DNA of 64,000 bases from Rebecca billardiae RCC1528 (lineage: Eukaryota; Protista; Haptophyta), in contig OZ251235.1 of NCBI GenBank assembly GCA_965240325.2, forward strand, positions 1,116,001-1,180,000, read 5' to 3'. The translations under genes were made by a program, and so were the position numbers. Position 1 is the stretch's first letter, and every line of letters begins with the position of its first letter. Under the pieces are notes generated by a model. It saw only the letters and a program-made list of their open reading frames with translations. It searched no databases and had not been told where the DNA came from. Positions 1 through 64,000 of this stretch are shown here, in pieces.

Positions 1-144
1 TAGAGCCCGGACTTAAAAAGTCCGGTATCCATGGAGAAAGAGATGTGCCCGCAGCGGAGGAAGAGCCGACCCAAGGCCTGCCAGTCGTGGGCTGGCCTGG
101 GAGTTTGCTAACACGGCGGCACAGGCAATCGTCATCGTCGGATC

Positions 145-490
145 TGTTCTGAGCAGCAGGTTGGCAAGCACAGCAGAAAAGGTTGGCAAGCACAGCAGAG
201 ACTGCCCCAAACACACAGGTGAGCACTTCTCTCACACGAGCCACAGCGTCGCACGTGCTCGGCAGCGGTCGAGCGGCACACGAAGACAGAAGAGGCAGCA
301 CGAGCAATGGCAACACGAGCGTTCTGACCAACAGGTTCGCAAGCACAGCAGAAACTGCCCCAAACACACGGGCGAGCACCTCTCTCACACGGGTAACAGC
401 CTCGCACGTGCATGGCAGGGGTCGAGCGGTGGCACGAAGACAGAAGAGGCAGAGACAGAAGAGGCAGCACCAGCAGTGGCAACACGAGCG
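145..490. repeat. Imperfect direct repeat, two ~140-157 bp copies (181-321, 334-490) plus a partial copy upstream
   Basis: GGTT(G/C)GCAAGCACAGCAGA.ACTGCCCCAAACACAC...CTCTCACACG...GAAGACAGAAGAGGCAGCAC...GGCAACACGAGCG recurs at about 153 bp spacing. Confidence 0.8.
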
Positions 491-2488
491 GCGACGGTGC
501 GGTGGGACGTGTCAACAATGCCAGCGCGGTGCATGGCACACAGGTCCGTCGCATGGGCACGCACAGCAAGCATCATCCGGGCCGAGCAGCACGCACGCAT
601 GCGTGGGCGCAGTGCCGCGCCTCGTTCACCAAATTATTGGTGGCACGGTGGATCCGACGACGCGGGGTTGGGTTTCGTCCTGATGCGCGCAGTAAATTGA
701 AAATGTGGCGGGAATAACGATATGAATGTGCGCGAAGCTCGTTGCGTTACGACGAAACTAGTCAGCTGGCGACGATGGCGGCGCCGACGCGAGTCTCGAC
801 ACGCACGAGCAGCACGATGTCGCGCCTAGCGCGGCAGGCAGCTGCTCGCACGCTGACGCGACCTCTTCCGTGACTGCCGACACAGCAGCTGCCGAGCCAG
901 CGGGCAGCTCGAGCCACCCCGGCAGCGTGCCGCACGCCATCGCAGGCGTCTCATCCACGGGCATGATGTGCCTGGGCGACCGCCACAGCGAGCGATCCTT
1001 CGCACCGGAGGAGGTCGACTGCCTGCGCACCAAACTGTACGCGCCGTAGGCGGCCGAGGCACAGACGGGAGCGATCCTTGTGCTTGAGACCGGCATGCAG
1101 TACGACTGAGACGACAGGGTCAACCTCATCGGATGCTGGCCAGCTGGGCGCTGATGACGTCTGATCACTGATGCGAGTGCGCGCGCGTCTGAATATGTGT
1201 ACGCACACCTCAATATGCTGATGGCAGCGCTGACGATATACTCTCGCATTAAGATGTCATACTCCACAGTAGCAGTGCCTGGCGTCAGACCCGTCAGTGC
1301 GGAGCGGTTGGCCCGCGGCCGCGCGAAACGGCCGGCGTACCGGCCGCACTGTGAGACATCAGACAGTGAGTGATTCAGACTGCGGCGTTATAATGTCGGG
1401 GCGCACAGACCGATCCTGAGCGTCGCTCGCCACAGCGCGCGAAACATTTCGATCGTCATCATTCATCATTGTCGTTCGTCGCCAGCCACCTTAATGCTGC
1501 TCGCTGCGCTCGCAGCTGATCAGTGATCTGATCTGAGCTCCCAGCTACCCTCCATCACACCTTACGAAGCTGAAGCACCTAGTCACGGGTCCTTGCTCTC
1601 TTGCCGAACCGTGAGGAACCGGAAGCAACCGAGAGGAAGCTGAAAGCAGTGTAATTAAAGCACCTTCACTGGTCCTTGCTCTCTCCAGCTTCATGTTGAC
1701 CGGTTTCCAAGCAACCGGGAGGAACCGAAGCATACGGGGAGGCCAAGGGTGGTCAGGGTCGCCGACTCCAGCGGAGTCCGGCGCCGGAACTTCAGCACCG
1801 ATTTTTTGCGGCGGCGCGGCGTGCGGGGCCGCTGCCGCTGTGGCGGGCCGCTCGGGGCGTGCACGGCGTGGGCTCGTGCGGCCGCTGCCGCGCACGCCGA
1901 GCGATCCGGCGCGGGCTCGCGGCTTGTCGATGGCCTCGCGCGCCGCAGCGCGGCGCGCGCCTTGCCTAGCTTCGCCTGTCTCGCGCCTTGGCCGCCGTGC
2001 ACGCGTGCGCCGCCAAACCGCAAGCTCGGCATAGCTCTCAGCCGAGCGTGCACGTGCCTTGCGCGACGCGACGCGGGCATTGCCAGCGGGCGATGTAGCC
2101 GTAGTGCGAGCCGACCACGCGCCGCATCCACTGGGAGATCCGCGGCCGCAAGGAGCGCGCGCCTTTGGCGAGGGCGCCCGCGATCCCGCATCCCGGCCCG
2201 GGGCGGTCCGGCACTGCTTGTTTGGTGTTGTCCGGCTTCCTCAGCTCATTCATCACTCCAGCTCATCATCACTGCGCACCGATCTCATGAAGGGAGCGAG
2301 CAACCGGAGGAGGCTGAAGCACCTTCGTGGCAAGGCGGTCCTTGCTCTCTTGCCGAACCGTGAGGAACCGGAAGCAACCACCCGTTCCACGGGGTGTTGT
2401 TCTGCCGCCAGGCGCCCCGCTGGTGGCGGACTGGCGGAAGGATGGCGAACAGGTGGGCGCGTGGCCGACGTGCGGACCGAGATATGCG

Positions 2489-3494
2489 TGACTTGGGCGG
2501 CGCGCGCCGCGCGGGCGGGATGGCTCGGACCCATGCGCGCCTTTGAGCGCCCGGCGACCGCGCGCGCATCGGCTTCCTCCGCCTGCAAGTCGCCCGCGCC
2601 CGCGGCGGCCGCCCGCTTCGAGTGGGTTGACTGCGCCCGAGTCTGCTCGCGGCCGAGCGCAGGGATGAGTTGAGCGCGGCGCGAGGCGGCGATCACGATC
2701 GGGCGATCGCATGCGCCCATCTGCGCCCTATTTGCCACGGCGCGACAGCTTCAGCGTGCGTATGTGACCCCACTTGTCAGGCATGTCGGGGAGCGGGTGA
2801 GCTCTGTCGGCCAGCGTGTCCGCCCGCGCCGCGTGCGCGAAGGGCTCTACGCGTCGGATGTCGCTCCGTGGCGTCTCGTGATGTCTTCGCTACGCAAGCT
2901 GGCGGGCACGGTTGGTCCGCATCCGTAGTCATGGGGACGTCCACTGATGCTGTGTGCACCACTGTGACAGAACTCAAGAAGCAACTTCTTCTCGACCAGA
3001 GTTGTCGTCAGCATTGACGCACGTTGCGAGCTGGCAGAGCAGTGGATGGCATGACCTTGGTGGCCCACGCGGGGCTGTACACGGTCATGGCCATGCACTG
3101 ATGCCGGTTGTGACGTGTTTCCGCGTCGTATGGCCCTGTGCGCACGCGGCGCGGGCGGACACACTGGCCGACGGTGCTCGCCTGCTACCCGACATCCCTG
3201 ACAAGTGGGGTGACATACGCACGCTGAAGCGGTCGCGCCGTGGCAGATGGGGCGCATATGGGCGCACACGATCGCCCGATCACGATCGCCGCCTCGCGCC
3301 GCGCTCGACTCATCCCTGCGCTCGGCGGCGAGCAGGCTCGGGCGCAGTCAACCCACTCGAAGCGGGCGGCGGTCGCGGCCGCGGGCGACTCGCAGGCGGA
3401 GGAAGCCGATGCGCGCGCGGTCGCCGGGCGCTCGAAGGCACGCATGGGCCCGAGCCACCTCGCCAGCGCGGCGCGCGCCGCCAACAGCAAGTCA
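2489..3494. mobile_element. Decayed foldback element: ~360-bp imperfect inverted repeats (2489-~2850, ~3127-3494) with a ~275-bp spacer
   Basis: The reverse complement of 3127-3494 aligns by eye with 2489-2850. The ORF track shows the mirrored peptides WLGPMRAFERPATARASASSAC on opposite strands. Confidence 0.75.
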
Positions 3495-3587
3495 TCGACA
3501 GCAGAGCGCGTGGAACGCCGCGACGTCGACGTCGCCCGCCCGCCCCCGCCCCTTCTCAACGGCCGCGGCCCCGCGTGCTCCCACTGT

Positions 3588-3636
3588 GGTCCGGGAGCTC
3601 AAAAGGTGCAACTTGCACCTTTTGAGCTCCCGGACC
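3588..3636. repeat. Perfect 24-bp inverted repeat with a 1-nt centre
   Basis: GGTCCGGGAGCTCAAAAGGTGCAA-C-TTGCACCTTTTGAGCTCCCGGACC. Confidence 0.95.
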
Positions 3637-4128
3637 GTGTCCGAACTAATCGCCTTTCTGGAACGGGTGGCGAGAGGAAGCTGAAAGCAGTGTGAAGCAC
3701 CTTCACTGGTCCTTGCTCTCTCCAGCTTCATGTTGACCGGTTTCCAAGCTAAACCGGGAGGAACCGGTTGGAAGCATACGGGGAGGCTCGCTTATTAGTC
3801 GCTTTCGCCTTTCATGATTCATCGGCTTCCGTGTGTTCATCATCAGCAGCTGTTCATCATCGGTTCAGAACTTGATCAGTTGGTGCCCAGTACACATGTA
3901 AGCGGTACCGCACCAAGGCAGCCCCTGACCGTACAGTAGCCACTCCATCCCTTGAATCATCATCATCATCACATTTCTTGCTGTTACCGCGGACGTAGCT
4001 GGGGGAGTCGACTGCTGACAGATTGCACGAAAAAACCGTTGGCCCCAATTGGGATCTGACTAAACTGAATTCCTCGGGATACCTATTGGAAGGCCATCAA
4101 CTTTGTAAGAATCACCGGACTTCGCGTG

Positions 4129-5015
4129 TTTTTTAAATTCCCCTTTATAACGGGCTCCGGGTGATCAGACTGGCGGCCGAAGCCTCCAGCCCTACCCTGG
4201 CCAGCCCCCAACCAACCACCACCCTCACCCAACCTCAAACCACTGACCGATACACCGAGTGCCTTGACACCACTCCGCTGTGGACAGCCCGCCTCCAGAG
4301 GGGGCGGGGGTATGCCATTGCCGACAGCATACAAGCCCAACACTGTGGGGTGGTCCCAGGTACCAGCAGTGCACTGCCTTGCAATTCGAGATCATCGAGT
4401 TTGAGCCGAGTCGGCAGACTGGGCACCCCCTAGGGCGCCCCAGTGTGGGCAGAGGGCCAGCCACTAGCCGATCCCTGCGCGGGGGAGGGGACGGAGGGGG
4501 CTGTCAGCGAGCCCAGTAGCTGGGCCGGGGTCTGGGCCACTGGTCCTGGCAGTGAGGCGCCTGTATTTCACTCGTGCTGCTATGGAGGCAGATGGTGTCA
4601 TGTCAGACATGTGTGCGATATCGGGCATCAAGTCAGGGCGTGGGCCGCTGTAGGACGCAAGCAGAGTGGTGGCGATGGCTAATACGCCTGGGGAGGTGTC
4701 GTTTGCGCGCCTCTTTCTGCTGCTCTTTGCAGGGGGTTGCATACTTCGTTGCGCAGGCTGAGCCTGCCTGCCAGTTGGTGTTAGGATAGGCACATTTGCC
4801 TGGTGGGGTGGGCAGTGTCGTTTGGGCGGGGGGCCTGTCTTGCTGAGCTTGACTAGGAGGAGGCAGCCTGCGCCTGGGGGCTGCCAGTGTCTTGGCAGAG
4901 CCAGCAGGTGGCTGTGTGGCCTGCTGTCCAGTGTCTGACTGTGTAATGCCGTTGTGAGCTCCGTGACCAGTGCGACTGCCCGCAGCAGGGTCTGCCTCAA
5001 TCTCAGGGCCCCCAT
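4129..5015 (-). mobile_element. 3' portion of a poly(A)-tailed non-LTR retroposon (longest copy of the family); 5' boundary approximate
   Basis: A T6 tract is followed by AAATTCCCCTTTATAACGGGCTCCGGGTGATCAGACTGG..., identical to 8878-9002. Composition up to ~5015 is CpG-poorer than host genes. No RT motifs seen. Confidence 0.6.
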
Positions 5016-5060
5016 GTGTCAACACATTGTCCGACGGACGCACATCCTACCGGAAAACTC

Positions 5061-5272
5061 GCTCCGCTCGCATGCTTGTTCTTACCAGGGGCGTTCCCCG
5101 CATCGGTCATACGCCAAATTGAACCGTCTTCCTATTGGAACGGGCTTCGTCCATTTGAAGCGGGTACATTGAATACGGAAAAAGGCAAAGCCCCCCCAGG
5201 GGGGGCTTTGCTTTTCGGGAGCGTGTGGCAGGATCCCGGGAACGCCCTTGGAACAACCAATGCGAGCGGGGC
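5061..5272. mobile_element. Small MITE-like element with imperfect ~35-bp inverted ends and an internal perfect 13-bp hairpin (5185-5211)
   Basis: GCTCCGCTCGCATGCTTGTTCTTACCAGGGGCGTTCCC vs GGGAACGCCCTTGGAACAACCAATGCGAGCGGGGC; internal GCAAAGCCCCCCC-A-GGGGGGGCTTTGC. No TSD identified. Confidence 0.45.
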
Positions 5273-5389
5273 TCGCGATCATAACTACACAAAAGATGAT
5301 CGCGGCGCCGACGAGCAAGGGAGCGCCATCAAGCCATGCCCACCAGCGTGCCGACCGGCGCGCGGCATGCCGAGGGTGTCGCGCTCGTG

Positions 5390-8300
5390 ATGATTCTGCT
5401 GGTGTCGGGCGCGGCTGGCGTAACTCTCGAGTCCAGCACCGAGTACACGGCCTGCATCGCCAACAAGGCGACGTGCACAGACCTCGATGTGCGTGTCGGC
5501 TGTCGCGCGCGCGCTAGCCGCCCCCGCGCCCATCGGGCCACCGCGCCACCGCGCGGCCAACGTTGGCTCATGGCGCGAGCTAGCGAGCGGCAATGCCGCA
5601 CATGCATACGACGACGCTCGTCATGCGCAGCTGCGACGAGCGATCACGCGCTCGCGGCCTCGCACGGTCGCACTGGACTGCAGTGGTCGCCTGCTGTCCC
5701 GGCGTCCCGCACGGGGTCCCAGCTCTCGCCGTTTATTCGGCTGCCTGTTGTACACTTGCACGGCTAGGCCTCGTGCGTGACACACCGGCTCACTACTGCA
5801 CCGTCGCCCACCACGTGCGACTCGCGGCGCGCACGGCGCGTGCGCGCAGGTGCCCGAGGAAGACTTCTCGGGCACGATCCCAACCGAAATTGGTACGCTG
5901 TTTGCCCTCACCTATCTGTACGCGCACGGCGCGGCGCGCGTACGGCCAGCCAGCCAGCGTGCAGCAGCGCGTCCGGCGCCGCGTCGTCACAGACAGATGT
6001 CCGATCGAGCCTGAGGTGCGCGCCACGGGCGCACGCTTTCCGCGCAGGGACATGGAGTACAACCTGCTCTCTCTCACCATCCCGTCTGAAATCGGCCAGC
6101 TTACGAGGTTGGACACATTGTACGGCAGTACGGCACCGGCGCCAAACTCCCGGTCTCTACGACCACGCATGCCAATGGCCGCCGCCGCCGAGCCGAGCAC
6201 AGCGCACGCCGCGCTGCGCTCGCCTGACGGGCAGCTGAGGGGAACGACGCGTGTGCGCTTACGCGGCTCGCCCGTCCTTCCGTTTGCACTGCACGCGCAC
6301 GCCGCTCGCCGCGCAGGGATCTGAGCGACATGGATTCGCTCACTGGCACCATCCCGACTGAGTTCGGCCTGCTGACTGGGCTTGGTTATTGGTGCGTTGC
6401 GTGCGCGGCCAGCGCCATCGGCGGGTGCTGGAGGTGCCCTCGCTAGTGCTGGTGCACGGCTGCAGTAGTGTGCGCTGACACGACTGGAGAATTGACGAGG
6501 TGGGCTGCCGTGCGCTCGCGCGCAGGGATGTGAGCTGGATGAATTCCCTCGAAGGCACCCTCCCAACGGAGATCGGCGAGTTGACCGCGATGACGACTTT
6601 GTATGCGCTGCGCTCGCGCAATGCCCGGGACCAGCCATGGCAGGTGATGTGCGGGCGCGCCTGCGCGCTGACCTCACGCTGGGCCACTGCTGCTGCTGCT
6701 GCTGCCTGCTGCGTGCCCACCACTGCCTCGGCGCTGCTCGCCGCGCAGCTATCAGGAGAGATGCGCCTCGTTGGCGGGCACCCTTCCCACCGAGATTGGC
6801 GGGATGACGGTGGTCCGTAAGACCTTGTGCGCGCGCACGCCCGACGACCGATGCTCGCTGCTTTGGTCGCCAGCCAAGCGGGCACACAGCGCCGCGCACG
6901 CCCTGCCAAGCCTGACCGCCTGCTCGCGTGCGCCGTGCATCAATGCGGTTGCACTCCACTCCTTGCTGCGCAGCTTTGACGATACCTTGCTCTCTGGCAC
7001 CCTCCCAACGGAGATCGGCCTCATGGCGGCTCTGACGGAGATGTACGCGCGGCCAGGGGCGGTGGCGCTTGCGCGATGGGCCGTGTCCGCGCGCCCCGGT
7101 GATCCGAAGCCGCGCCGCACTTGCTGCCCCCGCTGCTGACGCTCCCGCGTGTACGGTGGCGCCCCCGCCCCGTCGCCGCGCGTCGGCGCCATCGACACTC
7201 GCAGGGATGTCTCCTCTACGGAGATGTGGCATCCGGGCGGCACGCACGGCTACCCTGTCGTGACGCCGGCGACTCTCCCAGACGCACCACCGCCGGCGCC
7301 GCCGCCCTCGCCGCCGCCGCCCTCGCCGCCGCCCCCGCCGCCCTCGCCGCCGCCGCCCTCGCCACCGCCCTCGCCGCCGCCCTCACCGCCGCCCTCGCCG
7401 CCACCCTCGCCGCCGCCGCCCTCACCGCCGCCCTCGCCGCCGCCGCCCTCGCCGCCGCCCTCGCCGCCGCCCTCGCCGCCGCCCTCGCCGCCGCCCTCAC
7501 CGCCGCCCCCGCCGCCGCCCTCGCCGCCGCCCTCGCCGCCGCCCTCGCCGCCGCCCTCGCCGCCGCCCTCGCCGCCGCCCTCGCCGCCGCCCTCGCCGCC
7601 GCCCTCGCCGCCGCCCTCACCACCGCCCCCACCGCCGCCCTCGCCGCCGCCCTCGCCGCCGCCCTCTCCACCACCCTCGCCGCCGCCCTCGCCGCCGCCC
7701 TCGCCGCCGCCCTCGCCGCCGCCCTCGCCGCCGCCGCCCTCGCCGCCGCCCCCGCCGCCGCCCTCGCCGCCGCCCTCGCCGCCGCCCCCGCCGCCGCCCT
7801 CGCCGCCGCCCTCGCCGCCGCCCTCGCCGCCGCCCTCGCCACCGCCCTCGCCCCCGCCCCCACCGCCGCCCTCGCCGCCGCCCTCGCCGCCGCCCTCACC
7901 GCCGCCCTCGCCGCCGCCGCCGTCACCGCCGCCGATGCCGCCTCCGCTGGAAGTGTGCAGAGCCTTTTGCTTCTACGCGGTGCGCCCTGCGTGCCTGGCG
8001 GGGCGGGCGCGAGCGCCAAGGCACCGTCCATCGCGCCGTGCACGCGTGATGGCGCTCGCTCCTGTGCGCCGCACGCCGCCGCTACTCTGCGCGCACTGAC
8101 GACCCCTGCTGCCGGCCACCGCGCGCTGCCGGCCCCGCGCGCGGCGTGCGCAGATCGTCGGGTCCGCCGCGAGGTTCCTGATCAAGTCCCGCCTGCAGGG
8201 CCTGCAGGGCCGCGCCCTCGGCTCGCTGTCGGACAGCGACCTCCAAGACGGCCTCGAGCTCTCGGCAGGCACGCCGTCGTCGTCCTGGGTGAGCGGGCCC

Positions 8301-8510
8301 GCCGCATCGTCAGCCGAGCACTTCATGCCAGCACTCTCGGCGGCGATGGCAACGGCCGCGGCCGTGATCACGCTCGCGGTGCTGTCGGCGGCGGCTGCAG
8401 CGCTAGTCGTGACACGTGCCTCTCGCCGTCGACGCGCGACAAGCAGCGACGCCGCAGCTGCGTCGTCACTGATGCCATCGATGGCGCCTGCGCCAGGCGG
8501 CCAATGCTGA
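5390..8510 (+). CDS. LRR receptor-like type-I membrane protein: signal, Cys cap, ~6 plant-type LRRs, Ser-Pro stalk, TM, short tail; 9 exons
   Basis: Exons 5390-5488, 5850-5917, 6048-6119, 6317-6391, 6526-6600, 6749-6826, 6974-7042, 7205-7952, 8154-8510 join in frame at GT-AG. Each small exon encodes a (L/F)xGT(I/L)PTEIGxL-type repeat. The last exon has AAAVITLAVLSAAAAALVVT followed by RASRRRR. Start could be 5336. Confidence 0.8.
7289..7935 (+). repeat. Coding minisatellite (TCGCCGCCGCCC)n encoding extensin/pherophorin-like SPPP/SPPPP
   Basis: A 12/15-bp tandem unit translates to (SPPP)n in ORF 7149..8099. Confidence 0.95.
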
Positions 8511-8866
8511 GCGCGCGCGCTGAGCTCGCTGACATCTCAACCGGCTCACGGTCTGAGTTTTGCGGCGGGGCTGCAACCAATCACTGCACACTCGCAGCCC
8601 GCGCGGGCGCGGCGGCGCGCGGCCGGGCCGGGGCCCGTCATGGCGTCATGAATCTCGCCTGCCTGAGCTGTGTGCGTCTCTTATTCTTAGTAAACTGTAG
8701 TCACCGCCCATGCGGCCCGCTGCCGCCTGGTGGCCACTGCTGGCGCACGACTGCTGCCAGAACACGACAGGTGATCTGAGTAGCACTACAGACTCAGACA
8801 GCAGATGATCTAGCAGTATTATCATAAGCTGCTACTACTAGTAGACTCTTGTACAGAAAGTCAGAC

Positions 8867-9002
8867 TTTTTTTTTTTAAATTCCCCTTTATAACGGGCTC
8901 CGGGTGATCAGACTGGCGGCCGAAGCCTCCAGCCCTACCCTGGCCAGCCCCCAACCAACCACCACCCTCACCCAACCTCAAACCACTGACCGATACACCG
9001 AG
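8867..9002 (-). mobile_element. 5'-truncated copy of the poly(A) retroposon with a 5-bp TSD
   Basis: T11 plus 125 bp identical to 4135-4259; flanked by CAGAC at 8862-8866 and 9003-9007. Confidence 0.8.
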
Positions 9003-9116
9003 CAGACGACGAATGAAGTCTCCTGCTGCGCTGGGGAGATGGTGATCTCGTCGTCAGCGAGGCGCGACGTGTCGGAAGGAGTGTCATCGACATCATCGCG
9101 TGCGCGTCAATTGAGA

Positions 9117-10826
9117 ATGGCGTCCGCGCCGGCGGCGGATGGCCCGCCGCAGGTCACTCAGCCGTTGCCGGCGGCCGCGCCATCGAGATCGTCCTCCTCG
9201 TCTGCTGGCCGCGATGGCGACGACCCAGCCCCACTCTGCGTGCGCGGAGCCAACATCCCGCTCCTCATCACCATCTGCGGTGTGGGCGACGCGACCTACA
9301 TGTCCCTCAGTCCGTTCTATCCGCAGGTGGCTCGGCGCATCGGCATCTCGACAACGACGACGGGCGTGATCTTCTCCTGCTTCATGTGGGGCGGGATCTT
9401 CTTCTCGCCGCTTGCCACGCGGCTCAGCCGCACGACCAGCCCGCGGCTGCTGCTCTCGACGTCCGTGCTCGCGCAGGCGGCGCTCACCGCGTGCTTCGCG
9501 CTCGCCCCGCTGCTCAGCAACCGCGAGCAGTTCTTCGCGCTGTGCTTCGGCGTGCGCATCGTGCAGGGGTGCGTGTGCACCGTGTACGAGGTCGCGGTGA
9601 GCAGCCTGATCATGTGCTCCACGCAGCCCGAACGCGTGGGCGCGCTCCTCGGCCTGCAAGAGGCGGCGCGGGGCGTCGGCCTCATGGTCGGCCCGGCCGT
9701 CGGCGGGCTGCTCTTCGCCGTCGGCGGGTTCGCGCTGCCGTTCGTCGCGTCGGCGGCGGCGCTGCTGTTGCTTGGCCTCGCCGTGCTCACGGTCCTCGAG
9801 CCGGGCAGCGGCTCCGCCAGCGAGAACACGGCGGAGCACGCCACCATCCTCGAGATTGTGCGCCAGCCGCCGATCGCCGTCACGACCGCCCTCCTGATTG
9901 CGCTCGCGATGGCGCTGTCCGTGCTCGACCCGATCCTCGCGCCGCACGTGGAGGACACGTTCCACCTGCAGCCGTCGTCGATCGGGCTGATCTTCGCATC
10001 GGCCACCATCTCGTACGCGCTGTGCTCACCCCTCGTCGGCCCGATCGGCAACCGCGTGGGCAACTTTGCCGTGCTGGTGGTTGGCTGCATCATCTCCGCC
10101 CTTGCGCTCTTTGCGCTCGGGCCGACGACGTGGCTGCCGGCAGGATGGCTGCCGCGGCGCGTGTGGTTGCTCGCGGCGTCGATGGTCGTGCTGGGCATCG
10201 GCGCGAGCGCGCTCACCTGCGCCGTCCCGTGCATGCTCGAGATCGCGCGCCGCCGGGGCTACGAGATCGAGGCCGTCTCGGACGTGGTGGGCGGCCTGCT
10301 CTCGTTCGCGTGGTCTGTGGGCGCGGTCGTCGGGCCTCTGTATGGCTCGGCGCTGTACGAGGCGGCTGGGTTTGCAAACGCGATGAGCGCGACGGCCGTG
10401 ATGCTGCTCGTGCTCACCGCGCTCGGCGTGCTCGTCTTCAACTGCACCGGCGTGCCCGCCTGCGGACCCATCTACGTCGAGGGCGGCTCAGATCAGGCGT
10501 CCGACGCGCCGACGGCGGCGCCGTCCGCCGAGCCGGCTGAGCCTGGGAGCGGGCGGAGACGAGGCGAGGACGGCATGGGTGCGGGCGCGCGCGCGCGCAC
10601 GACGCAGCGCCCGTGGTGGGCGCCCTGGCGCTCGAGCAAGTGGCGGCGTCGGCGCGACGCGGCGGCCGAGGCGTGCCTCCCGGCCGCGCTGAGTGAGCCG
10701 CTGCTCGACCCGATCGCGACCGACGTCAGCGGGGACGAGAGGGACGACGAGGAAGGCGCGGACCCTGAGGCCGCGGCGCGTCGACGTCCGTCGCCACCTC
10801 GTCCGCATTCGCATCAACGACTCTGA
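9117..10826 (+). CDS. MFS transporter, 12 TM, SLC18B1-like
   Basis: About 12 hydrophobic segments; SLSPFYPQVA, VRIVQG, ERVGALLGLQEAARGVGLMVGPAVGGLLFAVGGFALPF, SVGAVVGPLYGS. Intronless; alternative start at 9039. Confidence 0.85.
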   Translation: MASAPAADGPPQVTQPLPAAAPSRSSSSSAGRDGDDPAPLCVRGANIPLLITICGVGDATYMSLSPFYPQVARRIGISTTTTGVIFSCFMWGGIFFSPLATRLSRTTSPRLLLSTSVLAQAALTACFALAPLLSNREQFFALCFGVRIVQGCVCTVYEVAVSSLIMCSTQPERVGALLGLQEAARGVGLMVGPAVGGLLFAVGGFALPFVASAAALLLLGLAVLTVLEPGSGSASENTAEHATILEIVRQPPIAVTTALLIALAMALSVLDPILAPHVEDTFHLQPSSIGLIFASATISYALCSPLVGPIGNRVGNFAVLVVGCIISALALFALGPTTWLPAGWLPRRVWLLAASMVVLGIGASALTCAVPCMLEIARRRGYEIEAVSDVVGGLLSFAWSVGAVVGPLYGSALYEAAGFANAMSATAVMLLVLTALGVLVFNCTGVPACGPIYVEGGSDQASDAPTAAPSAEPAEPGSGRRRGEDGMGAGARARTTQRPWWAPWRSSKWRRRRDAAAEACLPAALSEPLLDPIATDVSGDERDDEEGADPEAAARRRPSPPRPHSHQRL

Positions 10827-11114
10827 ACTCTGACGACGCTACGATCGGTGACAATGATGATGCTAACTACGCGACAGTAGCAGCGCATATATTAATACCG
10901 CCTGCTGATTCGGATGTAGCACAGCACTAGCTATATCAACTATATTAATATATATATATATATATATAGAGTCGTCACGCTATATACTGCTATTACTATC
11001 GTGTCGTCAGGCGGCGTATTCCGAAATATCTGTAACTATGATTGCGTATAAGCAGTAGTGCTGTAATATCGTTGGCAACGACTGCTCGTCGTATCCGATC
11101 ATCTCTGACTTTCG

Positions 11115-14100
11115 TCAATACCCGCGTTCCAACGGCGGCGGCGCGGCTGCGGCGGACGCCCCTGCCGCCGTGGCCCCGCTGCTGTTGACGGCGCCGCCCG
11201 CCAGCGCGTGCTTGGCGGCTGATGCGGCGGCGCCGGCGCCCGCCTCCACCGCCGGCGGCAGATCCCAGCGCGCGCGCTCGGCGACGCCTCCGCCGTGCTT
11301 CCCGACGCCCATCAGCCAGACGAACGGCGCGAACCACATGTCGATGTCGAGGAAGTCCTGGAAGACATAGAGCGCGAGGATGGCCGTGAGCGGTACCCAC
11401 ATGACCCGGCGGCGCAGCGCGGAGAGCAGCATCGCGCCGAGCAGCATGAGGAGGATCGGGTGGCACAGAATGCCGTTGTTGATGGCGCGCGAGTCGGCCG
11501 TGTGCCACGAGCCGCCGGAGAGGTGGCGGAAGAAGGCGCCCGCCATCTCGGCGCACTGCGGGTGGCACACCGTGCACTTGCCCCACACGGCGGGCGGCAC
11601 GAGCGCGACCGACGGCTTGCCCCGGTAGTGCAGGAACGCGGACCACAGGAATGTCGGTCCGGTGGATGAGACGATCTCCATGTGTCGCGAGGCTTGGTAC
11701 CACGCGCGCGAGTACCGCTCGAGCTCCTTGATCACGAAGCCGAAGAACTCGTGGCCGGGCGTGCTCGCCATCACCGCGTTCGTGATGCCGATGTTGGGCG
11801 TGAGCGGGAGCAGCGCCTCGTGCCCTGCGGCGCGGCGCGCGGTCAGGCGCGGCGCGGCGCGGCTTGGATGAGCGCGCGCCGCGGCGACTCGGCACGCGGC
11901 GGCAGGGCGGGCTCGTCGCGCGCGCGCTCGCACACCCGCGCGCGCGCGCACCTGCGATCAGCCTGTCGATCGAGCGCGTGGAGACGATGTCGAGGTCCGC
12001 GTACACGCCGCCGTACCTGTGCAACAGAAAGTACCGCGAGGAGTCTGAGCGCTGGATGTTATGCGGGTAGCCATTGTAGATGGGAAGGAACCACGGGTAG
12101 TGCGTGGCGATGAGGCCGTGCAGCTCGTGGTCGGTCCACAGCATGTACTTGTACCCCGGGTTCATCCGCTGCCACGTCGCGGGCGTCTCCGCCCACGCCT
12201 CCGGCAGCGCCTCGTTCTTGTACATCTGGTGCACGATGAAGGGGATGCGGCGCTCGCACACGCCGCGCACGTCGTGGCACCAAAACTCGTGCTGCGTCCA
12301 CGCGTGCCGTTGCGTGTGCGCGTGGAGCACGCCGACGAGGACGAGGTACGTCGCGACCGCGCCCGCCAGCCCGACCGCGCCCGCGAGGCAGAGCATGCGC
12401 AGCGGGCGGCGGGAGCGGCGGAGCGGCGGCGCGACGCCGCCGCTCCCGGCCGCGCCCGCCGCCGCGCCCGCCGCCGCCAGAGCCTCTGGCAGCGACCCCG
12501 ACGACGGCAGTCGCCGATTGGGCGAAAGGGCGGCGGTGCGCGCGGCGCGCAGCAGCGTCGCGAGCACGCCGGCGCCGGAGGCGAGCCCGCGCCGCGCGCC
12601 CGCGAGCGGCGAGCCTGCGAGCGGGTCGCCGCGCGTCTGCGGCGCCATCGCCTCCACGCACCACGCCACTTGCATCAGGGCGATGGCGGGCATATACAAA
12701 AGGCAGCCGACGAGTAGCGGCACGGGTAAAGTGAGTAGCAGGGCGGCGTGCAGGCCGTGCGCGCACAGCCGGACGGCGAGCGGCGCGCGCGGCGCGGTCG
12801 AGCGCGCGCGCAGCGCGTGCAGCGCCACCGCCGCCGCCGACACCATCCGCACCAGCTGCAGCCAGTACAAGTTGTGCACGACGCGGTCCGCGCGCAAGCG
12901 CCTGGGCGGCCGGAGTCGGCCAAGGTCTATGCTCTCCCGGTAGTGGATGAGCATCCGCCGGCTGCGGCCGACGACGGTGTCGAGCGCGCCGCTCGGCACG
13001 GGGCCGTTGGAGGGGGAGCGCCGCCGCGGCGGCGAGCTCTCGTCCGCCGCGCCGTCCGCCCCCGCGGCGGCCGACGTCTCGGCGGAGCGGCCGGCGAGCG
13101 CGGCGCCGCCGCCCGCCGCGCCCACGCCCGCCGTCGGCGCGCCGCCGCCTTGGCCGAGCGGGTCGGCCGCCGCGCCGGCGGCGGCGGAACCGAAGCCCGC
13201 GGACGAGGCGAAGGGCGCGCTGATCGGCGGGAGCGCGCTCACCTCGCTCATCTCCGCCATCGCCTCCTTGTGCTCCTCCACCACGCGGAGGGGCGGCGAC
13301 GCGGGCGTGGCCGGCGTCGCGGGCGAACTCGAGCGAGTGCATGCGCGGCGCACCGAGCGGCGCGCGGCGCGCCGAAGGCGCTCGGTGAGCGCGCGGTCGC
13401 GCACGAGGGTGGAGACGGCGGAGTAGCAGCCGTCGACGTCGGCCGCCGCGCTCGGCACCGAGAGCACCGCGTCGGGCGCGGCGGTCACGCCGAGCTCGAC
13501 GAGGCGCGACGCCGCCTCCGCGTCGACCACCAGGGCGAGGCCGGACGAGAGGGCTCGCAGCAGGTGCATGCAGAATGGGTCCGTGACCGCCGGGCTGAGT
13601 AGCACGTCGCACGAGGCGAGCAGCACCTCGAGCGGCGCCACGACCGCGGGCGGGCGCTCCGCGGCACCACCGTCGAGCCCGCCGCCGCCGCCGCCGCCGC
13701 CCAGCAGGCCGGCGGTGCCGAGTGCGCTCGAGAGCCCGACGCCGACGCCGACGCCGCCCGCGCCGCCCGCGCCGCCCGCGCCGCCCGCGCCGCCGCCCAT
13801 GCCGCCCGCTACGCCGCCGATGCCGCCCAGCACAAAGTCGCTGACCTCGGGCGGGGGTCGCGGCGTGCGCACGCTCATCACGTCCTCGTCGTCCTGCGCG
13901 TCGCCCCATTGCCGCCGCGAGTCCTCGTCCGCCGCGTGCGCAATCGAGACCCGCGGCACCGCCGCGCGGAGCGCGTCCGCGTCCGCGCCCGCGCCGACGA
14001 CCACGCCCGCCACGGGCGCGTCGTCGACGTTGAGCCGCGCCATCACGTACGCCCACACGTCGGGCCCGGACTCCTGCCCCGCGGGCCCGAGCCAGAGCAC

Positions 14101-15027
14101 CAGCGTCGTCGCCTCGTCCCGCGCGCCCAGCGCCGCGCGCGTCCTCGCGCACCGCCGCCTCGGGTGGAACCGATCTGGGTCGACCGCGCCACCCCACACG
14201 TCCAGCTCGCTCACGCCGCGCTCGCCGTAGCCCGAGAGCCAGAGCTCGTGCTGCGCGGCGGCGGAGGCGACGAAGATGCGCGGCACCTGCACGTAGAAGT
14301 TGTGCAGGTACCGCTCGTACATGAACAGCAGGATCGCGCCGGGCGGGCCGCTCGAGAGCGCGAGCGAGCGCAGCTGCGCGTGCAGCTCGCCGTGGAAGGT
14401 GGCCATCACGGGCACCTTGTGCGCGCGCGCCCACTGCAGCGCGTGGAGCGAGAGGAAGCACGGCTCGGTGAGGTGGATCACCTCGGGGCGGAAGTCCTCG
14501 AGCTCCTCCAGCAGCGACGCGTCCAGTCCGGGGCAGAACCGGTACCCATGCTCGTGCAGGTACGGCAGCTCGACGCCGCGCGCGAGCACGACCGCGTTCG
14601 ACGACGCAAACGCGGAGTACACGCTGCCCGTCTCGTCGAGCTCGTCGGCGCCGTCGTCGTACGGCGGCTCGACCGTGAACACGCGCCACACCACGTTGCA
14701 GTGCGCGCGGAAGAAGGCGATCAGCTCGCGCACGGCGACGGCGCTGCTGCCCTCGCTCACGAGGAAGCTCGGGGTGAAGATGGCGACGCGCATGAGCTCG
14801 CCGGAGGGCGACATCGGCGTGTCCGTCATGTCGTACACGAGCGGGCGGAGCGCCGCGATCGAGTCGCTCGACTCGTCAAACCCCAGGTCGTCGCTGCCCG
14901 TGAGGCGCGAGCCCGAGCGCGTCAGGCCGAGCGGCGGCGGCCGCTCCGACTCGAGCGGCTCCGTGGCGTAGCCGCCGCGCTCCTCGACGGAGAGCGCGCG
15001 CGCGCGGTGCAGGGCGAAGGTGTCCAT
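11115..15027 (-). CDS. Two-domain glycosyltransferase: N-terminal GT4 (SQD2/MgtA-like GT-B), TMs, C-terminal GT32 (SUR1/CSH1/Och1-like DxD)
   Basis: GT4: MRVAIFT, EDFRPEVIHLTEP, KVPVMATFHG, AVDPDRFHPRRR. GT32: IPFIVHQMYK, YKYMLWTD, RSDSSRYFLLHRYGGVYADLD, NAVMASTPGHEFF, STGPTFL. One intron at 11825-11951. Confidence 0.85.
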
Positions 15028-15856
15028 GCGTACGATCGGCCCACCCGCGCCGGCGCAGCTGCGCCGTCCCCGGCGCGCCCGGCAGTCAGCGCGCGCGCCG
15101 CTGCCCCCTGCGTTGCCTTTCGCCCCGCCGACGCCTTGCCAGCAGCGGTGAGGTTCGTCACTGCTTTTCGACGACGAATAATCGCGGGAAAATCCTAGAC
15201 GATTCATTTTCTCTCGCGATGCCATTTTCATCGTCGTCATCATTGGCTCCTCATCGATCGTACGTCGGGCAGACTCCGCATCAGGCTGTACAGTGGGACG
15301 TTACAGTTTACTATGTTTTAACGTGCACACTTGGTTAAGGCGTGATTGACGCCATCCAACACTACAGTGCCCTCACTGTTGCCGGCATTTGATTGTCTCG
15401 CCACACTGCAGACGATCGACTGTGACGCCATCAGCAAGGGCGGGGACGGACTGCTGGATCGGATTGCCGCCATCCGTGCCGCTGATGGACCGAGTCAAAT
15501 CGGGCGCGCATCGCGCCCGCACTCGCAGATCGACGGAACGAATAATCGACGATCGTCAGCAATCGGCGTGTCGTCGTATCTGTCGTAATGTCGTAATGAG
15601 ATTGAGACGCGACGTATATATATAGCTATCTGACAACGGCACATATCGAACTGCGCGCGGCGCCGCGGCGGCAGAGAGCACTCGGCACGCACTGGGACCG
15701 CACTCAGCACTGTGGCTGCGCTGTCGTCGTCACAAATGCTCAGCGGGCAACCACCCGCCCTGCGCCCCAGGATACGGCGACCATCACTCACCGCATCGCG
15801 CTGGCCACCGCCGCCGTCCCAGGTGACGGCTGACGCGGTGGTGGCACGTCGGTCAG

Positions 15857-16526
15857 TCAGTCGGCGCCGCCAGCGGCGCCGTTGCCGGTGTTGCTCGGAT
15901 CGACCGGCTCGGCGAGCAGCGAGGCGATGTTCTGAATGACCGCGTCCTCCGTCGCGGCCTGGCCGCCCTCGTCCGTGCGCCCGCCGCCGTCCGCGCTGTC
16001 GTCCTCCTCCTCCGCGTCCGCGGCCTCGGCCCCGCCCGCCCCGCCCCGCCGGCGGCGCGCGCCGCGCCGCATCTGCTGCCGCTGCCGCATCTTCGCCTCC
16101 AGCAGGCCGTTGAGCTGGTTGCGCAGCGTCTTGAAGAGCACGGCGGTGCGCGGGTTGGCAGCGATCTTGACCCACTTGTCCACGACGACGATGTGCTCGC
16201 GGTGCTGCACGTCGACGTGCAAAGCAAACAGCAGGATGGCGTGCAGCGGCACCGTCGAGCAGTCGCGGATGAACACGCGCGACGTGCGCACCTTGTCGTG
16301 GTACACGAGCCAGTCTGTCTCGAAGTGGTCGCGCCGGTGGTTGCTGCTCGCCGGGTGGATCGTCACCTCGCCCGACTTCTCGACGAAGCGCGCGCGGCCC
16401 ACGCCCTTCCCGCCCACGCCGTACTCGATGTGAACGACGTTGGGATAGAGGCCCGCGCACAGCACCGCGCGGACCAGCCCCATGTTGAATGCGTTACGGT
16501 TGGACGCGTCGCGCGCCCAGTCGGCC

Positions 16527-16557
<31 letters not shown>

Positions 16558-19500
16558 GCTCGGCGCGCGCCGGCCGGTCGACGAATCCGGTGGCCATCAG
16601 CAGCTGGCGGAACGAGCGCATCATCTCGGAGAGCATACGCATCGTCTGCGCCGAGACGAAGAATCGCTCGCACCAGCGCTGCGCGGCGCGCGCGCCCTGC
16701 TCGCGCCCAATCGCCTGCCACTCGCGGTACGCGTCCCAGACGGCGAGGTGGTCGGAGCGGTGCGGCCGGCAGAAGCGCTCGTGCGCCATCCGCGCCTGGT
16801 CGCGCATGCCGAACGGCTGCACCAGCGGCGACTTGTACGAGAGCGACGCTGCGATGCACAGCACCGGGTCCAGCGCGCGGAAGACCGCGCCGAACAGGAT
16901 CATCTTCCCGAGCCGCACGTCGACTGGCAGGCCGGCGAGGTGGTGGCCGAGCGGGGTGAGCGCCTCGGAGGGGCCCTCGCGCACCGCGCCCATCTCGATC
17001 AGGTTGGCGAGCGCCGAGTCGATCGCCTTGGGCTCGGGCGGCTGCACGGCGGCGGAGAGCAAGCTGCGCACGCCGCCGCCGCTCGCAAAGTGCGCGCTCA
17101 GCGCAACGCACGCCTGCACACGCGCACACGCGCCGCGCGCGCGCGGCGGGACCGGGTGCGCGCACGGAGAGCGGGGGGGCGGGCGCGACGCGGTGAGCGG
17201 CACCGGGGGTGGATCGGGCGAGCCGCGAGCGGGCGTCGCAGCCGGTTGGCTGGCGGCGCGTGCCGCCCGCGGCGACGTGCTCGGTGGCGGCGGCGCTCCC
17301 TCCCTGCCTGCGTGCGCGCGCGTGCAGCGCTGCAGCGCGCACACACCTTGAGCTGAAGCACCACCTCCTCCAGCGGCAGCCGCTGCAGCTCGGGCACGCG
17401 GTGCTGCTTCATCAGCCGCAGCGCGCGGTACTTGGTGTACAGCAGGAACGCATGGCCCGCGCGCACGCGGCCCGCGCGGCCGCAGCGCTGCCGTGTGTTC
17501 TCCGTCGAGACCCAAACCTCCTGCAGCGTGGTCATCCGCTTGCGCTTGTCGTACGCCGTCTCCTTCACGCGGCCCGAGTCGATCACGAACTCGACGTCGT
17601 CGACGGTGATCGACGTCTCGGCGATGTTCGTCGTGAGCACCACCTTGCGAACGCCGTGCGGCGCGTGCCTGAACACCTGCGCCTGCTCCGCTGACGAGAG
17701 AGACGAGTGAAGCGGCAACACCCAGAAGCGCCCGCCGGACGCGAAGTCGCGCCGCGCGGCGAGGCTGTCGTACAGCGTCTGGATCTCGCCCAGCCCGGGC
17801 AGGAAGACGAGCACCGCGCCCTTCGACTCGTACGCGCCGTCCAGCCACAGCAGCAGGTCCTGCGCACGCACGCGCGCACACGCGCGGCGCGAGCGCGCGG
17901 CGCGAGCGCGCGTGAGAGCGCGCGGCGCGGTTCGCGGTGCGCGCGTGCATGAGAGAGGATCGGCGCGCGCGCGCGCTCGGCTGCGCGGCGCCGATCGCGG
18001 GCGACGCCGACGGCCCGCGCGCCCTCGCGAGCAGAGAGAGCAGCGCAGCGCAGCGCAGCGCGCGCGCACCTCGATCAGGTCGTAGTTGATCTTGTCCTCG
18101 GCGCACCGCTTGATGGACGCACTCACGTGAGGCGCGTACTGCTCAAAGCGCGCGCCCTCGTCCCACGACTCGGAGACGAGCGCGCCGCCCGCCTCGTCCG
18201 GGTCGTCCCAGAGGACGCGCTGCGTGCTGCTGCGCCCGCCCACGGTCGTCACGTTGAGCGAGGCCGAGTGCGTCGGGCCCTGCGCGGCCTGCAGCGCGCA
18301 CGGCGAGCCCGGTACTATCTGGTGGCCTGTCGCCTCGAGCACGTCCTCCAGGTAGTGGGAGGCGACCGGAAAAGTCCGGCCCTCGATCCCAACCGCCGGG
18401 CAGCCGTCGAAGTAGCCCGAGAAGAGGTCGAGCGCCATCGTCGCCGACATGAGCACGACGCGCAGGTGCGGGCACGCGGGCAGCAGCAGCTTGAGCAGCA
18501 GCAGCAACAGGTCCGTTTGCATGTCGCGCTCATGGACCTCGTCGACGATGATGTACGACGCGCGCACTGGCTCGTCGCCCGCGCAGAGCATGCGCAGCAG
18601 CACGCCCGTCGTGCAGAAGAGCATCCGCGTGTCCGCCGAGCGGCACGCCTCCAGCCGCACGTGGTACCCGATGGCGCAGCCCGGCGAGCCCGGCGCGCCC
18701 TCGCCGCGCTCAGCGGCCACGCGCTCGGCCACGGAGATGGCCGCGATCCGCCGCGGCTGCGTGCAGATGATGGAGCACTGCGAGCCGCGCCCGGACTCGA
18801 TCTCGTGGTCGAGCACGTACTGCGGCACCTGCGTCGTCTTACCCGAGCCCGTGGCGCCCGAGACGAGCACGACGCGATGGCCGTCCTCCAGCAACCGAAG
18901 CAGCTCGGCGCGCTGGCCCGCCGCGGGCAGCGCCGCGCGCTCGGCTCGCATCGGCTCGAGCGCCGGAGCCGAGAGGTAGCGCTCGCGCGCGCGGAGCAGC
19001 GCGTCGTCCACGCGCGCGTCCGGGCGCAGCGGCGCAAACGCGGCGCGCGCCGGCCGCGCCGTGTCCTCCTCCGCCTCGGGCGGCGGCGGCGCGGCGGCGG
19101 CGCGGCCCGAGCCCGCGGCCGCGGCCTGCGCGCTGCCGCCCGCGCCGCCAGCGCCGCCCGCGCCCGCCGCCGCGCAGCTCGGCACGGCTGCGCCGCCGCG
19201 CTCGTCGGCCTCGTCGCCGTCGGCCGCGCCGCCCGTGTACTGCTGCAGGAACTGCTCGCGCGACTCCTCCTGCTGCGCCTTCACCTCGCGCTCGGCGCGC
19301 GCGTCGCTCGCGCGCCAGTGCAGCCACATCGCGCGGTACGCCGGGTGCATCGTGTGATACAGCGGCACTGAGCCGCACAGCTGGTACAGCGCGAAAGTCG
19401 AGACGGCGTGCTGCGCCGTGTTGCCGTCGTTGAAGTAGGTCGGGTTGCCGCGCTCGGCGGGCAGCTCGAAGGTGCGCTCGCCCATCCGCAGGGAGGCGCG

Positions 19501-20111
19501 GAAGCACGGCGCGCCCGTCGTGAGCACGAAGCTCGGCTTGGGCAGCGAGTGCTTCGTCGCCCATTCGTGCAGCAACGACTTCGGCGACTTGCCCAGCCAG
19601 CTCTTCAGAGAGTACTCGCCTGGGTCGCTCGGCGGCGGCGCCGCCGCGTCCTCCGCGGCCGCGGCCGCGGCCGCGGCCGCCGCGGCCGCGGTGGACGCCA
19701 CTTTGCGCTGCTCGCGCCGGTTGGCCACCTTGGCTTTCTTGCCACTCGCCGCCGGGCCAGTGGCGGGCGTCGGCGCGGCCGCGCCCGGGTCCGCGGCCGC
19801 CGCAGCGGCCGGCGCGTCGGCGGCGCTCGAGCTTGGCGCGCTCGGCTGCGCGGCGCCCGCGGCGCCGCCGCCCGCGGCGGCGCCACCGCCGCCCGCCGCC
19901 GCCGCCGCCGCGCTTGGCACCTCCGCCGTGCTGCCCTCCGCCGCGCCGCTCTCCGCCGCGCCGCCGTCCGCCGCACCGCTCGGCTTGCGCACAACAGACT
20001 GCGTCGCGTACCGGGCGAGGATGGCCTCCTTGCTCTGCGAGGCAGCCGCGGCCTTTTTCGACGACGCGCCCGCGCGCTTGCGCCGGCCTCGAGAGCTGTC
20101 GCCGGCGCTGC

Positions 20112-20142
<31 letters not shown>

Positions 20143-21912
20143 GCCGCCGGGCGCGCCGTCAGCGCCCGGGCTGGCGCTCGAATCGGCGGCGCCATCGGAG
20201 CCGGTCGGATGCAGCCCAGCGGCGGCGGAGGCGGCGCGCTCGCCCTCCGCCTCCGTCACGGCTGCCACCGCCGACGCCACCGCGGCGGCAGCGGCTGGCG
20301 CGGGCGGCGCGGGCGCGGCACTCTGCGCTGCTCGCTCCTCGACGGCGGCGGCACGAGGTGCGGCGGGCTCGCTGGGCGGACGCGCCGGCACGGGCGCATC
20401 TGCCGCCTCGTCCTCGTCCCACGACTCAGGGACCGGCCCGACCGCAGCCGGCGCGCTAGCTGCGGAGGCGGCCGGAGCGGGAGCACTCGGCGGCGCGGCA
20501 GAGGCGACTGTCGCCTCCACGCTCTCGCCCTGACCACGTGCCGCCTCCGCGCTGCCGCCCTGCGCAGACGCCGCGGGCTGGCCACTGGGCGGCACCGGCG
20601 CCGCCGCCGGTGCCCTGGGCGCGCTGACAACGGCCGATGGCTCGCACGCGCTCGCGCTCGCGCCTGAAGGCTCCTCGGCTTCGAAGAGCCCCGGCACAGC
20701 CACCGCGTCCTCCTCCTCCTCCGCCGCCTCCTCCTCCTCCGCCGCCGCCTTCGCCCCCTTTGCCTGCGCAGCAGCCGGCATGGCGGAGGTGGCACTCACA
20801 GCTGTCACCACAGCTGATGGCTGCAGTGCGGCCGGCGGGCCCGCCCCGCCGGTGGCGGTGCTGGGCGGCGCGGCGGCCGCCGCCTGCTGCTCGCGGCGGC
20901 GCGCGCGCAGCCGGCTCGCCGCGCCGCCGCCCGACTTCTCCGCCGCCTTGAGCAGGTGCCCGTACTTTTGAGGGTCGACCGCTGCCAGCGCCTGAGACAC
21001 CTCCTCCGGCAGATCGTCCGCGCCGCCGCGCCCGCCGCGCGCCGAGAGGCCGCGCGCGCCCTTGCCGGCCTTCTTGGCGCGCTTCTTGCGCTCGTCCTGG
21101 AAGCCGAACAGGAGCGGCCTGAGCTGCGCCACGTGCTCGCGCAGCTTGCGCAGCTCGCGAGGGTCCGCACGCGTGCGCTCGGCACCGTCGTCGTCGCGGT
21201 CGCCGTCGCCGCCGCCCGCCGCGGCCGCGTCGGCCGCCTCCAGCGCCCGCAGCTCGCGGATCTTGCGCAGCAGCACGTTGGCCACGTCGAGCTCGCCGAG
21301 CTCCGACAGGTCAATGATCCCGAGCTCGTCCGTCAGCTCCTCCGACTCCTGATCCAGGTCCTCCAGCTTGCGCGCGCGCTCGCGCAGCCAGCGCGCCGCC
21401 TCTTGCTGCTCCGCCTCCGCCTTCTCGCGACGCTCCTCCTCCGTGATGGTGCGCACGTCGGCGAGCGCGATGGGCGGCGCGTCGGCGCGCGCGCCCTGCG
21501 GCGCCTCGCCCGACTCGGCGGGCGGCGCCTGCTCGGCGCGCTTCACAAGCTCGACGCGCGGCCGGTTCGAGGTCGGCTTGGCGCTGGTCGTTGCGTCCTC
21601 GGCGGTGCGCACGCGGCCGAGGCCCTTGCCGCGGAGCGAGTTGGGGAGCGAGTGCTCGTCGAGGTAGAGGCAGCACCAGTCCATCGCGTCGGACAGCGTG
21701 GGCGGCGAGGGCAGCTCGGACAGGCAGCGCTCGATGTCCGGCACGGCCATCCCCTCGCGCAGCAGCGCCTCGTACAGCTGGCGCAGCTTACCCACGTGCT
21801 TCGCGCCGCCGCCCGCCGACGCGCCCGGCGCGGGCTGCGGCGCATCACTCGCGAGCTGCTGGACCGTCGCAACGAGCAGCTTCTCCTGCTCGGAGGACAG
21901 CTTCAGGCTCAT
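15857..21912 (-). CDS. DExH-box RNA helicase, DHX29/DHX57-like
   Basis: GATGSGKTTQVPQ, TQPRRIAAISVAERVA, DEVHER, MSAT, TNIAETSITVDD, QRCGRAGR, HA2 (LTPLGHHLAGLPVDVRLGKM), OB_NTP_bind (IHPASSN...LVYHDKVRT). The N-terminal DWCCLYL and the dsRBD-like PKSLLHEW match this group. Introns at 17860-18069 and 17114-17346. Confidence 0.9.
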
Positions 21913-22139
21913 CGTCCGCGCGTCGTCGCTCCGTCGTCGTCGTCGTCGTCGTCGTCGTTGGGCGTATCAGGGCGCGGGCGGGCTTTCTGCGGCTCCGCGT
22001 GCTGGCGCCTGGCGGGCGGCCAGTGCATCCGAGGTTCGGACTTTGCTGGGCCTGGTCCGGATTATTTTCATCACGGGCTCGCTCATGAACACCCACGAAC
22101 AGGTACCTGATCCTCAGTCCTCACCGTGCCCACAGGTGG

Positions 22140-23834
22140 GTGCGCGACCTCCCTTGGGAGCGCAGCGGAGCCTCATCACTGGCCAGCACGGCCGACCTGA
22201 AGCACCGGAAGTGTGATCACGCCAGCTGCACGAAGCCCAGCTGCACGAAGCGGCCTTTGTTCGGCATGCCCGGCGAGACGCGCGTCAGCCGGTGCGCTAC
22301 GCACAAGCTGGCTGGCATGGTGGATTTGAAGCACCCCAAGTGTGATCACACCGACTGCACCAAGCGGCCTTCGTTCGGCATGCCGGGCGACGCGCGCGCC
22401 AGCCGGTGTACTGCGCACAAGCTGGCTGGCATGGTGGATTTGAAGCACGCCAAGTGTGATCATACCGACTGCACCAAGTGCCCTTCGTTTGGCATGCCGG
22501 GCGACGCGCGCGCCAGCCGGTGTACTGCGCACAAGCTGGCCGGCATGGTCGATTTGAAGCACCCCAAGTGTGATCACACCGACTGCACCAAGCGGCCTTC
22601 GTTCGGCATGCCGGGCGACGCGCGCGCCAGCCGGTGCGCTACGCACAAGCTGGCTGGCATGGTGGATTTGAAGCACCCCAAGTGTGATCACACCGACTGC
22701 ACCAAGCGGCCTTCGTTCGGCATGCCGGGCGACGCGCGCGCCAGCCGGTGTACTGCGCACAAGCTGGCTGGCATGGTGGATTTGAAGAGCGCCAAGTGTG
22801 ATCATACCGACTGCACCAAGTGCCCTTCGTTTGGCATGCCGGGCGACGCGCGCGCCAGCCGGTGCGCTGCGCACAAGCTGGCTGGCATGGTGGATTTGAA
22901 GAGCAGCAAGTGTGATCATACCGGCTGCACCAAGCAGCCTTCGTTCGGCATGCCGGGCGACGCGCGCGCCAGCCGGTGTACTGCGCACAAGCTGGCTGGC
23001 ATGGTGGATTTGAAGCACGCCAACTGTGATCATACCGACTGCACCAAGTGCCCTTCGTTTGGCATGCCGGGCGACGCGCGCGCCAGCCGGTGTACTGCGC
23101 ACAAGCTGGCCGGCATGGTCGATTTGAAGAGCGCCAAGTGTGATCATACCGACTGCACCAAGTGCCCTTCGTTTGGCATGCCGGGCGACGCGCGCGCCAG
23201 CCGGTGTACTGCGCACAAGCTGGCCGGCATGGTGGATTTGAAGCACGCCAACTGTGATCATACCGACTGCACCAAGTGCCCTTCGTTTGGCATGCCGGGC
23301 GACGCGCGCGCCAGCCGGTGTACTGCGCACAAGCTGGCCGGCATGGTCGATTTGAAGAGCGCCAAGTGTGATCACGCCGGCTGCACCACACATCCTTCGT
23401 TCGGCATGCCGGGCGACGCGCGCGTCAGCCGGTGCGTTACGCACAAGCTGGCCGGCATGGTGGATTTGAAGCGCGCCAAGTGTGATCGCAACGACTGCAC
23501 CAAGTGCCCTTCGTTTGGCGTGCCGGGCGACGCGTGCGCCAGCCGGTGCGCTACGCACAAGCTGGCTGGCATGAAGCGCCTCCAGCTGAGTCGTGTGCAC
23601 AAGCGCGGGCTGGAGCAAGACATGAGCACCAACAAATCGAGCGCCGCCAAGCGCCAGCGGAAGCGCACCAGCAGCGCAGCCACTGCCTCGCCTTCGGACA
23701 TAGCAGCGCAGCCGCGGGACTCGCACCTGCTGACGCCGCTGGTCCGAGTGGTTGTGACAGCCCGCGTCGGAACGCCGCCGCCGCATGTACCTGTGGTGAT
23801 GGCCAGACGGGTGACGGCTAAAACACGGAGCTAG
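22140..23834 (+). CDS. EsV-1-7-type cysteine-rich repeat protein (12 x 38-aa C-x4-C-x16-C-x2-H units) with basic C-terminal NLS-like motif; start uncertain
   Basis: Unit KCDHTDCTKRPSFGMPGDARASRCTAHKLAGMVDLKHP fits the EsV-1-7 pattern C...C.K.P.FG..G.....C..H...GMV; tail AKRQRKR. First in-frame ATG at 22266. Confidence 0.75.
   Translation: MRDLPWERSGASSLASTADLKHRKCDHASCTKPSCTKRPLFGMPGETRVSRCATHKLAGMVDLKHPKCDHTDCTKRPSFGMPGDARASRCTAHKLAGMVDLKHAKCDHTDCTKCPSFGMPGDARASRCTAHKLAGMVDLKHPKCDHTDCTKRPSFGMPGDARASRCATHKLAGMVDLKHPKCDHTDCTKRPSFGMPGDARASRCTAHKLAGMVDLKSAKCDHTDCTKCPSFGMPGDARASRCAAHKLAGMVDLKSSKCDHTGCTKQPSFGMPGDARASRCTAHKLAGMVDLKHANCDHTDCTKCPSFGMPGDARASRCTAHKLAGMVDLKSAKCDHTDCTKCPSFGMPGDARASRCTAHKLAGMVDLKHANCDHTDCTKCPSFGMPGDARASRCTAHKLAGMVDLKSAKCDHAGCTTHPSFGMPGDARVSRCVTHKLAGMVDLKRAKCDRNDCTKCPSFGVPGDACASRCATHKLAGMKRLQLSRVHKRGLEQDMSTNKSSAAKRQRKRTSSAATASPSDIAAQPRDSHLLTPLVRVVVTARVGTPPPHVPVVMARRVTAKTRS
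22209..23573 (+). repeat. 114-bp coding tandem repeat, 12 copies
   Basis: Units start at 22338, 22452, ... with 114-bp periodicity and near identity. The first unit carries a 15-bp internal duplication. Confidence 0.95.
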
Positions 23835-23904
23835 GCTCTGAGCTGTCAGCTAGGCTTCTTTCTGATGCCTGCTAGAATCCGTAGCAGCGCTGCAGCGCTC
23901 CGCC

Positions 23905-24028
<124 letters not shown>

Positions 24029-24527
24029 GTTTTTTTAATACTGAAATCATCAGATCGATCTAAAAAGAGACCCGCGACCGCGTCACAGAATACAGTGACA
24101 GTACCCCGACTGTACGGTGTACCCGTGTGCGTGAGCTCTACGGTGACTGTAGTCTGCTCTGAGTCATGAGACGATGAGTCACTTCTGAGTGAGGCTTCGT
24201 ATCAGCTATATACTAACTGCTATATAGGTGACAGGCGATCACGACGATGATGCTGCTGACGATTGCGCGCATCAGCCGAGTGAGGGCGAGGGCCATCGAC
24301 GCCGCGCCATCACCATACTCTGATGAGCCAAAGTTGTCATCAGATCTGATCGTGCATAGAATCCCGCAGCCTGACGCCTGCGCCGCTCGACGGCTCGTCC
24401 GCCGACGCGGACGTGTGATCGATCACTTGGGCATTCGCACCACCGGCGTCCTTGCTCCGCGCCTGGCGGCTGGGCGCGTGGTGCCACGCAGCCCGCGGCC
24501 CGTCCGGCGGTCGACCAGGTTCACTCT

Positions 24528-27232
24528 TCAGCGCCTGCTCGGCGAGTACCCGCCTCCGGAGCGCGAGTACCACTGCACGCCCGCGCCCGCGCGGTGCGCC
24601 GCGCGCTCGCCGCCCCCGCCATACCCATGGCCGTTGAGTTCGTCGTCGTACGCACCGCCGCCCTCGTCGCCATACGCGCCTCCGCCGTCGTCGGCGTAGC
24701 CGACGGGCTGCTGCTCCTCCCCCGGCAGGTCCATCTCGGCCGCCAGGTCCTCCGGCTGCAGCCCGTACGTGTCGAGCACGTTCGACTCGTGCCGCTCCGC
24801 CCACATGTCCGCCGCCTCCTGCGACGCGTGCTGCAGCTCGTCCGCGGACACGCCCGCGCGCAGCAGGAGCTCCTCGCGCTGCTCCGCGTCCAGCCGGCCC
24901 TCCTCCACAAAGCGCTTCACCGGGATGCGCCTGCGCCGTGCCGGGCGCGCGCGCGGGGCGAGCCAGCGTGCACGCGCCGCAGGAGGTGAGCGGTCGCGCG
25001 CGACGGCCGCGGTCGCGCGCGCGGGCAGTCAGTCGCGCGGTGGCGCGAGCATGAGTGAGTGCGTGCGCGCACCTGTGCCGCCTCGCGAGCTCCCAGTCCG
25101 CCATCCTGACCGACGACTCACGGACCAGCGTGTCGGTGAGCGTGAGCGGCGCGCCGCCGTCGCCGGGCACGCCGTCGCCCTCGACGCCGCGCTCGAACTC
25201 GCGCACGTGCACCATCGCAAAGCGCAGGCGGGGCTTGGCCGCGCCCGTGCGCGGCCGCGCGGCCAGCCCCACCCGGCCGGGTGTGCTGGCTCGGCTCGGC
25301 CGCCGTCGGAGCACGCTGCGACCGGGCGGGAGCGTGCGGTGCCGGGGGACCGAGCTCGCGCGCGGCGCGTCGAGCGGGCCGCCGCCGCCGAGCGCCCCGC
25401 TGTCCAGCGACCTCGACGTCGCTGCGCCGTCGTCGCTTGCGTAGCCGCCGTATGCGGGCGCGGGCGAGTGAGTCCGCGCGCTCTGAGCGCCCCAACCGCT
25501 GTCAGCGCTCGCGCGCGCGCGCGCGCCGGGCGCTCCGAAGGGCGAGGGCGGGCGGCGCGGCGGCAGGCTTGGGCGGAGGGCGTTGTCGCGCTCCGGCGGC
25601 GGCGCGGGCGGCGCGTGCTGCTGCTCGTCCGTGCGCGAGACCAGCGGCGCCGCGCCGAACTCGAGCGAGTCGCGCGCCCGCAGCGCGACGCCACCCGCGG
25701 GCTCTGCTCCGCCCCTCGAGGGCACAGACTGCGCGCGCGCGCGGCCCGCCGAGCCGTACGCGCCGCCCGTGCGCGCGCCCGCCGAGGAGCCCGCGCTCGG
25801 CCCGCTCGCGCTGTATGCGCGCGCGGCCGCGAGCGCCGAGGCCTTCACCGAGGGCGAGGTCACCGCCGAGCGCATGCTCGGCGCCGAGCGTGGCCGCGAC
25901 GCCTGTCCCCACATGGGCGCGCGGCGGCGCGGGCGGCGCGGGCGCGGCGCGTGGCGCGTGAGCGCTGTGGGCACGGGGGCGGGCGGCCGCGGCGTGGCGC
26001 GCGACGAGCGAGGCGCGCACCGACGGCGGTCTTGACAACGAGGGGCTCGACAGCCGCTCGAACGCGCTTGGCGCTCTGTGCTCCTCACGCTCCGCTGCGG
26101 CCACGGCCGCGCCGCCGTCGGCGCCGCCCGGCGCGCCCGGCGTGTGCAGCTGCAAGCCGAGGAGCTCGGCGCAGAAGTCGTGGCCGTCGAAGCCGCCGAA
26201 GATGAGGACGGTGGGCCCGGGCGGCTCGTCGTCCGACGCCGCGCCCCACGCCTCCGTCGCCGCGTCGCCCGTCGTCAGCGCCACCACGGAGTGGTTGGAG
26301 CGCGCGCGCGGCAGGTCATCGCCGCGTCGCCACGTAGCGCGAGAGAGGTCTACGTCGATCGCGGCGTGGAGCGCGGTGGTGCCGTCGGCGCCGAAGCCGC
26401 CGAAGACGAGGAGCCGCCCGCCGGGCAGCGGCGCGAGGTGGTGGTACGCGAGCGCGGGGAACGGCGAGCCCGCCGCCGACCACGCGAGCCTCGTCCACCG
26501 TCCCGCGGTCGTGTGCAGCGTGTATGCGTCGTTCAAATATTCGTACCCGTTCCGCCCGCCGACGACGAGCATGGCGCGCTGCACGGTGGCGGAGGCGTGG
26601 AAGGCGCGCGGCGGCGGGGGCGAGCCGTCCACCCGCCCCGCCGGCGCCCAGCGCATCGTGTCCGCGTCGAAGTGCCACAGGTCGTTGAGCGCGCCGCGCG
26701 TGTTCGAGCCGCCAAACATCACAAACGTCGCGTGCGAGCTGGGCACGCGCTCGAGCGAGTGGCCGCAGCGCGGCGTGGGCAGCATCGGCGCGGCGCCGCC
26801 GGTGGACGGGTTCGCCGCCATCGACGAGCACAGCGTCGCGCCGCCGCCGCCCGCGCCGTGCGCCCACTGGAAGCGCAGGATATAGCTGTCGTTGTACCAG
26901 CGGTACTCGTTGTCGTCCGCGCCGCCAAACAGGATGGCGGCGGTGTCGGAGAGGCGGACGAGCGCGTGGCCAAAGCGCGCGGCGGGCACATCTCCCGACG
27001 GGTGCACGCGCTCCCAGCGCCACGGCCGCGCGCGCCCGCTCCCCAGCGCGCTGAGCACGTACATGTCTTCGAGCGGCCCGTGCGCAGAGTTGCCGCCATG
27101 CACGACCACATGGCGGCCGAGGGCGACGCAGCAGTGGTCGGCGCGCGGCGGCGGCGGCGCGCCGACGGCGTTCGGCTCGAAGAAGCGCCCCTGGCGCGGC
27201 TTGGGCGACTGCGGCCGGTCGAATCTGCTCAT
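24528..27232 (-). CDS. Kelch-repeat beta-propeller protein with a C-terminal CSRNP_N-like/RVxF-type motif
   Basis: Six kelch blades (PPPRADH..VVHGG, ARFGH..ILFGG, PRCGH..VMFGG, PRAFH..VVGG, LAYH..LVFGG, RSNH..LIFGG). Introns at 25903-26020 and 24931-25072 restore frame. Tail RLRFAMVHVREFERGVEGDGVPGDGGAPL. Confidence 0.8.
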
Positions 27233-27461
27233 GCCGCCCGGCAAGCCCGCGCAAGCGCGAGGGGGCGCGTTTGTGCGAGCGCCCTCGCTGCAGCCCTTTG
27301 AGTGCAGGCAAATAGCCGTTTCAGAGCTGAGAAAGTCAAAAGAATGCGAAAGCGCGTTGGCGGTTTTCTCCTTACCGTAATCCCTGCCCGAGATCGTATC
27401 TCGTTCTGGCGGAGCTCGCCGTCTTTGCACGTCCAGCCATCGCGTCATTATCTCCGCCGCC

Positions 27462-28115
27462 ATGCCGAAGGCGCTGGCGATGCTCAGCGCGCTCGCCGCC
27501 TCGGTTGGCGTGGCTTCGGCCGTGCGCGTCGTGAGAGATCCGGTGACACCAATCGGCCGCCGCACCGCCCTGGCCAGCGCCGCGTCCGCGGGCTGCGCGC
27601 TCGCACTCGGCTCGACCCCGCGCGCGGCGCTCGCCCGGCCCGAGGGCGTCAACAAGCCGGAGCTGCTGCCAAAAGAGAAAGTGAACGTGATCGACCTGGA
27701 GAACTGGCTGACGAAGGCGGAGCGCAGTCGCCTCGAGAAGATCATCGCCTCGCTCGAGAAGGAGACGCAGTTCAAGCTGCGCGTGCTCACGCAGCAGTAC
27801 CCGCGCACGCCGGGCCTTGCGGTGAAGGACTACTGGGCGGTGGATGACTCGACGATCGTGCTGGTTGGCGACCTGGGGGTGAACGGCAAGATGCGCGCGA
27901 ACATCCTCAACTTCAACGTGGGCGCCGGCATCCCGCTGCCCAACGTCTTCTGGTCGCGGCTGCAGTCCAAGTACGGCAACACCTTCTATGTGAAGGACGA
28001 GGGGAAGGACAGCGCAGTGCTGCGCGCGGTGGAGGCGATCTCCGACTGCCTGCGCCGCGGCGAGCCGTACTGCAGCTCGCCGCCCAACACGGCGGGCGAG
28101 ACGCTGACGCTCTGA
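27462..28115 (+). CDS. Thylakoid lumen TPM-domain protein (15.0 kDa lumenal protein 2-like)
   Basis: Signal peptide, then twin-Arg GRRTAL and hydrophobic stretch ending ALA; mature RPEGVNKPELLP...KLRVLTQQYPRTPGLAVKDYW...NILNFNVG...FWSRLQSKYGN. Confidence 0.85.
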   Translation: MPKALAMLSALAASVGVASAVRVVRDPVTPIGRRTALASAASAGCALALGSTPRAALARPEGVNKPELLPKEKVNVIDLENWLTKAERSRLEKIIASLEKETQFKLRVLTQQYPRTPGLAVKDYWAVDDSTIVLVGDLGVNGKMRANILNFNVGAGIPLPNVFWSRLQSKYGNTFYVKDEGKDSAVLRAVEAISDCLRRGEPYCSSPPNTAGETLTL

Positions 28116-28437
28116 GGTCGCGCTGGTCGTCGCAATCGAGGCGCTAGGTAGGACTTCCGGACCTGACCAGGGTCGGTAGTTGGACGTGCCAGGACACGGT
28201 GACGGTGTCGGTGGGTCCACACTCCACATCTCACTCAAAGCAAAAGGTCTCTGTGCAGAGTCGTGACCAATCGAACGGAAGGTGTGACAAGTGACAACTT
28301 TTTCTTTTTCTCAACGAAATAATGGCTGGAAGGCCGTGGCCGCCCGGCGTCGGCAAACCTACTGCTGCGTGTCTGCAGGCGCCCGAGGGCAAGCCAGGCA
28401 GGCGCGTCTCGCCTTCTCCGCACGCGAAGTGAGCAGC

Positions 28438-29781
28438 ATGCAGTCACTCGCGGACCGATTCTTCCTCGCCGTGATGGGCCAGGAGTGGATCGTCGTGAAG
28501 CACCAGCTGCAGGCCATCGCGAGCAATCTGCTGTCATGGTTTCTCGTGCTCGTGCGCGTGCGGCGGCCGGCGCTGCGCATGCCGTCCCACGGCATGCCGC
28601 AGTCGTCGGCCCGAGCGGTGCAGATCTTGTCCCCTGGCGGCTTCGAGCGGTTCACACTGGCCAACCTGGACGATGCTGACTCGCAGGGGCGGGTACTCGC
28701 CACCGTCGGCTACAACGTGCGCACCGGCGTTGACCGCGTGCCCGGATGCGCGTCGCTCGTGCGGCTCTCGCTCTCGACGGGCGTGGGCTTGCCCGACGAC
28801 TGCGCGCTCGTGCGCACGCACGCTTTCTCGGTGAACTATGCCGACGTGACGATCCGATGGGGCCTCTACGAGAGCGCCATCCGCTACGTGGGCTACCCGA
28901 TTGTCCCCGGCTTCGACTTCTCGGGCACGGTCGAGATGGCAGGCAAGCGCTGCCGTGTGCGCCGCGGCGACCGCGTCTCGGGCGTCACGTTCTTCGGCGC
29001 GTACTCGGAGCGGCTGCTCGTGCCCGACCGGCAGCTCCGAGCGTCGCCGCCGAGCCTCTCCGCGCTCGAGGCGGCGGCGCTGCCCTCCGTCGCGGGCACG
29101 GCGCTGCACGCGCTCGCCCTCGCCGGCTTCTGGCCGCGGCAGCCGCTCACGCGGCCGAGGGCGGTGCTGGTGCACAGCGCGGCGGGCGGCGTGGGCTCGA
29201 TGCTGGTGCAGATGGCGCGCCAGCTCGGCTGCGAGCCGATCGTCGCGGTCGTCGGCGCGCCGCACAAGGCGGAGACGTGCCGCTCGCTCGGCGCCCACGT
29301 CGTGATTGACAAGTCGACGCAGGACCTGTGGGCCGCCGCGCGAGAGGCCGCGCCGGCCGGCTTTGCGGCGGTCTTTGACGCGAACGGCGTGGCCACGCTC
29401 GCCGATTCGTACGCGCACCTCACGCGCACGGGCACGCTTGTGTGCTACGGCTTCCACTCGAACCTGCCATCCTCGGCGATGCTCAACCCGCTCGCGTGGG
29501 CGCGCATGGCGTTCTCACTCGCGCGCATGCCCAAGTTCGATGCGCTCGACCTGGTGCTCAACTCGCGCACGATCGCCGGCTTCAACCTGTCCTTCTTCGC
29601 TGACGAGCTCGAGCTGGTCGATGCGTACATGGAGCAGATCCACACCTGGGTGCGCGAGGGCAAGCTGCAGATCGCGCGGGTGACGCAGTTCGACCTGAGC
29701 GAGCTGCCGCGGGCGCACGACCTCATCCAGTCCGGCCAGAGCGTCGGCAAGATTGTGTGCACGACCGCGTCGGCCTCGTGA
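28438..29781 (+). CDS. VAT-1-like NADPH:quinone oxidoreductase (MDR family)
   Basis: AFSVNYADVTIRWGLY, VPGFDFSGTV, VLVHSAAGGVGSML, VFDANG, AHDLIQSGQSVGKIV. Confidence 0.85.
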   Translation: MQSLADRFFLAVMGQEWIVVKHQLQAIASNLLSWFLVLVRVRRPALRMPSHGMPQSSARAVQILSPGGFERFTLANLDDADSQGRVLATVGYNVRTGVDRVPGCASLVRLSLSTGVGLPDDCALVRTHAFSVNYADVTIRWGLYESAIRYVGYPIVPGFDFSGTVEMAGKRCRVRRGDRVSGVTFFGAYSERLLVPDRQLRASPPSLSALEAAALPSVAGTALHALALAGFWPRQPLTRPRAVLVHSAAGGVGSMLVQMARQLGCEPIVAVVGAPHKAETCRSLGAHVVIDKSTQDLWAAAREAAPAGFAAVFDANGVATLADSYAHLTRTGTLVCYGFHSNLPSSAMLNPLAWARMAFSLARMPKFDALDLVLNSRTIAGFNLSFFADELELVDAYMEQIHTWVREGKLQIARVTQFDLSELPRAHDLIQSGQSVGKIVCTTASAS

Positions 29782-31267
29782 GTCGCCGGCATGATCAGCA
29801 AAACACATCGCGGCGGCAGGCTATCGCGCTGTCGCCTGTCGGACCGCCTGCGCCGCGTGACGAGCCTGCGGTTCAAGCTCCGCGCGACCACAATGGTGGT
29901 CCGGGGCCACAGTGGATCTTGTCACACGGTCTCGCCCGGTGACGGGGCGACTCCCGGGCCCCGTGAAGCGAGCGTTATTGCTGCACGCTTCGTCGGCGGC
30001 CGGCCGTGCAGTGGGCAGCTTATGCGCTTACCGTTGACTAGGGCTCTGCTGTGACGAACTTCGGAGTTGGCAGCACTACTAACTACGGGCCAGCGCAGCT
30101 GTGAAGTGTGATGCTGCCACTAGGCGGACTAGCCTTGCACGGTCAGTCGGCGGTCGACTACGGGCCTCACGTCATCTCAACTGTCTACGTTACCGTCTAC
30201 ATACGACATATTACATATGCCGACGCAGCTCAGGCAATCAGCGACAGCTCCTGCGGCCCGCTGCCGAGTGCGGGCCCGGCCCGCTGGCCGCCGCCGTGCC
30301 GCGGTTCCGCGGTTTGGACTACGGAGTACGGCGACCCCCAGGCTTCGGAGGCCCTACTCGGAGTCATCATGAATCGGGGCGGCTTTGAAGATCTGTCTCG
30401 GTGAACTCATTCATCATGCGGGCCGCTGACGTCAGCAGTAGCTACATTATGGGGACTCAACCGAAGCCTTATAGCAGGAGCCGGCGGCGGTCGACGCGAG
30501 TATTGAGACATCGTCAGAGCAATCCGGCTCCGCGCGGTCCCGGTCTGACCCGGAGATGAGTCTGACGGCGACACCTTACGTGCCCGACGTGCGGCCAACC
30601 TCTACTAGTATAGAGTATATATATCTAGTGTGCAGCAATAGCAGTTTTTTTACGTCGAAGCGTAATAAGGTAAAGTCGTATGAGTAGCTAGCTTTTGGAC
30701 TCAGCGGGAGCGGGCTTGGCGTGGACAGTGTGGACCTTGGACTTCGGTCTCGGACCGCGCGGGCGTGATGACATCACTGATGACCGTCGGATCGTCGGTC
30801 CGTCGGACTGACGGTCGGTCGCGGACTACTCCGAGACCGAAGGCTCGGAGGCGCGGCCAGCAGCGCGCAGATATCGATCAGTATTGTCACTCGGAGTCGT
30901 CCAGATGTCAGATTGTGAGATGCTGATGTCTCCGCATCGGGCCATCGGCGACAGAACTTTGGCAGGCAGATATCGTCCTATATAGCAACTGCCGGACCGT
31001 ATAGTGCCTATAGTTTAATGCCCGCCCTTATGATCATCGGGCTTATATGAGTTATGGCCGCGGACAGATGATGCTGATGAGTGATCTTATTAAAGAATAA
31101 AGACTAAAGTGTCCGAGATGTGAATGTCTGTCAGATCACTGATCAGCCAAGTGACACTATAGTGTCAGTGACTGTCTGAGATGCCGCGGTAACCGGATCA
31201 TTCCGCCGGATCACATCCGTGACGACGAGTATATTATAGCGCAGGCATCATCACAGTGCAGTCCCAG

Positions 31268-31315
31268 CAAAGGACCATCAAATAGGGACCATCAAAGGTA
31301 TTTGACGGTCCTTTG
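31268..31315. mobile_element. 48-bp transposon remnant or excision footprint with CA...TG ends and a 7-bp TSD (P-element-like)
   Basis: GTCCCAG-[CAAAGGACCATCAAATA GGGACCATCAAAGG TATTTGACGGTCCTTTG]-GTCCCAG; the 17-bp arms are inverted with 1 mismatch. Confidence 0.65.
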
Positions 31316-31741
31316 GTCCCAGTTTGGCTGTTTGCGCAGAACCGGATCAGCTTAGCTGAGCTTGACACGTTGCCTCTGAGAGCGATGGTGCGGTTGACTG
31401 CACGACGGCCTCGCCAGTGCTGACCGCAGCAGCAGGCGCGCGGCTTAGACCCGTGTGCGCCATCGGCCTCGCACGTCGGCTGGAGCCAGGAGGCAGGCTC
31501 AGTCGAGAGGCAGGCCCTGCAGGCTGCCCTCAGGCTGCAGGCTGCAATAGATAGGCACGCGTGCGTGCGGTGCGGTACGGGGGCACGCGCGTGCGACAGG
31601 CAGCGCGGCAATGCGCATCATCGGTTGCTCGCCGACAGCGGCGCCCTCGAGTGCGCGGCGCGCGCGGCAGGCCGCAGTGCACGGCGGTGGCGCGCGTGCG
31701 CACTGGGGCGGAGCCGCCCGCGTCGCCGTGCCCTGCAGCGC

Positions 31742-32665
31742 TTACTGCAGGATCGGCGAGATGGGGCCGTAGAAGAGCACGAGCCACGCCAGCGGCAAGA
31801 ACGGGAGGGCCTGCAGCCATGGCCGCTTGTTCACCTGCTCCTTCGCCCAGCCGGAGAGCGTCTTGACCTTCTCCTTCTCCCATTTGCTCGCCTCGTTGCC
31901 GGTGGCCTCCCACTTCTTCTGCGCCGTCTTGAGGGGCGGCTCGGCCACGCTCTTGCCCAGCTGCCACAGCTTGGAGGGCACGGCTTTGAGCAGGTCCCAC
32001 GCCTCCTTGCGGAAGCTGTACGCGATGGTCGCCAGCACGATGACCTCGACGGCGATGATGAACGCCTCCTCCCTGGACGCGAAGATCCGCACGCACTGCT
32101 CGCGGTTCGAGCGCCAGAAGCCAACGTCCTGCGCGCCCGTGAGCTGCGCGCAGATGTGCGCGAGCGACTGGCCCTCCCAGAAGCCGAACGTGCCGATGTG
32201 CGTTCTAAACGACGGGCCGGTACGATAGAGCTTGCGCAGCACGGAGCGCAGCAGGAAGAAGCGCCCGACGAAGAGCACGACCAGCGCGAGGAAGGCCATG
32301 GCCCACCACGGAGCGCCGTCGCTCTTCGGCTTGGGCGGCGAGACGGAGAGGATGAGCTCGACCGACTCGTTCTCGGAGGTGACTGCGGGCATGCGCGCGA
32401 GCACGTCGATCGGGACAAGCTCAGTGTACTCCGCGTCGTCCGCGCCAGTGTGCTTGAGCTGCACGCCAATCAGCTCGTACTCCTTGTACTCCTTGTCGTA
32501 CTTCTTGAGCTCGTCCTTGAAGACGTGCTTGAGCGCGGCCTTGAGCGCGCCCGCGTCCATGCCCGGCGCCACGGCGAGGTGCTTTGGCTTCCCCTTCTCC
32601 AGGAAGACCTTCACCGTGGGTGGCAGGTCCTTCTTGTCCTTCGCGCCACGAGTCGTCGGCGGCAT
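31742..32665 (-). CDS. Hypothetical multi-pass membrane protein
   Basis: Host-like codon use, Lys-rich N-terminus, three hydrophobic segments and LYRTGP...GFWEG...ICAQLTG...FW...C. The stop overlaps a GTAAG donor-like site, so a further 3' exon is possible. Confidence 0.65.
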   Translation of the reverse strand: MPPTTRGAKDKKDLPPTVKVFLEKGKPKHLAVAPGMDAGALKAALKHVFKDELKKYDKEYKEYELIGVQLKHTGADDAEYTELVPIDVLARMPAVTSENESVELILSVSPPKPKSDGAPWWAMAFLALVVLFVGRFFLLRSVLRKLYRTGPSFRTHIGTFGFWEGQSLAHICAQLTGAQDVGFWRSNREQCVRIFASREEAFIIAVEVIVLATIAYSFRKEAWDLLKAVPSKLWQLGKSVAEPPLKTAQKKWEATGNEASKWEKEKVKTLSGWAKEQVNKRPWLQALPFLPLAWLVLFYGPISPILQ

Positions 32666-32895
32666 GCTGCTCGATTCGGCCTGCAGCTGCTCTCGCGCAG
32701 TTTGCGCTGGCCCGTTCGGCACAGCTGGCACTGCGGTGGCTCCGACTCGCTGGGCGACTTCACAGTGAAGAGTGGGCGAACGCACCTCGCCTTCGCGGCC
32801 ACTCGCAGATGAATCCGGTTGCTCGGGACCCGGGAGCGCAGGACTCGACACTCGCCTCGGCGAAGCGGAGCTTGCTGCGCCTCGGCGCGAAAGCC

Positions 32896-33578
32896 ATGGG
32901 CGCCGCGGAGAGCAACGAGGTGGGGGCAGCCGATGTGAGCGAGTCCTACAACGTCCGGGTGCGCGCTCACTCGCCTTGCTCGCGTGCGCATCGCCTCCCA
33001 TGGCACTGCTCGGCTGACCCCGCGAGCCCCGCGCGCGATCGTGCCATCCTGAGTGCAGGTATCAGCACGATTGCTCGAGAGGCTGCAAGCAGCGGACGAG
33101 AGCCCACACACGACGGTGCAGATGACGGGCGCTGAGCGGCGGCAGCTCGTCGAGGCTGCGTACAATGAGGTGCCGGCCAGCGCTCCCAGTGCGCGACGTG
33201 CGTGCGTGGCTGGCGCGGCGCCGCTCACTTGGCGCGCCCAACCCCTTTCCCGGCGTGCAGGGCGCGAGCGCGGTGCACCAAAAGATGATCGAGCTGTTCC
33301 AGCGCGAGCAGCAGAAGGCGAATGAGGACCTGGCGGAGCTACATGCGCGCGTCGAGCACCCCGCGCTCGACGCAGTGGAGGCCAAGGTGGCCAAACTGCA
33401 TGACCGCGAGTACCGCGCACCGTCCCGAGACGTGCCGTGCGCCGACGAGCGCAGCGAATGCCTGCGCTGTCTGCAGGCGAACGGGGACGCACCGCTCAGC
33501 TGCGCCGACAAGGTCGCCGCTCTGGATAAGTGCGCCCAGGCGGTGAGCAAGGTGCACTTGCGATCGAGCACCGAGTAG
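32896..33578 (+). CDS. MIC19/CHCHD3-like mitochondrial twin-CX9C coiled-coil protein
   Basis: Exons 32896-32919, 33059-33169, 33261-33578 in frame. N-terminal MGAAES myristoylation-like motif, coiled coil, C-ADERSECLR-C ... C-ADKVAALDK-C. Confidence 0.7.
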
Positions 33579-34514
33579 CTCGCTGGCCGCGCTGCTCGTT
33601 TGGAGCCTGCGAGTGCCCTGCGTGCACGCTCGGTCAGCTCGGCCACTTGCGTGCAGCGCTGGCAGACCCTCCGTGGTGGCCGATCCACGACGTGATGTCT
33701 TGGACGGCGTGCCTGCCCCGGCTGGAGCTCAGGGCGTGTGTCGAACTCGTGGCGCCAAGCAGGTTCTAGCAGCTCCTAGCTACTCCCGCTCAACTACGAC
33801 GCTCCGCTCGAGGACGTGATTCGTCTGCTCGGCCTCGGTGCTGCCATTCCGACGATGTCCCGCGAACGACGTGAGGCCGAGGCTGCGTGACTCGTGAGCG
33901 GGCGAGTCTGAGCACCGAGGCTGACGAATGGACATCACTGCTGCTGTGATAAGTCGTATGGCGGCCCGCCTAGGCGCCGCAGTGACCGGGTAACTGTGAA
34001 CTCGAGCTGGGCCCCGCGGCGCGGCGCAAATGAGTAGTGCTGCCGACGCGGCCGCAGACTGAGATACATGCAGCATCATTCAGTTCACCACCATTATTAT
34101 TGTGACTGACCAACCGACTCAACCGAGCTTGCTGAAGACATTGACGACGAGGACGAATCCTGCGCTATATATACGACCCGCTTAGGATTAAGTGAGTCCG
34201 TACTGCTCATGCATCTCGGATGAATCCGAATCGTCATACGGTCGTCATAATCATATGATGATTCATCTTTCATGGCGCATCATCATCCGGCCTGGTCCAA
34301 ACATACTATACTCAGTACTCTACACTCTTAACAGCCGGCGGCTAAGCAGTGAAGCGCCGACGTCACGGGACGACGACGGGACGAGGCCAAGGGCAAGTGC
34401 AACGGAGTCCGCGAGACCGACTCGGACGGAGTCACTGAGGCATCGCGCATCATTGATATAATTCATCATCAGAATTTCAGAGTTTGCTATTATAGTAGCT
34501 ACTGCTGCTACTTG

Positions 34515-34607
34515 TTTAATTCCCCTTTATAACGGGCTCCGGGTGATCACGGACTGGCGGCCGAAGCCTCCACTGGCTCCAGCCCTACCCAGTACCCTGG
34601 CCAGCCC
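34515..34607 (-). mobile_element. Degenerate short copy of the poly(A) retroposon carrying two 5-bp duplications
   Basis: TTTAATTCCCCTTTATAACGGGCTCCGGGTGATCA...GAAGC-CTCCA-CTGG-CTCCA-GCCC-TACCC-AG-TACCC-TGGCCAGCCC. Confidence 0.75.
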
Positions 34608-34840
34608 TTCCGGATGATGCTCCAGCCCGACCCCGGTCAGCCCTACCCGCGGCCCCTTACGTATTTACAGACGGTCTCTGCTGGAGACCGTCTCTGGGGA
34701 GCCCGCGGGTCATCTGATTTATTCTGATTATTCGCGGATAATAATGCTCCGCCAGACTACTACTATTTAATGGCAATATCGTCAATATGACAATGCTGCG
34801 CCTTTATATATTCCCGGCACCGGCGAATATGACAGCAGTA

Positions 34841-35336
34841 GGCTCTGGCTCTGGTTGACCCCTGCCAGTCCGGTCATAGAAACCGGGCGTACCGAAAATC
34901 AAAATGATCTTCGCATTCCTGCGGCCGAATGAACGCCCGAAGTGTCCCACAGGGCCCCACGTAGGGTTGCTATGGATGGCCAATAAGTGGCAGTGCCCAG
35001 GGTGTGAAACTCAGTTTGTGACTACTTCAGACTCAATTTTTCATAGCTATTTACCCAGTCTGGTGACACATTTCCAATAGCTACGGGTGCATCCGGATCG
35101 CTCCCGGACCGTCACCGCGTTCTGACCGGAGTCTGAAATGGGTAAATACATAGTAAAATAGAGTCTGAACTATAGAGGAAGTGCTTGTTGGCGCCCAATA
35201 ATATCGCTCTGACGGTCATCATCTACTCATCTAGCAGCATCCATTGAGGTCCTCCTACGTGCAGTAGTTTCACGAGTGACTTCATGAAGGAGCTCACAGT
35301 GCCCGTCTCTGGCAGGGGTCAACCGAAGCCAGAGCC
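34841..35336. mobile_element. MITE, 496 bp, with 28-bp TIRs and a 4-bp TSD (AGTA)
   Basis: GGCTCTGGCTCTGGTTGACCCCTGCCAG (34841-34868) vs CTGGCAGGGGTCAACCGAAGCCAGAGCC (35309-35336), 2 mismatches; AGTA at 34837-34840 and 35337-35340; AT-rich non-coding interior. Confidence 0.8.
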
Positions 35337-35612
35337 AGTATCTACGGTACTTAATAGTTAATTCGGTAAAGTAATTTAGGCGAAAATTCCGCCACGGTGC
35401 CGCTGACAGCTGCGCTGAATGAGACTATGAGTACTGATGGGCGTGCGGTGCGCCAGCGCGGAGCGCCCAAGTTCGAAGTACGGAAATCGGCAAATCGTCT
35501 GAAGCACCGACGGACCCGCGCCGCGAGCGCGCGTGAGATAGCTTCCACAAGCAACTTTCGCAAGCTCGCAGCGGCCCGAGTGCGGCGTGCGCGACAGGCG
35601 TCAGCAGCGGCG

Positions 35613-37160
35613 TCATCGGGCAGCGTGTCCGTTCGCAGCACTGGTGGATGCTACGCCCGCTGGGCCTGCATCGGCCCGGCCTGCCGCTGCCCGCCGCTCG
35701 GCGGCGCCCGCCCCGTCCGCCGGCGGCGCGTGGCACCGCTTGTAGATCTGGACGTACGACTCGGAGACGGAGATGAGCTGCGGGTGCACCTGCCCCACGT
35801 GCAGGTCCTGCATCTCGTACCACGCGCCATTGGCGGGGAAGTGCACGTGCGCCTTGTACGCGCCGCCCTCGGGCTTGCCGTCGTGCTGCACGGAGCAGAT
35901 GAGGTCGAACTTGAGCGGCGGCGGCTCCGCGGTCGCGCCCTTGGGCGCCTCGCAGAACGGCGCGAGGTCGAGGTTCTTGATCGGGCAGTTGACAATCGTG
36001 TGGTTCTTCTCGACCAACTGCTGCGTGTTCTTCGTGAAGCGCTTGACGTGGATGATCAGGTAGGCGGGCATGCGCAGCACGCGGAACTGGCGCCGGTCGC
36101 CGTTGATCAGGTCCTGGAACGTCTCGCCGTCGAACTTGGCCATGCACTGCGTCAGCGGCACCTGCGGGATGATGTTGCGGTCGAGCGCGTCGCGGAAGAG
36201 CGGCATCGGCGGCACGTCGATCGTGAGGTAGAGGAAGGGGGTGCGCTGCTCCTCGACGCGCCACCGCTCCGAGCCGGCGTCGGCGGCGTCGGCGTCGGCG
36301 TCGTCGGCGGCGGCGGCCGCCGCCGCGGCGGTGCCCTCCTTCTCGTCCGCCGCGCTCGCCGTCGCCTTGCGCTTCTTGATCCGCGCGTGGTGGCGCACCA
36401 GCACCTCGCCTTGGAAGACGCGGTGCACGATGGACGAGCCGGGGCGGCCGCTGCCGCCCAGGTCGAGGTGGAGGCGGTGGAGGAGCCACGCGAGGAACTC
36501 GTGCGCGTCGGACTGCTTGCCGATCGCGAACCGCTTGCCCGACGCCTGCGCCACCGCCTGCATCAGCTCGTGCGGCGACACCTGCCCCTTGAAGTTGTGC
36601 GGAGACCACATCTTGCGCGTCAGCAGCCCAAACTGGTGCACGAGCGCGGACTCGACGTGCGCGTAGTTGCGCTCGAGCAGGAAGAAGTCGCGCAGCGGCG
36701 GGATGCGCACGAGGCACTGCACCACCGCGTTCACAAAGTCCGTGCCCCGGATGTTGTTCAGCCCAATCGCGCCCGGCAGGTAGTCCCCGCCGTCGATGCC
36801 GCGCGCAAAGCTGATGTCCGTGTCGAGGCGTGCAATCATCGCCTCGTCAAAGCGCGGGTGGAGCATGTCCTGGATGTCGCGCAGAGAGGCGTCGACCACC
36901 TCGTACCCGTCGGGCAGGCAGAAGATCAGCCCCGTGTGCAGGTTCATCACCACGTGGTGGTCCTCCTGCAGCGAGTGCATGTACGCGGGCGTCGAGCGGC
37001 CGCGCCCCTGGAAGTACCGCCCGCACACGAGGCAGGCGTACACGTTGAAGTTGTTGCCCGTGACGGAGCAGCTCTTCTCAAAGTCAAAGTCGAGGACGGT
37101 GCGGTTCACCGTGTCCAGGTACGGGCAGAGGATGGCGCTCGGCTCCTCCTCGGTCTTCAT
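35613..37160 (-). CDS. USP39: U4/U6.U5 tri-snRNP-associated protein 2 (USP39/Sad1)
   Basis: CPYLDTVNRTVLDFDFEKSCSVT..N.NVYACLVCGRYFQGRG, YLPGAIGLNNI, NFKGQVSPHELMQAV, EKNHTIVN, WYEMQDLHV, SESYVQIY. Confidence 0.95.
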   Translation of the reverse strand: MKTEEEPSAILCPYLDTVNRTVLDFDFEKSCSVTGNNFNVYACLVCGRYFQGRGRSTPAYMHSLQEDHHVVMNLHTGLIFCLPDGYEVVDASLRDIQDMLHPRFDEAMIARLDTDISFARGIDGGDYLPGAIGLNNIRGTDFVNAVVQCLVRIPPLRDFFLLERNYAHVESALVHQFGLLTRKMWSPHNFKGQVSPHELMQAVAQASGKRFAIGKQSDAHEFLAWLLHRLHLDLGGSGRPGSSIVHRVFQGEVLVRHHARIKKRKATASAADEKEGTAAAAAAAADDADADAADAGSERWRVEEQRTPFLYLTIDVPPMPLFRDALDRNIIPQVPLTQCMAKFDGETFQDLINGDRRQFRVLRMPAYLIIHVKRFTKNTQQLVEKNHTIVNCPIKNLDLAPFCEAPKGATAEPPPLKFDLICSVQHDGKPEGGAYKAHVHFPANGAWYEMQDLHVGQVHPQLISVSESYVQIYKRCHAPPADGAGAAERRAAAGRADAGPAGVASTSAANGHAAR

Positions 37161-37321
37161 CCTGCCGACCGCGGCCGAAACCCAACGACGATGGCGCTCT
37201 GGGACGATCGAGAGGATCTCGTCATCAGCTCACGGCCGAAGCTGTTTGCTGCGGTGGGCAGGGGCGCAGGGCAGGCTGCGCCCACCTGTGCCGAACTGGA
37301 CGGGGCGGTGGTCGTGCGAGC

Positions 37322-39388
37322 ATGCTCGTCGCCCGCCCGCCACCGGGCGAGCCACCAAGCCGCCGAGTGCGGCCGGGATTGCTGCGCGCTCACAGACCAC
37401 ATGCATCTGCGACAGCCTCATCTGTCCGGCCGCCCGCTGCGCCCAGCGCCTCGGCGCCGAGGCACCCCGGTGTCGCTCACGCTGCGGCTCGAGCGCCGGG
37501 TGCGCGCTTGCTCGAGCTGCTCCGCACGGTCTCGGACGCGCTGGACGCGTCGCAAGCGGCGCTGACGGACGCACTTGCCGAGGCCTCTCGCGAGCGCGCC
37601 CGTGCCGACCGCCTCGCGGCCGAGCTCGTGCTCTCGAGCGCTTCCGAACTCGCTCGGCAGGGCCACCTGGCCTCCGCAGGCGCTGCCACCGGCGCCAGTG
37701 CACGAGGCGGCTCTGAGTGGGCGGCGATGGAGGTGCAGCTCGCTGCCGCACACGCGCGGATACGCGTGCTCGAGGGGCTCCTGCGCGCAGCGGACAGCTC
37801 CGCCTCCGACGCGCGCGAGCGCGCGCGCGCGCACGCAGCGAGGCGGGCGGACACTGAGCTCGAGCTAGCCCGGCTGGGCGTCGCACTCGCGGCCGCCGTG
37901 CCCGCGCTGGCGTTGCACGCAAGCCTGGCCCTGAGTGGCGCGGAGCGCGCGGCAGCCCAACGGGAGAGCGCCTCGCGCTCGCTGCCGTCCCCGCGGCCGC
38001 TGTCTCCGCGCGCCTCCGCCGCGCTCGGCCGTGCTCGGAGCAAGCAGAGCGGCGCGCGGTGGGTGGAGGAGGTGTGTGGCTGCCCCTGGGACGTCATCGC
38101 GCCTCTGGCGCACGGCTCGCGCGCATCGATGTGCCTCCTCGTCGTGCGCGCGGCGCAGCGCACCGATGCAGCCGAGGAGTCCACCAGGCGCCAGTCGGCC
38201 CCTCCGACCCCGCGCCATCGACCGAACCTGCTGCACGCGCTTGCCTCGCTCGACAGCGGGCTGGCCGAGTGCCCCGTGCGCGAGCTGCACGTATGGGAGC
38301 GGGACGGCGCGCACGCGCTCGAGTGGGACGCGCTCTGGGCGAGCGCGTGCGCGCTCCGCGGCTGCCGCTCGGCGCACCTGGCTCCGGTGCTGGGCGTGGC
38401 GCGGCGCCGAGATCGTATCTCGCTGATCACCGAACACCTGGCAGGGCCGTCGCTGCTCGAGCGCGTGCTCACGCGCGCCGCGCCGCCGACGGAGGACTCC
38501 GTACGCCCGCTCTTCCGAGCCCTCGCGCGCGCGCTCCGCGCGCTCCTCGGCGCGGGCGTGCCGCTCCCGTACGTGGACCCGACGAAGCTCGTGTACCGCA
38601 CGGCGCGCTCGGCCGACGACGCGTTTGTCTTGTGCGCGGTGCAATCCGTGTGGGCGGGCGGCGAGCACGCAGGCTCGGGGGCGCGTGCGCGCGCCGCCGC
38701 GCACGGGCCGCGCGCCGGCGACGAGAACGAGGAGGAGGAGTCCGACGACGCCTCCGCGCCGCGCGCGCGCGCAGGTGTAGGCGCGGACGCCGACGCAGGC
38801 GACACGCTCGCGCCGTGGGCGGACGGGCATCCGGACGCGGAGGCCATGGCTGTGCGCAGTGGGGCGCCCAGTCCGCCGGCGGCGGCGGCGGGCGCGTGCA
38901 CGCTGCGCGTGTACGAGCTCTTCGCCGCGCCGGAGCTCCTGGACGGCAGCTACATGGCACGCGTGCGCGTGGTTGGCGCGGACGCGGCCTCGGCGTGCTC
39001 GGCAGCGGCCGCGGCCGCTGCCTTCAGCGTGGGCGCGATGCTGTGCGCGCTGCTCCTCGGGTGCTCGGCCACGGCGGACGGGGGTCGGGACGCGTGGGCG
39101 TTTACGCACGCGCCTCGCTGGCACTCCCTGTCCCCCGCCTTGCGCGAGCTGCTCACCGGCCTGCTGCAGCCGCTGCCCGAGATGCGCTGGACTCTCGAGG
39201 CCGCGCTGGCGCACGCGTGGATGGCGCCCCCCGCGGGCTTGGACGGCGAGCCGGCCGGGGCTGCTGGGAGCGGTGCCGATGCGGAGGCCGTGGACGCGGC
39301 CGACGCGCTCGAGCGGCTGCGCGCTCTCCACGTGCGCGCCCTCCTCCGCGGCGCCGCGAGGGCGGCGTGCGGCCCCAGCGGCGACTGA
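37322..39388 (+). CDS. Coiled-coil plus CAMK-like pseudokinase; 5' end uncertain
   Basis: N-terminal heptads; kinase C-lobe FAAPELL, FSVGAMLCALLLG, WHSLSPALRELLTGLLQPLPEMRWTLEAALAHAWM; hinge LITEHLAGPSLLERV; no HRD or DFG. Confidence 0.65.
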   Translation: MLVARPPPGEPPSRRVRPGLLRAHRPHASATASSVRPPAAPSASAPRHPGVAHAAARAPGARLLELLRTVSDALDASQAALTDALAEASRERARADRLAAELVLSSASELARQGHLASAGAATGASARGGSEWAAMEVQLAAAHARIRVLEGLLRAADSSASDARERARAHAARRADTELELARLGVALAAAVPALALHASLALSGAERAAAQRESASRSLPSPRPLSPRASAALGRARSKQSGARWVEEVCGCPWDVIAPLAHGSRASMCLLVVRAAQRTDAAEESTRRQSAPPTPRHRPNLLHALASLDSGLAECPVRELHVWERDGAHALEWDALWASACALRGCRSAHLAPVLGVARRRDRISLITEHLAGPSLLERVLTRAAPPTEDSVRPLFRALARALRALLGAGVPLPYVDPTKLVYRTARSADDAFVLCAVQSVWAGGEHAGSGARARAAAHGPRAGDENEEEESDDASAPRARAGVGADADAGDTLAPWADGHPDAEAMAVRSGAPSPPAAAAGACTLRVYELFAAPELLDGSYMARVRVVGADAASACSAAAAAAAFSVGAMLCALLLGCSATADGGRDAWAFTHAPRWHSLSPALRELLTGLLQPLPEMRWTLEAALAHAWMAPPAGLDGEPAGAAGSGADAEAVDAADALERLRALHVRALLRGAARAACGPSGD

Positions 39389-39859
39389 GCTCGATGCAGC
39401 TCGAAATTCAGCTTCCCTTGGCGGAGATTCCTCCCGCACGACCACGCGAAAGAAATACGGTCAGGTAATACGGTAATTGAATGCGCAGTCGTAACGGCAG
39501 CTACCCCCAAGGAGCTATGTGATTGGCCCAGCGGGCTCGCCCGCTCGCGAAGGTGTAGAGAAATGTGTGCGTGATTGGCTGTTGCGGTCGAGCGCGGGTA
39601 AAGTCTGTATGTGCAGGCCTCGTGGCCCACCGGCACCGGACTGCGCGGAAAAATATCTCCTTATCGCGAGCTCGCAACGCAGAAAACTCGCGTCCCGCCC
39701 AGCGAAGCACAGCGAGCGCAGCGCCGAAGGATGAGCCATTGGCGAAATTGCACGCGTCGCATCAGCGAAGCGGAGGGGTGAAGCTCGTCCGTGCAATCAA
39801 CTCCGCGTGGCTTGTGGCGATCGAGGGGGTGGGACCGGTGGTGATTGCACACGCGCGCG

Positions 39860-41499
39860 ATGAAGATCCCTAGCCCACACGACCTCGGTCTGCACAAGGT
39901 GCTCAACCCGCTGCGCACTATCGTCAACCCCATCGTCGAGTACGGCGCCAAGCAGCGCCTGAGGAACGCCGTCAACATTGCGGATCTGCGGCAGTGCGCC
40001 AAGCTGCGCGCGCACAAGATGGTGTTTGACTACCTCGACTCGGGCGCGGACGACGAGATCATCCTGCGGCGCGCAAAGGACGCGTACTCCGATCTGGAGA
40101 TGCACTACCACGTGCTCGCCGGCCTGCAGCCGCCACTCGACCTCTCGACCAAGATCTTTGGTCAGGACGTGAAGCTGCCCTTCTTTGGCTGCCCGACCGC
40201 GGGCAACCGCATGTTCCACCACGAGGGCGAGTCCGCAGCCGCGCGTGCTGCGCAGCACCACGGCTCCCTGTATGGTCTGTCGTCCCTCGCCACCACCGGC
40301 ATCGAGGATATCGGCAAGATGTGCGTGTGCCGCGCGCGCGCGCGCATCGGGAGGCGCGCGTGCCCGCGCGCGTTCCGCGCGCGCGAGCACGCGTGCGTGT
40401 GCTCACCGCATGCACCTTGCCCGCCTCGCGTCCACGGCACGCAGGCACAACGGGCCAAAGGTGTTCCAGCTGTACGTGTGGAAGGACCGCGAGCTCGTGA
40501 AGGAGGTGATTCAGAAGGCGAAGGCGGGCGGCTTCAACGCGCTTGCGCTCACCGTCGACTTCACGTGGTATGGCAACCGCGAGCGGGACATCCGCAACGG
40601 TGCGCAGCGCACGCGGCGGCGCGGCGTGCGCGCCCGACGGCCGCGGGCGTGGGCGCGTGGGCGCGGTGTGTCGGCCGCGTCTCCACCTGCGCCGGCCCAC
40701 GCACCGTCGCGCACGGCTGACCCGCGAGCTCCCCGCCCGCACGCTGGCAAATGGCCGCGGGCCGCCGCCGCCGCCGCCGCCTGCGCTCGGCATGCGCGCG
40801 CGCTGCCGTTTGGGTGGGGCAGGCTTCACGATCCCGCCGAACTACTCGGTGACGCAGGTCATCGAGGCGATCAAGCGGCCCGCATGGACCTGGGACTTCG
40901 TCTCGAACGACCCGTACACGTACGCGTGCATCAACACCGACGTGCCCGCCGACTCGCTCGCCGCGTTTGTCAACTCGCAGCTCTCGCCCGAGTTCAACTG
41001 GGACGATGCCGAGTGGCTGATGAAGGAGTGGAACGGGCCGGCGGCGATCAAGGGCGTGGTGCGGCCCGACGACGCGCAGCGCGCGGTCAAGGCGGGCTTC
41101 TCCACCATGTGGGTCTCCAACCACGGCGCGCGCCAGCTGGAGACCTCGCCCGCGACGATCGACGTGCTGCCATCGATCCGCGAGGCGGTCGGGCCGGACG
41201 TCGAGATCATCCTCGACGGCGGCGTGCAGCGCGGCACGGACATCGCGAAGGCGCTCGCGCTCGGGGCGGACGCGGTCGGCGTCGGCAAGCCGTACCTCTA
41301 CGGCCTCGCCGCGGGCGGCACCGAGGGCGTGATCAAGGCGCTGAACATCCTCAAGGTCGAGCTCGACCGCGCGATGGGGCTGCTCGGCGTCGGCACGGTC
41401 GACGAGCTCAAGAAGCGCGGCCCGTCGCTCATCAAGCGCCGCCCAACCGGGATGTCGGTGAGGGACTACCCGTACCCCGGGCCGAACGGCTGCTGCTAA
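39860..41499 (+). CDS. FMN-dependent alpha-hydroxy acid oxidase/dehydrogenase (glycolate oxidase / L-lactate dehydrogenase family)
   Basis: VFDYLDSGADDE, FQLY, LTVD...GNRERDIRNGF, IKGV, VSNHGARQL, LDGGVQRGTDIAKALALGA. Introns at 40321-40444 and 40600-40822. Confidence 0.92.
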
Positions 41500-42434
41500 G
41501 CGCGGTCGAGCGGTGTGCGCCGTGCGGCACGTCCGCCCGGCGGCCTGCCCCTGACTCCGACCCCGCCTACACCTTGTGACACCGAGCCGGCCGCTAATGC
41601 AGCGCGTGCGGAGCGGCCGTGCGACGTGTCCTCCGACGCCGTCTCGTGCCCCGCGCCCGCGGGCGCGGGCCTTCCGCCGACTACCTACCCCACGACTCGC
41701 ACGACGCGTTCCGATCTGATGGCATGCTGAGGCGTCATCCCGGACTGCTGCGTTGGTGCGCGGCGGCTCGGCATGCGCGATGTCATCTGATCACACAACA
41801 GCCGCAGCACCACGGCCACGCGCGACGCTGCCGGCGGCAGCCGCGGCGTGCGCCAACCGCGCTGACACCGCTGTCACCGCGGGGAGCTTCGTCGTCGCCT
41901 GCTACTGCTAGTTACGACATGATACCATACTGCACGTGCATGCATGGTGTATATTGCACTACGATCGTACGACGCACTGTGATGTCTTATAGCATAGCAT
42001 GCGCATTTCTGCTTCCAGCTTCGGGCTCGGATTATTATAATATACTTAAGAGGAAAGTTCTACCGTAAGGCGGTGCTCCATCCCGGCCCCGCTCCCGTAG
42101 GGGGGCAGGGCTGCGGGTGGCGCACTGTCTGACCTGGACGGAAGGCGCGGACGCATTCTATGTGTCTGTTGCACTCTGAGCCTGACGCTTGTCCGATGCT
42201 GCCACGTCGTTAAATATATATATATATATATATAAACTACTATATTATTTAATTTAATACATAGAGCTCTAGTATTGATGGTTACGACGAACGTTTTAAT
42301 TTTATATATAAGTGAAAAAATGTAGACTCGCTACCGCGGCGCCGAGCAGCTCTGAGGCCGACGACTGAGTATGGGGCACTGTAAGTAGTGTAACTACTGT
42401 CTGTAGACTGTAGTTTATTCAAGTTGGAGTCGCA

Positions 42435-43619
42435 TCAAGCCTGCAATTCCACCAAGAGTTTGCCCAGGTGGCCGCCGCCAAACATCGTGAGCAGCGCCTC
42501 GGGCACGCGCTCGATGCCGCTCTCAATGTGCTTGGGCACGCGCAGCCCCCCGCGCCAGTAGCTCACGAGCACGCTCCCCAGCATCCACGCGAACAGCGCC
42601 GGGCGCGCGAGCGCCTGCATCACGTTGAAGCCCGCCAGGCTCGCGCCGCGCTCGGCGAGCTTGAGGTAGTTGGACGGGCCGTCGACGCTGCCCACGTTGA
42701 GCTTGCCCGAGTCGTACTGCGAGATCGCGCCGCAGATCACCACGCGGCCGCCCGGCCGGATCCGCGCGAGCACCTCGTCGAGCACCGCGCCGCCGACGTT
42801 GTCGAAGAAGAAGTCAACGCCGTCGGGCGCGAGCGCGTCGAGCTGCTCGCCGACGCTCGCGTCCGCGCGCTTGTAGTCGACCGCGCCGGCGAGGCGGAGC
42901 TCGTCGCGGAGGAAGGCGGCCTTGCGCTCGCCGCCGGCGATGCCGATCACGCGCGCGCCGCGGTTGCGCGCGAACTGCGCCGCACACGACCCCACGGCGC
43001 CCGCGGCCGCGCTCACGACGACCGTCTGGCCGCGCTTGGGCGCGCCAAGCACCGCGTGCATGCCGTACCACGCGGTGAAGCCGGTGGTGAGGCCGAGCTC
43101 GGCGAGCGTGGCGTGCGACGGGACGCCAGGGAGGCGCACGGCGCGCGTGAGCATCGCCTCCGGCACGACCGCTAGGGTCTGAGTGCCCACCATCCCCGAG
43201 ACCTCGTCGCCTGCCTTGAACTTGGCGGAGGCGGAGGCGACCACCGTGCCAACGCCGATCGCAGGCAGCGGTGCGCCGATGTCGGTGGAGCCGTGGTAGG
43301 CCTCCGCGTCGAGGGTGGTGCGTACGAACGCGTCGATGGAGATCGTCTTCACGCGCACGAGCACCGTGCCCGGCTTGAGCGCCGACGGGTGAACGAGCTC
43401 GGTCTCCACGCGGAAGTCGTCGGCGCGCATCGACTTTGCCGGCCTGCGCGCGAGCACACACTTGCGGGTCTCGAGCGCGTCCGCTGCGTCGGCGAGAGGT
43501 GTGGGGGGCACCGACATGCTGTCCGCCTCGGTGCGCGTCGCAGCGAGAAGGCGACGACCGAGGTACAGGGCCACGAGAGCGCTGCCGCCAGCACAGATGG
43601 CGAGCGTGCCCGTCTGCAT
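42435..43619 (-). CDS. NADP-dependent alkenal/prostaglandin reductase (PGR/CurA-like MDR) with an N-terminal hydrophobic anchor
   Basis: VLARRP, GLTTGFTAWYG, VVVSAAAGAVGS, GVDFFFDNVGG, RVVICGAISQY, MFGGGHLGKLLV. Confidence 0.9.
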   Translation of the reverse strand: MQTGTLAICAGGSALVALYLGRRLLAATRTEADSMSVPPTPLADAADALETRKCVLARRPAKSMRADDFRVETELVHPSALKPGTVLVRVKTISIDAFVRTTLDAEAYHGSTDIGAPLPAIGVGTVVASASAKFKAGDEVSGMVGTQTLAVVPEAMLTRAVRLPGVPSHATLAELGLTTGFTAWYGMHAVLGAPKRGQTVVVSAAAGAVGSCAAQFARNRGARVIGIAGGERKAAFLRDELRLAGAVDYKRADASVGEQLDALAPDGVDFFFDNVGGAVLDEVLARIRPGGRVVICGAISQYDSGKLNVGSVDGPSNYLKLAERGASLAGFNVMQALARPALFAWMLGSVLVSYWRGGLRVPKHIESGIERVPEALLTMFGGGHLGKLLVELQA

Positions 43620-43918
43620 GGGACGTGCACTGGCCGGTGGCACCTTCACGCGAATGTCGATGACGAAGATTCGGGAGCGACTCAAGACAGATTCATCGGC
43701 GCCCGGACTCTCCCCAGCCCGGCTTGTGCATCCGGCAGCGATGATGCCGATGGCGATAGCCATGGCGCCCGCCGACAATCACTGATACACGAGTGGTAGG
43801 CTGCTGGTATGACAACAGATCGACTGGTAACTGTTGTCTGCACAGCAAGGCGTACTACGGTGTATCATACATCGACGTGGGGTCGACGCGACACGGTGCT
43901 TTGAGGCACGCCCTGAGC

Positions 43919-46900
43919 TCACGGCTCGGCGCGGCCCGCGTCAGCCGCGCCCGGCCGCGACCCGAGCTCGGCCGCGGACGCCGCACGGGCACCCTGCCCC
44001 TGGCCGCTGCGCTCGAGCGCGCTCAGCTCGGCGGCGAGGCCCGTGATGGCGACGCGCGCGCTCGCGTCGGCGCGCGAGCGCGCCGTGCCCGCCAGCTCGG
44101 TCGCGATGAGCGCGCCGAGCTCGTCGGCGTCGAGGAGCGCGTCGTCGTCGTCGCCCTCCAGCGCCGCGCCGGCCTCGCCGGCGCCGAGGCCAAGGCCGAG
44201 CGCGCCGCCCGCGTCCACGCGCGCCTCCGCGGCGCGCGCGGCGTCTCGCGCCCGCACCGCGTCCGCGTGCGCGCGCACGAGGCGCACAAGGTCGTCCCCA
44301 TAGCGCTCGAGCCGCTTGGGCCCGATGCCACGCACCGCGCCGAGCGCCTCAATGCTCCGCGGCGCCGCAGTCGCTATGCGCTGCATCGTGCGCTCGCACA
44401 GCACGGCGAAGGGCCGCCTGGCCTCGCGCCGCGCGGCCGCGTCGCGGAAGGCGCGCACCGCGTCGTACAGCTCGCGCTCGGCGCCGTCGAGGGCGCCGCC
44501 GGGCGGCGCGCGCGGCGGCGACCCGGTTGTGCGTAGGATCTGGAGCAACTCGTCGCGTTCGCTCGCCGCGCCCGCCGCGCCCGCCGCCTGCCGAGGCGTG
44601 ACGCCGTGCTGCGCGTTGTAGCGCAGCTGCGCCGCGCGCCGCGCGGCGGTCTCGGCCATCGCCTGCTCCATCGCGGCGGAGCGCACGCCGCCCGCCGAGT
44701 AGAAGATCGCGTGGCCGTTGACGTGCCGCGCCGCGCGGCCGATGATCTGCACGAGCGAGGTCGCGGAGCGCAGGAAGCCCGACTTCTCCGCGTCCACGAC
44801 AGCCACGAGCGACACGTGCGGCAGGTCGAGGCCCTCGCGCAGCAAGTTGCACCCGACCACCGCGTCGGCGTCGCCCGCGCGCAGCCGCTCGAGGACGACG
44901 AGCCGCTCGCCCGACGGTACGTCCGCGTGGAGCCACTCGGCGCGCACGCCGTGCGCGCGCAGGAAGCGAGTGAGGGCCTCGGCCGAGCGCTTGGTCAGGG
45001 TCGTGACGAGCGCGCGCTCGCCGCGCGCCTGCCGCGCGGACAGCTGTGCGAGCAGGTGGTCCTCGCACCCGCCCTCCGCCGCCGAGTCCACCACCGAGAC
45101 CGTCGGGTCGGGGATGCCAGTCGGTCGGATCCGCAGCTCGGCGGCGATGGGCAGCGGCGGCGGGAGCGGCGGCGCCGAGGAAGGGCTCGGCTGCGCTGCA
45201 CCCTCGTCCGCCGGCTCGGCCGCTGCGTCCGGCGGCGCGGCGCGCTCGCACATGCGCACCTCCGCCCCCGGCGTGGCGGAGACGAGCACCGCCTGCGGCA
45301 CGCGCGCCCAGAACTCGTCGGCGGTGAGCGGCCGGTTGTCCGCAGCGGAGGGCAGCCTGAACCCGTGCTCGATGAGCGACGCCTTGCGCCGCCGGTCTCC
45401 CTCGAACATGGCGCCGAGCTGCGCGACCGTGAGGTGAGACTCATCGACGAGCAGCAGCCAATCATCTGCCGGCATGTAATCGAGCAGCGTGCGCGGCGGC
45501 TCGCCCGGCCCGCGCCGGGCGTCGAGGTGGCGCGAGTAGTTCTCAATGCCGCGCACGCGCTTCCCGGCGCGCAGCGCGGCGAGGTCCTCGCGCACACGGA
45601 ACAGCAGCCGCTCTGCCTGCGCAAACCGCCCCTCCGCCGCCAGCTGCGCCACACGCGCCTCGAGCTCAGATTCAATCTCGGCGAGCACGCGCGGGAGATC
45701 GTCATCTCGCGCGCTCACGTGGTGGCTCGCCGGGTAGAGCACGGCCTCGGGCAGCGTGGCGGGTGCCGTGGCGCCGCCATCCTCCGCGTCGGCCTGCCTG
45801 CCGCCGTCGCCCTCGCGCGCGCCGCCGCCGCCGCCCGCGCGCCGCGCGACGGCACTCCCCGGTGCGCCGCCGCCGCCGCCGCCACCGCCGCTGCCGCCGC
45901 CGCCACCGCCGCCACCGCCGCCGCTCGCGCGGATCGCATCGACGCGCCACGCGCGCGCCGTGCGCACGAGCTCGACGCGCAGCAGGTGCTGCGTGCGCTC
46001 GCTCGAGAAGGCGGGCGCCACCTCGATCACCGCGCGCTCGGCCCCTCCCGCCGGGGCCGCCCCGGTGCCGCCGCCTCCGGCGCCGAGCCCGTCCGCGGCC
46101 GCGGCGCGCTCACTACCGCAGCCGTCGCGCGCGGGCCGGAGGACGCGGAACTGCGCGCGCGAGAGGCGGCCGGTGGGCGAGGCGTGCTGCTCGTACTCGA
46201 GTGCGTGCAGCCGCTCGAGCAGCTCGTCTGGCGAGCCCCACCGCTGCCCTCTCGCCAGCAGCACCGCGCGCTCCAGGTACCGCTCCGGAACGCCCAACCC
46301 GAAGATGCATGAGACGGTCGCAACGACGATCGTGTCGCGCCGCTCGAAGAGCGCGCAGGTCGCCTCGTGCCGCAGCGCGTCGACGTTCTCGTTGACGCGC
46401 GAGAGCTTTTCACGGTACGTGTCCGACACGGCGGAGAAGCTCTCCGGCCGGTAGTAGTCGAAGTTGGAGACGAAGTAGGTCACCGCGTTCTCCGGGAAGA
46501 AGGCTCGAAGCTCGGCGTACAGCTGCGCCGCCAGAACCTTGTTGGGTGCGAGCACGAGCGTGGGGCGGCCGAGCCCGGCGATCACGTTGGCCATGACGTA
46601 CGTCTTGCCCGTGCCCGTCGCGCCCTTCATCGAGACGCGCGGCGCGCCCGCGCGCAGCTCGCGCAGCAGCGCGCCGATCGCCTCTGGTTGGTCCCCAGAG
46701 GGTGAGTAGGCTGAGCGCAGCTTGAAGCCGCGCCGGGAGGTGAGCGCGCTCAGCGGCTGTGTTGCCGCGGCCGCGGCGGCGCGCGCGCGCGCGGAGGGGT
46801 CGTCGGGGTGGGCGAGGGGTCCGAACAGCGCCTCCGCCGCGTGCGCGCCGCCCTCCTCGTCCTCCTCGAGCACGTCGTCGATGTCGTCGATGTCCGTCTC

Positions 46901-48487
46901 GTTGGTGTGCAGCTCGTCCGCGCGGCGCGCCGACGCGGCCGACGGCGCCGCGCCCGCGCCGCTCGCCGAGCCGAGCGCGGCGATGCGCGCGCGCTCGGCC
47001 GGATGCCATGCGGCGAGCGCGGCCTCGAGCTGCGCGACGCCCGAGTCGGCGTCGTGGCCGACCACGGCGCACAGCGCGCGCGCGAGCCGCGCGACCACGC
47101 CGTCGCCCTGCTCGGCCGCGCCGCCGCGCGGCCGCTCAAGCTCGCTTTCGAGCGCGCTCACGCGCGGGCCGCGCCTCTGCTCCCACCAGCGCCGCGCGCG
47201 CGCCTCAGCCATCCACGCGGCGACGGCCCGGCCGGAGCGGCGCGAGGACGCGGCGACGGCCGCGACGGCCGACTCGTGACCTCCGTATCCCGTGTGCGCG
47301 CCGCCGAGCAGCTCCGGCAGCTGCGCGAGCGCGGGCGCCGCCTCGCGCCTGTGCGCCGCGAGCGCGGCGGCGACCGCGGCGGCGTCGTCGCGGCCGAGGT
47401 GCTCGGGCGCGGCGGCGCGGAGCTCGTCCGCGGAGGCGCGGCAGAGGGCGGTGGCGGTGCCGAACGCCTCGCGCAGCGCGCGCTGCCCGCGCACGCCTAG
47501 CCCCAGCCCGTCAAGCACTGACGTGAACTCTGCGTGGTGACGAAGCGCGCGGTGGTGCAGCAGCGCGGTCGCGTGCGCCTCGTCGCGCAGGCGGCGCATC
47601 GTGAGGAGCGCGGGCGAGTCGAGGGGCAGCGCGAGCGGCTCGGCGCGGCCGGGGACGAACAGGAGCTCCTCCTGCTTCGCGAGCGCGGCGAGCGAGACCT
47701 CGGGCCCGCCGAGCGCCTCGAGCGCGCGCTGCGCCGCGCCGAGCTGCGGCCGCCCGCCGTCGACGAGAAGCAACGAGGGGGCCTCTGCGCGCGCCGCGGC
47801 GCCGAGCCGGGCGAGGAGGGCCTCGTGGATGGCGGCGGGGTCGTTGGCCGGGCCGGCGTGCTCGATCTCGACGCAGCCGTACGCCGAGAGCGCGGGCGCG
47901 CCGTGCGCGAGCACCGAGAACGCCCCGACCGTGTGTCGGCCGTGCAAGTGGGAGATGTCTACGCACTCGACGCGCGCGAGCGACGCGCGGCCGCGCGCGC
48001 AGCCGAGGGCCGAGGCGAGCGTGTCGAGGCCGCCCGCGGCGTGCGCGGCGCGCGAGAGCCCCTCGCTCAGCGCGGCGAGGTGCTCGACGCACGCGCCCGA
48101 AGCGTCCGCCGCCGCGAGCGCGTGCAGAGCGTCGCGCGCCGCGCGCTCGTCGCCCGCACTGAGCGCGTGCGCGAGCGCGTCCGCGAGCGCCATTCGGCTA
48201 GGCGCAGCTCGGAGCTCGCCGCGCTCGCTCTCCTGCAGCGCAAGCCCGAGCACCACGCTGGCCAGCCGCACGTCCGATGCGACGGGCTGGCCAAACCACG
48301 CGCACAGCGCAAGCTCCTCCGCCGCGCGCGTGACGCCGCGCCAGTGCCGGCAGACCTCGTGCGCGCGCACGGGCGGCGGCGGCGAGGAGGCCCACGTGGC
48401 GAGGCCGCGCGCACGCGAGGCCGGCGCCGCGTGCCGCGTGGCGAGCGCGAGCGCCGCCAGCACCATGGGCGACAGGGCGGAGGACAT
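43919..48487 (-). CDS. UvrC(RNase H+HhH)-UvrB-HRDC fusion protein with an N-terminal targeting-like peptide
   Basis: UvrC: RVECVDISHLHG, NDPAAI, LLLVDGGRPQL, LAKQEE, LRDEAH, HhH. UvrB: PSGDQPEAI, GATGTGKT, APNKVLAAQLY, DYYRPE, GIENYSRHL, DESH, SATPG, NLLREGLDLP, SLVQIIGRAAR. HRDC: ELYDAVRAFR...GIGPKRLERYG. One uninterrupted 1522-aa ORF. Confidence 0.92.
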   Translation of the reverse strand: MSSALSPMVLAALALATRHAAPASRARGLATWASSPPPPVRAHEVCRHWRGVTRAAEELALCAWFGQPVASDVRLASVVLGLALQESERGELRAAPSRMALADALAHALSAGDERAARDALHALAAADASGACVEHLAALSEGLSRAAHAAGGLDTLASALGCARGRASLARVECVDISHLHGRHTVGAFSVLAHGAPALSAYGCVEIEHAGPANDPAAIHEALLARLGAAARAEAPSLLLVDGGRPQLGAAQRALEALGGPEVSLAALAKQEELLFVPGRAEPLALPLDSPALLTMRRLRDEAHATALLHHRALRHHAEFTSVLDGLGLGVRGQRALREAFGTATALCRASADELRAAAPEHLGRDDAAAVAAALAAHRREAAPALAQLPELLGGAHTGYGGHESAVAAVAASSRRSGRAVAAWMAEARARRWWEQRRGPRVSALESELERPRGGAAEQGDGVVARLARALCAVVGHDADSGVAQLEAALAAWHPAERARIAALGSASGAGAAPSAASARRADELHTNETDIDDIDDVLEEDEEGGAHAAEALFGPLAHPDDPSARARAAAAAATQPLSALTSRRGFKLRSAYSPSGDQPEAIGALLRELRAGAPRVSMKGATGTGKTYVMANVIAGLGRPTLVLAPNKVLAAQLYAELRAFFPENAVTYFVSNFDYYRPESFSAVSDTYREKLSRVNENVDALRHEATCALFERRDTIVVATVSCIFGLGVPERYLERAVLLARGQRWGSPDELLERLHALEYEQHASPTGRLSRAQFRVLRPARDGCGSERAAAADGLGAGGGGTGAAPAGGAERAVIEVAPAFSSERTQHLLRVELVRTARAWRVDAIRASGGGGGGGGGGSGGGGGGGGAPGSAVARRAGGGGGAREGDGGRQADAEDGGATAPATLPEAVLYPASHHVSARDDDLPRVLAEIESELEARVAQLAAEGRFAQAERLLFRVREDLAALRAGKRVRGIENYSRHLDARRGPGEPPRTLLDYMPADDWLLLVDESHLTVAQLGAMFEGDRRRKASLIEHGFRLPSAADNRPLTADEFWARVPQAVLVSATPGAEVRMCERAAPPDAAAEPADEGAAQPSPSSAPPLPPPLPIAAELRIRPTGIPDPTVSVVDSAAEGGCEDHLLAQLSARQARGERALVTTLTKRSAEALTRFLRAHGVRAEWLHADVPSGERLVVLERLRAGDADAVVGCNLLREGLDLPHVSLVAVVDAEKSGFLRSATSLVQIIGRAARHVNGHAIFYSAGGVRSAAMEQAMAETAARRAAQLRYNAQHGVTPRQAAGAAGAASERDELLQILRTTGSPPRAPPGGALDGAERELYDAVRAFRDAAARREARRPFAVLCERTMQRIATAAPRSIEALGAVRGIGPKRLERYGDDLVRLVRAHADAVRARDAARAAEARVDAGGALGLGLGAGEAGAALEGDDDDALLDADELGALIATELAGTARSRADASARVAITGLAAELSALERSGQGQGARAASAAELGSRPGAADAGRAEP

Positions 48488-48766
48488 CCTAGCTCGCCGG
48501 GTCGTGGACCGCGCGCGCGCGGTCTCACCGGAGTGCGTCTTGCGCCCTGCGCCCGCCCGTGCGCGCGCGCAGGCTGTGCGTCCGGTTGCGCCGGACTTTG
48601 CCCTTTTGGGCTCCCGGACCGATATCTGGGTCGATTACGGTGGTCCGGGAGCTGCTCAGCATTTGAAGCAGCCTTGCCTCCGCGGGGGGCGCAACTCCGC
48701 TGTGCGGCGTCCCTCTCCGCTTCCTCCGCGCGTGCACGCGCCCTCCGCCAAGGCGCGCGCGCGCCG

Positions 48767-51700
48767 ATGTGGGCCGAGCCGAGCCTGGTGTGGTTCTCGC
48801 TGGAGCACTGCGTGTCCAAGGTGGACGACGATGACGCCGAGCCGCTCCGCGCCGCGCTGTACACGCCGATGGAGCTCGTGCTGCACGACGAGCAGACGGG
48901 CGTGTACCACCTGCGCTCGGACGAGCACAAGGAGTTCCGCGTGCGCGAGGCGCCGACGGCGAGCGCCGACGCGCTGCGCGGGGTGGACGACCTGCTCTTC
49001 CTCTCCGACTTCTCCGAGCCCTCGCTGCTGCACACCCTCCGCGTGCGCTACGGCCGCGACGAGGTGTACACGTTTGTCGGCTCGATCCTGATGTCGATCA
49101 ACCCGTACCGCTGGATCGACGGGCTGTACTCGACGGCGACGATGATGCGGTACCTCGAGGCGCCGCTCGGCTCGCAGGCGCCCCACCTCTACGCCATCGC
49201 CGACGCGGCGTACCGCGCCGCCATCGCCTCGGCCGCGCCGGGCGCCGCGGGCGGCGCGCCGCCGCGCCCATGCAACCAAGCCATCATCATCTCGGGCGAG
49301 TCCGGCGCGGGCAAGACGGAGGCGACGAAGATCATCCTACAGTACCTCGCGCAGGTGACCTCGCTCGACCGCACCGCGCTCGAGGCCGCCACCTCGCCCG
49401 CGCGCCTCGCGTGCACCGTCGCGTCGGGCGGCTCGCCCGCGGTCGCGCCTGGCCCGCCGTCGCCGCTCGCGACTGTAGCCCCGGGCGAAGGCGCGGACGG
49501 CGGCGCGGGCGCCGAGCCGCTGAGCCCGCCGTGCCTCGTGTTCACCGGCGCGTCGGGGCTGGGCTGGCTCGAGCAGCGCGTGCTCGACGCCAACCCGCTG
49601 CTCGAGGCGCTCGGCAACGCGCGCACGCTGCGCAACCACAATTCGTCGCGCTTTGGCAAATGGATCCAGCTCGAGCTGAACGGCGCCGGCAGGATCTGCG
49701 GCGCGCAGATCACCAACTACCTGCTGGAGAAGACGCGCGTGGCGCGGCAGGCGGCGGGCGAGGCGAACTACCACGTGTTCTACCAGCTGCTCAACGGCGC
49801 CGCCGCGGGCGACGACGCCGCCGCCGCCGCGCTCGAGCTCGGGCGTGACGGGCCGCCGGCAGATAGTCGCTTCTTTGGCTATCTGCAACACGGCGACGGC
49901 GCGCACATGGCGACGCGCACGCCGATGGCGACGGCGGCGCAGCTCGCGGTGACGCGGCGCTGCCTGAGCTCGCTCGGGTTCTCGGCCGAGGACGAGGCGA
50001 CGCTCTTCCGCCTGCTCGCCGCCGTGCTCCACCTCGGCGACGTCACCTTTGAGGCGCTGGAGAACGAGGGCGATGGCTGCCAGGTGTGCGGCGCGGGCGG
50101 CGCCGCGCGGCGCGCGCTCGCGGCCGCCGCCGCCGCGCTGCGCGTCGAGCAGGGCGAGGTGGAGACGGCGCTGCTCTCGTCGGCGCGCGTGGTGGGCGGC
50201 GAGACGATCGAGCGGCGCGCCAGCGTCGCGCAGGCCGAGGACCGCCGCGACGCGCTCGCCAAGGCGCTGTACGCCCAGCTGTTTGTCCTCGTGCTGCAGC
50301 GCCTGAATGCAGGCGTGGCCGCGGCAGCGTCAGAGCAGCAGCAGCAGGCGCAGCAGCAGCAGCAGGCGGCGCAGCAGCAGGCGGCGGCGGGCGGCGCGGC
50401 GGAGGGCGCGCGCACCAAGGAGATCAAGGAGAACGCGTACAACGCGGCGAACGGCGTGCACGCCGCCGCGCCCACCACGGGCGCGCGCGGCGGCGCCGCG
50501 CCCGCCGCGCCCGCCGCGCCCGCCGCGCCCGCCGCGCCCGGAGGCGCGGCGCGCGCGCCCGGCTGGATCGGTATCCTCGACATCTACGGCTTCGAGTGCA
50601 TGCCGACGAACTCGTTCGAGCAGCTGCTGATCAACTACGCGAACGAGACGCTGCAGCGCAACTTCAACACGCACATCTTCGAGGCGGAGCAGTCCGAGTA
50701 TGAGCGCGAGCGCATTCAGTGGTCGCACATCCGGTGGGCGGATAACTCTGCGTGCGTCGCGCTGATCGACGGGCGGCCCAAGGACGTGCCCGGCGTGCTC
50801 GCGACGTTCGAGGACGGGTGGAGCGCGAGCTCGGCCGCGTCCGCCGCCGCGGGCGGCGGCGCGGGCGGGAGCACCGCCGCGCGCGTCGTCGCCGCCGCCG
50901 CCGCGCGCGCCGCCGCCGCCGCCGAAGCCACGGCCGAGGGCGGCGCCGCCGCCGGCGCCGCCGCCGGCTGCGCCGCCGACCGCAAGCTGCTGGCTCAGCT
51001 GCATGCGCAGTTCGGCCGCGGCGCGCACGCGCACTACGTGCTGCCCAAGTACGACGCGGACTCGACCTTCGTGCTCAAGCACTACGCCGGCGAGGTGCGC
51101 GCCGCGCCGCTCGCGCCGCTCGCGCCGCCGCGCCGTCACGCGCCGCGGCGGCGACGCCGCCCGGGCGCTGCGTTGGTGCGGGTGTTGGCTTTTGACGCGC
51201 GCGCCCGCCCGCCCGCCCGCCTGCCCGCGCGCTCGCCCGCCGCCGCGGGCGCAGGTGACGTACACGGTGGACGGCTTCAGCGCGCGGAACAACGAGAACC
51301 TCTCGGAGGAGCTGCGCGCGCTGATGCGCGCCTCCGCGTGCGCGGTGGTCCGCGGGCTGTTCGGTGGCGGCGCCGCCGACGGCGCGGACGCGCCGGTGCT
51401 GTCGCGCAAGCCCTCGGGGCGGCGCTCCTCTCGGCTGCGCGAGCAGTCGGTGGGCGCGCAGTTCAAGGAGCAGCTCGCGGCGCTGAGCAAGCTGATCGAC
51501 GCGTCGTCCACCCACTTCGTCCGCTGCCTGTGCGCTAACGCCCAGCGCGCGCCCCACGCCTTCGACGCGGGCGCGTGCGCCACTCAGCTGCAGTACGCCG
51601 GTATGCTGGAGACAGTGCGCATCCGCGCGGCAGGGTACCCGCTGCGGCTGTATAAGGACGTGTTCGCGAAGCGGTACGCGCTGCTCGGGCGCACGCTGGG

Positions 51701-54700
51701 CGCGCGCGGCGGCGCGGCCGGGCCGGCCGCGGCGCAGCACCAAGCGCACGCGCACAAGAGGGGCAAGCCCGCACGGCCCAAGCACCGAGGCGGCGGCGGT
51801 GGCGGCGGCGGCGGCGCGCGGCCGGGCGGCGGTGCGGCCGCGGCGGGCGCGGCCGACGCCGCAGACGCGCTCGTGGCGACGCTGCGCTCCGCGCTGCACC
51901 TCGACGAGCTCGACGTGCAGGCGGGGCTGACGAAGGTGTTTCTGCGCCACCGCGCGGCGCGCGCGCTCGAGAAGCTCGCCGCCCTGCGCTCGCGCGCCGC
52001 CGCCTCCCAGCTGCAGCGCGCGCGGCGCGCGCAGCTCGCCGCGCGCGAGGCCGCGGCCGCGGCCGCGCGGCTGCAGGCTGCGGCGCGCGGCGTGGCGGCG
52101 CGCCGCGCGCTCTGCGCCGCGCGTTGCGCGGCGCGGCTGCTGCAGGCACGCGCGCGCGGCGTGGGCGCGCGCGCGCGCGCCGCAGCCGCGCGCGAGCTCC
52201 GCGCGCGCCACGCCGGCGCCGCTCTTTCGATACAGCGCTGCGCGCGCGGCGCGGCCGCGCGCCGCGCCGCGGCCGCGCGCCGCGCCGAGCGCGCCGAGGC
52301 GGCGGCGGCGGACGTGGCGCTGCCAATGTCGCCGGTGATCGTGGCGGGCGGCGGCGGGCCGCGCGCGGGGTTGCCGGCCGAGACGGCCGCCGCCCCGCCG
52401 CCGGGCGGCAGCGCGCCCGCCTCGCCCTCCAAGACGGTCGCGCGCCTCCGGCCCGGCCGAGCGCTCACGTTGCCGGAGCGCTCGACGGTGCTGGACGCCG
52501 CGCGCGCGATGGCCGCGCGGCGCTGCGACGCGGCGCTGCTCGTCTCGTCGACGGGCGCCCTGCTCGGGATCCTCACCGACACGGACGTGAGCCGGCGCGT
52601 CGCCGCCGCCTCCGTCGACGCGGCCTCCGTGCGCGCGTGCGACGTGATGACGCGCGGCCCCAAAACCGTTACGCCCGAGCACGCCGCAACCGACGCGCTG
52701 GCCACGATGATCGAGCACCAGTTTCGGCACCTGCCCGTCGTCGAGGCGGGTGGCGGCGTGTCGGGCGTGCTCGACCTGACGCGCTGCCTGTACGACGCGA
52801 TCTCGAAGCTCGAGAAGGCGCAGGACTCGAGCGGCGCACTCTCCACCGTCGCCGCCGACCTGCGCGCGCGCGCCGCGGCTTCGGGAAAGGTCTCGGCCGC
52901 CGCGCTCGAGGCGCTCATCGCTCGCGCGGCCAAGCCGTTCACGCCCACGCTCGCGCACGTGCTGGGCAAGGCGGGGGGCGGCGGCGCGGCGGGGTGCGCG
53001 GTGCGCGCGAACGCGAACGTGACCGAGGCCGCGCGCCTCATGTCCGGCCGCCGCCGCGCCGTCGTCGTCCTCGACGAGGAGAAGGTTCTCGGCATCCTGA
53101 CGTCCAAGGACGTGCTCACGCGCGTGGTGGCGGCCGGGCTCTCGGCGGATACGACCAACGTGACGAGCGCGATGACGCCGTCGCCCGACTGCGCGTCGGC
53201 GGGCTCGACGATCCTCGAGGCGCTGCACCTGATGCACGACCACCGCTACCAACACATGCCCGTGCTCGGCGCGCGCGGCGAGCTGCTCGGCGTCGTCGAC
53301 GCGCTGCAGCTTGCGTACCACGCGCTCGGCGGCGCGCAGGGCGAGGCCTTCTGGGCGTGTGCGCTCGAGGACGAGCCAACCGGCGTGGGCGGTGGTGGTG
53401 GCGGAGGCGGCGGTGGGGCGGGGAGCAGCCACGCCGGCGGGAGCGGCGGCGCCGGTGGCTCGGCGGCGGGCGCCAGCTACGTGAGCACCGCCGCCGAGCC
53501 CGCGCCGCCGCCGCAGCTCACTCCTCTCTGCCCCGCCGTGCCGGACGACGACGTGGACTCGGCGCGCACCGTCGCGCGGCTGCGGCCGAGCAAGGCGCTC
53601 ACGCTGCCCGAGGGCTCGAGCGTGCTCGACGCGGCGCGCGCGATGGCGGCGCGCCGCTGCGACGCCGCGCTCCTTGTCTCCCCCGACGGCGCCCTCCTCG
53701 GCATCCTCACGGACACAGACGTGAGTCGGCGCGTCGCGGCAGCGTCGATTGCCGCGGCGGGCGCGCGCGCGGCCGACATGATGACGCGCGAGCCCAAGAC
53801 CGTGACGCCCGAGCACTCGGCGATGGGCGCGCTGCGGCTGATGGTGCGGCACCACTTCCGCCACCTCCCCGTGCTCGACGCCGCCGGCGCCGTCTCGGGC
53901 GTCCTCGACCTCACCCGCTGCCTCTACGACGCGATCACGAAGCTCGAGCGCGGCTTGGACTCCGGTGCGGCGCTCGGCGCGGTCGTCGGCGACCTGCGCG
54001 CGAGCGCGGCCGGCTCGGCGGCCGACGCGGCGCTCGAAGGGCTGCTGGCGCAGGCGAGGCAGATGTTCTCGCCCACGCTCGCGCAGGTGCTCCGCGCCGC
54101 CGCAGACCCGATCGCCGCCGTCAGCGTCAGGCCGAACGCGAACGTGACGGAGGCTGCGCGCCTCATGTCCGGCCGCCGGCGCGCAGTCGCTGTCCTTTCT
54201 GACGAGGACAAGGTGCTCGGCATCCTGACGTCGAAGGACGTGCTGACGCGCGTGGTGGCGGCCGGGCTCTCGTCGGACACGACCAACGTGACGAGCGCGA
54301 TGACCCCCTCGCCCGACTGCGCCTCCGCCGACGCCACCATCCTCGAGGCGCTGCACCTGATGCACGACCATCGCTACCAACACATGCCGGTGCTGGGCGC
54401 GCGCGGGCGGCTGCTCGGCGTCGTCGACGCGCTGCAGCTGGCGTACCACGTGCTGGGCGACGGCTCGGCGGCGGGCGGCGGCGGGGACGCGTTCTGGCAG
54501 GCCTCGCTCGCGATCGGCGCCGAGGGCGCGCCGCGCGCGCGCTCCGACGGCACGAGCGGCACCGCACTCGACACGGAGGGCGCGGGCTCGCACATAGCGC
54601 ACACCGCCGCCGAGCACGCCGCGCCGAGCGTCGACGGCGCCGCGTCGTGGCAGATGCACTCCGCCGTGGCCGACGGCGTGGACGGCGAGACGGAGGTGGG

Positions 54701-55550
54701 CGACGACGCGGTGCCCAGGTCCCGCCAGCCCAGCATCGCGCCCAACGACTCGGTCTCCGGCGTGGGCGCGCGCCGGCGCATCGGCGCCGAGTCGATGGAC
54801 TCTCCACGCTCGCCGATGACGCGCGCCGCTTCCGAGAAGTTTCTCTTCAAGGTCGAGTTCAAGGGGGAGAAGCACCGCGTGATCCTCACGCAGTTCTCGC
54901 TGCGCGCGCTCGTCGGCGCGTCGGAGGAGGCGCTCAAGCTCACGCCCGCCGAGAGCGAGCGGCTGCGGTGCGCGCGCGCGCCGCGCGCCGCGCGCGAGCG
55001 CGCGGCGGCCACGCGCCGCGCCGCCGGACGGCCGCCCGCGCCGCGGCCACGGTTGCGCGCGCGCGCCTCACGCGCCCGCGCCATCGCGGCGCGACCGCTT
55101 GCTCGGCCGCAGGTTCAGCTACACCGACACGGACGGCGACACCGTCGCGCTCTCCACCGACGGCGGCGTGCAGGACGCGGTCGAGCTCGCGCGCGCGGCT
55201 GGCTGGTGCGCGCGCGCGCGCGCTCGCGCACGAGCCCCGGCCTCCGACCCGCCCACCCGCGCGCGGCTGACGCGCACTCACGACGCGGGAGCGCACCCCG
55301 CGCGCCGCGCCGTCTCGCCACCGCCTCGCGCCTCAGGAGCCACATCGCCGTGTGGGCCACGCTCACGCCGAACGGCAGCTGGATGCCCAACATCGAGCTG
55401 ACGAACGAGGCGCCCTCCAGCGCCGTCGTCCTCAACCACGACGCGAACGCGGTCGCCAAGGCCGCGCAGACCAAGGTGCTGGGCGGGATGGGCGCCGTCA
55501 TGGCACTCGCCGTTGTCGGCTCGTTCGCACTGCGGCTCTTCGAGAGATGA
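48767..55550 (+). CDS. Myosin with IQ motifs, 8 CBS domains, PB1 and a C-terminal TM (class XXIX-like architecture)
   Basis: GESGAGKT, NHNSSRFGK, LDIYGFE, NSFEQLLINYANE, GLTKVFLR; IQ-like LQAAARG, IQRCARG; two 4xCBS blocks; PB1 FLFKVEF...YTDTDGD; TM at end. Introns at 51095-51254, 54968-55112, 55206-55336. Confidence 0.9.
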
Positions 55551-56039
55551 AGGACGGCGTGCACCTCTGAGCTGCGCGTCACGTGATAGCATCATCTATG
55601 ATGATATCATCATCTATGATGATGATCATCATGTATCAGCAATCATCACTTCTGAGATTCTTCTGTGACTTCATGAGTTCATCCGCCAGCACGACTACTC
55701 TGCGCGCGTCAATCAGTCTGATGACAATCAGCATCATATTCATATCTGCATCATATCGTCACTCGCGTATCCGTAGGCGCATGTCATCATAATCTGATGA
55801 TGACACTGCGCGATGATGGGTCATCATGCTGATCGATGGCAGCATGCGCACGGCGCACGGGCCGTCGCCCGTACCGCCGCGCCCGCGGCCCGTACTTAGG
55901 TTGAGACACTGCTGCGCTATCTAGTTGTTGAAGCTCGGGGCCAGTCGGGCCGCGGCCGGCGCGGGGGTCTCGGCGCACCGCGCAGGCCCCATCAATCAGC
56001 CATACAAGCCATCAGGCCGACAGGCGCGCATGGTAAATT

Positions 56040-56100
56040 ATGGCGCACGGCCCCCCCGAAAGGCCTGAGCGTGAGCGAAAGCCGGGGGGGGCGGCGCACG
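56040..56100. repeat. ~60-bp structured dispersed repeat (second copy 63116-63176)
   Basis: GGCGCACG-GCCCCCCCGAAAGGCCTGAGCGTGAGCGAAAGCCGGGGGGGGC-GGCGCACG; near-identical at 63116-63176. Confidence 0.85.
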
Positions 56101-56382
56101 TGCTCCGCAAAATCAAAAAAGAGGATGCGCGCAGGATTTGGGGGATTTTTGTAGGTGGATTTAGGTGTGAAATCCGCATTTGGCTCGATATCGCTGCTCA
56201 TGATTGCGTTTGTACTGCTCCTTAATCCTTGGATAGTAAGTAATAGAAGAAATCGAACTCGAATAGGACAAAGGCGTCCGCATCTTTCTTATAATCATGG
56301 TGGGCCGTTCGTGATTCTCCTGCTGATATACACTTTTGGTTTGCTGATTCCAATTCAAAGAGTAAAGTATCGTCTCCTATTA

Positions 56383-57036
56383 TCCTTCTCCTCTGAAGAG
56401 AACCACACTTCAAAAACAACGTTTTGACAGTATCAACGTATTATGGCACGACGTTCGTCATCGCGGCTCGTTTGTCTATTGGTACCCGCGAAATGAACCC
56501 TGCCAGATCTTCGCCTAATCAAAAACGCCTAGGCACGCGATATGATGTCATGAACCGTCGCCGTTCTCAGTGGCGGGTATCATCAGGTTAAGCCCCTTGT
56601 TAAGCCCCTTGATAACCCTTGATTCATACACGAGTAATACACGGGAACATAGATTAGTAGCATCCCTCTCCTCTGAAGAGAACCGCACTTCAAAAACAGC
56701 GATTCAAGCAGGTTGTTAGACTGAAGAAGAAGCGTGGGTGCTCCCTACCGCGCGTGTGGGCGATAGGTCCACCGGAAGCGACCAGGCGGGCTAAGGACCG
56801 GCCCCGAAGGGGCAGGCGGACGGGGTCACATGACGGATGATGGGTCAGCCCCGGAGGCCGGAGGCTTGAGTACCCGGCTCGGGGCTTGGGGCTGCCGAGA
56901 TAGTAGTGAGATCGTGCCTCCGCCGGTGGCGTGCGGGTAGATGCGGAAACTTACCCGCGACTCCTGTGGAACGGTGTCTTCGAGGACTGGTGCCCAGTCT
57001 GACACAGGTTATTTGGTTAAGCCCCTTGATTTATAC
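56383..57036. repeat. AT-rich transposon relic with internal direct repeats
   Basis: TCTCCTCTGAAGAGAACC(A/G)CACTTCAAAAACA at ~56386-56418 and ~56667-56698; GGTTAAGCCCCTTG at ~56586-56611 and ~57015. Confidence 0.55.
56714..57004. mobile_element. Solo LTR, 291 bp
   Basis: TGTTAGACTG...CAGTCTGACA termini (TG...CA, 10-bp inverted ends with 1 mismatch) flanked by 5-bp TSD CAGGT (56709-56713, 57005-57009). Confidence 0.8.
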
Positions 57037-57112
57037 GTACATGATTCTTTGAAGCGAAACGCCATTTTTGAGCTGCCGCACTTAAGGGACAGAGTGCTCG
57101 AAAAATACCCAG

Positions 57113-58772
57113 GTGCTTGCGCGGCTGCGCGCGCGCGGACCGCGGAGCCGCGTCGTCACGTCGGGCTCCAGCGAGGACGGCGGCGCGAGCCGCTCGTTCG
57201 CGGCGCACGAGCACGAGGCGGTGCTTGAGGGCGGCGAGCGCGTGCGCTACTCCGCGCTGCTCTCCACCGCGCCGCTCGACACGCTTCTTGACTCTGTCCT
57301 TTTTGGCGCAGATCGACTCGCGGGCGCTGACGCTGGCGGTGACGCTGGCGGTGACGCTGGCGGCTACCGTTACGGGTGCGCGACGCGGCTCGCGCAGCTG
57401 GGCGTGCCCGCGCTGCAGCTCGGCGGGCTCTCGGCGGCGGACGCTGAGGCGGTGGTGCGAGGCCGGCTCGGCGCGGCGGGGCGCACGCTCGACGCGCGGC
57501 AGGCCGAGGCGGTGCGCTCGGCACACGGAGAGACGCCGAGCGCGCTGCACGCCGTGCTGCTCGCCGACGCGGCGGCGGAGTGGCGCTCGGGCGAGCCGCC
57601 GCCAGCGCACCTGCCCGCCGACGCGCGCGCCGCCGTCGCCGCCACCTTCGAGCGCGTCGAGCAGCTGCACGGCGCGATGCTCGTGCGTGCGGCGCCATCT
57701 GCGCGTCGCGCCGCGGCCTCTCGAGTGCCGAGCTGGAGTACTCGCTCCCTCTGCACGAGGACGTGCTGGGCGTCCGTGTTCGAGTTCTGGCTGCCGGCGG
57801 TGGTGCGGCTGCCCGTGTGGCTCGCCGTGCGCGACGCGCTCGGCTCGCTGCTCGCCGGCGGCGACGGCCCTTTGCGCTGGTACCACCGTCATCAGGTGGC
57901 CGAGGCGGCGGCGGCACGGTGCGCCCGCCCGGCCGACGCGCACGCGCTCGCGGATTTCTTTCTGGGCTGGCACGTGGGCGGGCGAGGCCGCCAAACCGCT
58001 GCGCCACCCGAAGGCCACCGGCGGCGAGGACGGGCGGCGGCGCGTCGCGCCGCAGCCCCTGCTCCTCTCCGCCGCGCGCCTCGGCCTTCGCCGGCCGCAA
58101 CGCCGCCGTGCTCAATGTGCGCCGGTGCGAGGAGCTAGTGCAAGCGCTGCTCGCGGCCGGGCGCGCGGCCGACGCGGCGCGCGAGCTCACCGACGCGGGC
58201 GCGGACGGGTGGGAGGCGCGCGCGCGGCACGGCCTCGAGACCGAGTACGTGCGCGACCTCGCGGACACGGCCGCGGCGCTCGCCGACGCCGACGCGCGCG
58301 GCGGCGGCGGCGGCGAGCCGGGCGCGGCCGCGCGCGCGGAGGCTGCAGCGCTGCGCGCGCGCGTCGCAGACTGGCTGCAGCTCGCGCGGCTGAGCGCCTC
58401 CGCCGCCGCCGCGGCGCCGGGCCGCTGCCTCGCGCTGTGCCTCGAGCAGCCGGTTGGCTCGGCGCCGCACGAGTCCGCGTGGGCGCGGCGCGCGCCGCGC
58501 GCCGCGCACCCGGCCGCCCGCGCCAGCTGGGCGCGCGGGCGCGAGCACTGCGCGCGAGCGCCCCTGCTCGCCGCGCGCGGGCCGTGCGAGGCTGTGCTGC
58601 TAGCGCACGCCGGCTGGGTGGAGGCGGTCGCACTCTCGGCCGACGGGCGCGTCGCGGCGAGCGCGGGCGACGACAGCGACGCGGTCGTGCGGCTGTGGGC
58701 GTGGGACACCGCCGAGTCAGAGTGCGTGCGCGCGCGCTCGAGGGGCACGCCGGCTGCGTGAAGACTGAATGA
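57113..58772 (+). pseudogene. Frameshifted, truncated NACHT-WD40 (NWD1/NWD2-like) fragment
   Basis: Homologous blocks are spread over three frames: FERVEQLHG, ASRRGLSSAELE...EDVL, SVFEFWLP..VRLP, RWYHR, LADFFLG, RRVAPQPL, NVRRCEEL, and WD40 HAGWVEAVALSADGRVAASAGDD...VRLW. Both ends abut AT-rich sequence. Confidence 0.65.
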
Positions 58773-59082
58773 AGAGCCGCGACACGGCGCAGCCCCCCGA
58801 GGCGGCCGTCGATCGCGTCGATTACTCGCGCCCGCGCCTCCTGCACGGCGACGCGCCGGGCGCGCGCGCGCATCGTGATTCGGTGAAGAACGCGACAACT
58901 ACCAGGGCCGTGCGCCCTCAACTTCGTTGTTTACTACCCGAGGATCGGCGTAGCCGATCATTAACATTATGATACAAAATATCAGTGCCGCTCATGAGTA
59001 TCACTGGCAACTCTTAGTCTTACAGAGTGAGACTTACTCACGTGTCGTGCCTCGTGAGGCCCAGCAGACGTGCGGCGCAGCA

Positions 59083-60636
59083 TCATCGATCCGAGGCCAA
59101 CTCCTCCTCGAAGCGGCGCGCCTGCGCGGAGAGTGCTAGCGGGCGCGGGCCACGCGACGCGGGCGCTTGAGCGCCGCCCTCCGGCCCGGCGTCGGCGCCG
59201 CTTGCAGCCGCACGCGCGCGGAGCATGGCCTCATGCCGCCGCCCGCGCGCGTCCTCAGAAGTTGCACCGAGCAGGGCGGCGGCGGCGGCGCTGCTGCCCG
59301 CGATGGCGGTGTCATCGCGGGCGCCGACGCCACGCTCGCCTGCCCCGCGCACACGACGCAGCTCGTGCAGTGGCCCGATCCCGCCCGGGGCGCCGCCCCG
59401 ACCCCGGCGCCGCGTGGCGTCCAGCTGCGCCGGGCACAGCCGGCGCGCGCACCACTCCAAGAAGCCCGCAACGCCTGCGCCTGTGCGCGCCGAGCACGGG
59501 AGGACGATGGGCGGGGCGGCGCGCACGGCGGAGCCTGCAGCGTCGGCCGGCCGCGCGCGCAGCAGCGCCTCCACCTCCTGCGGCGGGATCGCGCCTCGCA
59601 GGTCGCACTTGTTGGCGAGCACGACAAGCGGCAGCGGCGCCGCGGCCGGGACGGTTGCCTCAGCTGGGCCGACCGCCGGCGGCGCCGCCGGTGCTTGGGC
59701 CGGGCGCCGCGCGCACAGCTCGGCGACGCGCGCGTGCTCGCGCGCCGCGAGCTCGCGGCGCGCGCCGTCGGCCTCGCTCGCGTCCACCACGAACGCCACC
59801 AGCGCCACCTTCCCATCGGCCACGAACCGATCCCAGTACGCGCGCAGCGCGGCCGCGCCGCCCACGTCCATCAGCTCAAGCGAGATCGACGCGAGATCGC
59901 GATCTCCCGCGAGCGAGGGGAGCCAGCTGTGCGGTGGCGCGTCGGCGCGGCCGACGGCGGAGATGTTCGCGCCGGCGGTGCGCTCGGGCGGGGCCGCGCC
60001 CGCGGGCTCGGGCGCGCCCCCGCGCATCGCGCTCGCGCAGAGGCTCGACTTGCCGCTGCCGTCGAGGCCGAGCACGAGGACGCGGCGCGTGGCCGGCGGC
60101 GGCCGCGTCGCGGCGCTGAGGAGGGCGAGCTTGTGCCGCATGGCGCGCAGCTCGGCCTGTTGAGCCGAGACGGCGCTCGCCAAGCGCGCCGTCTCGCGCT
60201 CGCTCGCCTCCTCCACCAGCTGGCGCGCGCCGTCGTCTGCAAGGGCGGCCGCAAGCTGAAGGGGAAGGCGGCCGCTGCGGTCGCGCTGGAGCGCGCTCGC
60301 GCCGTGCGCGAGGAGGCGGCCGATGACGGCGTGCGCGCGGCTCGATTGGAGCGCGAGGTGTAGTGGCGTGTCGCCCGCCTCGTTCGCCGCGTTGGGATCG
60401 GCACCGTGCTGCAGGAGGAAGGCGACCGCGCCATCCTCGCCGTGGTGCGCGGCGTGGTGCAGCGCGGTCGCGCCGTGCGTGTCCACGGCGTGCACGAGCG
60501 AGGGACGCTGACCGCACAGAGAGATGAGCTCGGTCAGCTCGCCCCGCGCGGCGCACGCGAAGAGGCGCAGCTCGCGCGCGCCCACCGACGAATCGTCCCG
60601 CCCGGCGGGGCGCGCCGTCGCGGGGCGGGGCGGCAT
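59083..60636 (-). CDS. Ankyrin repeat-coiled coil-ARF/ARL small GTPase fusion
   Basis: ANK: GATALHHAA, GDTPLHLAL, GRLPLQLAA. G1 VLVLGLDGSGKSS, G2 TAG, G3 DVGGA..LRAYW, FVVDAS, G4 LANKCD, G5 CSARTG. 3' end may be spliced differently. Confidence 0.85.
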   Translation of the reverse strand: MPPRPATARPAGRDDSSVGARELRLFACAARGELTELISLCGQRPSLVHAVDTHGATALHHAAHHGEDGAVAFLLQHGADPNAANEAGDTPLHLALQSSRAHAVIGRLLAHGASALQRDRSGRLPLQLAAALADDGARQLVEEASERETARLASAVSAQQAELRAMRHKLALLSAATRPPPATRRVLVLGLDGSGKSSLCASAMRGGAPEPAGAAPPERTAGANISAVGRADAPPHSWLPSLAGDRDLASISLELMDVGGAAALRAYWDRFVADGKVALVAFVVDASEADGARRELAAREHARVAELCARRPAQAPAAPPAVGPAEATVPAAAPLPLVVLANKCDLRGAIPPQEVEALLRARPADAAGSAVRAAPPIVLPCSARTGAGVAGFLEWCARRLCPAQLDATRRRGRGGAPGGIGPLHELRRVRGAGERGVGARDDTAIAGSSAAAAALLGATSEDARGRRHEAMLRARAAASGADAGPEGGAQAPASRGPRPLALSAQARRFEEELASDR

Positions 60637-60699
60637 AGACGACGGTTGGTCGAAGGTCACTTGGCGTCAGCGCAATCTGCCAATCTGACCACTGTCGCT

Positions 60700-61841
60700 A
60701 AATTCCCCTTTATCGGGCTCCGGGTGATCAGGCTGGCGGCCGAAGCCTCCAGAGGCCACTCGAGCGACTTCGTGTCTGGCGAGGCAGATCGCGCCAGTGC
60801 GTGGCGAGGCAGACGCTCGCCTGCCTCGCCGCTTGGCGAGGCAGCTAAGCTAGTAAAGCCGCGGCGGAACTTTACGAAAGCCAAATGTCTGCCGGTGCGC
60901 CGCCCGTCTTTTGCGCACGGTGACAAGGGCGCGCGAGGGCGCTTCCTCACGATCCCGAAGAGCGCTGCGCGCGGCGTCGCGTTGGCGGCGGCAGCGGCGC
61001 TGGGGTGTATCTTGCCCATTCTGCGTGGCGGCGCGCTCTCATGACGCCTCGGCCGCCGCCACGCCATGCGCGACCGGGCGTGTCGCCTTCTTGACGGGCA
61101 GTGCACACGCCCTTGCAAGCGCACAGCCGTGAAGAGCCGAGAGCGTCCGTCGCGAGCACGCGCCCACGCGGGATGCGTTATGTTGTCACCGAAGCCACCT
61201 TGCGCATGCGCTTCGCCGAGTTCGCCATGCGTTCAGAGCAGTCAAGATCGCTGAACGAGACGGGATGTCATCGGCTGAAATGCAGGTTAGCAGTGCTCAT
61301 CGTGGCTGCTACCCATGGTCATCCTGGCTCGCACATGCCAGAGCGCGAGCATCCAGTGTCATACGAATAGTCCTGGCAACGCATCCCGCGTGGGCGCGTG
61401 CTCGCGACGGACGCTCTCGGCTCTTCACGGCTGTGCGCTTGCAAGGGCGTGTGCACTGCCCGTCAAGAAGGCGACACGCCCGGTCGCGCATGGCGTGGCG
61501 GCGGCCGAGGCGTCATGAGAGCGCGCCGCCACGCAGAATGGGCAAGATACACCCCAGCGCCGCTGCCGCCGCCAACGCGACGCCGCGCGCAGCGCTCTTC
61601 GGGATCGTGAGGAAGCGCCCTCGCGCGCCCTTGTCACCGTGCGCAAAAGACGGGCGGCGCACCGGCAGACATTTGGCTTTCGTAAAGTTCCGCCGCGGCT
61701 TTACTAGCTTAGCTGCCTCGCCAAGCGGCGAGGCAGGCGAGCGTCTGCCTCGCCACGCACTGGCGCGATCTGCCTCGCCAGACACGAAGTCGCTCGAGCG
61801 GCCTCCTCCAGCCCTACCCTGGCCAGCCCCCAACCAACCAA
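60700..61841 (-). mobile_element. Retroposon copy (60700-60751 + 61806-61841) split by a foldback element
   Basis: AAATTCCCCTTTATCGGGCTCCGGGTGATCAGGCTGGCGGCCGAAGCCTCCA ... CTCCAGCCCTACCCTGGCCAGCCCCCAACCAACCA rejoin to the family consensus. Confidence 0.85.
60752..61805. mobile_element. Non-autonomous foldback DNA transposon, 1054 bp: 428-bp near-perfect TIRs, 198-bp spacer, TSD CTCCA
   Basis: Arms 60752-61179 and 61378-61805 are reverse complements (one mismatch seen, at position 7). Ends GAGGCC...GGCCTC. CTCCA at 60747-60751 and 61806-61810; an alternative reading is a 7-bp TSD CCTCCAG. Confidence 0.92.
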
Positions 61842-61876
61842 CTGTGCGAGTGTGCGACACTGCGACTGCGACCACG

Positions 61877-63008
61877 ATGGCTGCCCGAATGGCAACGGCG
61901 TGCGCGGCGGTGATGGCGGTGATGACCCTGCTCGGCGCGCCGTGCTCGGCCGAGGCTGTCCACGTCGGTCTCGGGCGCGACCCGCTCGTCAGGCAGCCGC
62001 GCCTACGTGCTCTGAGTGACGGAGACACGCTGCACACGCGTTCACGCCGTCTCGTGCTTCGAACAGCCACTAGTCTTGCCCTGGGCGCGCTGTGCAGCCC
62101 TAGCTCAGATGTAGCTGCCGCCGCGGAGGGAGGCACACTCGCGTGTGGCGGGTACTGGGACCCGCCGTTGTCGGGTGGAGCTTGCGCCTCTGGCGCTTCG
62201 CAGTCACCCGTCGACATCGCGACAAGCAGCGCGGCTGCCGACAGCACGTGCGTTGCCTTGCGCGCCCATTCGCATGCGCGGATGCCTCCGTGCCTCGCCG
62301 ACCCAACGCGCGCTGCGTGCGTGCGCGCGTGCGCGCGCGCAGGCCAGCATCCAGGCTGCGCATACACTACCCGCCCAGCGCACCCTTCACGTGGGATGGT
62401 CAGAACTGGCAGCTGTGCAACGCCGGCGCAGCGTACGTGAGTGCGCACGGCCGCAGCTATGCGCTGGTCCAATTCCACGCGCACGCGCCCGCGGAGCACA
62501 CCCTGGACCGCAGGCGCGCAGCCGCCGAGCTGCACTTCGTGCACCAGGAGCCGTCGAGTGGGGAGCGCCTCGTGCTCGCAGTCTTCTTGTCCGGCGGCGC
62601 GTCTGACCCGCAGTCGCCATTCCTCGAGCAGCTCGTGCGCTCAGCGCAGGTACGCGCGCGCGCGCGCCCCGTGCCCGGGGCACTGGCGCGCCCTGCGCCA
62701 GCGCGCGCAGGGCGTGCGTAACCCCCGCGCCCCCTGCGCCCACTCAGGGTGACCGCGACACGAAGCACTACATCTCGCTCGCGGCTGGCCCACTGCTTCG
62801 CGGGGTGGTCTCGCATGGCTTCTACCAGTACACTGGCAGCCTGACCACCCCACCGTGCAGCGAGGGCCTCCAGTGGTTTGTGAGCAAGTACGTCGAGCCC
62901 GCGCCCACGTCCCAGGTCTGCCGCGCTGATGCCGGGCGGCACATCTTCAAGCGCGCACGCCCCACCCTGGAGCTGAACGGGCGCCAGGTGCGACAGACGA
63001 TCGAATGA
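61877..63008 (+). CDS. Alpha carbonic anhydrase, probably plastid/thylakoid lumen targeted
   Basis: QSPVDI, QFHAHAPAEH, AELHFVH, LVLAVF, FYQYTGSLTTPPCSEGLQW, ARPTLELNGRQV. Introns at 62248-62342 and 62650-62747. Signal peptide plus SRRLVL twin-Arg and AAA site. Confidence 0.9.
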
Positions 63009-63115
63009 TGACACTGCTGCTGAGTGCTCATGCATGAATGCGCAGTCATATGAATACATATATGTCGATATGACGAAGATATAAGCTACTGGCTATACAG
63101 ATATGCTGAGCAGTC

Positions 63116-63176
63116 ATGGCGCATGCCCCCCCCGAAAGGTCTGAGCGTGAGCGAAAGCCGGGGGGGGCGGCGCACG
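63116..63176. repeat. Second copy of the 60-bp structured repeat
   Basis: Matches 56040-56100 with about 3 differences. Confidence 0.85.
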
Positions 63177-64000
63177 ATATGCTACTGGCAACTGCGCGAG
63201 CTCACCTGACAATAATGGTCCATCGACTTCGAGCGGCAGCATACAGTAGTCGGTGACAGTAGCTAGGCTACTCAACTGACTGAGTGACTGCATGAGTGTG
63301 TCGTTGACGTCTTGGTCGACAGGAGGCACCCCCGCCTGACCGATGGCTGCAGTAGAGAGTGACGACAGCACTACGGAGAAAGAGTAGTCAGTGAGTCAGC
63401 AGCTGAATATGTGATTTGAACGAGCGACGACGACGGCTCTGCTGCTTACCCGGGTGCTGTGATCAGGCCAGAGTCTGAGTCTCACTCGGGCCCAGAGCGC
63501 AGATCGGTGCCTGAGCTGTGAGCAGAGTGCACACGTGAAGATAGCTGACCATCTAGGGATCGAATTGTGCAACCGGTGACCGACCTGCACAGCCCTACAT
63601 ATCTATCTGCAACGTCATGAGCGCATCCCGGGACCGATTCGATCATGACGACGATGTCAACCGACGACGAATCACGAAGTTTCACGACGGACGAATAGGT
63701 TAATTGTAATTTATTTTGTGGCCCGCGGTGCAGGGCGGAGCGCGCAGCGTGGAGCCCGCACCAGCGGGCCCGAACCACGTTTCAAAAAGATCTTTGATCA
63801 AGAAAAAAGGGACGGGGGGCGATTTTTAGGGCTGGCGGAGACCGAGTTTCGAGTTTTTGAGATCGCATAGAGAGGTCTATTAGGCCGAAAATAACCGCGC
63901 CCAGCTGATTCCCTTAAGTAAAGTGCGATCTGGACGTCAGCTGGACGTGACATTAGTGTAACGGTTCGTTACGAGCGCGATTTTGTGGGTAGACTCTCGT

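What the first reader, a model, noticed from the sequence alone, without database searches (positions are those of the whole stretch)
43919..48487. Single-chain UvrC-UvrB-HRDC: a possible organellar, UvrA-independent excision-repair machine in an alga
Seen: one intronless ORF carries the UvrC 5'-incision RNase H domain with its DDH-type residues intact (DISH, VDGG, DEAH; ~47975-47580) plus HhH. It continues into all UvrB helicase motifs (~46727-44610) and ends in an HRDC domain (~44480-44260) where UvrB normally has its UVR coiled coil. No GIY-YIG domain is present. The beta-hairpin keeps DYY but reads SNFDYYRPES instead of SYYDYYQPEA. The region matching UvrB domain 2 (the UvrA-docking domain) is diverged and filled with Gly/Ala runs. 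The N-terminus (MVLAALALATRHAAPASRARGLATW) resembles a targeting peptide. Known: bacterial NER uses separate UvrA, UvrB and UvrC; eukaryotic nuclei use XP proteins; organelles are generally thought to lack NER. Inference: fusion removes the need for UVR-UVR recruitment, HRDC may substitute for UvrA loading, and the enzyme may make only the 5' cut on plastid or mitochondrial DNA.
Basis: partly seen in the sequence, partly recalled or inferred. Interest (0 to 1): 0.9.

Follow-up and report, generated by a model that had tools for sequence, protein, structure and literature searches.

The report
Fused UvrC-UvrB-HRDC repair gene, haptophyte
A nuclear gene of a haptophyte alga fuses the 5'-cutting half of bacterial UvrC to a UvrB helicase and an HRDC domain. 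It appears to have lost the surfaces that bind UvrA, so it may be a one-protein, organelle-directed form of bacterial excision repair, which organelles are thought to lack.

Summary
Window 43919-48487 (-) is one 1522-aa ORF. In order it carries an N-terminal extension, a new helical domain, the UvrC RNase H 5'-endonuclease, HhH, a new linker domain, a full UvrB and a RecQ-type HRDC. There is no GIY-YIG and no UVR domain. Codon bias runs the whole length.

The same architecture ("type A") occurs in Diacronema, Prymnesium, Aureococcus and Cymbomonas. In Diacronema one exon spans the junction and an intron lies inside the UvrB part, so this is a real nuclear gene, not a chimera.

Nuclease and ATPase residues are invariant. 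The UvrB domain-2 residues that contact UvrA are invariant in 55 bacteria but vary in the algal proteins.

Diatoms and other uncultured eukaryotes carry the opposite-order fusion, UvrB then full UvrC ("type B"). Many diatom copies have plastid-type presequences, and the UvrC half is cyanobacterial by best hits. The two algal UvrB groups sit together, next to cyanobacteria, with moderate support.

Best reading: an organelle-directed (probably plastid), UvrA-independent UvrBC-type enzyme that nicks 5' of lesions or at DNA junctions. Localisation, absence of UvrA and single incision are inferred, not shown. I found no published characterisation. It is a new variant of a known kind.

The parts
43919..48487 (-). 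Whole ORF, 1522 aa plus stop: a single-chain UvrC(C-half)-UvrB-HRDC protein ('type A' fusion)
   Evidence: GC3 is 0.82-1.00 against GC2 of 0.42-0.85 along the whole frame.
48368..48487 (-). N-terminal extension, residues 1-40: a hydrophobic core (MVLAALALA) followed by an Arg/Ser/Ala/Pro-rich stretch with no acidic residue before E44. Putative targeting peptide.
   Evidence: Kyte-Doolittle 10-residue maximum is 2.4 at residue 8 and the first Asp/Glu is at 44. pLDDT is 49-59. Similar extensions occur in Diacronema and P0308.
47993..48364 (-). Type-A-specific N-domain, residues 42-165, mostly helical, with no known family
   Evidence: pLDDT is 85-95. It is conserved across type A. There is no Pfam hit. 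hhalign matches bacterial UvrC or type B only over the last ~20 residues.
47525..47980 (-). UvrC RNase H-like 5'-endonuclease domain, residues 170-321, with D177, D216, D243, H305, K271 and R301/D302
   Evidence: Pfam E 1e-27. PDB 2nrt by sequence, E 4e-21. Foldseek 2nrr TM 0.86, rmsd 2.2. Residues are invariant in type A rows with a residue at that column, in 36 bacterial UvrC (K271 35/36) and in 5 type B.
47306..47521 (-). (HhH)2-like region, residues 323-394. The hairpin motifs are degenerate (GLGV; HLGRD).
   Evidence: It aligns to the HhH part of the UvrC C-half. pLDDT is 92-98. Pfam HhH is not detected here but is detected in relative P0005.
46958..47275 (-). Type-A-specific helical linker domain, residues 405-510, with the signature SAVxAL..SRRxG..W..EARARRWWxxRR at 405-440
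   Evidence: The motif is conserved in haptophytes, Aureococcus, Cymbomonas and metagenome members. pLDDT is 79-93. No Pfam or hhalign match.
46730..46957 (-). Low-complexity acidic/Ala-rich spacer, residues 511-586, predicted to be mostly disordered
   Evidence: pLDDT is 36-71. It is not conserved.
44585..46726 (-). UvrB core, residues 588-1301, domains 1a, 2, 1b and 3. Walker A is GATGTGKT, Walker B is DESH, and the motif VI arginines are present.
   Evidence: NCBIfam E 2e-191. PDB 1d9z 517 bits. Foldseek 6o8e TM 0.93, rmsd 2.7. Motif residues are conserved.
46415..46474 (-). Beta-hairpin region, residues 672-691. Y95 and Y96 equivalents are kept. Y92 is N, Y93 is F, Q97 is R and Y101 is F (B. 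caldotenax numbering).
   Evidence: These positions are invariant or near-invariant in 55 bacteria (Y93 53/55) and altered in type A and, differently, in type B.
45734..46264 (-). UvrB domain 2, residues 742-918. The beta strands are kept. Two disordered Gly/Ala inserts lie at 790-809 and 860-904. UvrA-contact positions are R183Q, R196L, G197R and D198A.
   Evidence: for the fold and inserts. for the residue table. Pfam UvrB_inter is absent.
44231..44485 (-). HRDC domain, residues 1335-1419, RecQ type, in the position of the bacterial UVR domain 4
   Evidence: Pfam E 6e-14. The best PDB matches are RecQ HRDC domains 2ma1, 1wud and 2rhf. pLDDT is 93-98.
43922..44230 (-). Ala/Gly/Asp-rich C-terminal tail, residues 1420-1522. 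It is not conserved outside pavlovophytes.
   Evidence: GC3 of 0.97-0.98 shows that it is coding.
48488..48767 (.). About 280 bp of intergenic DNA shared with a divergently transcribed myosin gene. Presumed bidirectional promoter.

Best explanation
This is a nuclear gene for an organelle-directed enzyme, most likely plastid-directed. The UvrB part may be of cyanobacterial ancestry; the origin of the UvrC half is unresolved. The ATP-driven UvrB damage-verification helicase is covalently tethered to the RNase H-like 5'-endonuclease of UvrC.

Proposed mechanism:
1. The covalent link and a new helical linker domain replace the lost UVR-UVR docking.
2. The protein loads on DNA without UvrA. It probably enters at bubbles, forks or nicks, helped by the HhH and RecQ-type HRDC DNA-binding modules.
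3. It translocates until the beta-hairpin stalls.
4. The DDH nuclease then nicks the strand on the 5' side.
5. Removal of the damaged stretch would need strand-displacement synthesis or a separate 3' nuclease.

Shown here: the architecture, the fold, the intact catalytic residues, conservation across algal lineages, and decay of the UvrA-contact residues.

Inferred: localisation, UvrA-independent loading, the substrate, and single 5' incision.
For: - Architecture and folds are established.
- The gene is real and fused. The junction and linker are conserved at protein level with Diacronema. Diacronema exon 1 spans UvrC, linker and the UvrB N-terminus, and a 118-bp intron lies inside UvrB. Prymnesium has at least two introns. 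Codon bias is uniform. The flanks are nuclear: myosin, UCH and a DHX29-like helicase.
- Nuclease residues D177, D216, D243 and H305 are invariant in the rows aligned there. ATPase residues K45, D338/E339, R506, R540 and R543 are conserved apart from the incomplete Cymbomonas model.
- UvrA-contact residues are invariant in 55 bacteria (R183, R194, G197 and R213 are each 55/55). In type A they read R183 2/7, R194 3/7, R196 1/7 and G197 0/7, and type B shows the same decay.
- Both UVR domains are absent.
- E. coli UvrBC finds lesions without UvrA but incises only pre-nicked or bubble substrates (PMC5814901).
- Plastid link: diatom type B proteins carry a signal peptide plus an AxAF motif. All named bacterial best hits of the type B UvrC N-half are cyanobacteria. 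The algal UvrBs form one group next to cyanobacteria, SH-aLRT 94.8. Both types share H at the F/Y249 position.
- The N-terminal extension has a signal-peptide-like core followed by an acid-free stretch.
Against: - No localisation predictor or experiment was available, and the presequence could equally be mitochondrial (RGL|A resembles an R-3 site). Prymnesium, Aureococcus and Cymbomonas models show little or no N-terminal extension.
- The genome could not be searched, so UvrA, Cho or another GIY-YIG nuclease may exist elsewhere.
- In this window's own protein R194, R213 and E215 are retained, and the domain-2 fold is intact.
- The cyanobacterial position of UvrB is not significant. An algal-plus-proteobacterial clade is not rejected (p-AU 0.095), and no alphaproteobacteria were sampled.
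- The origin of the type A UvrC half is unresolved.
- In bacteria the 5' cut normally follows the 3' cut.
- The hairpin changes (Y92N, Y93F) and F249H may mean that the substrate is no longer a bulky lesion.
Confidence: 0.5

Rival explanations
1. It is a component of a canonical three-part system. The alga also encodes an organelle-targeted UvrA and a separate GIY-YIG (Cho-like) 3' nuclease, and the fusion merely replaces UvrB plus the 5' half of UvrC.
For: The domain-2 fold is retained, and this protein keeps R194, R213 and E215. Bacterial 5' incision normally depends on a prior 3' cut (established UvrC biochemistry; PMC5814901). The genome outside the window could not be searched.
Against: UvrA-contact residues that are invariant in 55 bacteria vary freely across type A and type B. 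Two disordered inserts sit in domain 2. No haptophyte-labelled stand-alone UvrC N-half appeared among the 120 listed hits of the search with the diatom N-half. There is no UvrC N-half in the window.
Confidence: 0.2
2. It is no longer a lesion-excision enzyme. Instead it is a structure-specific helicase-nuclease that processes forks, R-loops, D-loops or recombination intermediates of organelle DNA, a fixed version of the UvrBC activity on pre-opened or pre-nicked DNA, with HRDC giving junction binding.
For: The hairpin residues at positions Y92/Y93 and the pocket residue F/Y249 are replaced; from memory, these restrain binding to undamaged DNA and form the flipped-base pocket. The protein has gained a RecQ-type HRDC. 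GIY-YIG is lost. UvrBC cuts only pre-opened or pre-nicked DNA.
Against: Y95, Y96, E99 and the rest of the hairpin base are conserved. The sister type B keeps a complete UvrC with GIY-YIG, which argues for true dual-incision repair in that lineage.
Confidence: 0.2
3. The same enzyme is mitochondrial or dual-targeted rather than plastidial.
For: The pavlovophyte presequences contain a conserved ARxLAT segment that resembles a mitochondrial R-3 cleavage site and lack the Phe motif.
Against: The N-terminus has a signal-peptide-like hydrophobic core, KD 2.4-2.9. The sister type B has ASAFAP-type plastid signals. The affinity is cyanobacterial, not proteobacterial, although only weakly supported. 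All named hosts are plastid-bearing.
Confidence: 0.15
4. It is an artefact: an assembly chimera, two adjacent genes read through by chance in GC-rich DNA, bacterial contamination, or a pseudogene.
For: Long accidental ORFs are common at 77% GC.
Against: The same order of domains and a conserved linker are found in at least four algal lineages. One Diacronema exon spans the junction, and orthologues have spliceosomal introns. Codon bias is uniform. Catalytic residues are invariant. Neighbouring genes are eukaryotic.
Confidence: 0.02

Closest known systems
Bacterial UvrB-UvrC pre-incision/incision complex (UvrBC)
   Same: It has the UvrB SF2 helicase with a beta-hairpin, and the UvrC RNase H-like DDH 5' nuclease with HhH. 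All catalytic residues are kept. UvrBC can find lesions without UvrA (PMC5814901).
   Different: Here the two parts form one polypeptide in the order nuclease then helicase. Both UVR docking domains, the GIY-YIG 3' nuclease and the conserved UvrA-contact residues are missing. Two new domains and an HRDC have been added. It is encoded in a eukaryotic nucleus.
Diatom-type UvrB-UvrC fusion ('type B': Nitzschia, Seminavis, Pseudo-nitzschia and uncultured eukaryotes)
   Same: It is an algal, nuclear-encoded covalent UvrB+UvrC. Its UvrB groups with type A on one side of a 100* branch. It shares His at position F/Y249, lacks Pfam UvrB_inter and UVR, and shows the same decay of UvrA-contact residues.
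   Different: The domain order is the opposite: UvrB, then GIY-YIG, the UvrC_RNaseH-like middle domain (PF22920) and the RNase H endonuclease. It keeps the 3' nuclease, has no HRDC, lacks the type A N-domain and RRWW linker, and has different hairpin substitutions.
Cho (UvrC homologue with only the GIY-YIG half)
   Same: It is a natural split of the two UvrC nuclease activities into separate proteins.
   Different: Cho keeps the 3'-cutting half. This protein keeps the 5'-cutting half and is fused to UvrB.
RecQ helicases with a C-terminal HRDC
   Same: An SF2 helicase is followed by an HRDC. This HRDC is most similar to bacterial RecQ HRDC domains.
   Different: The helicase core is UvrB, not RecQ. 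There is no RQC or zinc domain, and a nuclease is attached.
Single-nick alternative excision repair (UVDE type)
   Same: If only the 5' cut is made, repair would start from one nick 5' of the lesion. This is an analogy drawn from established knowledge and was not tested.
   Different: The enzyme family is unrelated (a TIM-barrel nuclease with no helicase).

Membership tests
UvrB (excinuclease ABC subunit B; TIGR00631 / NF003673) | SF2 helicase motifs I-VI with Walker A Lys, DESH and the motif VI arginines | tested here: met
   K45, D338/E339/S340/H341, R506, R540 and R543 equivalents are present in the window. Across type A they read K45 7/7 and the rest 6/7, the exception being the incomplete Cymbomonas model.
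UvrB (excinuclease ABC subunit B; TIGR00631 / NF003673) | Overall UvrB fold (domains 1a, 1b, 2 and 3) | tested here: met
   AF2 pLDDT 86. Foldseek 6o8e TM 0.93, rmsd 2.7 A.
UvrB (excinuclease ABC subunit B; TIGR00631 / NF003673) | Beta-hairpin with the conserved aromatic set Y92, Y93, Y95, Y96 and Y101 | tested here: inconclusive
   Y95, Y96 and E99 are kept. Y92 is N, Y93 is F, Q97 is R and Y101 is F. All are invariant in 55 bacteria except Y93, which is 53/55.
UvrB (excinuclease ABC subunit B; TIGR00631 / NF003673) | Domain-2 surface that binds UvrA (R183, R194, R196, R213, E215; Pfam UvrB_inter) | tested here: not met
   There is no PF17757 hit. The window has R183Q, R196L, G197R and D198A, and these positions vary across type A and type B.
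UvrB (excinuclease ABC subunit B; TIGR00631 / NF003673) | C-terminal UVR domain (domain 4) that docks UvrC | tested here: not met
   There is no PF02151 hit. An HRDC occupies the C-terminus.
UvrB (excinuclease ABC subunit B; TIGR00631 / NF003673) | Score above NCBIfam's equivalog cut-off | tested here: not met
   637.8 bits against a cut-off of 743, and 628 against 750.
UvrC (excinuclease ABC subunit C; TIGR00194) | N-terminal GIY-YIG 3' nuclease | tested here: not met
   There is no PF01541 hit. A UvrC HMM matches only positions 350-609, and nothing else in the window matches.
UvrC (excinuclease ABC subunit C; TIGR00194) | UVR domain that docks UvrB | tested here: not met
   There is no PF02151 hit.
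UvrC (excinuclease ABC subunit C; TIGR00194) | RNase H-like endonuclease domain with the Asp-Asp-His catalytic site | tested here: met
   PF08459 E 1e-27. D177, D216, D243 and H305 are invariant in the aligned type A rows, in 36 bacterial UvrC and in 5 type B. TM 0.86 to 2nrr.
UvrC (excinuclease ABC subunit C; TIGR00194) | C-terminal (HhH)2 DNA-binding domain | tested here: inconclusive
   The fold is modelled and aligned to 2nrt. The Gly hairpins are degenerate, and Pfam finds no HhH here.
HRDC domain (PF00570) | Pfam score above gathering threshold and a five-helix fold | tested here: met
   52.3 bits against a threshold of 23.8. RecQ HRDC structures are the best PDB matches. Helices have pLDDT 93-98.
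Plastid-targeted protein of a secondary red-type plastid | Bipartite presequence: a signal peptide, then a transit peptide with an aromatic residue at the cleavage site | tested here: inconclusive
   A hydrophobic core and an acid-free stretch are present, but no clear AxA-F motif. No predictor or experiment was available. Diatom type B relatives do have AxAF.
UvrA-independent system | No UvrA encoded in the genome | not testable with these tools
   Only 64 kb of the genome was available, and there was no way to query the algal genomes for UvrA.

The most novel reading that the evidence does not exclude
Several plastid-bearing algal lineages (haptophytes, a pelagophyte, a prasinophyte, diatoms and others) run a UvrA-less, single-polypeptide bacterial-type excision repair on organelle DNA. 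It was built twice from UvrB and UvrC genes that may be cyanobacterial, by fusions in opposite order. The haptophyte version has shed the 3' nuclease and works as an ATP-driven lesion- or junction-directed nickase. This would overturn the view that organelles lack nucleotide excision repair.
Probability: 0.35. Interest if true: 0.8.

Novelty: new variant of a known kind. Interest (0 to 1): 0.66.

Why it matters
Reviews state that nucleotide excision repair seems absent from organelles and that flowering plants have no UvrA, UvrB or UvrC (PMC6981420). Plastid genomes of surface-ocean algae nevertheless sit in strong light and UV.

A conserved, catalytically intact UvrB-UvrC fusion with organelle-type presequences makes organelle excision repair in major marine primary producers directly testable.

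For repair enzymology it is a natural experiment with three parts:
- a covalent UvrBC that has dispensed with UVR docking and, apparently, with UvrA;
- a version that keeps only the 5' nuclease;
- a sister version that keeps both nucleases.

It also yields two conserved domains of unknown fold family.

Tried and rejected
- Literature. Nine full-text searches combining UvrB, UvrC or excinuclease with diatom, haptophyte, plastid or species names found nothing on these fusions. The plastid-proteome paper PMC5462543 has no held supplements and does not mention repair.
- Word-indexed search with the UvrB part alone. It returned almost only Desulfovibrio-like UvrBs at 47-48% identity, probably through composition bias, and said nothing about origin.
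- Names for top bacterial UvrC relatives and for type B clusters. The results were mostly unnamed.
- Tree of the UvrC C-half. It was unresolved. Type A groups with a non-diatom subset of type B (96*), but this may be long-branch attraction.
- AU test. It does not reject an algal-plus-gamma/beta-proteobacterial UvrB clade (p 0.095), so cyanobacterial origin of UvrB is favoured but not proven.
- One large alignment for a full-length model. It misaligned the UvrC fragments and was abandoned in favour of two half-models.
- Pfam at E up to 5 and hhalign gave no family for the N-domain, linker or tail. This also gives no support to the idea that type A arose from type B by duplication and permutation.
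- Metagenome scan with the linker motif.
- Check of the P0308 contig for a poly-A tail, as transcript evidence. It was uninformative.
- No synteny was found with the Diacronema or Prymnesium loci.
Full report
**Observation.** Window 43919-48487 on the minus strand is a single ORF of 1522 codons with an ATG start. The DNA is 77% G+C, so long accidental ORFs abound, but this one is clearly real.
- Pfam finds, in order, the UvrC RNase H endonuclease domain (170-308), ResIII/DEAD (598-668), Helicase_C (1146-1255), the UvrB-specific PF12344 (1271-1300) and HRDC (1338-1404).
- NCBIfam gives UvrB at E 2e-191. UvrC matches only the last 250 positions of its profile.
- There are no hits to GIY-YIG, UVR or UvrB_inter.
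- A six-frame scan with UvrC and UvrB HMMs finds nothing else of the kind, and no UvrC N-half, anywhere in the 64 kb.

**Is it one gene?** Third-position G+C is 0.82-1.00 along the whole frame, including the linker and the tail, and in all but one sliding window second positions are clearly lower. Several lines show that the fusion is real:
- The closest relative is Diacronema lutheri KFE25_001158 (1521 aa, 50-61% identity). It is colinear from the N-terminus to the HRDC, linker included.
- In the Diacronema genome, exon 1 encodes residues 1-688, which cover the UvrC half, the linker and the first hundred residues of UvrB. A 118-bp intron then interrupts the UvrB part.
- The Prymnesium parvum gene has at least two frame-breaking introns in the helicase C-terminal region.
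- The window's other genes are eukaryotic. They include a myosin transcribed divergently from about 280 bp upstream, a UCH/zf-UBP hydrolase, a DHX29-like helicase, ankyrin-Arf, MFS and dehydrogenases.

Contamination, chimera and read-through are therefore excluded for practical purposes.

**Anatomy.** AlphaFold models of residues 1-600 (pLDDT 81, pTM 0.76) and 575-1420 (pLDDT 86, pTM 0.83) give this layout:

| Residues | Feature | Evidence |
|---|---|---|
| 1-40 | Low-confidence N-terminal extension | |
| 42-165 | Confident, mostly helical domain | |
| 170-321 | RNase H nuclease | TM 0.86, rmsd 2.2 A to 2nrr; |
| 323-394 | HhH-like helices | |
| 405-510 | Helical linker domain | |
| 511-586 | Mostly disordered acidic spacer | |
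| 588-1301 | UvrB | TM 0.93 to 6o8e; |
| 1335-1419 | HRDC | |
| 1420-1522 | Low-complexity tail | |

- The best PDB matches of the HRDC are bacterial RecQ HRDC domains.
- The N-domain and the linker domain have no Pfam match. They have no profile-profile match to bacterial UvrC or to the diatom fusion.
- Both are nevertheless conserved in the family. The linker carries the signature SAVxAL..SRRxG..W..EARARRWWxxRR.
- Domain 2 of UvrB keeps its strands but carries two disordered Gly/Ala inserts, at 790-809 and 860-904.

**Family.** An exhaustive profile search of 1.84 billion representative proteins found only about seven clusters that match beyond the UvrC domain into the linker and UvrB.
- Named members of this 'type A' architecture are Diacronema and Prymnesium (haptophytes), Aureococcus (a pelagophyte) and Cymbomonas (a prasinophyte). 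The rest come from metagenomes.
- HRDC is present in the haptophyte and pelagophyte members and absent from one divergent clade, P0005.
- A second architecture, 'type B', runs in the opposite order: UvrB, then a complete UvrC with GIY-YIG. It is found in the diatoms Nitzschia, Seminavis and Pseudo-nitzschia and in many uncultured eukaryotes.
- One type B cluster includes an MMETSP transcript.

**Functional residues.** I aligned 55 bacterial UvrBs, 7 type A and 12 type B sequences, numbered on B. caldotenax via a close Anoxybacillaceae relative.
- ATPase and helicase residues are conserved in all full-length members. The only exceptions are in the incomplete Cymbomonas model.
- The domain-2 residues known from mutagenesis and the UvrA-UvrB structure to contact UvrA behave differently. 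R183, R194, G197 and R213 are 55/55 in bacteria, and R196 is R or K in 52/55. In type A they read R183 2/7, R194 3/7, R196 1/7, G197 0/7 and R213 4/7. Type B shows similar decay.
- The window's own protein has R183Q, R196L, G197R and D198A, but keeps R194, R213 and E215.
- In the hairpin, Y95, Y96 and E99 are kept, while Y92 is N/H/F, Y93 is F and Q97 is R. Type B instead changes D94 and Y95.
- Both types have His where bacteria always have Phe or Tyr (position 249). This shared derived state argues that their grouping in the tree is real.
- In the nuclease domain, D177, D216, D243, H305, K271 and R301/D302 are invariant in type A rows with a residue at that column and in 5 type B. They are also invariant in 36 bacterial UvrC, apart from K271 at 35/36.

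The contrast between frozen catalytic sites and a drifting UvrA surface is the strongest sequence evidence for UvrA independence.

**Origin and destination.**
- In a site-heterogeneous ML tree of 88 UvrB cores, type A (97*) and type B (99*) are each one group. Together they lie on one side of a 100* branch, and cyanobacteria are the adjacent bacterial group. The split of algae plus cyanobacteria against the other 57 bacteria has SH-aLRT 94.8.
- This is not decisive. A tree that forces algae together with gamma/beta-proteobacteria is not rejected (p-AU 0.095), and no alphaproteobacteria were in the sample.
- Independently, a search with the UvrC N-half of a diatom type B protein returned, after type B fragments, only cyanobacterial UvrCs among all named hits.
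- The UvrC C-half tree is unresolved.
- Seven diatom type B proteins begin with a hydrophobic signal followed by AxAF, the ASAFAP-type plastid signal.
- The pavlovophyte type A proteins begin with a hydrophobic core (KD 2.4-2.9). An Arg/Ser/Ala/Pro stretch follows, with no acidic residue for 44-59 residues. This fits a bipartite plastid signal, but there is no clear Phe motif and a mitochondrial reading is possible.
- The Prymnesium, Aureococcus and Cymbomonas models have short or no extensions. This may reflect the gene models.

**Mechanism.** What is known:
- Bacterial UvrB is loaded by UvrA through domain 2.
- UvrB recruits UvrC through paired UVR domains.
- The GIY-YIG half of UvrC cuts 3' of the lesion and the RNase H half cuts 5'.
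- E. coli UvrBC can find lesions without UvrA, but cuts only substrates that already carry a 3' nick or a bubble (PMC5814901).

The protein here has lost both UVR domains and the 3' nuclease, and its family has lost constraint on the UvrA surface. It keeps every catalytic residue and has gained an HRDC and two new domains.

I therefore propose a self-contained, ATP-dependent UvrBC-type enzyme. It enters DNA at open structures, verifies with the hairpin, and nicks 5'. Repair is then completed by displacement synthesis or by another nuclease.

Rivals are:
- a canonical system with UvrA and a Cho-like partner encoded elsewhere;
- a shift to damage-independent processing of forks or R-loops;
- mitochondrial rather than plastid location.

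**Comparison and novelty.** The parts belong to known families (UvrB, the UvrC C-half and HRDC). As whole proteins they fail the UvrB and UvrC equivalog tests on several defining features (see the membership table).
- The architecture exists in public proteomes under generic names.
- I found no paper that describes or tests either fusion.
- A current review states that NER seems absent from organelles (PMC6981420).

I rate it a new variant of a known kind, of solid interest.

Noticed in passing
window 48768-55547 (+): A myosin gene is transcribed divergently from the repair gene. The motor domain is split between two overlapping ORFs (47534-51535 and 51003-55547), which suggests an intron or a frame change near 51.0-51.5 kb. 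It is followed by eight CBS domains, an unusual myosin tail.
   Followed up: no
P0007, P0010, P0013, P0014, P0017, P0022, P0024, P0027, P0241 and others (not in the window): There is a second, opposite-order fusion: UvrB followed by a complete UvrC with GIY-YIG. It occurs in diatoms and uncultured eukaryotes. Many diatom copies have ASAFAP-type plastid presequences, and cyanobacterial UvrC is the best bacterial match.
   Followed up: partly
window 47993-48364 and 46958-47275 (-): Two conserved, confidently modelled domains have no detectable family. They are the N-domain (residues 42-165) and the linker domain, which carries an 'ARRWW' helix (residues 405-510).
   Followed up: partly
window 45734-46264 and about 45143-45235 (-): Low-complexity Gly, Ala and Pro inserts lie at residues 790-809, 860-904 and 1084-1114. 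Diacronema has inserts at the same sites, but with different sequence and length. Without RNA data I could not tell whether any of them is an in-frame intron.
   Followed up: no
L003 6001-9072 (Prymnesium parvum): The annotated Prymnesium protein lacks 89 codons that are open and in frame in the genomic DNA. This is either an in-frame intron call or an over-trimmed gene model.
   Followed up: no
window 10999-15243 (-): One 1415-aa ORF combines a GT4 glycosyltransferase domain with a Gly_transf_sug (DXD) domain.
   Followed up: no
window 17101-21912 (-), 35616-37160 (-), 59086-60660 (-): These are ordinary eukaryotic neighbours: a DHX29-like helicase with a UBA domain, a UCH hydrolase with zf-UBP, and an ankyrin-Arf protein. 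They confirm nuclear DNA.
   Followed up: no
window 44606-46312 (+): A 568-aa antisense ORF lies inside the gene. It has no family match and is most likely a by-product of the high G+C content.
   Followed up: yes
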